A DNA stretch of 63,947 nucleotides, the filler included, from Perkinsus olseni (taxonomy: Eukaryota): NCBI GenBank assembly GCA_013115125.1. It is 5 parts of 5 records of this genome, joined end to end, with 100 filler letters (N's around TTAATTAATTAA, not from the genome) between each part and the next. Parts side by side here need not be neighbours in the genome. Positions count along the whole stretch, not along the records: positions 1 to 12,837 come from JABANN010000777.1; 4 more parts are not named here. The stretch is one strand, 5' to 3'. The notes beneath the pieces are model-generated. The model did no database searches. It was not told the origin of the DNA and saw only the letters and a list, made by a program, of their open reading frames with translations. Both the position numbers and the translations under genes were made by a program. Shown here piece by piece: positions 1 to 63,947 of this stretch (the stretch's first letter is position 1; each line of letters opens with the position of its first letter).

Positions 1-221
1 GATTGATTGAGATTGGATAATCAATTGAGATTAACCTCTCCTATATCTGGGTATTGTGTTCCCTGGATTACACACACCCAATGCAGATATCTCCTCTCGT
101 GAACTTTCTACTGCTCAGCTCAGTAGGTGGAGCGTCCTGCTACCATGAGAAAGGGTGCCGGTTTTAGTCACAGCGTCGTCACGCGTAAAAACGCGACTTA
201 AGGAGGAGTTTAGATATTGTA

Positions 222-467
222 GGTGGCCCTCAAATGAGGGCCTCAATCTAAATTATACTTGAGGCGTACTTCAGTTGCTCCTTAAGTAGTAAGGTTGTTA
301 GACAACTTGTCTCAGACAAGTAATGAAGTTACTCAAGTACCGCCGTAAGAACTTAAGGCGCCTTCAGTAAATCCAAGTTTAAGGCGCCTTGATGATGTTA
401 CTTAAGTACAGTAGTGAAATAGTTTACCTGGAAAACTTGAGGCGCTACTTGCATTTGAGGAGCACTG
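222..467. repeat. Degenerate CTTAAG/CTTGAG-rich repeat, possibly an old MITE
   Basis: Dense ACTTAAG/ACTTGAG/AAGGCGCCTT motifs. Weak terminal inverted match: GTGGCCCTCAAATG (left) vs reverse complement GTGCTCCTCAAATG (right). Confidence 0.35.
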
Positions 468-736
468 CGGCCCGCCCAAGACGTGAGTCACGTCACGTGA
501 CGCGGATCCTGTCAAGGCCCCATCTGATAGGGCCTATCAGCGTCTGCTCCACCGGGCTCCCTCGCCTGAAACTTCCAGTGGATGGCTAAGTCACCCACTA
601 GGCCATCATGGTTTGAGTGCTTCAGAAGCACTGCTGTGGAGGACTTCTGATAATCGCCTTATGTGTACGCTATCTTCTCGTGCCGACTTGTGTCCGTGTA
701 AGCTGCTGCATAATGAACAGTTCATTTTCAACAATA

Positions 737-1585
737 ATGGGCCTTCACCTTATCGCTTTCATCTCCTTCATCGTCATGGTGGCCCATGGTGGCTGCAAAA
801 ACCGCGGCACCCCAAAACCGACTACCCCCTGCCCCACATTGGTTGTGCCCACATTGGTTGGCCCCACAACGGTTGGCCTCACGACAGTCGTGGGTACCAC
901 TCTCAATCCCAGTGTCAGTTTGTACGAGCACGCTGTCAAATTCGTCTACCAGACTTCCGGTCCGAATCCTGTGCGGATAGTCTTCCTCTTCGCTGACACC
1001 GGTAACGCTATGTTCTCTGTAGAGTGTGAAACTGGATCACCGTATCAAACTAACTGGTTTGAGGCGCCCCCGGCGATAGAGGACCATCTTCGCTGGATTG
1101 CTGGAGCTAAAGCTGCCTGCCCCCAAGCTGACATCCTCTCCAGCGACTTCACCGGATTCAGAATTGACTTCCAAGGTCGAATGGCTACCCGCTTCGGTGG
1201 GAAGGAAATCTTCCTCGAGCGCGTCTGGCATTCACTCATCCCAGGAATGTATTCCTCGGAGCCAAATTCTGCATCCAAGATGCATTACAGCGTCAACATT
1301 GACGGAACCGTCGGTGTGAAGCTTGACTGCGAGGGTGGCGGTGACACCGGTTTCAAGAAGTACAAGCTCGTGGGAACGGGCATTGGTAATCCCTACAAAC
1401 TGTCAGCCATGAAGGATGGAGACACGTGGGATAACCTCATCAACGACCTCAAGGCGGTCTGTCCTGATCAAAGGAGTCGTCTTTTCCCTGGTCATGAATA
1501 CCCGACTGTGGGATTCGCAACCTCCAAAGGCATTTACGTCTTTGCGGCTGGTCGAAGCGATCGTCTTTTCAAGGAGTCTTCCTGA
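737..1585 (+). CDS. Intronless secreted hypothetical protein with Pro/Thr-rich linker (lineage-specific family)
   Basis: ATG at 737 begins a signal-peptide-like MGLHLIAFISFIVMVAHG. PTLVV/PTTVG repeats follow. Clear paralogy to the 4654-5516 gene (MHYSVNIDGTVGVKLDCEGGGDTGFKKYKLVGTGIGNPY). Confidence 0.8.
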   Translation: MGLHLIAFISFIVMVAHGGCKNRGTPKPTTPCPTLVVPTLVGPTTVGLTTVVGTTLNPSVSLYEHAVKFVYQTSGPNPVRIVFLFADTGNAMFSVECETGSPYQTNWFEAPPAIEDHLRWIAGAKAACPQADILSSDFTGFRIDFQGRMATRFGGKEIFLERVWHSLIPGMYSSEPNSASKMHYSVNIDGTVGVKLDCEGGGDTGFKKYKLVGTGIGNPYKLSAMKDGDTWDNLINDLKAVCPDQRSRLFPGHEYPTVGFATSKGIYVFAAGRSDRLFKESS

Positions 1586-2324
1586 CTCTTCTCTACTAGG
1601 TCCCGTAGCCATATATCCCGCTGGTGCCTTCTTTCCCTACTAATGAATTTTTAGACCAGGGACCCTAGCACTTCCCCGTATGCCCCTGGTGGAGTCTACG
1701 GGCAGCCTGTGCCACAGGCCCTGTGGCGCACGCTTCGTTCTCTAAATTGTTGTATTCAGTGATTTTGAATCACTGTTTTTTTACATGCATTGGGATGCAT
1801 TACGAGAAGTCGATGGTAATCATCGAAGAATCACTCCCACTCACCTGCGATTGTTGCGTTAGAGTTCTCAGTCAAACCAGCGGATTGGCGGTTGTGCGGA
1901 CACGGTCATTATCGATCTATAAGTCTTACGCTGAGACACAGCGATTCTCGTTTGAGCGGCACCGGGAAGTAGGAGTCGTTATTGCTTCTTGTCGAATCGA
2001 CGCGCTTCGGCCGAGTGTAGTAGTCGACCTTCAACAATCAGTGTACCTTGGATCAGTGGATCTTGTCGTGTCTGTCAGACACGGTGTCTACACACTGTGT
2101 AGTACACAGTCTGAGACACCGTTTCTCAGGCGTCGATCCGGCCGTACAACTTGTACGGCGATGCTTACAAGTTGTACAAGACGTACAACTGATAGTATTA
2201 CGTAACTTGTACAAGTCGATACAAGATGTACAAGCTTGTCCAGTACAAGCACTCAATATAGCATCAACGACTGCACCAGTGAATCACTGGCAGTGATTAA
2301 TAGGACTGTTTTTCTAACACTCTA

Positions 2325-2832
2325 CACCATTTCCAGACCCACTTAGTAAAACCCCAGAGCAATTTAATCGGCACGCGGGGCGCATCCGGACCGTCCCTCC
2401 TCCCGGCCCGGGGACTCCGGCCATGAGTGGCGGGAGATGCGGTAGGACGAAGTCAGAGTACCTCCTGCCGTACTGTGATATGTTGCTCCGAGAAGACGTT
2501 GAAGCAGTTACTATGCAACTTTGTATACGATGCTTCAATCACGCCCAAACATTTTACCCTCGTTGCTCAGCTATGGAAGCATGCCAGTCGGAGCCCCAAT
2601 TCGAATGTTTGAGAATTAGGCTTTAACCTGCGATCTGGAGGACACCGAGGGTTTACTTCATGACATAAAGTTCATGTAGGCTGACGTTGTGAGTTTTCGT
2701 ACTTGGTAGTGATTTCCTCGGGCTCTACTAAATTGGTCTTTCTTGAAATCAAATTGCTTTGGGGTTTTACCAATCTGGTCTGAGCCTTATTGAATTGCTC
2801 TGGGGTTTGACTAAGTAGGTCTGGAGAGGGTG
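2325..2832. mobile_element. MITE of about 508 bp, TA target-site duplication, Tc1/mariner-like non-autonomous
   Basis: Left TA|CACCATTTCCAGACCCACTTAGTAAAACCCCAGAGCAATTTAAT matches the reverse complement of the right end TA|CACCCTCTCCAGACCTACTTAGTCAAACCCCAGAGCAATTCAAT. Subterminal repeats are present. A second copy starts at 12734. Confidence 0.8.
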
Positions 2833-4653
2833 TACATAAGCTGTAGAGCGCAACATGAACCTCGACCCGTCAAAGACTGAGTCTTTAAGACTCCAACGAG
2901 ATGCTAAAGGTTGTTGCTCCTGGCCGCTCTTGTAGTCAACCAACACGTTGGTGACGTATCTCGTGGTGATGACAACGCAAGGATCAGGGTGGCCGTTCTT
3001 TCATTCTTTCATTCTTTCCTTCAGAAAGAAAGGCTATTTTTCCCCAAAGCAAAGAATGCCTATTTTTCCCCGGAAAATAGGAAAAATAGAAAAAATGGAA
3101 ATTTTGGAAAAAATTGGGGAAAAAGAGAGAAAAACTCAAGAAAAAGCGAAAAAGGAAGAGCGAGATGTGGTTGATCACTAATCAATGATTAGAGGCATAG
3201 AGATGTGCCATAGGTCTGACAGAAATATAACTGAAACATTCGGGAGATTTAAACCCTCGTAACGACGGAATCGATGGATCTCGTCGTTGGATCTTAGGCG
3301 CGCAGGAGTGTCCATCAAAGCTCGAAGCTCACGGAAAAGAGAGAAACGTGCGGCCCTTGCTCCTACTGGTGGAGTCACTTCACTGGAGTGTGAAAGACGA
3401 GTGTGGAACTTAAAGTTATCTATACCTTGCCACACAAACTCCCTGCGGGCCGGCTGCACAAGAGCGTTTCTTCAGTTGTACAAAATTTGTGGCCAGGTAA
3501 ACCTGCCAAGTTTGTAGTAGTTGTGATTGTCTCAGCAGCAGTGCTCAAGCTTTCCTTAGGGATAGCCTGTCAACGAATAATATATTTAGAGACGCCTTCC
3601 TCCGCTGGACAACCATATGGAGGTTTCACGGGACCGCTGTGAGAAGTGATTCTCACGAGCGCGTATTCAGCAGCTCATCCGGTACAGATGGTTCCGTTTC
3701 GTCGAGTCACTCAATATGAGTGCCACCGATGATTCCACGTTGAAAAAGTATACTAAATTCATAATTATTGAAGCCCTATGCCTCCAATGACTGTATCAGC
3801 AAAGATGATGATGATCATAAATGAGAGCAAAGTTTGCTCTCTTTGCTCTCATGGATCATCGAGAAGCCGTCGCCGGCCCCCGAATCCAACAGGATTCCGT
3901 GAGATACTGTCATGCACTGTCGCGCAGTTGTGTCACGCTGAGAATAGCAGCGGGAAGATTTCCGGTATGGCTCAAGTTGACTCCTCGAAATTGATGTCCT
4001 TATCAGCGAAATTGACTTCCTTAGCCATGAGCGTCTTATTCACGGAATTGATTTCCTTATTCGAGGCCTGCCGCTAAAATGACTTCTTTATCCGCCAATT
4101 GTATACCCTCATCTCGACCCTACCGCTAATTTGCTGTCTCAACGACCCGCCAACGTGAAGTCCTCGACCCCCATATAGGCAACGGCAACCTTATCCGCCA
4201 AATAGACTTCTGAATGGTATAGTCATCCTAACGAGGAAGGCTATCAATAACCAATGAAGAACATAGTTCAGGAAACAACCTGTCAGTTGGTGTATGCGCT
4301 TTCGCACTCGGTAATGACAAATACCACCAACTGGTTCTCCGAGGCTAATGCGCGTCACTCTCCCATCGAGATTATGTCCGAAACTGTATCGCCCATTTCC
4401 ATCGACACCTTGCCTGACCAACTGAACCCAACATCGCCAATTGTGATTGAGTGGCGAAACGTAACCTAGCGTGTCCTTGACGCTTCACATCAACTACTGA
4501 TTGACGAAACTGGCGTTGCAGTAAACGCGTAAGATAATTCTGGAATCGACGCAAACGTCACTGGCAGACCCTGCGCTTCTGACTCAGAAGTTCTGAGCGT
4601 AAGGAGGGGAAAATTGATTGGGATAAGTACTAATAAGAATTGACAGAAAAATA

Positions 4654-5516
4654 TTAAGAAAGTTGTCTATGAAGACTATCAGTGATAAAGTCGCCTGTAA
4701 CATAAATCACATCTTCGGTAGCAAACCCCACCCTCTGATAGTTGTCCGTGAGAAAGCTATCTTCCGAGAAACCGGGGCAAGCCATCTTGAGGCTACCAAC
4801 GAGGTCCTCCAACGTGTCTCCGTCCTCGATTGGTTTCACCTCGTAGGGATTATCAATGCCCGTGCCTACGAGTTCGTACTTCTTAAAACCGGTGTCGCCG
4901 CCACAAGCACAGCCAAGCTTCACATCAACGGTTCCGTCCATGCTGACGTTGTACTGCATCTTCACTCCAAGCTCGGATGAGTCGCCAGTGGAGTAAAAGC
5001 CCGGTGTCAGCGGCAACCAGGTGCGTTTTAGAGTAATCGGACCATCTGCGAAAAAAATCTGTACGCTGCCGCCAGCACCGGCAGATATCTCGGTGAACTC
5101 GTCGCCTGCGATGCCGGCTCTGGGGCAGGCAGCTCTTACTCGAGCAACCCGAACCTCATGCTCCGTCCACTCAGGATCACGGCCCGAGATCCTGTGGATT
5201 ACGTGCAACTCACACGGTCGGGAACTCGCAAATCTTGTTTCGGGCTTCTTGAGGGGGAACCAATTACTCTGATAAACAGTTTCACACACTACGGAAAACA
5301 TGCCCATATTAGCATGGCCAGCAAAAACTATACTAACGGGATTGGGGCCTTTCGACTCGTAAACGAATCGGCCAAGGTGGCACCTTGAAGGTGCTTGTGC
5401 GGGTAGTCATCGACCCTGGGATGAGATGCACGCTGGGGGGCGGGGCGACTCCTGCGATTACCGTAGACCAGAGGTAAGAAACGGAAGGCTGAGATGATAA
5501 GGCGGAATATCATCAT
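4654..5516 (-). pseudogene. Paralog of the 737-1585 secreted protein, with one frameshift near 5380
   Basis: The signal-peptide ORF (MMIFRLIISAFRFLPLVYG) is in a different frame from HLGRFVYESKGPNPVSIVFAGHANMGMFSVVCE, which aligns to HAVKFVYQTSGPNPVRIVFLFADTGNAMFSVECE of gene 1. No frame-restoring GT-AG intron was found. Confidence 0.65.
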
Positions 5517-6766
5517 TGGTAAATGGACAGCTACCTACGAAAGGGAACCAGTGATGGAGGGAATAACACCACGTATTGTTCATCGCATGCACAGTTCGTC
5601 TTTCAACCACGACATCTTGTGCTACTGGGACGAACACGACAGAAGCACCACCACGATACGGATAAGTGCTCGATTCACTCCTGGTCATCCTTGGGTGAGG
5701 AGATAGGCCATGGGAATCCAACCGTCGCAAAACCCGATGAGGAGTCCTCACTGAGGACGGTACCTTGCTGCAGCACAGACCTTTCCGCACGCGATTCGCG
5801 TAAAGCGGGCCCTTAGCGTGAGCTGTCCCCATTTTTTCATATTGAGTTGAGGGAGAGGGCTCGCGAGGAGCAACGCCATGTTGCCCCAAGCGATGCCACG
5901 AGATGTCTGGGTGCTGAACTCGTTGATTCCGTCGTCACTTCAAGACTGACGTTCCCTCTCAAGAAGTTTCTGCTCCAACTTTTCGAGCAGCGGCGGCGCG
6001 TGACGTGGTCGAGGCCTGGACCGGCGCCGTGTCACGGGAGGTGTGTAACGCTATAGGTGGGTATTGGGTATTGAGCACAAGGAAAGTCTGAGAGCTTTCC
6101 CGTCTGAGGTCAAGGAGGACCTTCCACCGTTTCACGCGAGCTCATCTCATGCACGGGATTATGCGTCACGCTCACCACGGCCGGGATAGCGAAGGCTAGC
6201 GCGCTCGTTGAAGGCAGCGCGTGACGGTTTGCATGTCTCGTCCCTGCGCCCGTGCAGAAGGTTTAGCTTGAGCTCAGAACTCGCAACAGCGCAACTCAAA
6301 ATGGCCCACTTTCTTTCTGGACGGAAGAAACGGAGTTAGAGCGTGATTGAACGAAACGGCGTGGACAAAGGGATCATGTATGTAAGACCCGTGGATGAAT
6401 GAGATGTGTACGAAAGAGGCTGGACAGTAACATGGACGAAACGAACGGGATGAACCCGGTCATGGCTGAAACAATCTTCGACGAAACCTACAATGTATGG
6501 AACAGCGATGCACGAATGGAGGTTCCTCGGGTTCCGTGCGATGGTCGTTTCCGTCGTTAGTGTGGGATCCACCATCTCACCAGTCGAACCATGCCGAATT
6601 TCGAGGGCTCAGTAGAAGTGCAACCTAGTAACAGGCTACAATTTGACTACAGTTTAACAGTTTACAGTCTAACTATCCAGCAACGCCACACTGGCATAGC
6701 GGTGGCGGGTCGCGCTATCTTCCGGATAACCCGGGAACGATCCTGGCAGATGACGATTGTGTGGTA

Positions 6767-7088
6767 CAGTGGCAGTACAATTCCTGGCAGTACAATTCGA
6801 AGTATGAAAATTCCGTATACCGAATAATACTGTACGAAATTCAAATCCACGAGCCAGTACTGTACGACTTGTTACTGTCCTTACTGGAAGCGTACCATGG
6901 GTTACTGCACGGATCGTTAGTGAACGGATCATCAGTGTACGGGTCATCAGTGTATGGGCTAAAACTGCACCACTGGATGCTGTACGAGTACCGACGCAAA
7001 GGTGGTGCAAGATTATAACTCACAACTGCACGTGTGGAAACTGTACGGATGAAGCCTGTACGAATGTAATTTCTACGACTTGCCACTG
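6767..7088. mobile_element. MITE-like element of about 320 bp with CAGTGGCA termini and an internal degenerate 15-bp periodic array
   Basis: GGTACAGTGGCA (6763-6774) is the reverse complement of TGCCACTGTACC (7081-7092), giving TA-flanked CAGTG ends. The interior repeats CTGTACG/GTGTACG about every 15 nt. Confidence 0.6.
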
Positions 7089-7216
7089 TACCGAACGATC
7101 CTCACCGCCGCGTTTACCTAACTCAACAAAATCAGAGCGTGAAAATAATCAGCCCTTTCGTAATACAGTCGGGTATGCTGAAAAATATTAAAATCGCCAA
7201 GCTCAACCAGAACCTT

Positions 7217-7289
7217 GCCCTGGGGTGGGATCGAACCTGAGACCTACCGATACGTGGTTGAATGCACTTCTCAACTAGACCATGGGGCC
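7217..7289 (-). pseudogene. Degenerate tRNA-like sequence (pseudo-tRNA or SINE head)
   Basis: About 72-73 nt: GGCCCCATGGTCTAGTTG (A-box-like) ... AGGTCTCAGGTTCGATCCC (B-box) ACCCCAGGGC. The T-stem and anticodon stem pair poorly, so it is not a credible functional tRNA. Confidence 0.55.
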
Positions 7290-7632
7290 TGCTGAATCCA
7301 TCTCATGTGCTTATGCTTTCTTCGTTCGACACCCAAGTTGCATTTAACAGAATAAATACTTCACAAAAAGTAAAAACAAAAGAAGTCGATTCGACTTTTC
7401 ACGAAAAATAAATCTCTTCAGGAGGGCAATAAAATTCCAGAAACACAGAATCGAAAAAATCATTTCGCGAAGAATTGAACTCAAACTAATACATGCTCCG
7501 CTCGGTTCGCTCGCTTCAGTCGAATGCTCATTGGAATCAACGATAACTTCTCAGCGCGAAGATTTCGCACCCGTGAAGTACATGAAACCCAGGCCGAAAG
7601 CGATCGGAAAAGATACGGAAAGGTGCAGTCAC

Positions 7633-10600
7633 CTACCAGTAGACCACCGCCACGATTAGGTAGGTGAGTTGAAGCATGAGGCCCTCCAACCAGTTGCTCT
7701 TTCCGTTGACCACAATCGACATCGCGATGATCACGGACAACACCTGGTGATGATGCTGCTAGAGGGCAGTGAGCAGTTGGGCTGACTTACCAGTATCACA
7801 ACTCCAAGCATGCCGAAGTCAAGGTCCATAGATACGCCCATGCACCAACCAACAATCACAGCGAAGGGCACCTGACACTCTTGCTTGACGCAAACTGCAA
7901 GAAAACTGTTAAACACCGGAGAAGATACAAAATGAATACGGAAAAGGCTCGTGAAGTGATCCGATTAGAACTAGAAGTCTCTCTTCAACTGGTTAACAAC
8001 CTCGCAGTTCATTCATCAAGGTTTGCCAACTCGCGGCACGGAGGAAAGAGGGAAACCGATTGCCCTGCATCAACTGTAGAGAAGCCGGCGAGAATCAAAA
8101 TTACGCGGTCATTTTATTGGGCAAGTTCAAAGCTCGACTGAGAAGTAGACCAAGTTGTGAGATGGGGACGATACCTGAGTGTTCACCTGGCCTGGCCTGG
8201 CCTGGCCTGGCCTGGCCAGGCGAGACCAAACACTCACAGCTCACAGAGCTGTGGTGTTTGGTAGGCTCCTACGGCGAAGGAGGCTTTGATCAGTCCACTC
8301 ACGGCGCAGTGGAATGTTGAAAGATTTCGCGAGGTTCAGTTTTCGGATGGAACTCGCGGAAGCGGCCAAGAGAATACACTCTCTCGGACTTCCTATCAAC
8401 ACGAGGGTCATCCTTGCAGCTGACTGGCGTCCGAACGGTCGAACACAGCGCACAGACGAGGTTAATGGGGTATCAAGAAATGTTTGCTGATGAAAGATTG
8501 CTTACCACAAAGAGCGCGATTTGCGTGCACGACCCCACAGCAATGCCGATCGCTATCTCCGGTTTGTCAATGATACACATCCGAATGGCCGACGCATGCT
8601 CGCACGCGTTGCCGACTATTGGTAATAATATAACACCGATGAACGAGGAAGATACAGAATAGCTCGACCTGAGTAAGATACGGAATAGCTCGACCTGCGT
8701 AAGATACGGAAAAGCTTGGCCTGAGCAAGATACGAAATGGCTCGACCTTAAGATCCGCTTCTCAAGGCGTGAACAATAACGACGCACAAAAACTTACACG
8801 ACCCCCTCGATAGATCCGACAAGATACTCGGAGTTCAACGCGACTAATAAAGTTGAAACCTGAAAACAACGACCGCTTCATTCTTTCTCAATACCACAAT
8901 TCTCGCAAATCGTCGCTGTAAGTTGTAAAACGGGAAAGGCATAATCGATCAAGATACTCACCAATAATAAAGTCAATGAGGTCGGTACGTTTATGGTCGG
9001 CTCGTCAGCATCCTCGCCACCCTCGCTCTCGAATATCGATAGGTGGGTATACCTGCGGAAGGTCCCCGGTTCGATCCCGGCATGTTGTATTTTTATCATT
9101 TACATTTGGAAGACGAGGAAGCAGATGTAGCTGAGCAGAAGGAAGATGGAAACCACTCTGGAAATCTCCAAGACGGTGCTCTGCAAATCTCCCTTCTCAA
9201 ATTGCTGTTTGAAGCCTTCCTCGAAAACCTGAGCAAAGCTATCAGCTCGCCGAGGCCTGAAGATCGGACCTTCAAGGTCCCCGGTTCGAATCCCATGGCC
9301 GGCATTTTTCGATCGAAAATCACGATGAATGATGCTGACCCCAATGAAAGTTAGGCATTGACCTGTTCTAGCGAAATCGATCGAGAGATATCTTTGAGAA
9401 TCTTACCGTTACTTGTAAATATACTGACACTAAAGATACCCATCAAAACAATTTAATATGATAATTTATTCAACACTATATGATACTTTCAATAACTAAA
9501 TTCCTATTATGAAATATTTCCGTCGTAAAAATGGTCTACCGAAATCGATCAAGAAGCATCTTCGAGAATCTTACCGTTGCTTAGAATTACACTTGATAAA
9601 AAAATGTAAATATTCCCGTCTTAAAAGTGTTCTACCCAAATCGATCGAAAGATATCTTAGAGAATCTTACCGTCGGCATCGCGAAGGCTGCGCAAGCTAG
9701 AAGTAGCATACTCATATTCGTCATCGGACCGGTCTCCTTGAATTCCTGCTCCTTGCCCAAGTGCCCAATACCGCCGAAGAAAAAGGACATACCCAGCACC
9801 TGACAGAAGAATCTTGGGTTGAAGCATGGTAATCACGGAATCACCCTGGGGATAAATTCACCGGAGTTTTATGAAGGAAAAATCGCAATTTTTCAGAAAG
9901 TTGAAAATTTTAACGTTTCCTCGACGAGATTTATATCTTCAGCGGAAAAATTCCAGGTAAATTCCCGCTGCAGGAATTTTCGCGGAATGAACACGATGCT
10001 CAACCAGCTTGATACGTACTATTACTATAATACTAAACGAAAAAAGTGACAAATTTGCAACGCTCGAAAAAAAATCCACTGTAGGTTATGAAAAACATCA
10101 ATTTATTTACGCAAAAATTTCCTCTCGATAATCGAAGCTCGCTCAGACGAGAAAATCGTAGAACTCAACTTACCAATAATAAATTGGAGAGGACAGATCC
10201 CAGCAGAGTTCCCTTCACGACCGTGACCAGACCCTTCATCAACGACTGCACCGTGAGAATCATTTCTACTGCGTTGCCAAAGGTCGCGTTCAAAAGGCCG
10301 CCCAGGGTGTCATTCCGAAGGCCAACGGCGAGCTCCTCAGTCGCATCACCTACGAAAGGAGTGGTACGAAAATTGAAAAATAAATTAATCAATTGGAATT
10401 ATCATACCAAATTTTCCGCACTTCGTGAAAAACGGAGAATTCCTGTTCACAGTGGTTGTCAAGTACTCGCTAGAGTTATTATACTATCTCAACCATCGAG
10501 GACCCGGGTTCGATCCCGGGCACTGACATTTTAAGAGATATCTTCACAAGTGACTTTCTTATGCACAGTACTTAATCGGAGTTATTACACTACTCGAATA

Positions 10601-11383
10601 ATCAAATTCCATGGGCGAGGACCCGGGTTCGATCCCCGGCATTGACATCTACCCTGCACTACTCAGTATCTTCGCAAGGGAAATTATCGTCTACAGTATT
10701 TACTAAGTCCTCGCTAAGAAGATTTCGCTATTCCAATAATCAAGATTCATGGGCAAGGACCCGAGTTCGATCCTCGGCAGCGACATTTTTCCCCACCCTT
10801 ACCCAATATCTTCGCTAGCGGTATCAAGGCAATGAAATTGGTGCCGAAGACGACCGCAGGTGACCATCCAAGCATACTTGATGCAACGCCGATCGGTGTG
10901 AAGATACAGAGTATCTTGAGGTCGAGGTAACATTTTACAAAATTCGCGAAGCGTAGCAAACAACCGGGGAGGAGACACCCCTACCGAAGACCCCCGTCGT
11001 TGAGATCGTTTCGGGACGACGAGTTTTATTCCCACGCCGATGCACTCAATATGAAATTGTTTTTACCAGCGAGTTTGATGAAATCGAGACCGGCGTGTAT
11101 GAACTGCCAGCTTCGACCTAAGATTCCTTCCCTTACGTTAACAGGGTCCAATACGATCGCCTTCAACCCTACAAAATTATTAACTTTCACTGCAGCGGGG
11201 CCACCAAGATCTGAGTAGGAAATGAAATGTCGCATATCTCTTTCTCCGCGCCGAGCATGGTTCGAGCTTGGATACTTCCAACCCCGCCCCGCGGACGGTA
11301 TCTTCCGTATAAGAAGACTCCGGAAAAAAAGAAAAAAGAGTAAAACTGAACTCAGCTAGACATATCTTTTTGACCGGTATCAT
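7633..11383 (-). CDS. CAX: Ca2+/H+ exchanger (CAX family), multi-exon; first and last exons approximate
   Basis: Spliced exons give ...[19 protein letters not shown]...[13 protein letters not shown] (alpha-1 repeat)...[21 protein letters not shown]...VFQM|YTH...[14 protein letters not shown] (alpha-2 repeat)...[21 protein letters not shown]...[15 protein letters not shown] boundaries. Confidence 0.93.
8186..8220. repeat. (CCTGG)6 microsatellite in a CAX intron
   Basis: Read directly from the sequence. Confidence 0.95.
8649..8756. repeat. 26-bp tandem repeat x4 spanning a CAX splice acceptor
   Basis: Units of AAGATACGGAATAGCTCGACCTGAGT type start at 8649, 8675, 8701 and 8727. Confidence 0.9.
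10445..10820 (+). repeat. Three degenerate units of about 120-140 bp, each carrying a tRNA T-arm, in CAX intron 10350-10802
   Basis: GGACCCGGGTTCGATCCCGGGCACTGACA, GGACCCGGGTTCGATCCCCGGCATTGACA and GGACCCGAGTTCGATCCTCGGCAGCGACA. Confidence 0.85.
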
Positions 11384-11421
11384 ATCCGTGATCTACAATA
11401 TCGAGAGAGAATACTGTAGCA

Positions 11422-11540
11422 TCTTGAGAATCTGTCTGATTGCACTGCATGCCAACGCTACAGAGAGACCCCAACTGAGAACATCGGCAAGAGTCTAACT
11501 AGCCGGAACCGCCAGCGTTGGACCATTTACTCACACACAG
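11422..11540 (+). repeat. Dispersed repeat of about 120 bp (copy 1)
   Basis: Aligns with the reverse complement of 13641-13760 (TCTTGAxAATCTGTCTGAxTGCACTGCATGCCAA...CATCGGCAAGAGTCTAACT). Confidence 0.85.
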
Positions 11541-11919
11541 AACGATCACCATAATTTCCCCAACGAGAAATGAGCATCTTGTGATAGCGGAGCGAAGTCA
11601 ATAAACTCACCCACACACATCGTCATCAATTTTGGAAAAAAATGTGCCGAAAAAGTGAGTCGTTGTTTGGAAATTTCCCCTCGCGGCCCCTGGGCATGTC
11701 GCAGAAACGGAGTACCTCGGTAGAAGGGAAACTAGGCCGGCAGCATCGGCGTTGGACTAAAAACTTTCATACTCCGATCGATTTTGTTATAAAAGGTGAA
11801 TGGGCAGTTTATTGCGATCGACAAAAAACTTTTCGACTCGCGGCCCGAAGTAAGCCCACAGGAACGAGCACATCGGTGGTGATCCAACTAAGCCGACGGA
11901 ACGGGGATGGACTAAAAAA

Positions 11920-12452
11920 ATAAACGCCCGAACTCACTGGCGCTGCTAGTCGCGGGCGCCGTTAACGGTTGCGTCAGGTCGCTGTGCTCCGAAGACGCGT
12001 AGTGGAAGAGTCTGGTTCGCCTCTGGTGGGCCGAGGCTTGGCGGAAGGACACGTTGGCCATGGTAGGAGTAGGGGGAGGTGTGGTACTGCGCAAAAGGGA
12101 ATTTAGCTCGGCATTGCCACCAGAGAATTTATGAGACACCTAAATTTTGCGATAAATTCCGGGAAACCCACTTCAGAAAATTTCTCGAAATATTACGATA
12201 GATTTACCCTCCAGTCGAAAATTTTTCTCTCGCAATACCAAAATTTCCGCAAAAAAACAACAACCACCACCGAATCAAATCATCCATGAAAACGGCAATT
12301 GCGGTTCGGCAAAATCGCCGTCCAACCAACCCTCCAACAAATCGGTGAAAATGACGAAAATTTGTTTCTCCTTTTTCGCAGTTTCGTCACCCAGGATATG
12401 CCGCTCGAGAGAGGCCTCAGGCTGCCGTGCAGTATAGGACACCTCCTTCAAC
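11920..12452 (-). CDS. Partial multi-exon hypothetical gene
   Basis: Coding-like exons LKEVSYTARQPEASLERHILGDETAKKEK and NAELNSLLRSTTPPPTPTMANVSF, separated by AT-rich intron-like DNA. No family recognised. Confidence 0.35.
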
Positions 12453-12462
12453 CTAAGATACG

Positions 12463-12686
12463 AAATCTTGCTCATCTTGCTCTCCCTCACAATTCCTCAA
12501 ATCCTCATGTCGTATGGATCCCGAGAACAATATCAAACTTCTAGCGCAATACAAATTCTTGCTCTCTTGCTTTCCCTTAGAATTCCTCAAAACCTCATGT
12601 CGTATGGATCCAGAGAACAATATCAAGCTTCTAGCGCAATACAAAATCTTGCTCATCTTGCTTTCCCTTACAATTCCTCAAATCCT
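12463..12686. repeat. 90-bp tandem repeat, about 2.5 copies
   Basis: CGTATGGATCC recurs at 12511 and 12601, and the flanking sequence is near-identical between units. Confidence 0.9.
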
Positions 12687-12733
12687 TTACTTTTATCGAA
12701 CTTTCCTTTACAGCATAGGACTAGAAGCAACTA

Positions 12734-12837
12734 CACCATTTCCAGACCTACTTAGTAAAACCCTAGACCAAATTAGTAAAACCCCAGAGCAATTTAGTCG
12801 GCTCGCGAGATCGGCATCCGGATCGTCCGGGACGATT
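12734..12837. mobile_element. Second copy (left end, cut by the contig end) of the 2325-2832 MITE
   Basis: TA|CACCATTTCCAGACCTACTTAGTAAAACCC...CAGAGCAATTTAGTCGGC. Confidence 0.8.
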
Positions 12838-12937
12838 NNNNNNNNNNNNNNNNNNNNNNNNNNNNNNNNNNNNNNNNNNNNTTAATTAATTAANNNNNNN
12901 NNNNNNNNNNNNNNNNNNNNNNNNNNNNNNNNNNNNN
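12838..12937. other. Artificial contig linker
   Basis: N44-TTAATTAATTAA-N44, which has stops in all six frames. Confidence 0.99.
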
Positions 12938-12940
12938 AAT

Positions 12941-13307
12941 AGCGGTGGGCGGAATTGAACCCGACACCTGATTACTTCTTGGTCCAATCTCTACGGAAGG
13001 GATCGATACTCTCAAAAGCGAGTGTCGTTGCATTACTGAAACCTGATGAGTAGCAAGTAGAATTCGGAGAGGTCGATCGCAAGACAGACCTTTCTGTAAT
13101 CTCTTGGTTGTCCCTCCAGCTTCGCCATCATACGATACGTATGTGAAAGCGCTGAAGCCGCGATAACAGTAAAACGGATATTTACATCTTCCCACTAACA
13201 CGAGGGCCATGGCAAAGAGCCCCTACGGGGAATTGAACCCAAGACCGACGACACAACCACTGAGGACCACTGAAGCTGAGTAATCATCACACAAAGTGGC
13301 TGTCACG
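12941..13307 (-). repeat. Left arm of the roughly 370-bp inverted repeat bounding contig 2
   Basis: Highly similar to the reverse complement of 25402-25768. Contains two tRNA T-arm-like motifs. Confidence 0.92.
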
Positions 13308-13640
13308 AAGTATTCTAAAGAAAAGTTCGAGTGACTGCCGCCGCTCCACGTCGGAGCCGATTGGCTTACTCAATACACAGAAACCTCACTGACTATAATT
13401 CGTTAATAGCTTCACGATAAAGTAGGGGTCAATGGCAACCCCCAGCGAAGTCTCGACACTGCGTCGGAGCCGGTCGCATCGCGATTATCGCAATGGTCCT
13501 CTAGAACACGGGGTCCCAACGCCAATGTAGATCCTCCAGTCCATTCGAACCAACCTGACCTTTATAGGCGCAAGAAATCATGCACGAAATCCGTTCGGCC
13601 TCCTCGCTTTAGATCTGCCGCAAGACGAGCGATGAGCGTG

Positions 13641-13760
13641 AGTGTGTGCGTGAGTTTATAGTCCAACGCCGGTCCCGGCTTAGTTAGACTCTTGCCGATG
13701 TGCTCAGTTGAAGGCTTTCTGTAGCATTGGCATGCAGTGCAGTCAGACAGATTGTCAAGA
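13641..13760 (-). repeat. Dispersed repeat of about 120 bp (copy 2)
   Basis: Matches 11422-11540 in reverse orientation. Confidence 0.85.
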
Positions 13761-14533
13761 AGCCCTCCTCAGGGGTATAGCCAACCAGAGAAGCTTCCCT
13801 TCCTCCTAGCGATAAGCGTGAAACAACTTTTTCCACTTTCAACAGGAAATTGCTTGGAGCCCGCGCAGAACCTGTCCAATTGAGAAACCAGACGGCTGTG
13901 AGGGATTTCGGGCATTGGCAGCCCTCTCCCGGTACAAATCATCCAACCCCTATTCCGGTTTTTAGTGAGTGAACAAACGGCCGCGGAAAGGTAAACTCCC
14001 AACAAAAAAGATCCGACACGAAGAGCGAAACTGCGCCCACGTATCTTCGGAACATTCCCTCAAAAGTCGTCGAGATTCAGAGTGAATATAAAACTAGATG
14101 CTGAGAATCGATGAGCAGTCAGGAGACATCCTCCACAAGTATAACGAAAAAACCACTCTGGAACTGAAACATGAGACCCACACCGTGCGAGTCTCACATT
14201 TTTATCAACGAGTGCGTGGTGCCAACTTTTTGAAACAGATCAGATTGTCTTGCCGATCAACGTACATCTATCACACGATTCTATGCCCCAACATCTCTCG
14301 TCACATTTGAATGAACGCTTTGTCCGACGAGACTCGGCCAGGTAACACACGTCCACACGTGCCGTAGTTGCTGGAGCGATAGCGCTGAACAAAATGGAGG
14401 ACTTCGATGAACCACGCAAGGTTGTCGCTACTATCAACACGGTGTGGTGAAACATACAACTTGAACACGAATGCATGGATTGGTACATAAACTAATCATC
14501 ATTTGTTCGAAGACTGAATGAAAGAAACTAGAC

Positions 14534-16251
14534 TTACGGATCTTGCTCGGCCTCATCTCCTTTCCCCATCAGCGCTGTTTCATAACTGTCGATCAAGTGC
14601 GCATAGCCAGACTTGGGAACCATCGGACGATCAGCCCGGGCAATCTCACAGAAGAAGTCGACGAGGGAGGTCTTACCGACTGCGGGGTCCATGCCATTGG
14701 TTAAGACGGCCTTGAGAGGTTGGGACGGATCCGTGCCAATGACGTAGACCTTGCCAGGTATGACTAACGGGACGGACCATTTGTAGTCGGCTAACTGGTG
14801 ACTGGAGGACTCGCCCCAACCACCAACAAGATACTCCAAAGAATGCATACAAGTTCGACTGATAACATCACCGTCGTTGACGAAGGACCTCAAACTCAGG
14901 TTCCACGGTGAGAGGACAATCCGTCGCCATCCACGACTCTGTAGAGTATCGGATAGGACTGGCGGGGGGCCGAATGCTATCGCCTCCACCCAGACACGAG
15001 GGCTCAGCTCTGGTGCCATCAGAAGGCCCGCTATCAAGGCTACACCACCACCCAACGAATGGCCGGTGACAAGGAGACGTCCGCTGCTGCCTCCCCGCGA
15101 TAGACCCTCTCTGATGTAAGGCATAGCGCTTTTAGCGACCCAGGCAGCTCCAGCGTTGATGCCTCTGTGAACGCGGAGAGCATCGGCATTGTCACCATCA
15201 TCCTCGCCAGTATGGATCTCGACGTCATCACACAACATATCAGTGATGGCATCAGCCAAAGTAGCAGTGCCACGGATAGCGAGGACCACCGTACCATCAT
15301 AACGTAAGGCAACGAAGAACCGAGGCTTCAGAGGATCTGCACCTTCGAAGCCGCCCTCAGGCGACGTGTACAGTACCTCGCTGATATCAGCACACATTGT
15401 AAAGATACAATTCTCCGACTTCTCAGCTGCTGGCAGCCGCTCATACTCGTCACGAGTCATCCGTGCTGCTGCGGCATCACAATCGTAAGCAGCCTTGGCG
15501 TAGGAGAGGTAACTCAGGGCTGCTGTGCAATCGATGTCCACCAATTTACGACCGAACTTCCGAGGGTCCCAATCGGGGCGAAGTGGCGCTCTCGAACGAC
15601 ACATATCGACGAAGTCTGCCATCACTTCCTGTGGTCGCTTGGGCTCATCTGAACCTTCGAAGGTAGCTGCAAGTTTACCACAATCACCAATCCTTCTCCA
15701 CACCCTCTGGACCATATCAATGTTAACCTGGGCTTCACGTTGGCGCTCCTGTTCGAGAGACAACTCATCATCACATGAATCCGCACTCACAAGGGCCTCC
15801 TTACCTTCGCTCGGGCGGCTCTCTGTTTGGCATTCTCTACCACGGCCCGAGCAGATGCTCCAACTTCTTCCCACTGGCTTCGGGCGGCAGACCTCGCAGA
15901 CTCGGCGGCAACACGCGCCGCTTCTGCAGCCCGTTTCGCAGTATCCGCTGCGCGTAACGCTTGATCGATCGTTTCGGATATCGTCTCACTGAGTTGATCG
16001 GCCGCCTGTGAAATCGCTAGCCGATGCCCCGTGATGCGGCTCTCGCTCTGACGGTCGGCTAAGCCGCTGGCCCGTTGGCTGAGCTCTGATGCGCGGCGAG
16101 ATAATCGTTCGCTTTCCGATTGCAACTCTGCTGCCATCTGCTTTAGGTCATCGACTGAGCTCCTACTTCCTTTTTCTTCACAGAGAGCTCTCCTCGCGTC
16201 GAACTTCGACAAGGCCGTCAAGGCACAGGCCAAGAAGGAGAGGTCTGGCAT
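14534..16251 (-). CDS. Class 3 lipase (diacylglycerol-lipase-like) with an N-terminal coiled coil
   Basis: Motifs LAIRGT, VTGHSLGGG and FVNDGDVISR. A 56-nt GTAAGG...GAACAG intron near 15750-15805 joins ORF 15787-16251 in frame to ORF 14534-15874. Confidence 0.88.
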
Positions 16252-16923
16252 TCAGATGAACTTATCGTGACCATTGCCTTCCTGCAACTTAACACAACCC
16301 AGTACATACTACTGAAAACACCATGCTCGTGTCATGGCAATTTCCGTGATACCTTTGTGTTCCATAGTTGGCGGTAGACAGGCGCTAGTGGTAGGGTAGT
16401 AGCCATGAAGGGAGTCCACCACCACCACCACCACCAGCCCAAGGATAAGTCCCGTCCAAAGCTTACACCGTACACTCTCCTCCAGCGCCCCTAATCGGCC
16501 GTCAGTTCATCGATGCACCATCCTGACAACCACGACTGATCAGCAAGCTAGAAGGATTCCTTTTGGATGGGTGTGTGCATTCAATAAAGATACGAGTAGC
16601 CAAGATTTAGCTTCGCGATATTTCTCAGAACTGTGTTACCGCTGAGGGCCGGACACGAGAGCATGTTGGCTCTGCCAACTTGGCAGGACCCTCTTAGTGC
16701 CCCCGTAAGATAACAACGCCGGTACTTCTCCGGTCATAGGACAGGAAGGAAAAGTGGAGAAAACTCGTTTCAGTGGACGAAGATTCAGATCCGTAGTTCG
16801 ATTCCCGTATCGTACGTTTCTCCCGTATTTTTCCACTCAGCCGCACAGACTTCCTCAAACTAGGATGAAGGATTGATTTTGGATGACCCAAAGATTCCCT
16901 ATTGTATCAGTTTCTTCACATAA

Positions 16924-19900
16924 ATGATTTCGAAATCGTCAGACGAGTCCCCATCGACCTCTGAGGGATGGAGGAAGCTCGGAAATGAACAGCTCGTACG
17001 ACGAACCATCACACCTGATCCGAAGTTGCTACTCTAGCTTTCTTATTCAGGAGCGCGGTGCTATCGAGGATGCTGTTAGCAGTTATACCAACTCTATCGA
17101 GCTCAAACCGGAGGACAGCGTCGCTTGGTAATACTAGACGGTCTCTTGTCATTGAATGAACTGTTAGGGTGTGGGCATATCATAAAACGATCATTCGAAA
17201 GCACCCTTCGGACCGGCGTAGATTCGTTCTGAATCATGTGCATTCCGACGGTCTCTCCCCGGATGTCTATTGACGTTCAGGTCCAATCGTTCGGCGGCCA
17301 ATGCTTTGGCTGGCAAGCTCGAGGAAGCTTTATCTGATGCACAGCAGTGCGTTAAGTTGAGCCCCCACTGGGCCAAGGCACACTTCAGAGTTGCTAAGGC
17401 ACTGGAGGGGCTGCACAGGTACTAACTATCAGTCGTTCGTCAGCAGTACATGAGATTAGCTCAATTTTAGGTATCAGGACGCTATAGCCGAGCTTGAGGC
17501 CGCGAAGGACTCCTGCGAAGTGGTCTACGACGTCTGGTATTGTTATCGTTGATGTTGTCTCCTTCAGGATCCTGAGGGGATGTTGACAGGAGCGTTGGAA
17601 TCCTGTCGAGAGAACATGAAAAGGCAACTTTTGATAGGAAGATGGCGGGGCAAGGTTACAGAAAAGCTCGGAGGATACCAACAGGTAATGATTCAGGAGG
17701 TCCCCGGTTCGACTCCCACAGCCGACATGTGTGTAGATAATGGAGTTCTTCGATAACGGTGATATGCGCGTAGCAGTGATGGCCAAGGCACAAGATGCCG
17801 CCTACAAGCTGGACACAACTGCCGATCCGATGGTGCTGCACATAGACCTCGCACCCGATCATCCGATGAGGAAGGACGACAACTCGAATGCAGTGTCGTA
17901 ATACGTCATGGGAGTTTCGTGGCGCGTGACGTTATGGGTATCTTCAGTTACATTGTACGGTTCCCTGATGAGGATACTCTGGATATGTGCTGTCCTTATT
18001 TAACTAATGATTTGCCAAAGACCTTCGATGGCCCCGGATTTGTGAGAATGGACCGGGTAATGACATACTCGGACATTGGCAGTAGTGCAGAGGTTATCGC
18101 AGATAAACAAAGGAGAGAAGATCGATAAGAAGGATGAGCAGCGGATTGAGGCCCCTGAGTTAGAGGAGCTCAAGGGACTATCCGATCGGGACATTGTAAT
18201 AACCGGAACTCCGTGGTTCAATTCCGGCATGCGGCGTTTGGGTGACATCTATGTTATGTCAGATGCTCAAGTATGTTCGAGAATTCTGTGAAGTGTTGAA
18301 GTCGGCCGCTAAGGAGGGAGACAAAGAGTTTCAGGTGCTATTCTGGTCCGATGGTATCTCTGCCGCGCAGCATGCCGAAGGGCGTGAGGTCTAGTCCTCC
18401 CGTCATCATCTTTTTATCTCAGGTGCCGGAGGCGAAGGATGAGAAAACTCAAGAATCCAATAAGGAGATGCTGAAGATGCTCGCCATTAATGTGAAGGTA
18501 ATGCCGCCGAACGCCTCGTGGTGGTGATGATTTTGAAATGTATTCTTATTATTGATTAGGTGAATGCGTTGGAGCAAAAGTATGGTAGTGACGTTACCCA
18601 AGCAGGATTCCTATTAGCAGCTCAACAAGAAGAGAAGAGATTGGATGATCGAGAGATGGACCGAGCTGTCATGGAGTTGCGACTTAGAATGCTGCAAACT
18701 GGCATTATTAATGAGGATTACCTGAAGGAGGCCAGGGAGACACTTAAGGACCCGAGCCTGGTAATAGTTACAGTAGTAGTAGAGCTGGTAGCAAGTGTCA
18801 TGGATGAGGTCGTGACTAGCCGTGGTCGTAGTAGTAGAATTAGTGCTGCCGAACTCTAGGCATGACGATCCTCGTCAGTGGTATATCACGTGTCAGGTTA
18901 CCCCGTCACAGCTAGACGGAGCTCCTGTAGTGGTTGAGTCGGCCGCTTCTTCATCGACCGCTCGAGGAAGGTTGCAGAAGAAGTTAGATGAGCGCAATAA
19001 GTCCAGTAACGCTAGCAATGGTGATGGCAATGAGGGCAAGAGTACCCCTGAGGAGCCCAACACTGGAGGCAAGAGTAGAAGGAAGAGACGTAAGGGGGAA
19101 CAAGGGTGCATGGTCGTGGGTGAGTATGGTCATTTAGATAACCGACATGGAAAGAAGAAGGTAACTACTCCTCCAGCAGAGAAGGCCGACACTACACCAG
19201 CAGAGAAGGCCGACACTACCCCAGCAGAGAAGGCCGACACTACCCCAGCAGAGAAGGCCGACACTGCTACACCAGCGGAGACTGCTAGCAGCACTCCAGA
19301 ACCCGAGTCAGAGGGAGATGTGTGTGTAGGGAGGGAGGTGTCCCCTTCTCGTACGGATGATGTTATTATTGAGGCCGCAGCAGAGTTCACAGAGGATACT
19401 CACAACACGGAGTCCCTCGAAGGCGTCGCCCGTGAAGAGAAGAAATTGGACACTATCGAAAGTGAAGCTGCGATGGAGTACGGTAAGGAGAAAATGAAGG
19501 ATGATGTAGTGACCCCGTCTACGCATGAGAATAGAGAGGTTGAAGTAGCCGAAGCTGATGTGACACCACCGCACGGAGGGGAGGAGATACGATTCTCCTC
19601 CTTCTCTGAGGTAGACGTCCCTAGTGTTGACGAGGCAGCTGAGGAGGCCGCTGAGATGGCGGTGGAAGGACGCGATCATCCTTCTCGAGGAGGAGTTACG
19701 GAAGTTACGGTAGTGGATGCGGGCGCATCTTCTGGAATGATCCATAGACATGCGAGTGAGGAGGCCCGGAGTGAACGTCGATTGAGTAATGGAGTGCCGA
19801 TTACCCCAACTATGCTCAGTGCCGAGGCTCCAACGCCGGTAAATGATGTAGGGGAGGTCGAGTTCCCGCAGCTGCCTTTGCTGACTGAGCCTGTCGGCAG

Positions 19901-20177
19901 AGTGCCTGTCACACCGACGCTTCATACTGGTGATATTGACGGGGTCTCGGAGACGTCGGAAGTGAGCGTGGATCCGGCAACTGCGCACGGTGTGCCTCTC
20001 ACGCCCACGGAGAAGGTGTCCTATGAGGAAGAGGAGATCAGCCCATTACGACCATCATCATCATGGAGGTGGTCGAATGAGGATTTGTATTTTGGTGCTG
20101 GTCTTATCGTTGGCGGTATAGCTGTATTCGGTATCACACTGAGTCTCCTGAAGAGGTCTAATGCCGCTGGTCATTAA
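16924..20177 (+). CDS. TPR-domain protein with an acidic low-complexity region and a C-terminal transmembrane anchor
   Basis: Spliced N-terminus WRKLGNEQL|ERGAIEDAVSSYTNSIELKPEDSVAW|SNRSAANALAGKLEEALSDAQQCVKLSPHWAKAH (Sti1/HOP-type TPR). C-terminus LYFGAGLIVGGIAVFGITLSLLKR. Confidence 0.8.
19173..19277 (+). repeat. 24-bp coding tandem repeat (PAEKADTT)x4
   Basis: CCAGCAGAGAAGGCCGACACTAC repeated. Confidence 0.95.
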
Positions 20178-20849
20178 TCCTGATGATGATAATTTATATA
20201 CATCACATTTACTATTAGGATGATGATGATGATGTTTAGCACCACCGATTAATTTCCAAACAGTGTTTCTACTACTACTAGGCATGTTGCTTCTGCGTTG
20301 GAGTCGCCTGCTGATAGATGCAACACTGGTGATAGCTAACGGACAACAACAGGAGAGTAGACAACCAGCTCGGCAGCACCAGCTTCACTGTTGGTCTGCA
20401 TCGTAACATTCGAATGGCCTGCTGGTCTATAGTATGTCATCTTATTTCTACTGCAGCATTACGTGTGTTCATTACACGAACTACACGAACTTGGCTCTGG
20501 AAGCATATTTTTCGGATAATAACAATCGTTTTAGAAGGTCGGCGAGAGAGGGATTGACTGCGCATCGGGCGTGCGCTTATTTTAGTAGCGCGTGACACTC
20601 ATGGTGTGCTCGGCCGCACGTTACTCCTACTTCCTAGATCTCAATGACCGTTCTTTTACGATTGGAACGACCCCCACTGGAGAAGGGATGCGAGCTTGGA
20701 AAGGAGCGTGGTGGGGTAATAATGACTCGTGCCGGGATTGAACCTGGGCGGGGAATGGACGATATTTCAGGACGCCTCTAATTCGAGGACTACACGGCAA
20801 AAGAAGCATCACCGATCGAAACGTTCAAAAGTAGAATGGCTCCGACCTC

Positions 20850-21790
20850 TCATCAGATTTCACGTAAATCATCTCAGAAACGTTCGAAAAATAACTCGCC
20901 CGTTGAGGCAGCAGAAAACAAAGGTGATTACGATCGTCAAAGGCTTGGGGGTCGTCAATAATGGTAATACTATTCAGATGCCATTAACCAACAGAAGCCC
21001 ACATGCCCGGCGGTATTAGACGATGATGGACGGCAACATGGAAGGTAATACGATACGGCACAGTGGCGCCAGCTGGCTAAGAGCGCACATTTTTCTTGGC
21101 GGTTTGGAACACTTCCAACGAGAGTTCTTATTGGAATTGGATCTGGCAAATCTTGACTATCCTTCGTTACTGTTTGCTGATCGCGGAGGGTTGATTGATC
21201 GTGAGTCGATTGATGATTGATTCCAGTTGGGTCTTTTCTCAGCGGCCGTCTTTTCTCTGTGGATTCGACACCGGGTGGGAGAGGGGTTGTAGATGAGATT
21301 GATGATACTACGACATGCTCGGCGACTGGTGCAGCAGCTACAATTGCAGCAGATGAAAGTGGAATATCACAGGCCTTTTTTGAGGTGATATCGGCACGAT
21401 CAGTCGATTAGGTTAAGGGTTTCCGCTTCTATCCCGTAGGTCATGGGTTCTAATCTCCTTCCTGTTAGGCTCATCGTTATTCTATCAAGAATACCTTCCT
21501 TACGCTCGACTCGCCTACGAGGGACCTGCGTGCTCTCCGACGGTGTAATTCTTCGCCACAGCTCAGCCTCGACAACCACTGCGCTGCCTCGAGAGAACCA
21601 ATGGAGCGATCGGAGAGGATGAAGAAGGACTTAGTGGTGGTTCCATCTTGGGTACCGTCACTGCGTCACAGAATTCACTGAAGGGAAGTCGTTTGATGAC
21701 GATCACCATCGACTCGTTCGTCTGTAGTTTAGTTAATGATGCGCATGCGTGCGAGTATAATACCAAACTTTTGTTGAATCATGTGTACCA
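20850..21790 (-). CDS. Probable multi-exon hypothetical gene (Ser/Pro-rich)
   Basis: Coding-like exons such as LTKLQTNESMVIVIKRLPFSEFCDAVTVPKMEPPLSPS. Gene structure not resolved. Confidence 0.3.
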
Positions 21791-22099
21791 TACGGTCTGT
21801 TGTTGTCTTAACAATACCCCATCTTGCGTTTGAGTTGAGCCCCGGGAGATTCATCAGGGATATCAGGGTATTTAAATGACACCCTAAGGAGTAGGTCTTC
21901 AATAGAGACCCACCTCCAACCTCGAAGAATGCACGTGGGTGTGTGAGCAGGAATGGTAGACAACTCGTGGGCCGTTCAATAGATTCCCTCCCTGCACCGT
22001 CGCGTGCCTTACAGTATGGTCAAATCATAACATCGGTCATGTTGATGGTAGAGGAAAGTGTGGGGGGCTGTGAGTGCACTTCTTTCGAGGCTTTTTCGA

Positions 22100-23520
22100 A
22101 TGAGCAACGTTCTTCGAGAAGAACGGATTACCTTCACTGCGCCACAAAATGATGCTCATCAACTCGTTGGTACATTATGGTCCCCTTCGACTCCACCAAC
22201 GTCACCACCTGAGTGGGTCGTCATACTTTGCCATGGCCTGATGGGAGACAGGCAATCCTGTACGACCGTCCATAAGCCCCTTTCGCTCCGCTGATACTAT
22301 CATACCTTTACTTCAGCCCTATCGAAGTCCATCGCTTACGTGTTGACGACGCAGCTTGGGCTTCCAACCTTCCGGTTCGATTTTACGGGGAATGGCGAGT
22401 CGGAAGGGGAGTGGGATTATGGGAACTACGAACAAGAGGTAAGAGAATCTTAACGTCCTGTCGGGAGCTAGAACTAACCTAAGATACTACTTGAAGCGAG
22501 ACAGGTGGTTTGATTAACGTTAGGCCTTCCGGTGTGAGTACTCATAGCAGTGTGAGTAATGACTGGCAGAACGATTCTCGATGAACCAAGTTTATTATGA
22601 CGAAGTGAAAACTATTTCCAGGCGGCAGAGTTGGAGGCAGCAGTGAGGACGTTAGAGGAAAGACGGAAGCTGAAGACCCTCGCCACTATCGGCCATTCTA
22701 GAGGTCGGTCATCATCATCATCGCGATGGTGTGGCAGGCCTGTATTGGGAAGTAGCGTAAAACTACGATCAGGTGCCACTGTTGTTTGCCTGCAATGTGG
22801 TAACTCAAGCTACACCAAGATCTCTCTAGTGGTGTCTCTCAGCGGACGATATGATATGACCCATAAACCTAATCGATTCACGGATGAGGAAGTAGTGCGG
22901 TATTATCGTTATGATGAGGATGATGAAGCGTGGTCGTTCAGAAGCATCAGTTGGATACGCTGGGGTATTGTGATTGGTATCGACCTCGGCATGACGGGTC
23001 TATGAGGAAATACCGGTGGAAGAAATCCTCTATTGAAAGGATAATGGCAATGGACACTAGGAAGATGACCGAGGACTGTGCCAGGAGAGGGTCGAAGCTC
23101 ATGTTTGTACAAGCCAGAGATGATCCTGTGGTAAGCTGGAAGACTTAGTCGCGTCTACTACTAAATTAAGGATACTCTCGACGTCCGAATGGCGAGCATA
23201 TATATAAATTAGATTTTTTCTCTCTTTCGCCGCATCATTGTGGTCATGACTCTGGACTTGCCTCTCAAGGTGGAGTGCAGCTATCGGATCTCTACTCCTT
23301 CCAAAAAGCCTTCCTGAACGTCAAGGACACAGTGAAGTCGGATGGATGATTGCGTTATTCTCGAGCTCCCCCACGGCGGCGGCCATTCCTTTTCGTAATA
23401 TCAATTTCGTGGCGCGCGGTCACTGCTCCCTGTTCTTATCTCAGGGACCTGGACGCGGTGACGTTGCCGATCATTAACGAATGTCGAAGAGCGGTAACAT
23501 CTATTCGGGAAGGGAAGTAG
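22100..23520 (+). CDS. Alpha/beta-hydrolase (serine esterase/aminopeptidase S33-like), copy 1; possible frameshift near 23340
   Basis: Motifs VILCHGLMGD, FRFDFTGNGESEG, IGHSRG (nucleophile), SLSGRYD and GGGHSF. Confidence 0.82.
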
Positions 23521-23652
23521 TCGGCCCCGGCCCTCCTTTTCCCGCTTGTTTCTCGCGATTTCTACTGTGGTTTCTTCTCCCAACTGGGTTTTGTTAAAGT
23601 TGTCATGATAATAATAATTATCGTCTCTCGGGAGAGTTCTGTTTTTCTCGGA

Positions 23653-25422
23653 ATGGCAAGTGTAGAAGATAAGAGTGTCAGCTTTTTGGCGCCATCGGGT
23701 GATCATCAACTCAGTGGTATTCTCACGAGACCATCATCACCATCGTCGGATACGGTGGTCATCGTTTGCCATGGTCTCTTCTGCGATAAAAACACTCGTA
23801 AGGACTTACCTCCCGTACTAAATAAAGTGCCGTCACTCAGCAGCCCTGATATCCTCAATTGCCCAGTCATTCGTCACTGCCCTCGGTGTCTGCTCTTTCC
23901 GCTTTGACTTTTCTGGTAACGGCGACTCTGCTGGGGAGTGGGACTGTGGGGACTATCATCAGGAAGTGAGTGTTCATTCGGAAAGGCCTATCGAGTTACA
24001 ACTGAGCGCAGGAGGGCTCGGCCGTTCGATCCACTGAGGCGGGTGAACTCTGTTCAGTATCCAGTATACCCGCCTAATTTCTCGGCTTCAACGCGTCGCT
24101 ATCTAATCTCTCGGCAAATCGATGGTGGCTGATGGTGCTTATCAACCGTATTGAGGTCCCTTGTTTCCTATCAGTGGCCCTGTAAAGCTTGTGGGATAAA
24201 CTACCGCTTCGCGATCACTATTCTTCCAGCTCACCTTTTCTCTTTCGCCAAAGAACTTCTGCCTTTGAAAAGCGCCCCCGGTTTCTCCGGGTACCGAAGT
24301 TTCGCGTGAGCTCACGGTGATGTGGTACTGTCCCTTCAATAAGTCGCTGCTGCCGGCCTCTCCCTATGCTCTCATCTATTTCAGGTTCTCGAAATTGATG
24401 CAGCAGTAAGGATGCTACGCGACGATGAAGGACTGAAGACGATCTGTCTTGTCGGTCACTCGAAAGGTAGCTCTTCTCATACCGCTGTTTCCGGAAGGTT
24501 GTCTCTCCGCTCTTTGAAGTATCCGTCCACTTTGGGGGACTACAAACGACGTTGGCCTCGATTACTGGGTCTACCTCGTCCATCCTCTTTGATAGGTGGT
24601 ACTGTCGTCAGCATGTATGCTGGTGCCAATGAGGTTGCCACTCGAGTGCCGCTCATCGTATCAATCAGTGGAAGATTTGACTTGAGCGCCAAACCTGATG
24701 ATCGGTTCTCTGCGAGCGACGTAGGGTCTGCTGGGCCGACGGAGATCGTCGTTATGAGCTTGCAGGTCGAGTCACTCGAAACCGTCGGGTATTGTGATAC
24801 CGTAAGGGGGCAGAAGACCTTCCGGTGGCGGAAGGAATCTTTGCAGAGGATGTCTGCAATTGATATGATACCGATTGTGCAGAACTGTTCAAGGAAGGAA
24901 GATGTATCAATGCTGTTCATCCATGCCGAGGGTGATGATGTTGTGAGTCTTCGAAGGCTTCAGCTGTGGAAGTATTCGAATTCGATAATCTAATATCACC
25001 CCATAGTGACCCCCGTCATAAGCTTCTCCTTTCAACTATGACAATTGTCATAAGCTGACTCTGCTCATCACAATTGGCTACTTCGACTCTGCGTATCAGA
25101 TCTAGCTGTACGACTACGTTCGGGCACGACCCCGCATCCTTAACGCTTCCTGAGAGTCTCAGCGCCCGATCTGCTGGGGTTACCGTGTTTCGTCAAGGTA
25201 CCAGTCTCTGATCTCGATCTTTTCGTCGATACTTATAATAGTACTTCATCAGCAGGGCGGAAATGTATGAAGATAAAACTACCGATGGGAGTACATTTTT
25301 TCAGGTGGGTTCGATCCCGGCACATTTTATTTCTTGTTGATTTGCCGTGTAGGACCGAGGTAGAGCGGCAGGAGTTACTCAAGCCCATCTTCCAAGCACT
25401 GCGTGACAGCCACGTTGTGTGA
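23653..25422 (+). CDS. Alpha/beta-hydrolase, copy 2 (tandem paralog)
   Basis: Motifs VIVCHGLFCD, FRFDFSGNGDSAG, LVGHSKG, ISGRFD and FIHAEGDDV. Ends ...FQALRDSHVV*. Confidence 0.85.
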
Positions 25423-25768
25423 TGATCAATCAGCTTCAATGGTCCTCAGTGGTTGTGTTGTCGGTCTCGGGTTCAATTCCCCGTAGGGGCTCTTTGCCAT
25501 GGCTCTCGTGTTAGTGAGACGATGTAAATATCCGATCTACTGTTATCGCGGCTTCAGCGCTTTCACGTACGTATCGTATGATGGCGAAGCTGGAGGGTTC
25601 ACCAAGAGATTACAGAAAGGTCTGTCTTGCGATCGACCTCTTCGAACTCCACTCTCCTTCCATCAGGTTTCAGTAATGCATCGACACTCGCCTTTGAGAG
25701 TATCGATCCCTTCCGTAGAGATTGGACCAAGAAGTAATCAGGTGTCGGGTTCAATTCCACCCACCGCT
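25402..25768 (+). repeat. Right arm of the inverted repeat bounding contig 2
   Basis: Reverse complement of 12941-13307. Confidence 0.92.
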
Positions 25769-25773
25769 GCTTC

Positions 25774-25873
25774 NNNNNNNNNNNNNNNNNNNNNNNNNNN
25801 NNNNNNNNNNNNNNNNNTTAATTAATTAANNNNNNNNNNNNNNNNNNNNNNNNNNNNNNNNNNNNNNNNNNNN
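25774..25873. other. Artificial contig linker
   Basis: N44-TTAATTAATTAA-N44. Confidence 0.99.
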
Positions 25874-26199
25874 GGACAGCCGTTTCACACAATCACACTT
25901 CACACATATTGCAGGAATACTGATGGGTGCGAGCGAGTATCTAACAGGACGTTCCCAGCGTCTTTCGAACCTTCCCAGGACTATTCTTAGTAATGTACCT
26001 AGGCTCTGTCTTGTGGACACGATTTTACTGCTTCCGTTCCCGGTAACGTTCCTGAGACTCAAAGCTCTACTGAGCAGCTCGTTAATGGGCCAGACAGCAA
26101 CCGGCCCTCGGGCGCGCCAAAAATGCACGCGAAAATCGTTGTTGTACTAGCAGCAATGCTGCTGACCGGTCACGTCTCGTCTCCTAGGGTGACAGCATG

Positions 26200-29037
26200 C
26201 ATGGTCTTAGCAGGGTTTATTTTGTCATTAGTGGCCGATGTCGTCGGAGCCGTCTTCTATGTCACCTAAGCAGCGAGCTCTGCTATCTGATCTCTCTGCG
26301 ATACTCTTGGAGTTCTTTAAAGGTAGTATAACCGGGCCGTAGGGAAGGGGTACGTATCATCATTCTGCAGGGAGGACGGCAGGAGCAACGTCTGACAGTG
26401 AACAGCAGGGGAAGGAAGAGACGGCCCCTCTCGATCCTATATCACGGTGGATTTCCTCTACTCCTGGGGCTGTGGTAGGGCTACTGGATAGAATGACCGC
26501 CGCCGGGTATCTACTCCCTTCAGGACCTTCTTGTTCAACTTAGTAAGCAGCCAGCTACTACCACAACACAGCCATCGACCCAAGTCGATAACGCTTCAAG
26601 GGGCGTTGTGGCGCCGAGCACTCCTTCTAGTGCTATTTCTGGCCCCTCTGCTGCCGAGGCAACTGCCCGGCCATCAGACGCAGGACAACAACAGCAGCAA
26701 AGCGGCCTTCCTTTGCCTCTTGCTAAGCCACTAACAGGGAAGAGGTACTACGTTGACGGAGTCAGTCAGCGCTGAAGGGCTTTCTCAGGATGATACGACC
26801 CCCTATGATGTCGGTACCGGAGCACGCCCCGGCGAGTGTCAGCCCAGAGGAGAGCTGTGATGCTACTGTGGGCGGAGGGGACCTCTCTAATCAAGCATTG
26901 GTAAGGCGATCGAGATCCCTGCTCGTCCCTGCTAGACTGTTGCTGTGACTGTCAGCTGGATGATTTGGTGAATGAGCTTATTTTACTACTGGCTAATACG
27001 CCATGGATGTGTGCTTCTCTGGCCCAGCTATTGCCCCTGCTTAGTTCTCAAAGCAAGGACTTCATCCGGCAGCAGCAGGTCAGGTTGATCCGCCCTCACG
27101 CGACGCGGCCGATGGGCCTTCTTCAGGTGACTCAGGGCAGTCTAATCTCAGCTGCGAATGGGGATCTCACGCTCGTCACGGGTACTGACATATTAGTTTA
27201 TACGGGATCGGTGGAGAAGATGGCATCCTTATTGCAAATCCAACAGCAGCAACAGGGAACTTCGAGTGGTCATGAAGTACCACAACCACATACTTCTTTG
27301 GCGTCTCAACAACAGCACTTCGTAAGTAGACTGGAGCGGGCGTGATCGGTGTCAGCAGTGTTCTTGCCCCCAGGTTTTACCATCCCCCTTGTTACCATCG
27401 CAGAGTCCTTTTAGACAGGGAGGGAGCATGCAGACGGCCAATGGTGGTGGAGGGATGCTGGCTTCCCCTTTGCCGCCGCAGCAGACGATACAACAGGTAG
27501 ATACGACTAACAGGAGAACTCTCATTTTGTACCCTGCTGTGTGGTAGGCGATGCGCTTGCAGGCAGCCCAGGCAGCGGCAGCAGCTGCAGCTGGGGGAGG
27601 CGGTGGGGCGTCGCCAGGGATGCTGCAAACTGGACTAGCTAGGCCAGTACCGGTTCCAGGTGGGTTACCCATGATGCAGGGGGTGAGAGGAAATACAGTG
27701 TGATAGGTCAAGCCCAACCAAAACGTGGGGTGCTGAACATGGAGACCCTCAGTACATCACCACAGCTGGCGGCACTCGTGAAGGAGGTGAGTGTATGGGC
27801 TGCGGGTTGATATAATAGTAGGACAGAAACGGAGGTGGGCAGCGCAGGCAGAGTGTTATCTTATTTGATGAACAGTAGGCTGAGATTGACGACGGAACGA
27901 GGGGATGGGGATTTCCAATGATAGTGCCCCAGCGCGTGCTAGAAGTGGAGAGGTGAATTTGGCGGCTCAGGTTTCCTTTTTGCTCCTAACAGCGGGAGGC
28001 CCTTCGAGGCAGCTGCTCCTGTCCGAACTCGGAACACGTATCTCGGCACAGTCGCGGTAAGGGAAGTTAAACGTGGAGATCTTAGCTTGACGCTGGTCAA
28101 TTCAGAATGTTTCTCAAACTCAATCGGACGCGACTTGGTCAACTGCTTTTACGCTTCCCCAAAGACTTCTTAATAGAAGGTCAGAAGGCTAGCGGGAAGG
28201 TAGTAACTCAACTGTCCAGCAGTATGGCTGGACCCCCCGACTGGTGGACTTAGTACCTACCCGAACGAAGCCGTCTCAGGTTACTCTAATACAACCAGAG
28301 GTTATTCAGTGTCCGTCCACACCTGTACCATTAGAGAAAGATATTATTGGAGAAAATGTCGTATCCACCGGTGACTCAGCTTTCGCCGACGAAGCAGTAA
28401 GTTTATCTCGTGATACTTGCGGACCAAACTGCGCTGCCTTGTTAGCCGCCTGGGATGTCGAACAATGATGCGCAGTCCAATGTGTTCTCCCAGGCAGCAT
28501 CGGGAAATTATTACGTAAGGAGTGGTATCAGTCGCATTGGAAAAAGGGTAGGGTGTTATTCAGACTGGGAACCAGACTCAAGCCGACGACGGTCTCACGC
28601 TGTCATCGAGATCCGTGGGCAATTCGAAGAACTCTCGTCTAGCTGATCTGGGGTCGGGGCTCTCGGTTGATGTTGCGGGTCCTGGAAGGCAGCAGCAACA
28701 ACAAAGGGGGGCCAAGGATGACTATGTAAGGCATTGTTGTTGTTGGGTCGAGTAGTCATGGTTACTGGGTAGTTATACATGGCGCCACAGCAGCTGGTAT
28801 CATCTCCATTACCATTGGTCAGCCCTGGTACAGCTCTAGGCTTAACACCTTTTTCTGCACTGCCGAGGTAGGCATATCGTCTGTTGTACGGAGAAGCATT
28901 GGAATACTCTGGAGAGGCGCTGTAGTGTATTCGGTTTATGTGTAGGTCAATGGCAGAAGGAGTGCTCCAGACCCCAGCCCTTCGGCGAGATCCATCGACA
29001 TTCCCGCAACAACGACAAGAAGAACAACAGCAGTGAC
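26200..29037 (+). CDS. Multi-exon Gln/Pro-rich hypothetical gene(s); boundaries approximate
   Basis: A series of short GT-AG introns and CAG-rich exons (for example GSVEKMASLLQIQQQQQGT). No domain recognised. Confidence 0.4.
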
Positions 29038-29639
29038 CGGCGGGCACACCTTGCCGGAGCGTCACATAGTTATCCTCCCCATCTTCAACGTTCTCTAGCT
29101 ATTCGGCATTCTTTGGCTCTTTACTTTTCGACTCTCGTCTGCGCTACTCTCTCGCGGAGGATATGGTAAGCCTCTTCGAAACAACAAGACGTCTATCCGC
29201 TGTTTTGATGTTGTTGATTACGGTGAGCGTTACGATCTCTAATGTGGAGTGGCAGCTGGCGGAAGATTACTGGAGCTGATATCATTCTACGCACACTACC
29301 TTATCACTTGATTATTTCACCTCCCCATCGAGATCATCATGACGAGATGGTGGTGTCGGCTAGGGTCCGGCGGCTTTTTAGGCAACGAAGGGTTTGATGT
29401 TTGTAGCGCATAATTTTAGTTAAGACCTTGATGCTTTTTGAGTCGTCGTGAGTATCGTTCATTACCATTATGAGTAATGTAACAATAACTCGTGATGGAA
29501 GTGGCAGTAGTAGTAATACTTTTACAGAGACTATTGGTCAGACTCTTTGTTCAACATTCTCTACATCCATTAAGCTTAGCGTTGAGGTAGTCAATGAGAA
29601 GCTTCTGGCCTTGATCATCGCAGTCGCTGTCTCCGATCG

Positions 29640-31019
29640 ATGAGGCCTCGATCAGTGCTCCTCCTCCTCCTTCTGGTCGTCAGGCCGGAATGCGTTCTCT
29701 CCGCAGTGGAAGGCTGGGCCTTTGATGGCGGCTTTCCCTCAGGAAGCTATCGTGTCTTAGATGACCCCGAGGTGGAGTATGATCACAGGGATATAAGTCG
29801 TGACGGTTGTTGCTTAGGCGTCTTGTGATGCAGTAGCGGAAGCCTTGATGTTTTCGGTCAACGCAGTTGGCGCGGGGTTGACAGCCCTGAAAGATACCGC
29901 GTTCGCCATGGCAGGTGATCAGAGACTCTCGGCTGGTCCCTGCGTGAGATGTCGACTCAGGCGACATCGGTCCGCTCCTTTTGGATCCTGGCTTGCCCTC
30001 CACGGCACGAGCTAACATCAGCTCCAGCCTCTTCCCACGGGTATCAGCTTCTGTCCGACTTGTGTGGAGCCTTGCGGAACTATCTGCGTATACTTCAATG
30101 AAGCGGCAGACGTGCATCGGTCAAGTTGTGAGAGAAGCCCTCCACCGGGCGTTGCTATCCTTGGCAGGGGCGATAAGGCAGCTCGTAGGTAGCAGCTCGT
30201 CTACCAATAGCCAGGTCCCATGCACTCATGCAGCTCACTCCTTTCCCCTCCTCAGGCTGCATGTGGCATATGGTTAACATGGGCTCCTTCGGCGACTACG
30301 GCTCGCCTCATCGCAATTTACAACTCCTGCTCGGTCTTCTCCCGACCCTTTACGAATCACTCAACCTAGTCAGTGATGCTGTCCAGCAGATCGGAATAGA
30401 CAGTATTTCGATCGGGAATGCTGCCCATGAACCAGAGGGCATGTTCACCAACACTGTCGTTCTGTATAGGAAGTTATTCCCAGAGCGAGCACATTTGGAC
30501 AAGGGCCTCCTGCGAACGATTCTTCGCCTCCTTCCCATGGATTCTTCCCTGTGCGACTTTGGTGGGTTAGATGGAAGATACGCCCTCTGGCTGAATGACA
30601 CTGGGCTGATAGACGCCTACGCTGTTGACGGTATCCGTGGAATCTCCGAGCTTACCGATGGAGCGGTGATGGAGGCCGACTTAACGACACCCAACCTGAC
30701 CCTATGGAGACAGTTCGATTGTGTCCTCTCTCTCGAGGTGGCTGAGCACATCCCGAAACAACATGAGAGAGTTTTTCTGGAAAATCTTGCAAGGCACGCC
30801 GAAGAGTGCTTGATAGTGTCCTGGGCGCTACCCGAGACTCTGGGAGAAGGCCACGTTAACAGCATGGGCGAGGAAGAGTCTCATCGAAGAATCGTCGAAG
30901 TCACTGGCTTCGTTCCAGACGATACCGCAACCAAGATGCTTCGTGAGAGCGCTGAGATCGAGTGGATAGCTAGCACCGTTGCAATGTATGTGAAACCCAG
31001 TACGATGAGTCGTGTGTGA
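29640..31019 (+). CDS. Class I SAM-dependent methyltransferase with a signal peptide
   Basis: MRPRSVLLLLLLVV N-terminus. Motifs LCDFGGLDG, FDCVLSLEVAEHIP and IVSWA...GEGHVN. Confidence 0.8.
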
Positions 31020-31844
31020 AAGGTGACAGGTTGTGTCGCGTCCCGAAATCATCTGGATGAGGACAGAGTCAGCGCAGCTTTGTCTCGGATCTCGTCTGAC
31101 CACGCGGCGTTGGTCGAAGGCCACGAGTAGAAACCACTTGTCAATGGGAAACCAGCGTACTCGTTAACGTTATTATCACCATAGCTGTTGATGATATGCT
31201 ACCAGCATATCATCATCATGCTCAGTGAAGTTCTTGAACCGGAAGACACCCACTCGAAGTGACTTGAAAGGACCCGAAAGCCTCCAGTAACAAACTTACA
31301 CTTGTTTGTTTACAAACAAGACAACCAAGGAAGAGTAAACAATCAATCTCTCTGATATTAGGATCTACTCCGATCATGTCATGATTTTTGCTGAGGTGCA
31401 TGTCACCCCTGCTTGTTCTCTTTCGGTTTCGCCTGTCATGAGCTGCAGGACTATGCTGTTGAGTTCTTGCTGGTAGTCATCAGAGCTAGGCGGAACTAGT
31501 AGTGCTCTCACCGCCATTTGTCTTACCTCAGACGAGGATTATCAAGTGTTACAGACAATTCGTACCCATCCTGTACTCATATCCGACCACTATCTTGTAC
31601 TAATCATCAGTACTAACGTCCGACAATCTCTTACTCACCCAACCCGCGATATTCGTTAGTCCTTCAGTGCTGCAAGGCTCCCAGTCTTTTGTTTCAGGAG
31701 ACTCAATCTTGCTCACTTGCGGTTCCTCAACGTTCTGTCAGCAGCGGTCTCGGTCCTATACCCTGAACGATTTCCGCACTCGGTCCACGTTCCTTCCGCC
31801 GTTCTGTGCGTCTAATCAACAACTTTTCTCTGGTATCTGACATC

Positions 31845-34800
31845 ATGGTCACTGCTGAAAATCAAACAGGTGAACAAAAGGGCTATCGTGAGCAAAACTG
31901 GGGAAGGTGACTGTGACGTCTCTAGGAGCATAGCTTTTTGGAAGAGACGTTTGGTAGCGAAGAATGTCAGGGGAAAGGGAGCTCTATCGTCAACGCTGGG
32001 GTCCTTTCAGGTAACTTCACGCGACGTGACAAGCTCGTTGAGTACGAGTTTACCGCGCAGAAGAAGTGGGAGGATGCTCACGTTTACGAGCGGAATGCCC
32101 CTGAGGAAGGGGCGAAGGATGCTCCGGTAGTACTGCGGGTGTGCTTGCCGAGGAGGGAGGTGGCACTCTGGTTCTCTCGTCTCTCCAGGAGCACTTCATG
32201 GTTACATTCGCTATTCCGTACATGAACGGTATGTTGCATCTCGGTCACGCTTTCTCGCTGACTAAGGCCGAGTTCGCTGTCCGTTACCAGTCACTTAAGG
32301 GAAAGAATGTAATAATGAGGGCCAACTGGAGGGGTGGTTACTACAGCTGTGTGCCTCCAGGCTCTCTTCCCCTTTGGCTTTCACTGTACTGGTATGCCCA
32401 TCCAAGCTGCCGCCGGTAAGTGGCTCCTATACGTTGCAAGCGGCCAGGAGTTCTGTGACAGGTAACCTCAAGCGCGAGCTCACTCATGCATTAGAGAGCG
32501 AAGATGAGTCCAGTGGCCCTGAGAGCTCTGAGCAGGAGCAGCAAACCTCCAGCGAAAGTAAGATCTCACTCTGGTGTCCCGTCTCGATCTACGGTGAGGA
32601 GCTATTCATTGCGGAGTGGTCAGGTGCAGCAGCGTCTCTGGAGCGGAAGGCAGTTGGTATCTTCCACTCGAAGAAGACTAAGACTAAGGCGAAGACCGGT
32701 GGCTTGAGCCAGATTGAGATTTTGAAGAATATGGGAATCCCGGATGACGAAATTCCCAAGGTAGGTCCAGAGCAGGTCTCTTGAATTACATCTTACCTTC
32801 TTCTCATCATTAGTTTTGCGAGCCCCAACATTGGTTGGAGTACTTCCCACCACTTGGCAAGCGTGATCTCAAGCGCTTCGGAGTAGCTGTGGATTGGAGA
32901 CGCAGTTTTATCACCACTGACGCCAATCCCTTCTTTGTAAGTTCACTAGAGACTCCTTCTGGCCTGCTGCTGGGACCTCGCTCCTTCTCTGCGTCTCAGG
33001 ATGCCTTCGTGCAGTGGCAGTTCCGTCACTTGAAGGCTGGCAACCGCCTGGCATTCGGCAACCGCCCCACGATATACTCCATTCGTAAGGAGATAGGGCG
33101 AGTTGTGGCAGGCGATGCACGGCTGTTGTAGGTGATGGCCAACCCTGTGCTGATCACGATAGAGCCTCGGGTGAAGGAGTGAACCCTCAGGAGTACACTC
33201 TTATTAAGATGGAAGTCCAGGACGTGAAACCTGAGTGGAACACTGGTAATACTCGGTTCAGCCATGAGACGGTACTCTGCTCGTTTACAGGGGATAACAA
33301 GGTTTTCTTCGTGGCGGCCACTCTAAGGCCCGAGACTATGTACGGCCAGACCAACTGTTTCGTTCTCCCTTCTGCTGAGTATGGTGTCTTCCAAATGAAC
33401 AACGGAGAGGTGAGACTTAGTGGAAGTCTAGCTGCAGTATCGGTCTTCGAGAGCGTAGCGTCATGTTGTTCTGTTGTTGCTCAGGCATTCGTCTGCAGCT
33501 ACAGGTCTGCTATCAACATGGTTATGCAGGAGCTTGGGCCTAAGACGAAGAACGAGGATGGTAGTGTTTTCGACGGACCCCGGCTTTGTACAGACTGTTG
33601 TTGTTGGTTAGGTGAAGACTGTCCTGTGCAGCTTGCTACTGTGAAGGGGTCGGACCTCCTGGGTACACCTCTGAGCGCACCTCTCGCCAAATACTCCACG
33701 GTCTATGCCCTCCCTCTCCTCACCATCAGCATGGTGACCAGCGCCGCTCCGCTTGGATCAATGAGTATCTTTTTGTTGATTCAGGGCAAGGGCACTGGTA
33801 TTGTGACGTCTGTCCCTGCCGACGCTCCCGATGACTATGCGGCTTTGAAGGACTGGAAGACCCGGAAGAACTGGCGTGATCAGTACGGAGTGAAGGAGGA
33901 GTGGTGTGTGCCTTTTGAGGTGAGCGGTCATCGGATTTTCTAGGTAGACCCCAATGGTGCTGTTGTCGTCTGCAGGTTGTCCCTATCATCCGCATTGAGG
34001 ACATGCCGGAATGGGGTGACGAGGCCGCCGTCTATCTGTGTGAGTCTATGAAGATCGATTCTCATAAGCAGAAGGATAAGCTGGGCGAAGCTAAGAAGCT
34101 CTGTTACAACAAGGGCTTCTACCAAGGCAAGATGATCATTGGTAAGCCTCCCACTGACTGCCCATCGGTCTTTCTTTCCTACTTCTCCTTGTGTAGGGCC
34201 CTACGCTGGCAAGACTGTGCAGGAGGCCAAGCCTCTAGTTCGCAAGGATCTCATCGATGCCGGTCTGGCTATCAAATACTACGAGCCCGAGGGACTGGTT
34301 ATCAGCAGGTGATGACTACTACCGGGCCGTCCTCGCACTTGCCAGAGTTTGCCTCCATTCAGGTCCGGTGATGAGTGCGTCGTTGCCTACTGCGATCAAT
34401 GGTACATACGGTATGGTGAGGAGGAGTGGAAGAACAAGGTCCTCGACCATGTCAAGGTGAGCAGGCCGTTCATTCGTTGGGTTGTTCCATTTTAACCTGT
34501 GTGGCCTGTGTTTCAGAACCACTTCGAAACCTTTAACCCCAGCAGCTTGAATCAGCAGATCAACGCCATTGATTGGTTGAAGAACTGGTAGTAATGGGCG
34601 AGCCTTCTTGTTTATGAGGAGGGTATCAGTCGTGGGATTTCAGGGCCTGCTCCCGTAACTTCGGTCTTGGTACTCGCCTACCTTGGGATAAGCGGTGGAT
34701 CATCGAGAGTCTCTCTGACTCCACCATCTATATGGCCTACTATACCATTGCCCATCTGTTGCAGGGAGGTAGGTGTTGACCGGCACGTCCGATGGTGGTT

Positions 34801-36841
34801 ATTGTCTTGGTAGGTGTCCTTGATGGCTCTGGCAACCATCCTCTTGGCATCGACGCTGAGCAGATGACTGACGCTGTGTTTGACTACATCTTCGATCTTG
34901 CTTCTGAGCCCCCAGCTGACACCGCCATCCCTCGGGAGAGCTTAGAGAGGCTCAAGAGGGAGTTCAACTACTGGTAGGGGGCGTTAATTACAATCGGCCG
35001 GCGTCGACCGGAACCCTGCACTTGGGAGATTGCATTGTCAGGTATCCTATGAGTCTGAGGTGCAGTGGTAAGGATTTGATCCCCAATCACTTGACGATGT
35101 GCTTGTACAATCACGCTGCTATTTGGGAGGATCGGTGAGCGTATGATGGTTGAGGGTTGTACAGCAGCTCTTGTCGTGCCAGCCCCGACCTTTGGCCTGA
35201 GGCTTTCTTCACCAACGGCCATGTCATGGTGGATGATGAGAAGATGTCCAAGTCTCGCGGCAACTTCCTCACTCTGGACCAGGCTTGCAAGGAGTTCTCA
35301 GCTGACGCCACTCGTCTGGCGCTCGCTGATGCTGGTACGCTGCTGTGTAGGGAGCTCCGCTGATGCCCATTATTTCACTGTAGGTGATGGACTCGAGAAC
35401 GCCAACTTCAAGCGGAAGACCGCCAATGACAGCATCTTGGCCCTCACCACTTTCGACAACTGGGCTACCGAGGTTATGACTAGTCCTGCCGAGCTTGCCA
35501 AGGAACGTGATGGTAGTAGTAGTAGCTGTGATGTGTGGGATGTTGGGTATGATCGGGAACATCATCTCAGGCGAGTACACGTTCGTCGACAAGTGCTTCG
35601 CCAACGAGCTCAATAGACTCATCAAGGAGTCTGATGCTGGCTACTCTAAGATGATGATGAGGGATGCTCTCAAGGCTGGATGGTTCGACATGCAGAATCT
35701 GAGGTTGGTTATGGCAGCGGACGGTCGACTACTCCCAAAGCTGGTTGTGATCAGGGATCAATACCGTGTCCTCACCGATGGCTCTATGCACCGCGATCTC
35801 CTAAGACGCTACATCGAGGTCCAGGCTCTGGTCATGGTGCCCATCACACCCCACTTCTCTGAGCATATCTGGAGCGACATCCTCAACAAGGAGGTGGGGA
35901 GGGATCGAAGGCCGCCTCTTCGGTATGTCCTTCCTTCAGGGTCTCGCCGTCAAGCAGTTGTGGCCCGAGGTCGATGCTCCCTTCGATGAGTCTCTCAGTA
36001 AGTCGTCCGCTGCTGGTGTCTCGCGTGTTGTTGGGTCGGCAGTGATGGCATTGTCATGTAGGCCGACAGTACAACATGCTGCAATCCAACCTTCGTGAGT
36101 TCCGTTTGGAGCTGCAGAAGCATATGCAGCCGAAGAAGAAGGGCCCTGCTCCCGTGCCTCCGACTGGTGGGTGATGGGGATTAGTGTGCTCGGGTAGTAT
36201 TGTGGAGGTGATGTTCAGATGCCGTGATCTACGTTACGAAGGAGTACAAGCCATTCCAGCAGACCTGCTTGAAGGTCCTCAGTGAAGTTGAGCTTGACGA
36301 GAATAACGAGCCGGTACGCGGGGAGCGGTATACTGTTTTTGTCGGTGACGTGCTCTTCTCCTTGTTTGAACGAGAGCTCTTCTGAGTGACGCTTTGCAGG
36401 TGGACAAGAAGTTCATGGGCAACTTCTTCAAGGACCATCCCCTTATCAAGGCTTTGCCGAAGCAGGAGAAGGGTATGGCTATGAAATTCGCCCCCTTCCA
36501 CATGCAGACGGAAGTGAAGACCAAGGGCAAGGCCGCACTGGCTCTCACTCTGCCCTTCGATGAGACTAAGATGCTCGAGGATCAAAAGGGTGAGTCGCCG
36601 CGGGCTGACTGACTCGCTGTGTCTCTGTGGTCTCGGCAGTCAAACGGGTGCTGTATCGCGCGGAGGTGGCATCCTCTCTCTTTGGTCAGGACTGATCAAG
36701 AAGCAGTTGGGCCTGCCTGGTGACGTGGAGGTGAGAGATGCCGCCGAGGAGTCCTCGGTTGACAAGAATAACCGAAGAGCGACTGGTGCTCCCGGCAGAG
36801 CAGTAATCGTTTTCTACGCTAAGGATAATGAGACACAGTAG
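31845..36841 (+). CDS. LARS: Cytosolic leucyl-tRNA synthetase (many short introns)
   Basis: [11 protein letters not shown] (HIGH), [13 protein letters not shown] and [11 protein letters not shown] (CP1 editing domain), [10 protein letters not shown] and KMSKS. Confidence 0.97.
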
Positions 36842-37107
36842 ATGAGGCGACCTGCCGTTATACTGCAATTCTGTCACTTGTTTTCCTCTTCTTACTACTG
36901 CGGTTCCGATTGTGCTCGTGATGCGTCCAAGGGAATATTGTACAGGTTTCACCAGTAGCGCTTGCATGCGTCGTTGCGTAGCACATACAATGACTGAGGG
37001 CGGCATGGGACGAGCGGCAATTCCTATTGAACCCTGCTCGGCTGGTCAGTAGTTTTGTCAGTCTCATCGTCTGTTTCTACCGCTATCATCGGTCGATCCG
37101 TCTCTCA

Positions 37108-38187
37108 ATGTCACAGCGGCATCATCGTCGTCGTGTTCGAAGGCCGTCTTGTCTGAATGCTGTGTTTTTGGTTCTTTGCTGTCTGGGCGGAGGCCAGCAA
37201 TTGCGGCATTTGGCCGAGGAAGGGGAAGTTACACCAGATGTAATCATGGCTGCTGCCGAATCCCAGGAGACAAGAAGAGCCGCTGAAGGAAAATCCTTTG
37301 CTTCGATGGAGGGGTCTGTATCGGGCTCGTCGGAGTCGATACCGTGGATCAGATTACAACCAGCGAGGTTATCGTATGTTAAGAATGGGACTCTAGCCGA
37401 CAAACGGCATAATGCTTGGCAACACTGGGCTGCTATCACTTTCTCATGTCTCGCCATAATGGTTGTGGCCGCTCATTTTGTGGTCTGTTTTCGTGGCATG
37501 TGCTCGAAGGGTGCTGGCACTAGCGACCCGAGCGCACAGCAGCAGTTGAATACCACCGGCCACTCCGCCGCGACTACAATAGGGATGCCTGTGGATCGAG
37601 ATCATCCCTTGCACACCCTCATATCATCAGGGGAAGGGCCGCCATCTTCTCCCGGCCAAGGCCCATCTGGCAGCAGAAGAGGGGCTAACGGGAAAAGCGG
37701 TCCGAGACAGCAGTTGCAATTTGATAGGTTTGTCGTGAGAGGGGCCAACACGACTGGCTCGTACAGTGGTTACCCCGGCCTGCCCTCAGCTGTCTCGAAG
37801 ACCTTATCTGCGGAGGGAAGATTGGGCCCTCGTCATGGTGGGTACAATATAGTCAATAAGTGGGCTGATGGTAGTGGTGGTGGTGCAAGGTCGGTAGGGT
37901 ACCAAAGACCTGGCTATGTAATGCGGGGCATGTTCGATATCGCCTCTGACGAGGACGATGATGATATCGAGGACCAGGGTACTGCTGCAGGAGAGGTCTA
38001 TTACGGCTTGGACGGCCGAGCTCGTGTGGTTCAATACCCACAGACATTACTAGTACCAGAGGACGATGAGACACCTGAAGAATTCGCTGCTCGACGGAAG
38101 CGTCAGAAGGCATATGAGCATCCGGGTGGTGGTGGTGGCGGCGGCGGTACATCTTGGTCACCGCCACCAGCTTCCTGGCGGCGATGA
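37108..38187 (+). CDS. Hypothetical membrane protein
   Basis: Long uninterrupted ORF with an N-terminal hydrophobic segment and a second TM segment (WAAITFSCLAIMVVAAHFVVCF). Start codon uncertain. Confidence 0.6.
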   Translation: MSQRHHRRRVRRPSCLNAVFLVLCCLGGGQQLRHLAEEGEVTPDVIMAAAESQETRRAAEGKSFASMEGSVSGSSESIPWIRLQPARLSYVKNGTLADKRHNAWQHWAAITFSCLAIMVVAAHFVVCFRGMCSKGAGTSDPSAQQQLNTTGHSAATTIGMPVDRDHPLHTLISSGEGPPSSPGQGPSGSRRGANGKSGPRQQLQFDRFVVRGANTTGSYSGYPGLPSAVSKTLSAEGRLGPRHGGYNIVNKWADGSGGGARSVGYQRPGYVMRGMFDIASDEDDDDIEDQGTAAGEVYYGLDGRARVVQYPQTLLVPEDDETPEEFAARRKRQKAYEHPGGGGGGGGTSWSPPPASWRR

Positions 38188-38595
38188 TGATGGTGATGAT
38201 CGTACTGGTCATCATCACTCGAGCAGTAGCTCATTCTCATCACGGACTTATGTCACTCGTGCCTAGCCCCTTCCAGTTTTTTCAACCCTGTTCAGCCAGT
38301 CGCCGAGGGTGTGGCGCTAGCAGCCCTATTTATTTCGCTATCGTCAAGCGAGGGATGCACCACCTCACGATGCCTTCTAGCAGCGGCAACATTAACCCTT
38401 GCATGCGGTCTCACTTACCGAAGCCTCCGCCCCCATTGTTTATGCCATGGTAGGCGGTTCCTGTCGAGGCTCGTTCCGTGGCAAATGATAATGATAGCCC
38501 TACATCGCTTGTCCGAGCCTACGCTCTTTCCTACCTTTTCGCAACACTTTCGCGATTTACTAACATAACCATTGCCACTATTGTCATTAATTCTT

Positions 38596-38665
<70 letters not shown>
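38596..38665. repeat. (CTA)n microsatellite at the contig end
   Basis: Read directly from the sequence. Confidence 0.97.
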
Positions 38666-38765
38666 NNNNNNNNNNNNNNNNNNNNNNNNNNNNNNNNNNN
38701 NNNNNNNNNTTAATTAATTAANNNNNNNNNNNNNNNNNNNNNNNNNNNNNNNNNNNNNNNNNNNN
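38666..38765. other. Artificial contig linker
   Basis: N44-TTAATTAATTAA-N44. Confidence 0.99.
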
Positions 38766-40568
38766 TCATCGGCAGGGCGGGACGAGTCGAGTTCGACGAG
38801 TTTAGGGTGGGTCGTGTGCATCGGAGCAGGATTTGCAATGCCCAAGAACTCCGACTAAATTGTTTATGAACGGTACAACAACAATTAGACAAGAGATGAA
38901 GAGGCCCAAGCTGGCTAGCAGAGGAGGTTCGGCCAAGCCTGAGGTGACGAACCTACGGCCGGGTTACTATCAGTGATACTCACGCGTCATCGGGACGTAA
39001 AAGATATTGACGGCGATCGTGGCCAAGACCTCAATACTGAGGATACCTCCAATCTGACCCGGAGTAAGTTGATACTGCTCAGAGCCAAGCAAGCCGAACA
39101 CCGTCGTCCAGTTTATCTGGATGTATCTAATACGAAAGCGTGGGGAGACAGGGTATAGATAGATCCAGCCTACTGTCCGTCGAAGGCTGCTATGGCCATG
39201 CAGACGACGGTCGGCCAGAGGAACTTATTCTTCGCCATTACAACTTGCGGGCCGCCCGACTTTCGAATGGGCATACCATTCTCGTCCTTCTCCAACGATT
39301 CAGTGAGGAAGAAGAGAAGTAGTAATACCAGAATCGCTCCGAGCACTCCGACGAAGTAGAATGGGAATGATAGGGTTACTTCAGACAACGCTCCGCCTGA
39401 ATTGGGAACTTTAAGTTGAAGCGTTAACCATCAGAATGGCGGCTCAAATTTGAAGAAAGGCTCCCCTCTCGAATTCGTACCAATGCTCGGACCAATTGCC
39501 TGTCCAACCACGATGCACAGCCCGAAGAATGCGCCATACATTTTCATATCAGCAGGTCGACTACTGTCGATGATGAAGGCCATGATAACAGGACAAGTAC
39601 CTCGAGGGAGGGGGCTCATCATCACACCACAGCAGGGCCAAGCCTACCAGCAGCGACGCCTCCCATTGCACGGAAGCCAGCGAAGCTTCCCAAATCCCAG
39701 GCGTTGGCGACGAGGAACTGCGATACCATAAAGATTGTCATAGCACCAATAATGACTGGACGACGACCGATTTTATCAGATATCGGGCCGGTGACCAAGG
39801 AGGAACAGAACGTGCCGATAGCATAGGACGCCATCAGTGTCGAGGCAACGGCGCCCTGGTCAAGCTTCGCAACGTACCTGGACTCCACAGCTGGGAGGAG
39901 AAGATCCATCAACGTGAATTGCCATTTCCCGCGGCATCTACATTGCGGAAAATTCCCGTAATGTGAATGCCGCGGAAATCGTGATGTGATATAAAGTCGA
40001 ATCACTTAGCGAAATACACTCTACTTCGAATACCATTTCGCGAAAGGAGTTTTTGGGTGGAAAATTGGCTGTAAATCGCGTCCGCGTTTTCAATAGCGTC
40101 AATGCTGTGATCGTAGGTTCGTTCAGTCAGCGAAAAACACCTTATGTGTTCTACACGGTTCTCACCTCCCAAATGTGGAAATCGCGATGTGAAAGCCGTT
40201 CACATCGCGATTTCTTTTCACTGGAAGGCGAAATGTGTATTTCCTTAGCTTTTATCGTATCGCCGGTGAAACTACATTGAACACGCTTATTTAGTCGCTG
40301 CTGGCTGGCAGCAGGGAGGGGCGGAATCAGCAAGACAACCGCGAAGGACATAAACTTACCACGGAGTCACCGTGGCCAGCATCGTGTTGGCCAACCACTC
40401 TAGGAATAGGCTCGAGAAGAGGAGGAATAGATCCATAATCCTCCTTGGGTGATACTCCAGTCTGTACATGAGCTTCCTGAGCGGCTTAAGTTTGTAGTAT
40501 TCCTCGTCAGAGAGAGGACCTTTACGAGGTCTGTCGGGGATGAGGAGGATATTCTTCAGAGCTACCAT
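38766..40568 (-). CDS. MFS transporter (DHA1/tetracycline-antiporter-like), copy A; 3' end cut by the contig edge
   Basis: Motif A GPISDKIGRRPV, FAGFRAMGG, and TM exons paralogous to copies B and C. Confidence 0.88.
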
Positions 40569-40637
40569 ACTAGAGAAGCAGAAACAACACACGATAACAC
40601 GTGGGGTGAACAGTAGAAAAACGTTCATCCGAAACGG

Positions 40638-40943
40638 ATGATGGATGGTGGCCTCGGTGGCAATGAAGATGGCGGTGGTGGCGGTAATGGCGGTGCCGGT
40701 GGCAACGATAATGGCGGCGACGGCGGTGACGGCGGCGACGGTGGCAATCATTTCGGCGGCCAAGGCGGTAATGGCGGCCACGGTGGCGATGATAATGGCG
40801 GCCAAGGCGGTAGTGGTGGTGCCAGTGGCAATGATAATGGCGGCCAAGGCGGTGTAGGCGGTGACGGTGGTGATAATAATGGCGGAAATGGCGGTGCAGG
40901 CGGCAACGGCAGCTCTGGTAGCCGTATTCTTTTCTTGGCATAA
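40638..40943 (+). other. Gly/Asn/Asp-rich repeat ORF, probably a truncated gene remnant
   Basis: GGN-codon repeats encoding (GGNDNGGQGG)-like units. No signal peptide. Abuts the duplicated MFS 5' region. Confidence 0.45.
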
Positions 40944-41102
40944 AGGAGAGTGGCGTAGAGGCGGGACGAGGGCACCGCAAGTGGTTTCCGGATGGATGGC
41001 TCTACGTTAACTACTATATAGCGTGAATCCGTTTGCTCCACTTCGATATTCGCCCACTTGATTAGTCGCTCGCGCCGCAAGCCTCGCGACGTACTCTAGC
41101 AC

Positions 41103-41243
41103 GACTGGATCTCTTCTCCTCGTCTTTGCTACTGGATCATCACAATTTTGTACAAGACTGGATCTCTCCCCCTCGTCTTTGCTACTAGATCATCACAATT
41201 TTGTACAAGACTGGATCTCTCTCCCTCGAATCAGCACAATTTT
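41103..41243. repeat. 53-bp tandem repeat, about 2.5 copies
   Basis: GACTGGATCTCT recurs at 41103, 41156 and 41209. Confidence 0.9.
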
Positions 41244-41737
41244 GCAGAGTATATTCGATTGAACTCATCAAACCAGTTTCCGTATCGTATTCGTTCGACA
41301 TGCGATAAGGAAGCACCAGTCGCCCCTTGCGCATGCGTACGCTGCAAATTCCTCACGATACGGTAAGCTTACAAGAATACTCTACCAACTCCATCGATCT
41401 TGCGTTAACTAAAAACAGGCACGGAAAAGCAACAGCAGTTCCGGTCATCCAACCCTCACGCAATGTCTAGAGTTCACTAAATCAATTGATAACTCGCACA
41501 AGAACCATGACGCGAGAAATCTCCTTTCAGCAAAGAACGCGAAACTGCATATGTCATTACAACAAGAAGATCAAAAAGAAGGAAGGTTTCTCAGTATATA
41601 AACAAGTTAGTATTGAATGAAGTGACGGTGGTGAACACCACCCAGTCGGATGAAAATCGTCAGTCAAGGTCGATAGGAAGCAACAGCGGTTCTCCGAAGA
41701 CACCGAAGTTTCCGCCAAGGTACAACAACAAAGAAAA

Positions 41738-44700
41738 TCAAATCGCAGTTTCTGTAGAATCAGAGTCGTCTATGTCCGTCATCGAAGGGTTTTTAGGCTC
41801 TGTGTCGCCCTGATTAGACGGCGGTCTCTCGTCCGTCACCGCAGGCTTCATCGTGGGAGCCGACGCAGCTGCTTTTTTGAACAGCTTCAGCTGATGTTTG
41901 ATACCGAAGTGGATACCCAAACCTGAGAAGCAAAGAGTCTTAGCATCATCATGCTACCAGCTCGAAAGCAAAGTTGGACGATGATTCGGAAAGTCTGTGA
42001 CGGTCAGGCGAGGGAGCAAGTTCAACGACGAAGTAGTCGCATCGCTAGTCTATCGAAAGGGCCAGCCAGCGTTTTACGACCGGCAGGGCACAAGCCCTTG
42101 CTGGTTGCCATCGTTTTGGGAGCGGGCTCTGACCGTAGTATCAGTTCTCAGCGATACTGCCACGAACCAACGAGGAGGCGAATGTGCGATCCCGGCTCAA
42201 CCCCCTCGGCCGCTTCGCGTGTCTTATGTTGACTATGAACGATCAAGGAATAACATCACGCAGCAAAGATTCTTACATGCAAGTGAGCCCACGCAAGAGA
42301 GTATGACGCTGAGGTAGAACGGGTAGGTGGGATCGAGATCGTAGAGATCACCACCGACCAGTGGCCCCACAATTCCACCTGAATCAAAGAGAACAGATCT
42401 GGCCTGTACACTATTCCAAGCAGGCGATGCTGCTCTATAAATCACAGTGAGCGGAAGTATATAAGGCTTCTCGCCTGAGGACGCTTACCAACATTGGCAG
42501 CACCCATCACACAGGAATTGATGAGTCCTCTTTTTTTCGGAGGGGCTATGACAGAGTTGAAGTAGGCCATACCAGCGAAGTACAGAGCAGCTGAAGGCAG
42601 ACGATAATGAGCAGCTTATACGACTGGGAAAACACGATAATCGGTGATTCACAAATTCATGCTGTGAATCGCTCACAGTCCACCAGTTGGTCGAAGACTC
42701 CTCCCCACAGGTGTCTGAAGGGAGTGATTTACTGGGATTGAATGCTCGGCGTATTTGTTCATTCGTATTTGTCATTCGATAGATCGCACCGCGTAGAGAT
42801 ATATGTTGATATGTAGATATCTATGTTGTAACTCACAGCAGAACCGAATTATTGCACCACCCCACTTGGGATCCCATCTTTCACACGCTCATTCCTCTAC
42901 CCTACACGACAGTCATGTCGTCATCACTCGCACACTCTCCTCCACGTCTTGCTACCACTAGACACTGCGTTATAGGTATGTCATATCCCGCTCGACTCCA
43001 GGCGACAGTTTTTCCGTTGCCCATTGCCAACTCTCTCGGCGAGTCGAAGAAGTTCAGCTAGTAGAGTTTCCGAACGAGACGACTGCCTCGGCATGACGGC
43101 GGTCCTCGCTCGCGAGGAGCGCGACGAACGATCATTTCAACCAGCTAGCGATATCCACATGCAGTAACTCTTGCTTACTTCCAGCCTGAATACACATGCC
43201 CAGGAAAATAACCCCAACGACGCTGTCTATGAATGGAACTCCGACGATGCCGATCGCGATGAGCATACCAATCGATCCCAGCAACGCCGATTCCAGCACA
43301 TCTGAGAGGCGGGGTAAAAGCGAAGACACCGAGACTATTCGCCTACGGGTAAGAGGAAGATAGATACAGTTGACCACGATGGAGGCGATGGCCTGAATGC
43401 CAAGGAGCCCGCCGTTCGCCGACGTAGACAAATGATATTGATCGGCACCCACCAAGCCGCAGACAGTGGACCAGTTGATTTGAAGGTATCTGATAGAAAC
43501 ATTCTGACCCAAAATTCCAACTGCCACAGACCGAGGGCCATGCAGCAGCCCTGTGCTCAATAGAAGCATCTACGTAGTAATGTGGGACTCTGGTGGGATC
43601 GAGCCAGTGAGTTGCAATCAAAGCGATTATCGCCGATCAATTTGGTGGAAAACCGTCGCAGTCTCAGTAATAGCTTTCTGCCCGAGTATTACACTCGATT
43701 AGAAATCGGAGAAACCGTCGCCCCTTGCCCCCGACCTACTGCCCAGAGAAAGATGCCGTAGCCAGACAGGCAACGGTCGGCCAAAGGAACTTGTTAGTCG
43801 GCGGGTCCTTCTCTTCGGGACTGGCGAATTTATTGATCGGCATACCATGCTCGTCTTTCACCAAGGACTCTCTCAGAAAGAGATACATAAATACCAGCAG
43901 AGCCGCGGAAATAACGCCGATGAAATAGAATGGGAAAGAAAGAGTCACGCTGGCCAGCGCGCCACCTGAGAACAGTACGAGATGGTCATGGTTGCCGAGA
44001 AAACTAACGGGGCCAGTGAGCAGCAAACAAATTTTGAACACGCGAGTCTTGCGGACTTTTACGGCGGAATGTGGATACCTCATTCACCATCGCACGCTCC
44101 CTGGAATATTTCCCCGTAATACATGACGCACTGCTTTTCGCGAAGTGAAAGACCAGAAGAATCGCAATGTAATATGCGGAAGTAGTCTTCTTCACATCAA
44201 GACGGGAGAAACTCCACTGCTAATTCCCAGAGAGCCACGGATGTTCTGGCACTTCTCCGTGTGAAGGAGGGAAGAACATCGGTCGGAGCTGGTCAGCAGG
44301 ATGAGCCCCACCGAAGCCCTGAATATTACCAATTGCTGGTCCCAAGCTTTGTCCGACAACCACAAACAGCCCCATGAAAACGCCGTACATTTTCATGTCG
44401 ATAGGGCGGCTACTGTCTGTAAGATATGCCATAATGCACGGTCGAGTACCTGGTGAAAGCTCAACAACCTACTTCACACGAGCCTTACACAATTATATGC
44501 ACTCCCGAGGACTTTCTAAGGACTTTCTATCGAAAATTTTGGAATTAACCTTGGCCAACGACGCAAAATCATAAGTATCAGAGTATCAGAAATCCCGACT
44601 GCACGAACACGGAGTACTCGGCGAGATCAGATGGGCAGCTGCTGCAGATCAGATAGGTCGATACGAATATCTTTACGGCTTCACGATAATGAGCAACTTT

Positions 44701-46486
44701 CGCTGACCTTGCGCAGGTCGTTCAGGGCCTGAACTTCAGGCCTGATCGAGAATAGTCCTCTGTCTGCCTATGCCCCCGGTCGCTTTTTGGCATGAGTGCC
44801 ACCCTGGCGTAGAGCCGATAAGCTGCATGGGCAGTCTGTGCGAAGGAGACCCGTCTCATGCGCCCAAGAGCAACCACTCTATGTAGTATCACCCGGCAGA
44901 TCTCAGGCTGCAGCTCAACCGAGGAGAAATTCCGGTACCCTAGCTTGAGATTTAAAACCTCCATAAACTTGTCAAGGTGCTTCTTCAGCTTCGCCGCAGG
45001 GTACACCCGTGTCGGGGGTACATGTGGGCTCACCCCAAGGTTCAGACCTTGATCGATCTCGACGAACAAGTGAGAATCGGGAGCGTCGGTTGCCACTGCC
45101 AGAGCTTCCCCGAGCTTCTCTCTAACCGGACTACCACAGGCTGACAGCTCGCCTGAGCATTCCAGGGCGGCGCAGGGCTTTGGCACTACTGAGCCTTGGA
45201 TTAGCATGGTGAAGGATATTAAAATATTCCGACTACGCACGAGAGATGAAACGGAACAAATCTAGATCGTCGATTCAGACGCTATAGCAAACTTGTTCCC
45301 CACGTTCCGAATTTCTACTCACGGGTAAACGACGCGGTTGCGTGTGATTCTCGGTAGCAGGGCCACCCCCGACCATTACCAGCAGCTACACCAGCCATGG
45401 CCCGGAACCCTGCAAAGCTGCCAATATCCCAAGCATTGGCCATGAGGAACTGTGCTACAGTATAGATGGTCATGGCTGTGAGGAACACTGGACGGCGACC
45501 GAGCCTGAGAGTAACGAACAATCCCTTGAGTAACCAGTGCCGTATGACTGAGCGCCGAGGAAGAGCGCTGTTTGGTGCTGTCCGGAGTCGGACCAGCCCG
45601 ACTCCGGATCTTCTCTTCTTCATTTCTTTTTTACGGTCCGTAAACCATTCGACGGAATGGAGTAGGGAGAGGACTATAATAACGCTATAAAGTTACAACC
45701 CTCTCAACTACGAATCTGCGATGAACATTTTTGTTCCACCTATTTCTGCGTCATTCTGCGAGTTGTGAACAGAAACCAGTAGTCCGTCGATCGGGCAGAC
45801 CGCGTGCTCGCGTAGACAGAAGAAACTCCTCGAGTGTTGAAAAGTTCGACTCGAAATATAATTACCGAAAAGGCTTAGCAGAGATCGAAGGAGCCCTCCC
45901 AATGACTACCTATCACTGAGTGGTCCGGTAACAAGAGATGCAAGGAATGTCCCAACAGCGTAGGCAGCCATAAGAATGGAGGCAGCCGTACCTTGATTCA
46001 TATCCGGAGCTAGATCCTCGATATACCTGAACACGCACGAAAGGTTTTCGAATCGCGTGATCACAACCGCAACCAAGCTCCATCGCGACGGGCCAGTACA
46101 GGTCGAGACGCCTAGAGGGTTCAGGCTTACCACCCATGTTAGACACACCGCTTCAATGATGTCTGGAATTCCTCCTTGCATCAACCCCCCAGCAATGGTT
46201 GAATATTCCCGGCAAGAACCACTCACAGAGGAAAAACCGCAAGCGCAGGCCCCCGGCGATGATATTACCATGGAGTGACAGGTGCCAAGAGAGTACTTCC
46301 CAGCCACTCGAGGAAGATACTAAAGAATATCATAGTCAAGTCCGCCACACGCCTTGGTCTGTATTTAAGTCGATAGAGTAACCTCTTCCAATGATTGAGG
46401 TTATAATAGTCATTCGGGGGCAACGGACCATCGCCGCCCCCATCAGGAATCGGCAATATCTTCCGGAACTCCTTGCCGATGCTCAT
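41738..46486 (-). CDS. MFS transporter copy B (long introns)
   Basis: MSIGKEFRKILPIPD...; GPLSDR|LGRRPV; GGIVGPLVGGDLY. Confidence 0.85.
44640..45240 (-). mobile_element. Decayed reverse-transcriptase N-terminal fragment, DIRS/Ngaro (tyrosine-recombinase retroelement)-like, inside an MFS-B intron
   Basis: DAPDSHLFVEIDQGLNLGV...PPTRVYP...YRNFSSVE...VVALGRM...VALMPKSDRGHRQTEDYSRSGL(N)DL resembles the G-x-x-LG / NY-x-S / PK-x-DG-x-R / D-x-S-x-SG-x-N pattern upstream of the DIRS-type RT core. It is broken by a frameshift, and no YxDD was seen. Confidence 0.6.
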
Positions 46487-47197
46487 CAGTACGAGAGAAG
46501 AGGAAGGGTTGTAAGCGTTACTACACCCACTGAAACAAGTGCTGTATAGGAGCTGCTTAACGCTGAATTCGTTGGTGATCCATATTAACACAAGCAAGAA
46601 TAGTACCAATTTTCACCAAAGATTCTACCATAATACCTACAGGTCGTACGCTGGTGTGACTGGCCATACTAGCCATACTACGAATGAAAGGAGCGGTTTA
46701 TGGCTGCTCGCACGTGCGAGATTTGAATGGCTCTTCACACTGATCATTGTACATAGATGTCGATCCATATTGACATGAGCAACAATAGTACAAATATTGA
46801 TACAGATCCTACCACAATTTGCCCAAATCATACTACCAAACCAGCGTCACGTCCTCCAGCTGAGAGGGCCCTTGTTATCTCCAAGAGGACCCGGTGATGG
46901 TCAATGCGAGGACCCTCGAACCACACATCCTCCCGTGATGAATCAAGACAAACTCAAAATCACGTATTGCTGGGAGAAACGAGTAAGCATCGGGTCAAGG
47001 ATGAATATCCTTACTAAAGACAGTGCCAAAGGAAGAAATGGAAGTCAACTCTTCCGTGGCAACTGAGCGGTCAACTCCGCTCGGACGAACGTCTCTTCGA
47101 ACCAAGAGAATCTAATAGTGCTGCTAACAGCAACACCAAGGCAGCTAACTTGTAGGGACTAGACAATCCGATACACCGGTCGCATCACCGCGATCAT

Positions 47198-49109
47198 TCA
47201 TGGCGAAACTGAAGCTGCTGTGTCATTAGACTGAGTCTCGACAGCCAGGTCTTGTACAGCTTTCTTGTTCAGTTTCTGTTGGTATATTATACCCGCCTTT
47301 ATGCCAAGACCTGACGGGAAAACCCGAGGTCATCTCACCAAAACTGAGGGCTCAAGCCGGGAATATCTGTCGACATGCCAGTACTGGACGCTTACAAGCT
47401 AGTGCTCCAATACAGGATATAACAACGGAAAGATAGAAGGGATATGCTGGACCCAAATCATACAGGTTACCAGCAGCAAAAGGGCCAAAAATTCCGCCTA
47501 AAAAAGTCAATGGATTTCACCAAGCATGGCACCCGGTTGTGCGCTTACCAGAATTGGCAGAACCCATAATAGCAGAGTTGACGAGCCCTCGTTTCTTGGG
47601 CGGACAGACGTTCGCCGAGAAGTACGCCATACCAGCAAAGTAGCAGGCGGCTGAATATAAAAGTGGCTCAGCAGGGGACATATCGTGAAGCACGTGACGA
47701 CCCGAGTTCGATCCCGATCTCCTACCTCCTCCTTGAAGTGCCATACCCAAGAAGATGACTCCTACCAAATTGTCTATAAACGGCACGATGACAATAAGGC
47801 AGGAAACGAACAAGCCAATACAAGCCAGCAAAGCGGGCTCAACAAAACCTGAAAGGACACCGATCCGGGCACGGCAGAGACAGCCACTATACGACTTACG
47901 AGTTATGGGCATGTAGAGAATATTTACTGCAATCATAGCCAGAACTCCAATACTTAGGACACCTCCGTTCTCACTGGGATTGAGATGATACTGCTCAGAG
48001 CCGAGTAAGCCAAATACCGTTGACCAGTTAATCTCGATATATCTGAAGGCAGGAGGCGGAGCGATGCTCACGAATAAGATCTTTGAGAGAGACGGCTTAC
48101 TGTCCGGCGAAAGCTGCTACGGCCATGCAGGCGACGGTCGGCCAGAGGAACTTATTATTCGCCATTACAACTTGTGGACCGCCCGACTTTCGAATGGGCA
48201 TACCATTCTCGTCCTTCTCCAACGATTCGGTGAGAAAGAAGAGAAGTAGTAATACCAGAATCGCTCCGAGCACTCCGACGAAGTAGAATGGGAATGATAG
48301 GGTCACTTCAGACAACGCTCCGCCTGAATGGAAACCCATAACAAGCCTTTCTCTCGGCAAAAGAGAGCATTCATTCTCGGAACCCGAACTCGGTTTAGTA
48401 TAATCTCCTTCCGTCAAAACGATCCCCTCCCGTCGTACCAATGCTAGGGCCAATTGCCTGTCCAACCACCACGCACAGTCCGAAGAAGACGCCATACATT
48501 TTCATATCAGCAGGTCGACTACTGTCGATGATGAAGGCCATGATAACAGGACGAGTACCTAGAGGGAGGGGGCTCATCATCACACCACAGCAGGGCCAAG
48601 CCTACCAGCAGCGACGCCTCCCATTGCACGGAAGCCAGCGAAGCTTCCCAAATCCCAGGCGTTGGCGACGAGGAACTGCGATACCATAAAGATTGTCATA
48701 GCACCAATAATGACTGGACGACGACCGATTCGGTCGGACAAAGGGCCGGTCACCAAGGAGGAGCAGAACGTTCCCACCGCATAGGATGCCATCAAGATGG
48801 AGGTACCGTTGCCCTGATTCATATTCGGAGCCAGCTTTGCGACATACCTGTCACAACATGGGTACAGTTCTGGCAGGCTCCACGAAGCCTGTGGACTTAC
48901 CAAGGTGTCATTGGTGCCAGCATCGTGTTAGCCAACCATTCTATCAGTAGGCTCGAGAAAAGGAGGAATAGATCCATAATCCTCCTTGGGTGATACTCCA
49001 GTCTGTACATGAGCTTCCTGAGCGGCTTAAGTTTGTAGTATTCCTCGTCAGAGAGAGGACCTTTACGAGGTCTGTCGGGGATGAGGAGGATATTCTTCAG
49101 AGCTACCAT
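47198..49109 (-). CDS. MFS transporter copy C (complete, short introns)
   Basis: MVALKNILLIPD...GPLSDRIGRRPV...GLGIKAGIIYQQK...SP*. Confidence 0.9.
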
Positions 49110-50192
49110 ACTAGAGAAGCAGAAACAACACACGATAACACGTGGAGTTAAACCTGAGAGGAAAGTATTCCACTCGTCCTCAACTTGCCCGAATCGTCGT
49201 CTAGGCCTCTCCGAGTGAGGCTCGCTTTAGCTCAGCACCACAGTCCCGCGGCGTCACACAACCACTGTCCCCCTGAGTTCCCCAGCAGGCTGCCGTCCAC
49301 AGTCGTTCAAGAGTCCCAATGCTATACCAACAGTATGGTTGCCGTATGCCGGAGGTGGTGGGAGACCTGGCCGACGACTGACCGCCTCCTCTTCGTCGTC
49401 CGACCAACAACACATGGAGCATGAACGGGAGAGATCCGGGCGGATCAATCGAACAATCAGTCACGACGAAACTCAGCTAAAGTAGGCTCTTCAGTTCTTA
49501 CGGGACGAGTTGATCGTATCACCCGCCATGGTTAACCAACCATTCGCATCGCAATCGCCAGGCTCAGCCTTCAGCTTTCATGCGTGTGTTCGCCCGTGTC
49601 GAAGGTTCACAGTCCACCACACGTCACTGGTCAAACTCTCCGTCTGCCCTCGGGTACCAGCAGGAAGACGGATCTCGGTTATCGAGAGATGAGATCAATA
49701 CTGATTATGCGTTAGGCTGCATCAGGTGTCTTCATCTCATGACCTCACTATTCATCAAGCCCAGGCTTGAAGATGCATTACGTTCGGGTACGGGTAGGTT
49801 GGCGAGTGTTCGGATTGCGAGGGTGACCCACGGAGGGTCTCATCTGTGAGCTCACTGTGTTCACATTTTCTTAATGGTTGTTATCGAGTGGCTCACAAAG
49901 GCGCAAATTGGCTACCCTAAATGACGCAGTTTTTACTGCTTTTTCCCAGCACCATGCATGAAGCTGTTGATTGATGACGTCAACTCAATCAGAGAAGTTC
50001 TTCACGAAAGCCTTTTTCATCACCACTGAAGTAAGAAGGAAGCTGTAGAACCACAACAACACTAAATCAAGTAAAGGTATTATGTAAGCAATAAACATAG
50101 TCTCTCCACAAACGGGAGAGGCACTCCGAATACGGACAATCACCGAGCATAGCAGAAGGAAGACGTCGTCTGGTAGGCGGGGACTGAGTCGT

Positions 50193-50683
50193 TCACTCGC
50201 GCGACCTCGGGGATGCCACCGTTGCACGATCGGCGTCTTCGTCCTGCCTTTGCGCAGGCTCTCGGGAGTCTCGCTGTGCTGATCGATAGAGGTTCATCTG
50301 GTATCTCATTCCAAAGAAGATACCGATGCCTAACACAAAAGAAAAACCTCAGCATGATTTTTTCGTCACCCTTAGCTGCCCCGTAGTCGCCGAAACAGAT
50401 TCTGCCGGGACGAAAGAAAGGATCCCGGGCGCTGACGATGACCTCGCTCTGACTGAAATATTCCCGGCTTGATGAACAGAGCCTAATCAACAGACTGAAC
50501 CGCCCCCCCCCCACGGAAAGGCACATCGGTGATGCTAGTCTAACTCGGCCGTATTGTCGGACACACACTGAATGGCTTACATGCTACGAAGCCTGTGGCT
50601 GAGAGGGAAATACTGAAGTAGAATGGATCGAACAAACCAAGATCATACAGATCACCGGCGACCAACGGTCCCACTATTCCACC
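50193..50683 (-). CDS. MFS transporter copy D, last two exons only
   Basis: GGIVGPLVAGDLYDLGLFDPFYFS and GIGIFFGMRYQMNLY are homologous to the terminal exons of copy B. Confidence 0.7.
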
Positions 50684-51544
50684 TGAAAATAACACCAGTG
50701 GAGGAATGCAAATGTAACTATATTGAGGGCTGATGAGCACTGGCTGCCGAGTTCGGCCTTGTGTAAGGAGCGTGAAGTGTGGTATGCGCATGCGTGCCAC
50801 AGGAGTTGATGGTGTCTCAAGAAGAACGCTACTGATTCAGCATAGTGGTGACATCAATTCTGCTACGACTCAGTTTCATAAACGGACAGTTGCCTACACG
50901 TTGTTAATGTAAGAGGAGACAGCGATGACGTGCGATGGCACTGCAAACCCTTCCCTCCATCTCCCTTCTAATGGCGACGTTCGATTATTCTAGTATTCGA
51001 GCACGACGCTCTTAAGATGTATGGGACGAGAAGGTAGACGGGAAGTTCTCGTGTTCCCATCGGGAACACAGGCTGAGTCGAGAGATTAGGTTCTGCCTGA
51101 GAGCCCCACTTGTATACAGCGTGAAACAGCAACTCGTCACATGACACGAAGTGGAATTCTTTCACGAGAAACAGACGAAGTTTTTCAACAGGACAAGGGA
51201 ATTCATCGGTGAATGTGACTGGGTCTCTTCAAGTCACTACCTTGTGAATTCACGGTGTAAAACGAGACATACAGTCCGTGAAAAAAGGAAGCAGCATGCA
51301 GGATTGAGGCCACTATGCCACGTGGCAGCAGGACTCAGTGCTCCAATCGCTCGACCGCTGTTCTCGCGCAGCGTGGCAAAGTGGATTCACTTTTACACGT
51401 TGTATTTATCTCGTTACAAACCGTAACTTTTCCGTATGTTTCACCAGTCGCGGTCTATACCATTCAGAAGCCAAATTGGCGGATAGGGTTGCCGTTGCCG
51501 TAGCCTATATGGGGGTCGAGGATGATATCATCACATTAGCGAGT

Positions 51545-51644
51545 NNNNNNNNNNNNNNNNNNNNNNNNNNNNNNNNNNNNNNNNNNNNTTAATTAATTAA
51601 NNNNNNNNNNNNNNNNNNNNNNNNNNNNNNNNNNNNNNNNNNNN
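51545..51644. other. Artificial contig linker
   Basis: N44-TTAATTAATTAA-N44. Confidence 0.99.
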
Positions 51645-51938
51645 TCCGTCAAAGTATTGGTATTGGCTATACCCCGATTTGCTGTTGGGTTAAGTTGGTT
51701 GCGCTAGGACCACAACAAATCTGCGCCGATGGTTTGCGAGCAAGGGGCGAGTTATACGCTTCTTCCATCGCGTTGCAAGCATCCCTGCGATCGACCCGAG
51801 ACTGGCTGATGAAGAACGGACCAGAATCGACCCGAGAGTCACATGGATGATTCAGTGAGTGCCCACGGTTCATGAGGGTCATTTTCGAATTTTCGTTCTG
51901 AGCCTGAAGTTGCTCGGCTACGGACGAATGCAGTTCTC

Positions 51939-53843
51939 ATGGCCCCAGCAAATGACAGTACCTGCGTGATGGACTGCGGGCCAGTCCGCAACTTGACAGT
52001 CCTCTTCGTCAAGTATCGCAACGACCACAAACACCGAAAGAATCGTTTCGCGGGGTATTCCCTTCTTGGGGACTCTGGAGGGAGCACGACGCGGTCCACT
52101 TCGTCGACAGGTGAGTGCATATTTGCGTAGAGGAAGCCGGCTGGTTGTCTCTATTTTACTCTTTCAGTCGCGAGTTCGGGGCTCGGCAGGCAGTCAAGTA
52201 ATCACAATCGGTATCTTTTGACCTCGGCGGGAACCAACGCGTCAAATCATGAGGTCGTGGATGTGGAAATGGCGACTTTGCCGCCTCAAGTACGACCGCG
52301 CTAAGCGGGACCTCCGCTGGATGATGCTGGTGATTCTAGCACTGATTTTTCAGTGGTTCGACATCCAAACGGAGATCAGTGACTACCTCACGCAAATAAA
52401 GGAACGACTATCGCAGTTGCGGAGTGTGCAGCAGAAGAGGCTACTCAAAGTTTTCGATGATCACTCAGGGTCTGAGTCCTTGCAAGACGCTGAGGTAGTA
52501 GCTTTGGGGCGAGTCCAGGGTTCCTTCACCAATGGCATTCCTGTTGCGTCCAGGGCTGTTAGCTGGGGGGAAGTGAAGTGGGGCGAGGTTAGAAACTTCC
52601 GACTCGCATCTTTGTTTATTCATTTGCTCAGCTGGATGCAATTTCGACCGCAGTCAACCAACTGTTTCGGAAGTGCGAAATTCGACTGAAGGATCTCGTC
52701 CGTGACTCCCCGGGGGAAGACTCAAAGATGGAAGAGTGTCGGTAGTATTGGTGATCCCTTGCTAATTCGCTGTTCGCGGGGTGCAGCTGTGCCGGATCGG
52801 ATAACGAAAGAAACTTTCTATCCCAACTCATGGTTCCCAGCCGCTCTCTCGTCTGTCTCACTGAAGGCGTTTTCTCGTCGTGGATGTTGTTCCACTCGAA
52901 GTTCTTCCCTCATTCAATTGTTGATCTTTTGTCGCCCTGATTGTCTCAGGAAGAACGCTGCTCGGGCATTGGCGAGTCGAATGCAAGAGTTGTCTGGCGA
53001 GTTCAAGTCCATGCAAGGCAAATTTTTGAAGGAGGTAGTGCCAGTGACACTCTCTTAGCACTCAACCTGATACCGCGGTTTACCGACTCACGTTGCGCAC
53101 TTTATTCTGAGCGCAATGGGTAGGTTCGACAGAGGCAAAATGTGAATCTTTGGGATGGTGATGGGGATGGTGAGGGCCGAGGGAAAGGTGTCCTCGATGA
53201 TGCGGGCTTCGATGATGAGCAGGTTCTCGAATTAGAGGTAATACTCGGATTTTGGGAAGAGGGGCGAGCAGGCGAGACGGCCACGGCTGTCTATTCCCGA
53301 GGCCGTCATTCAGTAGCAGCTCATGCGTTCTACCATGGCATTTCTACATGTTTGTCCAGTCACGGGATAGTGCACAGCTCAATCTGATGGTTGCTGACGA
53401 CGATTGCAATCCTCGCTCCTCCTCGGGTCCACAGTGTTCCTGGCAGGCGCTTGAGGTCAATGCGACTCAGCGGTCGAAGGAAATAGGGAAAATTGCGCAA
53501 TCAATAATCGAGCTGAATCAGATCTTCAAGGAGCTCGCGGTGCTGGTGATTGACCAAGGAACGGTACTAATAAGGCCGCATATTGAGGGGTTGGTACGGC
53601 TCTAGCGATAGGTACTAGATCGCATCGACTATAATATGGAGCACGCGGTGGATCAGACAAGAGAGGCCAACGTCCAGCTGACGCAGGCTGAAAGAGCCCA
53701 ACGGTAGTATCGGTTGCCCCGAGCGGTTCGCTATTGTGATGGCGATTCCTCGTGTCAGGTCGAGCCGTGTGATGAAGTGCATTCTCATCCTAGCGATGTT
53801 CATATTCCTCAACATTGTCATCATTGCCTACAGGAGTGCTTGA
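51939..53843 (+). CDS. STX16: Syntaxin-16/Tlg2-like Qa-SNARE
   Basis: N-peptide RNLTVLFVKYR, LPPQ|W, SNARE motif RSKEIGKIAQSIIELNQIFKELAVLVIDQGT|VLDRIDYNME, and a C-terminal TM segment. Confidence 0.92.
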
Positions 53844-53986
53844 CGCTGCTTCAACGCTGAACTCGCTGGGTGAAGTTTTAAGCCTGTTAGCTGTCACATT
53901 TCAGAGTTATTACAATTGCATTGAGTTTACAGTGCTTGCTATGTGGTCGATATCTGCATATCTTATCAAAGGATACTCCTTTACGC

Positions 53987-54623
53987 ATGCCCTCTGACAC
54001 ATCAGCAGCCATTGGCGAGTACCTGCTCAAGGGCTGGGCTATGCTTGGTGATTCGTGCCCTCAATGCTGCATACCGCTGTTGCGGAGTCCGGATCGAGTC
54101 AAGATGGTCTGTGTCGGATGCCACTCTGAATGGCCGGTTGATGGGGTAATTTGGCCTCACCAGGGTTGGGAACGACGAGGGGGGTTTCAGCGCTAGGGCA
54201 CATCTAGCGTCCTGCTCCCGTCAGGCACCGAAGCTCACCAACGGCGTGAGCGAGAAGAAGACAGACTGCAGTGATGGGAAGTCCAGCGGAACAACGGCAC
54301 AGGGCGAGGAGAAGCAGCGGGACCCCCAGCTACGGGTAGAAGACGGCAAGCCTACGAAAGGGAAAATCGAGAGAAAGTCCACTGGTTGGAAGCAGACGGC
54401 TGCTGGTAAGTTGACCCCGCTCGTTTGGATGGGTACTTTTCTCGCTCGCTTGGGCATGCGTCCGTCTATACGTTGGTCTTTTTCATTTTAAGACGCGCTG
54501 GAGCGGAAGATGCAGTATCTGGCTAAAAGGTTAGACGAGGCAGTTGATATGGATTCCATCGATCGCATTATGATGGCTATGGAGAAATGCTCGGAGCTGA
54601 TTGAGAGGATGTCCAAAAACTGA
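53987..54623 (+). CDS. ZNRD2: SSSCA1/ZNRD2 (Auto_anti-p27) zinc-ribbon protein
   Basis: IGEYLLKGWAMLGDSCPQCCIPLLRSPDRVKMVCVGC. Confidence 0.8.
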
Positions 54624-54727
54624 ACACAGAGCAAGTTTCTAGCCTGATGGTGCAACCACGAGCCTGTTGTTAATTCCTGGGGCTCGGTCCTTCACTTCTC
54701 TGGTGCTCACAGTTTGTGTGGTTCTTG

Positions 54728-55509
54728 ATGTCGGAACGCTGGTCGGAGCTCGGTGACGACGAGAAGGTGGAAGCAGTTCTGATGGAGCTCACGCTGAGGG
54801 CCGCTGGTGAGCTCAGCGCTGAGTTTGATGCTGAGTGAGACCGTGGTCAGGCGAGGAACCAAATGATTATGCTCACTGGCGGCAGCTGCTGGAGGGTCAG
54901 CGTCTAGATTTGCAGATACTGCGGGAACGCAGAGCGGCGGCCGAGGAGGAGCTGCTCGCTTCGGTGCATCAGCTGTATGAGCGCGAAATCCGGTATGCTG
55001 CTTCGATGACTCTGTCAGCTCCGGTTGTTGCCGCAGTGCCTGCTCAGAGTCATCGAGCGAGACATCCACATTATTGAGGATGACATACAGAGAACTCGGG
55101 ATGAGTTGAAAGAGGAGACTTCGAGGGATTCACAACTCCAGGCTGGCCTCATGCGCCTGCGGGAGGAGCGTGAACGAGAGGCTGCAGAGCTCAGGATTAA
55201 GGCCCTCGAGGTGCCCGGGAATTGTTTCCGTCAAGCTCCAGGGATCTGGCTGGGCTGACAGGCGGAACAGTCGGGGAATGAGATGAGGCTGCAGCTAAGG
55301 AAAGTGGTCCGAGAGTACAGCGAGCAACAGGCGAAACTGGCGACACTCAAGGCAGACTTGGAAGACAGGAAGAAAGGGGGATCAGAGTTGAGACGACAAG
55401 TCAAGTGGGAGGCCCCTTTCTACTTGGGCCACCCGAGCGTGATCACGGGGTTCTCCTCAGAAAGCTCGATGACGACATGCGGAGGCTGGTCTACCAGCAC
55501 GACGTTTGA
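54728..55509 (+). CDS. Coiled-coil hypothetical protein
   Basis: E/R/L-rich exons joined by short GT-AG introns. Ends KLDDDMRRLVYQHDV*. Confidence 0.6.
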
Positions 55510-55634
55510 CTCTTACGTTTCGCCGTTACCGCCGCTCGCGTTGTCCAACAGCGCTTAGCACTTTCGGAATCTTCGCTCGAAGCTTGCTGTTCGCGGAGCC
55601 CGTACTTGGGAAGTCTGGCGATAACCCTCTCCGC

Positions 55635-56194
55635 ATGCCGGCGACATGTCGCAACAAGCCCACCATACCTCAGCCGACGCCCCCGCCGTCTGCAGCTCCG
55701 AAAGCCGGCGAGCGTTCCTGGGGTGACACGACCTTCAACGGCCGCTACCCGCCCCTTCTTAGCAACTTATACGTGGAGAAGTTCAGCGATGCACATGCTA
55801 AGCTTTTGCATGAGTACCGCAGTCTTGAGTCTGCGAGGGCCTACTGTCGTCCATCAGATGCCTTACTCGAGGGGAAGCTCCGCCGCTGGTTGTCAGTCAT
55901 TTACAGTACGAGACGATCCTGTCTCGGAGGCTGTGCCGAGTGAAGCTCGAACAGAGGTAGCGGATCGTACGGCCCCTTGCGACGATGGTGATATTGCTCT
56001 GCTGCAGGCGGGTGTTGCTCGGGCTCAATGCAGATGGGAGACGGGTTGAGCGGTATAAGTGGAAGACTCGGAGTGACTATGCGAATTCAAGGGTGAAGTA
56101 CCGCGGGCAGTTCGTGAAGGAGAAGTTCGACCAATTGGCTATAGAGGACAAACCGCATGATGAAGGGAAGCTGCAACTAGAGGATACCATGTGA
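55635..56194 (+). CDS. Small protein with a divergent CCT-like motif
   Basis: Spliced EGKLRRW|RVLL...RYKWKTRSDYANSRVKYRGQFVK resembles the CCT consensus (R-x-x-x-L-x-RY...RY-x-x-RK-x-x-A-x-x-R-x-R-x-x-GQFVK). Confidence 0.55.
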
Positions 56195-56237
56195 ACCACT
56201 TTCAATCCAGCTGCTTGCTTTGAGTGCAGTTTGTGGA

Positions 56238-59200
56238 ATGCATCGCCCCTCTCCTGAGGAACTCCGACAGCTCTGGTTCGAACTGGGACGACTGCGTCAG
56301 TTTTTCACCCAAGTTTCCAGCTGGAGATTCGGCAGTGGCCAACGTCTCTCCGCATGCGGTGGGCCAGGGGTGTCTGTAGCACCCTCTCATTCAGCTGGAT
56401 ACCGATCGATTCTTGCTGGATCGGTGAACCCAAGGCCGCGCCTGATCTCTCGACGAGGGTAAGCTCCGATATGGGGTAGCGCTCGACCATTTGTTAGCAT
56501 CGGGTCTGTAGTGTGCCGATTTCACCACTCTCCCAAGTCTTGAGGCTTTTCCCTGCTAGTCCTCCGGTCAACTGGCGACGTGTTGTTAACCTTCGTCGGA
56601 CTCGTTCTTATCATTGTCAGGTCCTCCATCGCCACTCCCACCGAGGTCTCTCTTTTGATCTGCGCGGTCTTACTTGGGAGTTTCGCATTGAGCTCATCCA
56701 AATATTCGTCATCGAGCTCACACTGCACTTCATAAACCTGCAGTCGATTGTTTACCTACAAACACTCTTATCGGTGACAGATGGCGCCTCGGCGGCCGAC
56801 TTTACTTTTCTTTCGGCCAACGTGGCTCTGTGGCTCCTTAGAACTCACGCTACGTACTGGCTGGCCTCAATAAAAGCGTACATGAGCACCGCCCTCACCT
56901 ATGCAGTGCACTGCGTCTCTCTAGACTTGCCGGCGGAAGCCAGCCGGGGTCACTCGTTGACGAACCTCCTGCTTAGCGACACCGCAGTTGCTGTAGATGG
57001 GCTCACTGCAGTGGTGGCTGCCTGGCGACTACCCATTGAGTTCCTCAGCGCTTTCTATCTGCTCTGGACTAACCTCACTTATGGGGTCGTTCCGTGTCTC
57101 CTGGTGGTGATCATACTCCGTTGTGCAGCACTGGTCCTGTCCTTCATGGACGGCAATTTGCGTAAAGCATGGCAGTCGTCGAGAGACGATCGCATCACTC
57201 TGTGTGAAGAAGCCTTCAGCCCACCATCCTGTGCCAGTCTGGCTCGGCTCGGATGGACGAGGGTGTGGGTCCAGTTCATTCTGCGCAGTCGCGAGACGGA
57301 ACTTCGTCTCCTCGGCAAGCGCGAATGGATGCGTAAAATCCGCGAAGGCATCGACTATGCTCAGCCCGTGATCGTCCAGTTTGTAGCGGTACTGCTGATG
57401 GTCACCACAGCGTCCGTAGATCCAGCCGCGGTTGTCCCCACATCGTTGATGCTGGCCAGCGTGGCCGCCCCCGTGAATCAGTTCACCGGTGTCGTCCTCA
57501 GCCTGCTGGAATGTCGGAGCGCTTTGCAACGCCTTCAATCCTTCTGCAAGGCAGTGCCTCATCCAAGCTCGGCTGAGAAGACCGTGTATAAACTCGACCC
57601 GACATTTCTGGGACGAGTGGTTGCGATCGGTGAGCGAGATGGTAGCGCTGTCACAGGCTCCCTTCTAGCCTCATCGACAGACACGGTGGTCGTGAGAAAA
57701 TCTCCGAGGCTTCTTTTTGGTTGCGGTGACACTGTACGTGAGAATGTTCTTTTCGGCCTGCGATGCGACGATGTTTGTCTGGACAAGGCGATGCGCCTGG
57801 CATGTTTGACGGGCGTACCTCCAACTAAGAAGGTCGACACTCTATCGATGGGCCAGGGTGCAAGGGTGTGCTTGGCCAGATCGTACTACCGTATCCTCTG
57901 TGGGAGCGTGTGGAATGCCGTGCTGTTCTTGGAAGAGCCCTGCATTTTTCTGGACCCGGGCACGTCTGCAATGGTCGTGGCTAACATGCTTGAGCTGTTG
58001 GAGCATAGTGCTTCAATAATAGTTCTGACCGAGCATCTCGAGCTCCTCTCCGCGAACTTGCCGGCGGAAGCTCTTCTCGTGGTCGGTGCCCGTAGTCGAA
58101 TCCGCAGGCAGAAACCGTCCGGGAGTGATGTGACAGCTTCTATAGGGAATGCCGTGGAAGAGAAGACGCCCTTACAGAAGCAAGTGCCAGATTCCCAAGC
58201 CGTCGCTGCGTGCGTACCATTACAAGCCTACAGCATGTTCCTTGGGTATGTCGGTTATGGCTACTCGTGCTCGATCATGCTGCTGATTGCTGGTATCATG
58301 GGTAGCCAGCAGTCTCTCGACGTTCTCCTCTCCAGAGTGACTGACGGCGAGTTGGCGCTACTGTGGCGGTATGCAGTTGTCCTCTCGGCATTCCTTCTTT
58401 GTAACTTCGCCGCGTTTCACGTTGAGGTCACCGGCGGGCTCCGCGGAGCCGAAAAGCTCTTCACCGAGTTCGTCTCTGAGCTCCCGCGGTCCGTCTTCTT
58501 CGTGGATGCTGTCGAGGCGTCTGATAATCTAAGTCGGCTTACCTCAGATGTCAATGTGTCTGACCATACTTTGACCCGCACCCTCGGTGTACTGTGGGGA
58601 GGTGTGCTCTACTTGTTTGTTAAAATCTTTTTTATGCTGATAACCTCAGAGAGCCCCGCAGAGACGATGTTGGTGATCGTTTCCGTGGTATTGGCGTTTG
58701 AGCTGATGGCAGCTCGTCCATTCCGTCCAGCGAATCGTGGAGCCCACCGTCGAGCCGCAGCTGCCCTGACACCAGTCGTAGCCGCGGCGCATGGCAGCTT
58801 CGAAATTCGTGACACTGTCCGTGAATACGGAGCCACCTCATGGGTTACTACGCAATTCTTGGCTAGAGCTGCAGAGAGCGCTAGATGGCATTTGGTCGAA
58901 GAAGCATGTCGCTGTTGGCTCTCTCTGCGTTTAGAGCTCATCGGCTTCCTCCTCACCGCCCAAGTTACTCTCGCGAAACCGATCGGGGACCCAGTCCTTG
59001 CCGGTATGCTGATCACAGCTGCACGGGCGGTCTCTGGGATCGTACAACAGCTAATACACAATTGTGCCGACATCGAGCGCGATTTTGTCTCTGTACAGAG
59101 GCTCTCGCAGAAGCCGTTCTGTGAGCAAGATCGCGAATCTGCTAAGCGGAGAAAGATCTACAGTGAGAACACTATAGTGATGTGCAAAGCGAGCGTCGGG

Positions 59201-59785
59201 TACGGCGAGTCCGTTGTACTCCGTGGTGTCGATTTGGTCGTTCATGCCGATGAGAAGGTCGCTCTGGTGGGGCCCTCAGGCTCTGGTAAGACAACACTAT
59301 TGAACTCAATTCTGGGAGCGGCCAAGGTCTTCAGCGGGAGTCTTCTCATATGCGGACTGAGCCCTGATGAAGCCACAACTCGCCGCTTCGTTCAATGTGT
59401 CCCCCACAGCCCTGTCATATTCCGTGGATCATTACGACGGAATCTAGATCCTGATGGCTGCATGGTCGACAGTCTTCTGCAGGAGTGCTTGCGTGCTGTT
59501 GGGTTGCCCGAGCGGGTCTGCACTAACCTGGATTCTGATGCGTCCGACGTTGTGAAGACTACCACCGATCGTCTGCGTGTCTGCCTCGCACGAGTTGTCT
59601 TGGCGCGGGAGTTTAGTCAACTGAGCATCGTTCTACTCGATGAGTGCGCTGGGGTGTTCTCGGACAAGGCTGCTAGAGAATTCGTCGGGGTTTGCTTGAG
59701 ATTGTTCGAGTCCCAGACTGTAGTCATGACGACTCATCGTCCTTTTCTAACTGAGCTGTTCGATAGAACTGTGATGATTGAGTAA
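56238..59785 (+). CDS. Divergent full-size ABC transporter (ABCC/MRP-like); 5' end uncertain
   Basis: TMD-NBD-TMD-NBD order. Motifs TVRENVLFG, LSMGQ, SRLTSDV, WLSLRLE, VSVQRL, GPSGSGKT, SLRRNLDP, VLLDE and THR. Confidence 0.88.
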
Positions 59786-60667
59786 CATTTTGACCCAACT
59801 GTTTAGAGTTTTGCTGGGGGAAGAGTGGAGTGCATAGTGTTATCATAGTAGGACAGGAGAGGTTTTCGGAGACTTTGCTGGAAATTCCCGAGAGTAGAGA
59901 CTCTCGGCTGCGAAGCGCCGGACCTTGCCAAGGTCAAGGTCACCTTGACCCGCGACAGAAACAGCAAGTGGAAAAGGAGCGAAATGGGCGACCACGAGTC
60001 CGCGACGGAACGCTAGGTAGCCACACGGGGCCTTGGCATGCACCACTCGTGAGCACGCGTCCCCGTCTGGCGACGTTGAAGCTATCGATCACCTTCGAGC
60101 GACGCCTAGTGGGATAGCTAATACTAACCTCTATCTGCAAACGCGCCAATAGTCATCGGCAATATGCGTCGGTGTGTAGCTTGAAGTAATCAAAAAAGGC
60201 TGCTATGACGATCGCGGGAAAGACTCCTTATAGTTACTACTCCGCTATACAAACAATTGCGTATCTCCCTCATGCTACTACGACCCTCCAACAGCTCGCT
60301 GTGCTACTTTCCCCACTGAGGAGTCCTCCGCTTAAGAAACACAAAATCTTCTATTAATGCTGTGTATGAGACAATGTTGAACAATGACAGCTATGGCTAT
60401 AAATTTCAAACGACGATAAGTTCACCGTAGAGACGCGAGGAGTTGCGCCGAGGAGAAAAAATGTCCTTCACGGTGAGAAAGGCCTTTGTACTTCCGTGTT
60501 GAGAAGTATGACATGAAGTTATGGTTTTAGGCGCGAGATGAGGGAAAGGAAGTAATCAAAACTGCGTCCTAGCTGCAGAATGTCAATTATCGATCCTCCT
60601 CGCCCAGCACAGGCGATGGAGTAATAGAGAGTTTAAATACTACCGAAGGTGAGGACTCGAGCAACGA

Positions 60668-62056
60668 CTAGTCCAGCAAACCAACGCGCTTGGCGGCGCG
60701 CAGGCCACGGGATCTGGAGGAGAGCCATTCAATGGCATATTTGATAGTTCTGAGAGGATTGATGGCGCCCCCTCGTATACTCTGGGGCAGATCTTCTGGC
60801 AGTGCACAGTCGACGTGGTCCACGTTCGCCATCACCATACTCTTAGCCATCCTTGGATCCACATCCATTGACAGAAGGATAGCAATCAGACCAGCAACCA
60901 GCGGTTGTGCGGCTGACGTACCGTTGAAATACCTCAACTCACCCTTCTCGTCACGACCGGTGAAGATATTGTTACCGTAAGCTGCGACGTCCACCCTAAT
61001 ACCCCAGTTGGTGATAGGATTGAGAACATTATGGGTCCTATTGCTGTACATGTAAGCGACGCACATAGAGGTAGGGCCACCGAAGCAACAAGGGTACATG
61101 TCGTGTACCTCGCTGAACTGATTGCCTGCTGAGGACACCATAAAGATGCCGCTCCGATGCACAGCATAAAGTGCTCTCATTAAAACGTTACGCTGGGCGT
61201 GCTCCAGATCACTGAGCTCCCACCCCACGGACATTGAGAGCATATCCACTTTCACATCAATAGCCAAGTCGAGGGCTTCCACATACCTAGACAAGGTCTC
61301 TCCAGGTGTGTCACCGAACACTTGTAGTGGTACCAACGTAACATTAGGAGCCATTCCAGCGATGCCGAACGAGTTGTTCCCTTTAGCCGCCAAAATCTTG
61401 CACACCTTTGTTCCGTGGGAGTCTTTGTTCGTCAAGATCGGCGAATTCGTGACAAAGTTCCACCCTCCTTCCAAATAGCCACCACTCTGCTTTTTTAGTT
61501 TGCCTTTCAAGAGAGCGAAATCGGGGTCCTTCCAGTCTATACCAGAGTCCGTGACGGCCACCGTGATCTTCCTCTTGACATGTGGAAGAGCCAGTCGCCA
61601 GACTTCACCCATTCGCATCCATTTCAAATGCTCCTGGTAGCCGGCATCAGCATCGTTCACATGCAAATCACTATCATAATGGACAGGCTTTTGGCTTTGG
61701 GTTTTCGGCTGACTTCTTCCGCCGAACGCCTCCCCGTTGGCATCTCCAGAGCATTCAGCTCGCAATGAAAGATTGCTGCAGGTCGTAGTCACGAAATTGC
61801 AGAGAGTGTCGCTGTCGATGGTAGAGGCTGACGTCTTAACCACTTGCAAGTGGACGAACTCCAGAGTCGTGATCTCAGCGGTCCCCAGGAAAGAGGCAAC
61901 CTTCTCGTCAGGGGTATGACCGGCTTTCCTCAGCATTTGAGGCAGACGACGAACGTCAACATCACCGTCACCAGACTCAATGCATACTATAGTGTCACTT
62001 GGAGGAGCCGTGGCGCCCACCAGCGAGGCGAAAGTAACTACGGGAGAGATGCGCAT
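60668..62056 (-). CDS. Subtilisin-like serine protease (S8), intronless, secreted
   Basis: Catalytic triad motifs VAVTDSG, DSHGT and NGTSAAQPLVAG, oxyanion SAGN, and N-terminal MRISPVVTFASLVGA. Confidence 0.93.
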   Translation of the reverse strand: MRISPVVTFASLVGATAPPSDTIVCIESGDGDVDVRRLPQMLRKAGHTPDEKVASFLGTAEITTLEFVHLQVVKTSASTIDSDTLCNFVTTTCSNLSLRAECSGDANGEAFGGRSQPKTQSQKPVHYDSDLHVNDADAGYQEHLKWMRMGEVWRLALPHVKRKITVAVTDSGIDWKDPDFALLKGKLKKQSGGYLEGGWNFVTNSPILTNKDSHGTKVCKILAAKGNNSFGIAGMAPNVTLVPLQVFGDTPGETLSRYVEALDLAIDVKVDMLSMSVGWELSDLEHAQRNVLMRALYAVHRSGIFMVSSAGNQFSEVHDMYPCCFGGPTSMCVAYMYSNRTHNVLNPITNWGIRVDVAAYGNNIFTGRDEKGELRYFNGTSAAQPLVAGLIAILLSMDVDPRMAKSMVMANVDHVDCALPEDLPQSIRGGAINPLRTIKYAIEWLSSRSRGLRAAKRVGLLD

Positions 62057-63947
62057 GAAAAAAGCTGGAAAGCGATAAGCCTGAGTGGCAGCTGCAAGTC
62101 TATGCTGCCAGGACGGTACGATACCGCCGGTATCCTGGGATGCGGGATAATCGGAGGGCATGCCCATTGAGCGGGGCGCCTGCTGCTTCGTTACGTTGCA
62201 CACGGGCGGGTGGTATCATAGTCGATTCGTCGTAGTGATATCGGATACCAGACGACGAAGGCTCCAGGTGGTACAGTCGCGTCACTCGGTGTGACCTCCC
62301 TGCTAGCCAGCAACGGAGGACGCGCCCATCTCTCGTCACGTCACCGCGTTACGCGCGCTCCGGTGGTGGTGGTTGAACTGATTCGGAAACTCATCATCGA
62401 TCCTGGGACCGCATGCCACACGGCAGAGTCTACTCCAGGATTGAACCGATTCGATTCTGAGATATGGAGTCGGCTAATCGAATAACCTCTTTCGCCATTC
62501 AGCCGTCAGCGGCGAGGACCTTCTGGAAGCACCCAAGGACAACTCAGCAGGGGAACGATGGCATTTTCGCAGACTGCAACTCTAGACGAGCTTGTTCACC
62601 ATGAGGAAACAGACCAGGTCTAGCGACACATCTCGAACGTTCTCTCGAACAAACTCGGAGATCTTCGCGGAAAGCTACAAGAGCTCCCATGAGTTGATTG
62701 TAGCATTCCCAGCGGCCCGATGGCAGCCGGTGTCACCGACCCGGTGATGCACTCGTTGGCGGACCGTTTTGGCGAAGATGTAAATCGACCGCCTTTATCT
62801 CACCCTATATAGGGAGAGGAAGGCGTGTCAGGTCGGTACGACAGGGAGCCCGAACCACGTGGCTAGAACGTTGGGAATTGAAATTTCCAACTCCACGTGC
62901 TTTATGATGTGCACGCGCAGAGTATGCCTCGCAATTCTTTCCCAATCGGCTTGACTGCTCGGGTCCCATGGTAGTATCTGTAACTATCTACAGATTGAGT
63001 CCTGATCATCGATCATTTCTATGCCTCGCCCTCGCTAATAACGAGCAGGCTGAACAGCGCGAGTTCGTTATGGATCTGGCAATCTCACATCAGTAGGCTA
63101 TTATGAGCCGATGACTCCCGATCGAAGTCCTCAGAACACAGAGTGGATCATGGATCATTGACTTGTTACATGACTCATGTAACATGAGAGGCGGGATGCT
63201 CACCAAGTGCCGCAAGGACAAATGAGAGGGGAGCGGCACATCAAGAATCTAGAGCTGCCCGACATGAGCTGCTGTACTTCCTGGTTAATCTTACTCGAGC
63301 GGCCAGGGTGTAGGCGAAGTTTTTCCTCGAACTTCTGTGACGAAGGAACCCTAACTTAAGTAACGCAAGCCCATCAATAGCAGTTGAAATCAATCTAAGT
63401 TGTGATGGTAGAGGCTGTTAGCGACATGATGGCTGAGGAACTACAGGAAATATAAAGAATACCTGCAGCGGTGCGACGACGACCACAATTCCGTCACTGA
63501 GCGAAACGAGCTAAGACGAGTCTCCTTCCGGGGACTCCCGATTCAAAGAGCCCAACTGACAGTACGTGGACCAGGAGAACCTCGTGAGGGGGAAATGCAG
63601 TCATAGCGAACCAGAAGGGTTGAATGAAACCGAAAAATCCTCGTTGCCCAGCAAGTGGGCCTTGGCTTATCGAGTATGGGCGACCCCTGCTCTGTATGAG
63701 CAATAGGGATCTGAAAAAAGGCGGCGCTGAGAACCACAATCACTCAACCGAAGCAAAGCCAGTTCCATCATGCAGGCTGCGTTGCTTTGAGGAAACCCAG
63801 CTGATGGCGCGTTCGACAGCCTTGAGAACGTTGAGAGGTCCACCTTTAATTCTGTGGGGATACCTTTCAGGATTCATATACAGGGTGTTCCAATTCGATA
63901 TGCAAATCACAAAAATCAGTCTAATTCAGCACATACTACGTGTTTGA

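Follow-up and report, generated by a model that had tools for sequence, protein, structure and literature searches.

A repeat of about 38 nt, which has the layout of a tRNA-gene 3' end and is closed by a terminator-like T run, recurs in both orientations in the non-coding DNA, mostly the introns, of unrelated genes of Perkinsus olseni. We give about an even chance to the reading that this is a decayed, old and dispersed tRNA-derived repeat, which sits passively in non-coding DNA and is now and then used for splice sites. The sequence-only reading of this DNA, which saw tRNA 3' halves recurring in spliceosomal introns and took them as an intron-forming source, is partly supported: the motif and its recurrence stand, while the role in making introns does not find support.

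Perkinsus olseni is a parasite of molluscs, and its lineage is sister to the dinoflagellates. The window (the whole stretch of DNA analysed, 63,947 nt with filler) joins five of its contigs (positions 1-12837, 12938-25773, 25874-38665, 38766-51544 and 51645-63947) by N-TTAATTAATTAA-N spacers. Splice evidence from RNA covers the first contig and comes from RNA-type runs of three studies (X7, X8 and X13), X9 being a DNA run; the introns of the second and fourth contigs rest on annotated proteins or alignments to homologues. Two models of the repeat were used, namely a hidden Markov model (HMM) from ten copies and one from the CAX-gene copies only (n = 5), the latter being searched against the other four contigs to avoid circularity. 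A subtilase open reading frame in the window has its best matches in Perkinsus. Perkinsus introns measure 39-1622 bp, mostly below 100 bp, according to the available part of Zhang et al. (2011; PMC3101222), and these sizes agree with those in the window.

The common core corresponds to the variable loop, the T arm, the 7-nt acceptor strand, the discriminator base A73 and the T run at the end of a tRNA gene. It opens with a variable-loop-like AGGTC or AGGAC, followed by a 5-nt stem strand, a 7-nt loop (TTCGATC or a near variant) and the return strand, and the spacing of T loop (GTTCRANYC), stem, acceptor strand and discriminator is exact in 11 of 12 copies. Position 73 is an A in eight of the 12; from position 74 the T run amounts to at least TTTT in four of the 12 and to TTT or TTATT in three, and in one it follows a 5-nt deletion. 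Of the T stems, five still form 4-5 pairs and the other seven form 1-3. The combination of a B box, 13 nt and TTTT was observed four times against 0.11 expected, with one of the four, at 53000, lying outside the family. Layout, spacing and T run are thus those of a tRNA-derived 3' part. The 5' part of a tRNA gene has no such trace: the A-box pattern is unenriched (5 against 3.34 expected, a count reached by 22 of 100 shuffles), none of its matches adjoins a copy, and in the 51-nt CAX intron a conserved CAX coding exon occupies the place of the tRNA 5' half. ARAGORN at default settings returned no tRNA in the window, and Rfam scans by E-value, run on the window and on the sub-regions 9000-10850 and 7180-7340, returned no tRNA match; the tRNA-like end (T arm and acceptor) of the Rfam tmRNA model aligns at 10616-10650 with 15.5 bits. 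A whole tRNA gene or pseudogene should show a cloverleaf and, some 44 nt before the B box, an A box or D arm; neither was detected. The repeat can fairly be called a tRNA 3' part with a terminator-like T run, and it is no tRNA gene. Two further candidates, permuted or split tRNA genes and retroviral primer-binding sites, were set aside as well, as the T run stands directly after the 3' half and there is no TGG/CCA complement.

The B-box pattern GGTTCRANNCC is enriched over background within the window: 14 matches were observed against 1.06 expected, a number reached in none of 100 shuffles. Once the three tandem copies and the two inverted-repeat pairs are merged, about 11 independent loci remain of the 14 matches, and the ten-copy HMM finds 12 loci at E < 0.05 in the window. 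On the other four contigs, the CAX-only model recovers 17696-17730 (E 1.2e-5), 47696-47723 (E 0.0016), 25307-25330 (E 0.026) and 20717-20748 (E 0.054), the best E in 30 shuffles being 0.098; its matches at 16788 (E 0.29) and 18214 (E 0.65) are indistinguishable from chance. Membership in the family is therefore graded. The copies are 65-94% alike over 33 nt (repeat family D9), which indicates that the family is old. Likeness among dispersed copies ends with the core, the flanks being unrelated. Nine of the 12 loci lie within introns confirmed by RNA or homologues, one spans an acceptor site and two fall outside mapped introns. The copies run antisense to the host gene in the CAX and major facilitator (MFS) genes and sense in the TPR and hydrolase genes, so that no tie to host transcription is apparent. 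The loci are collected in the table together with two control introns.

Table. Copies of the tRNA-tail repeat, their host introns and repeat-free control introns in the window
Feature	Positions	Strand	Details
CAX-51 intron	9053-9103	-	51 nt; RNA joints in X7, X8 and X13; nhmmer E 5e-9
Repeat copy	9272-9311	+	In RNA-confirmed CAX intron 9229-9670 (442 nt); antisense to gene
Three tandem units	10495-10791	+	Cores 10495-10533, 10613-10651 and 10751-10791
Weak copy	7227-7249	-	Sense; E 0.031; straddles acceptor of CAX intron 7237-7636
TPR-52 intron	17685-17736	+	52 nt; annotated P. olseni protein P0057 and P. chesapeaki P0060
TPR intron with weak copy	18196-18262	+	67 nt; copy 18203-18240; exon mapping
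Hydrolase gene 2 intron	25305-25352	+	48 nt; homologue alignment; copy E 0.026
MFS-C intron	47651-47725	-	75 nt; homologues and exon mapping; copy E 0.0016
Copy outside mapped introns	20717-20749	-	About 540 nt downstream of TPR stop codon; E 0.054
Possible copy	16784-16822	+	About 100 nt upstream of TPR start codon, divergent intergenic region
MFS-B intron (control)	42591-43178	-	588 nt; codon and phase as in 47651-47725; no repeat
Hydrolase gene 1 intron (control)	23395-23444	+	50 nt; codon and phase as in 25305-25352; no repeat

The introns of the CAX gene on the first contig are confirmed by RNA. RNA contigs link position 9049 to 9101 with 51 nt skipped, and the CT..AC ends, with the cut shifted by +3, place the intron at 9053-9103 of the minus strand, matching the boundaries that had been read from the DNA. 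Eleven such CT..AC joints extend from 7234 to 11938, and splicing at them leaves one open CAX frame that includes the predicted junction VFQM/YTH (the slash marking the joint). In the DNA run X9, the 51-nt skip is not among the joints listed, which cannot count as evidence of absence. On the strand opposite to the gene, where the sequence-only reading had seen a tRNA 3' half with a T run, the repeat occupies 9055-9096, or 42 of the 51 nt, and its A73 leads into TTTTT at the distance correct for a tRNA; the remaining 9 + 6 nt outside the core are unique. That reading had also let the antisense of the variable loop supply a pyrimidine-CAG acceptor, which holds for part of the pyrimidine stretch and not for the CAG, whose place is in the flanks, where the copies show no conservation. 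Likewise, the copies that it had assigned to CAX introns at 9255-9308 and 10498-10790 are real, but the RNA shows the introns themselves to be larger (9229-9670 and 10350-10802). In the former, some 43 nt separate the copy from the 3' splice site; the latter (453 nt) holds the three tandem units, antisense to the gene, with the third copy 12 nt from the 5' splice site. The T stems of these units have 4, 5 and 5 pairs, and copy 3 differs from copy 2 by one compensatory change from G-C to A-T. At the weak copy 7227-7249, the 3' splice site falls at the T-stem position, and the T-loop motif opens the last coding exon (W/FDPTPGQGSG, then stop). A full-length tRNA at 7227-7300, suggested by an A-box-like word 44 nt upstream, was rejected for want of a covariance-model match. 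A lariat end was considered for the X7 and X8 RNA contigs that start at 9280/9281 and was also rejected; DNA contigs break at these motifs as well, and the starts are taken as an assembly effect. A CAX intron also holds another short, high-copy repeat (11419-11501), showing that introns here do accumulate repeats.

The motif had further been placed in three introns on other contigs (17685-17736, 25305-25352 and 47651-47725), and proteins or homologues bear out all three. One TPR-gene exon is 100% identical to an annotated Perkinsus olseni protein, which maps exon by exon, and the sequence GGYQQ/IMEFF across the 52-nt intron is contiguous in all three proteins that cover the junction, the P. 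chesapeaki one included; the sense copy (17692-17734) makes up 43 of the 52 nt. A second intron of this gene carries a weak copy, absent from the earlier list, whose B box is exact. The copy upstream of the TPR start codon scores E 7e-4 under a model that drew on other seed copies and E 0.29 under the CAX-only model. In hydrolase gene 2, the 16 codons of the intron are missing from both homologues that reach the C-terminus; the sense copy begins at the donor, with GT at the junction of variable loop and T stem, and has a 5-nt deletion in its acceptor part. In MFS-C, the 25 codons of the intron are missing from all six Perkinsus homologues, and the antisense copy (47692-47727) sits at the donor, whose GTAGGAG corresponds to the acceptor strand of the repeat read in antisense. 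Both of these introns are in frame and free of stops, and could therefore be read as coding if the homologues were disregarded. Bases inside a copy thus serve as splice sites at three junctions, namely the donors of 25305-25352 and 47651-47725 and the acceptor of 7237-7636.

These observations are best accommodated by an old, passive repeat. Its source would have been the 3' part of a tRNA-like Pol III unit, and the simplest route of spread would be 5'-truncated retrocopies of a primary transcript with its U tail, in the manner of SINEs. The copies would then have come to rest between genes and in introns that were already there, presumably without effect on fitness, and the spliceosome would use bases inside a copy at the three junctions named above. 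As the introns are tiny (46-75 nt in these genes), a single copy can fill most of an intron. The contrast between an enriched B box and an unenriched A box supports a repeat of this kind, and so does the recovery of copies on other contigs by the CAX-only model, which does better than in any of the 30 shuffles. Against it, neither a master copy of full length nor a partner retroelement or reverse transcriptase was seen in the window, where a Pfam scan covered the 11 largest open reading frames, and no target-site duplications above background were seen at the intron ends, in 64 kb of sequence with old copies. Moreover, random truncation should leave ragged 5' ends, whereas most copies start at the variable loop; the introns of 51, 52 and 48 nt in the CAX, TPR and hydrolase genes are of ordinary minimal length despite the presumed insertion of about 38 nt; and the tandem cores are better kept than the rest of their units, hinting at constraint and not neutrality.

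Known tRNA-derived SINEs, including simple ones that amount to little beyond a tRNA-like unit, offer a close parallel. They likewise have a Pol III, tRNA-like origin with the B box best kept, and their old, diverged copies are likewise scattered through introns and intergenic DNA on either strand. The Perkinsus repeat differs from them in comprising the 3' third only, with no A box or 5' tRNA part and hence no two-box promoter; in ending with A73 and oligo-T, where the body of a SINE has a LINE-like or A-rich tail; and in its size of about 38 nt, far below the usual SINE length, with neither duplications nor a partner element seen in the window.

The better conservation of the tandem cores leads to another explanation, which is possible though unlikely: that the repeat is a selected B-box element, its cores being kept for putative TFIIIC binding or for the start or termination of a short Pol III transcript, and introns would merely tolerate it. 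GGTTCRANNCC is exact in nine of the 12 loci and differs in the other three by G to A at the first base, while the T stems are often broken, although this conservation is partly built in, as the copies were found by a B-box search. The T run stands at the distance correct for a tRNA, orientation is independent of the host gene, and the tandem units show one compensatory stem change. Within these units, the 35-nt cores are 80-89% identical without gaps (28-31 of 35), against 60-63% with 20-40 gap columns elsewhere in the unit, a contrast which is perhaps exaggerated, given that the identity of the flanks is near that of poorly alignable AT-rich DNA. The missing A box speaks against such an element, and so does the ordinary folding of the host introns relative to shuffled sequence (z -1.23 to +1.36). 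Extra-TFIIIC sites of yeasts and mammals are B boxes without an A box, situated away from tRNA genes and defined by TFIIIC occupancy. The Perkinsus repeat is likewise an isolated B box without an A box, known here from its sequence; it is accompanied, however, by the rest of a tRNA 3' end and a T run, which argues for descent from a gene end and not for a bare binding site.

The first reading proposed tRNA fragments, or a minimal tRNA-derived element, as an intron-forming source. In a fuller form, tRNA-gene 3' pieces, whether a minimal mobile element or filler DNA captured in break repair, would have entered exons and given rise to new introns of about 50 nt, those of 51 nt in CAX and 52 nt in TPR being the candidate gains; this now appears unlikely. 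The two best copies do fill about 82% of introns of minimal length (those of 51 nt in CAX and 52 nt in TPR), bases within copies act as splice sites, and all three independent CAX loci have a copy within 45 nt of a splice site. Dinoflagellate relatives also possess intron-generating elements, as reported in the available parts of PMC7789003 and PMC9860276. The controls in the table, however, weigh against this origin. MFS-B is an old paralogue of MFS-C, its exons matching a different P. marinus protein, and hydrolase gene 1 is the neighbouring paralogue of gene 2 (cross-matches of 26-57% identity), and in both genes the intron interrupts, in one and the same phase, the codon that follows the conserved GHSF/VHFF. 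Since the intron position is common to old paralogues that lack the copy, the intron predates the element in MFS-C and hydrolase gene 2, which are the two of the four short introns covered by this comparison; the other two, the 51-nt CAX and 52-nt TPR introns, may still be gains. The intron-forming reading is thus not supported, whereas the weaker statement that introns host B boxes is literally true.

Furthermore, the copies share no conserved ends with GT or AG, their orientation and their offsets from the splice sites vary, and the outer 9 + 6 nt of the CAX intron belong to that intron alone. Neither flanking direct repeats nor a target-site duplication rise above the level of element-free introns of the same genes: the best flanking repeat scores 7 of 12 at the 52-nt TPR intron, against at most 6 of 12 in the element-free controls, and a candidate duplication there (AGgTAATG / AGaTAATG) was discarded because element-free introns score similarly. 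The copies are diverged, with no recent burst, and at least two lie outside mapped introns. An intron-less form was not seen in the DNA run X9, although contigs cannot show absence. A search of metagenome contigs for orthologous TPR loci, in which one of two query patterns spanned the intron junction, gave one unrelated match of 27% identity.

The introners of Micromonas, Aureococcus, fungi, Amoebophrya and other dinoflagellates similarly repeat in the introns of unrelated genes and sometimes fill them. An introner, however, is an element of defined ends that builds the intron and brings its splice sites, and its host introns are gains; the Perkinsus copies have no shared ends with splice signals and no terminal repeats, their identity is low, some lie outside introns, and two of the four short host introns are older than the element. 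The Daphnia model, in which filler DNA or captured cDNA is inserted at breaks, could account for a minimal intron that contains a non-autonomous fragment between unique flanks. Under this model, intron ends should bear short direct repeats and the intron should be polymorphic for presence and absence; in the Perkinsus introns neither direct repeats above background nor such polymorphism was seen, absence being something that contigs cannot show. The elements of Amoebophrya carry inverted repeats of 8-20 nt and direct repeats of 3-5 nt at the intron ends, according to the part of PMC7789003 that is available, and the Perkinsus copies differ from elements so described in having neither.

An insertion of 38 nt into a minimal intron would give about 90 nt, and the observed 48-52 nt would therefore require a matching loss of older sequence. 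A bolder view, which we regard as quite improbable, is that pre-tRNA 3' fragments with their U tail kept were recurrently pasted into genes, where they built or rebuilt minimal introns; the 51-nt CAX and 52-nt TPR introns would be such events, and the cases with old positions would represent replacement of the interior. If this were true, a Pol III product would be regular raw material for Pol II introns. Lastly, it is a very remote prospect that the copies are complete tRNA genes or pseudogenes, or that a short motif matches by chance: among the 57 calls, mostly noise, that ARAGORN makes at an 80% threshold, several copies form the ends of tRNA-sized objects, and the A-box-like word lies upstream of the 7227 motif, but the default ARAGORN and Rfam results, in which only the T-arm end aligns, and the coding exon beside the CAX copy oppose a tRNA gene, and chance is excluded by the B-box count, the 30-shuffle control of the model and the spacing of B box and T run.

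Full-text literature searches on Perkinsus introns and transposable elements, introners, SINEs and tRNA-like B-box introns turned up no description of the tRNA-tail repeat, and the main texts, without supplements, of the introner surveys PMC9860276 and PMC12130899 do not contain the words "Perkinsus", "tRNA" or "SINE". If the old, passive repeat favoured here extends genome-wide, the introns of P. olseni would contain tRNA-tail copies by the thousand, and these would form a compact and readily recognised marker for dating intron turnover in a lineage beside the dinoflagellates, where intron-generating elements are active. For annotation, the in-frame copies in the 48- and 75-nt introns may be misread as coding. 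In addition, the copies represent candidate B-box sites that lie within alveolate genes transcribed by Pol II, and the repeat allows a concrete test of whether the sequence of a very short intron can be replaced without any shift in its position.

In two introns of the CAX gene (contig 1, minus strand), at 9229-9670 and 10350-10802, the intron's own exon/5' splice-site junction recurs as tandem copies. The former has units of 66 nt, listed in the table; those of the latter repeat the exon-end word ...ATATCTTCGC. Both introns seem to have expanded through tandem duplications that span the donor, and the donor in use seems to be the outermost of the duplicated set.

Coordinates of the repeats, deep-coverage stretches and MFS transporter genes
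Feature	Position	Remarks
66-nt tandem units	9344-9409, 9512-9577, 9608-9673	CAX intron 9229-9670; each ends in ...CTTACCGT
82-nt repeat	11419-11501	within CAX intron 11211-11937
82-nt repeat, inverted copy	13681-13763	contig 2
Very high X9 contig depth	2141-2996, 3853-4280, 12413-12837	contig 1
417-nt inverted repeat, 90% identical	12938-13354 and 25355-25773	both ends of contig 2
MFS-A	at start of contig 38766-51544	
MFS-B	42290-46430	
MFS-C	47200-49110	

Another CAX intron harbours a sharply bounded 82-nt repeat. Loose ends occur at 11418/11434 and 11500/11501, and depth over the repeat is very high in all four runs examined; it is a high-copy short interspersed element, distinct from the tRNA-tail repeat. 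Further high-copy repeats on contig 1 are indicated by the contig depth of the DNA run X9, which reaches 1,600-7,800 over three other stretches against a background of about 40-200. Since contig 2 breaks inside its terminal 417-nt inverted repeat, this sequence probably has further copies elsewhere as well. It spans the final exon (...RDSH(F/V)V*) of two paralogous genes together with some 360 nt of their 3' flank, and two GGTTCAATTCC motifs lie inside it.

Two alpha/beta-hydrolase-like paralogues lie in tandem at 22100-25420, and the representative protein P0068 (485 aa) reads both of them as a single fusion. Three MFS transporter paralogues (A, B and C) are carried by the contig at 38766-51544, with MFS-A and MFS-C being 75-96% alike, in blocks. 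MFS-A contains a T-arm-like word at 38780-38800, close to the contig edge, at the place corresponding to the repeat copy in MFS-C.

Of the 11 CAX introns that RNA confirms (7237-11937), 9 have a downstream exon beginning with GT, a bias not shared by the TPR gene of contig 2 (about 3 of 9 introns with resolved boundaries). The entire coding content of the last CAX exon (7200-7236) is FDPTPGQGSG*, and the start of this exon falls within a T-loop-like motif; the acceptor and terminal coding exon of CAX may have been recruited from a copy of the repeat.
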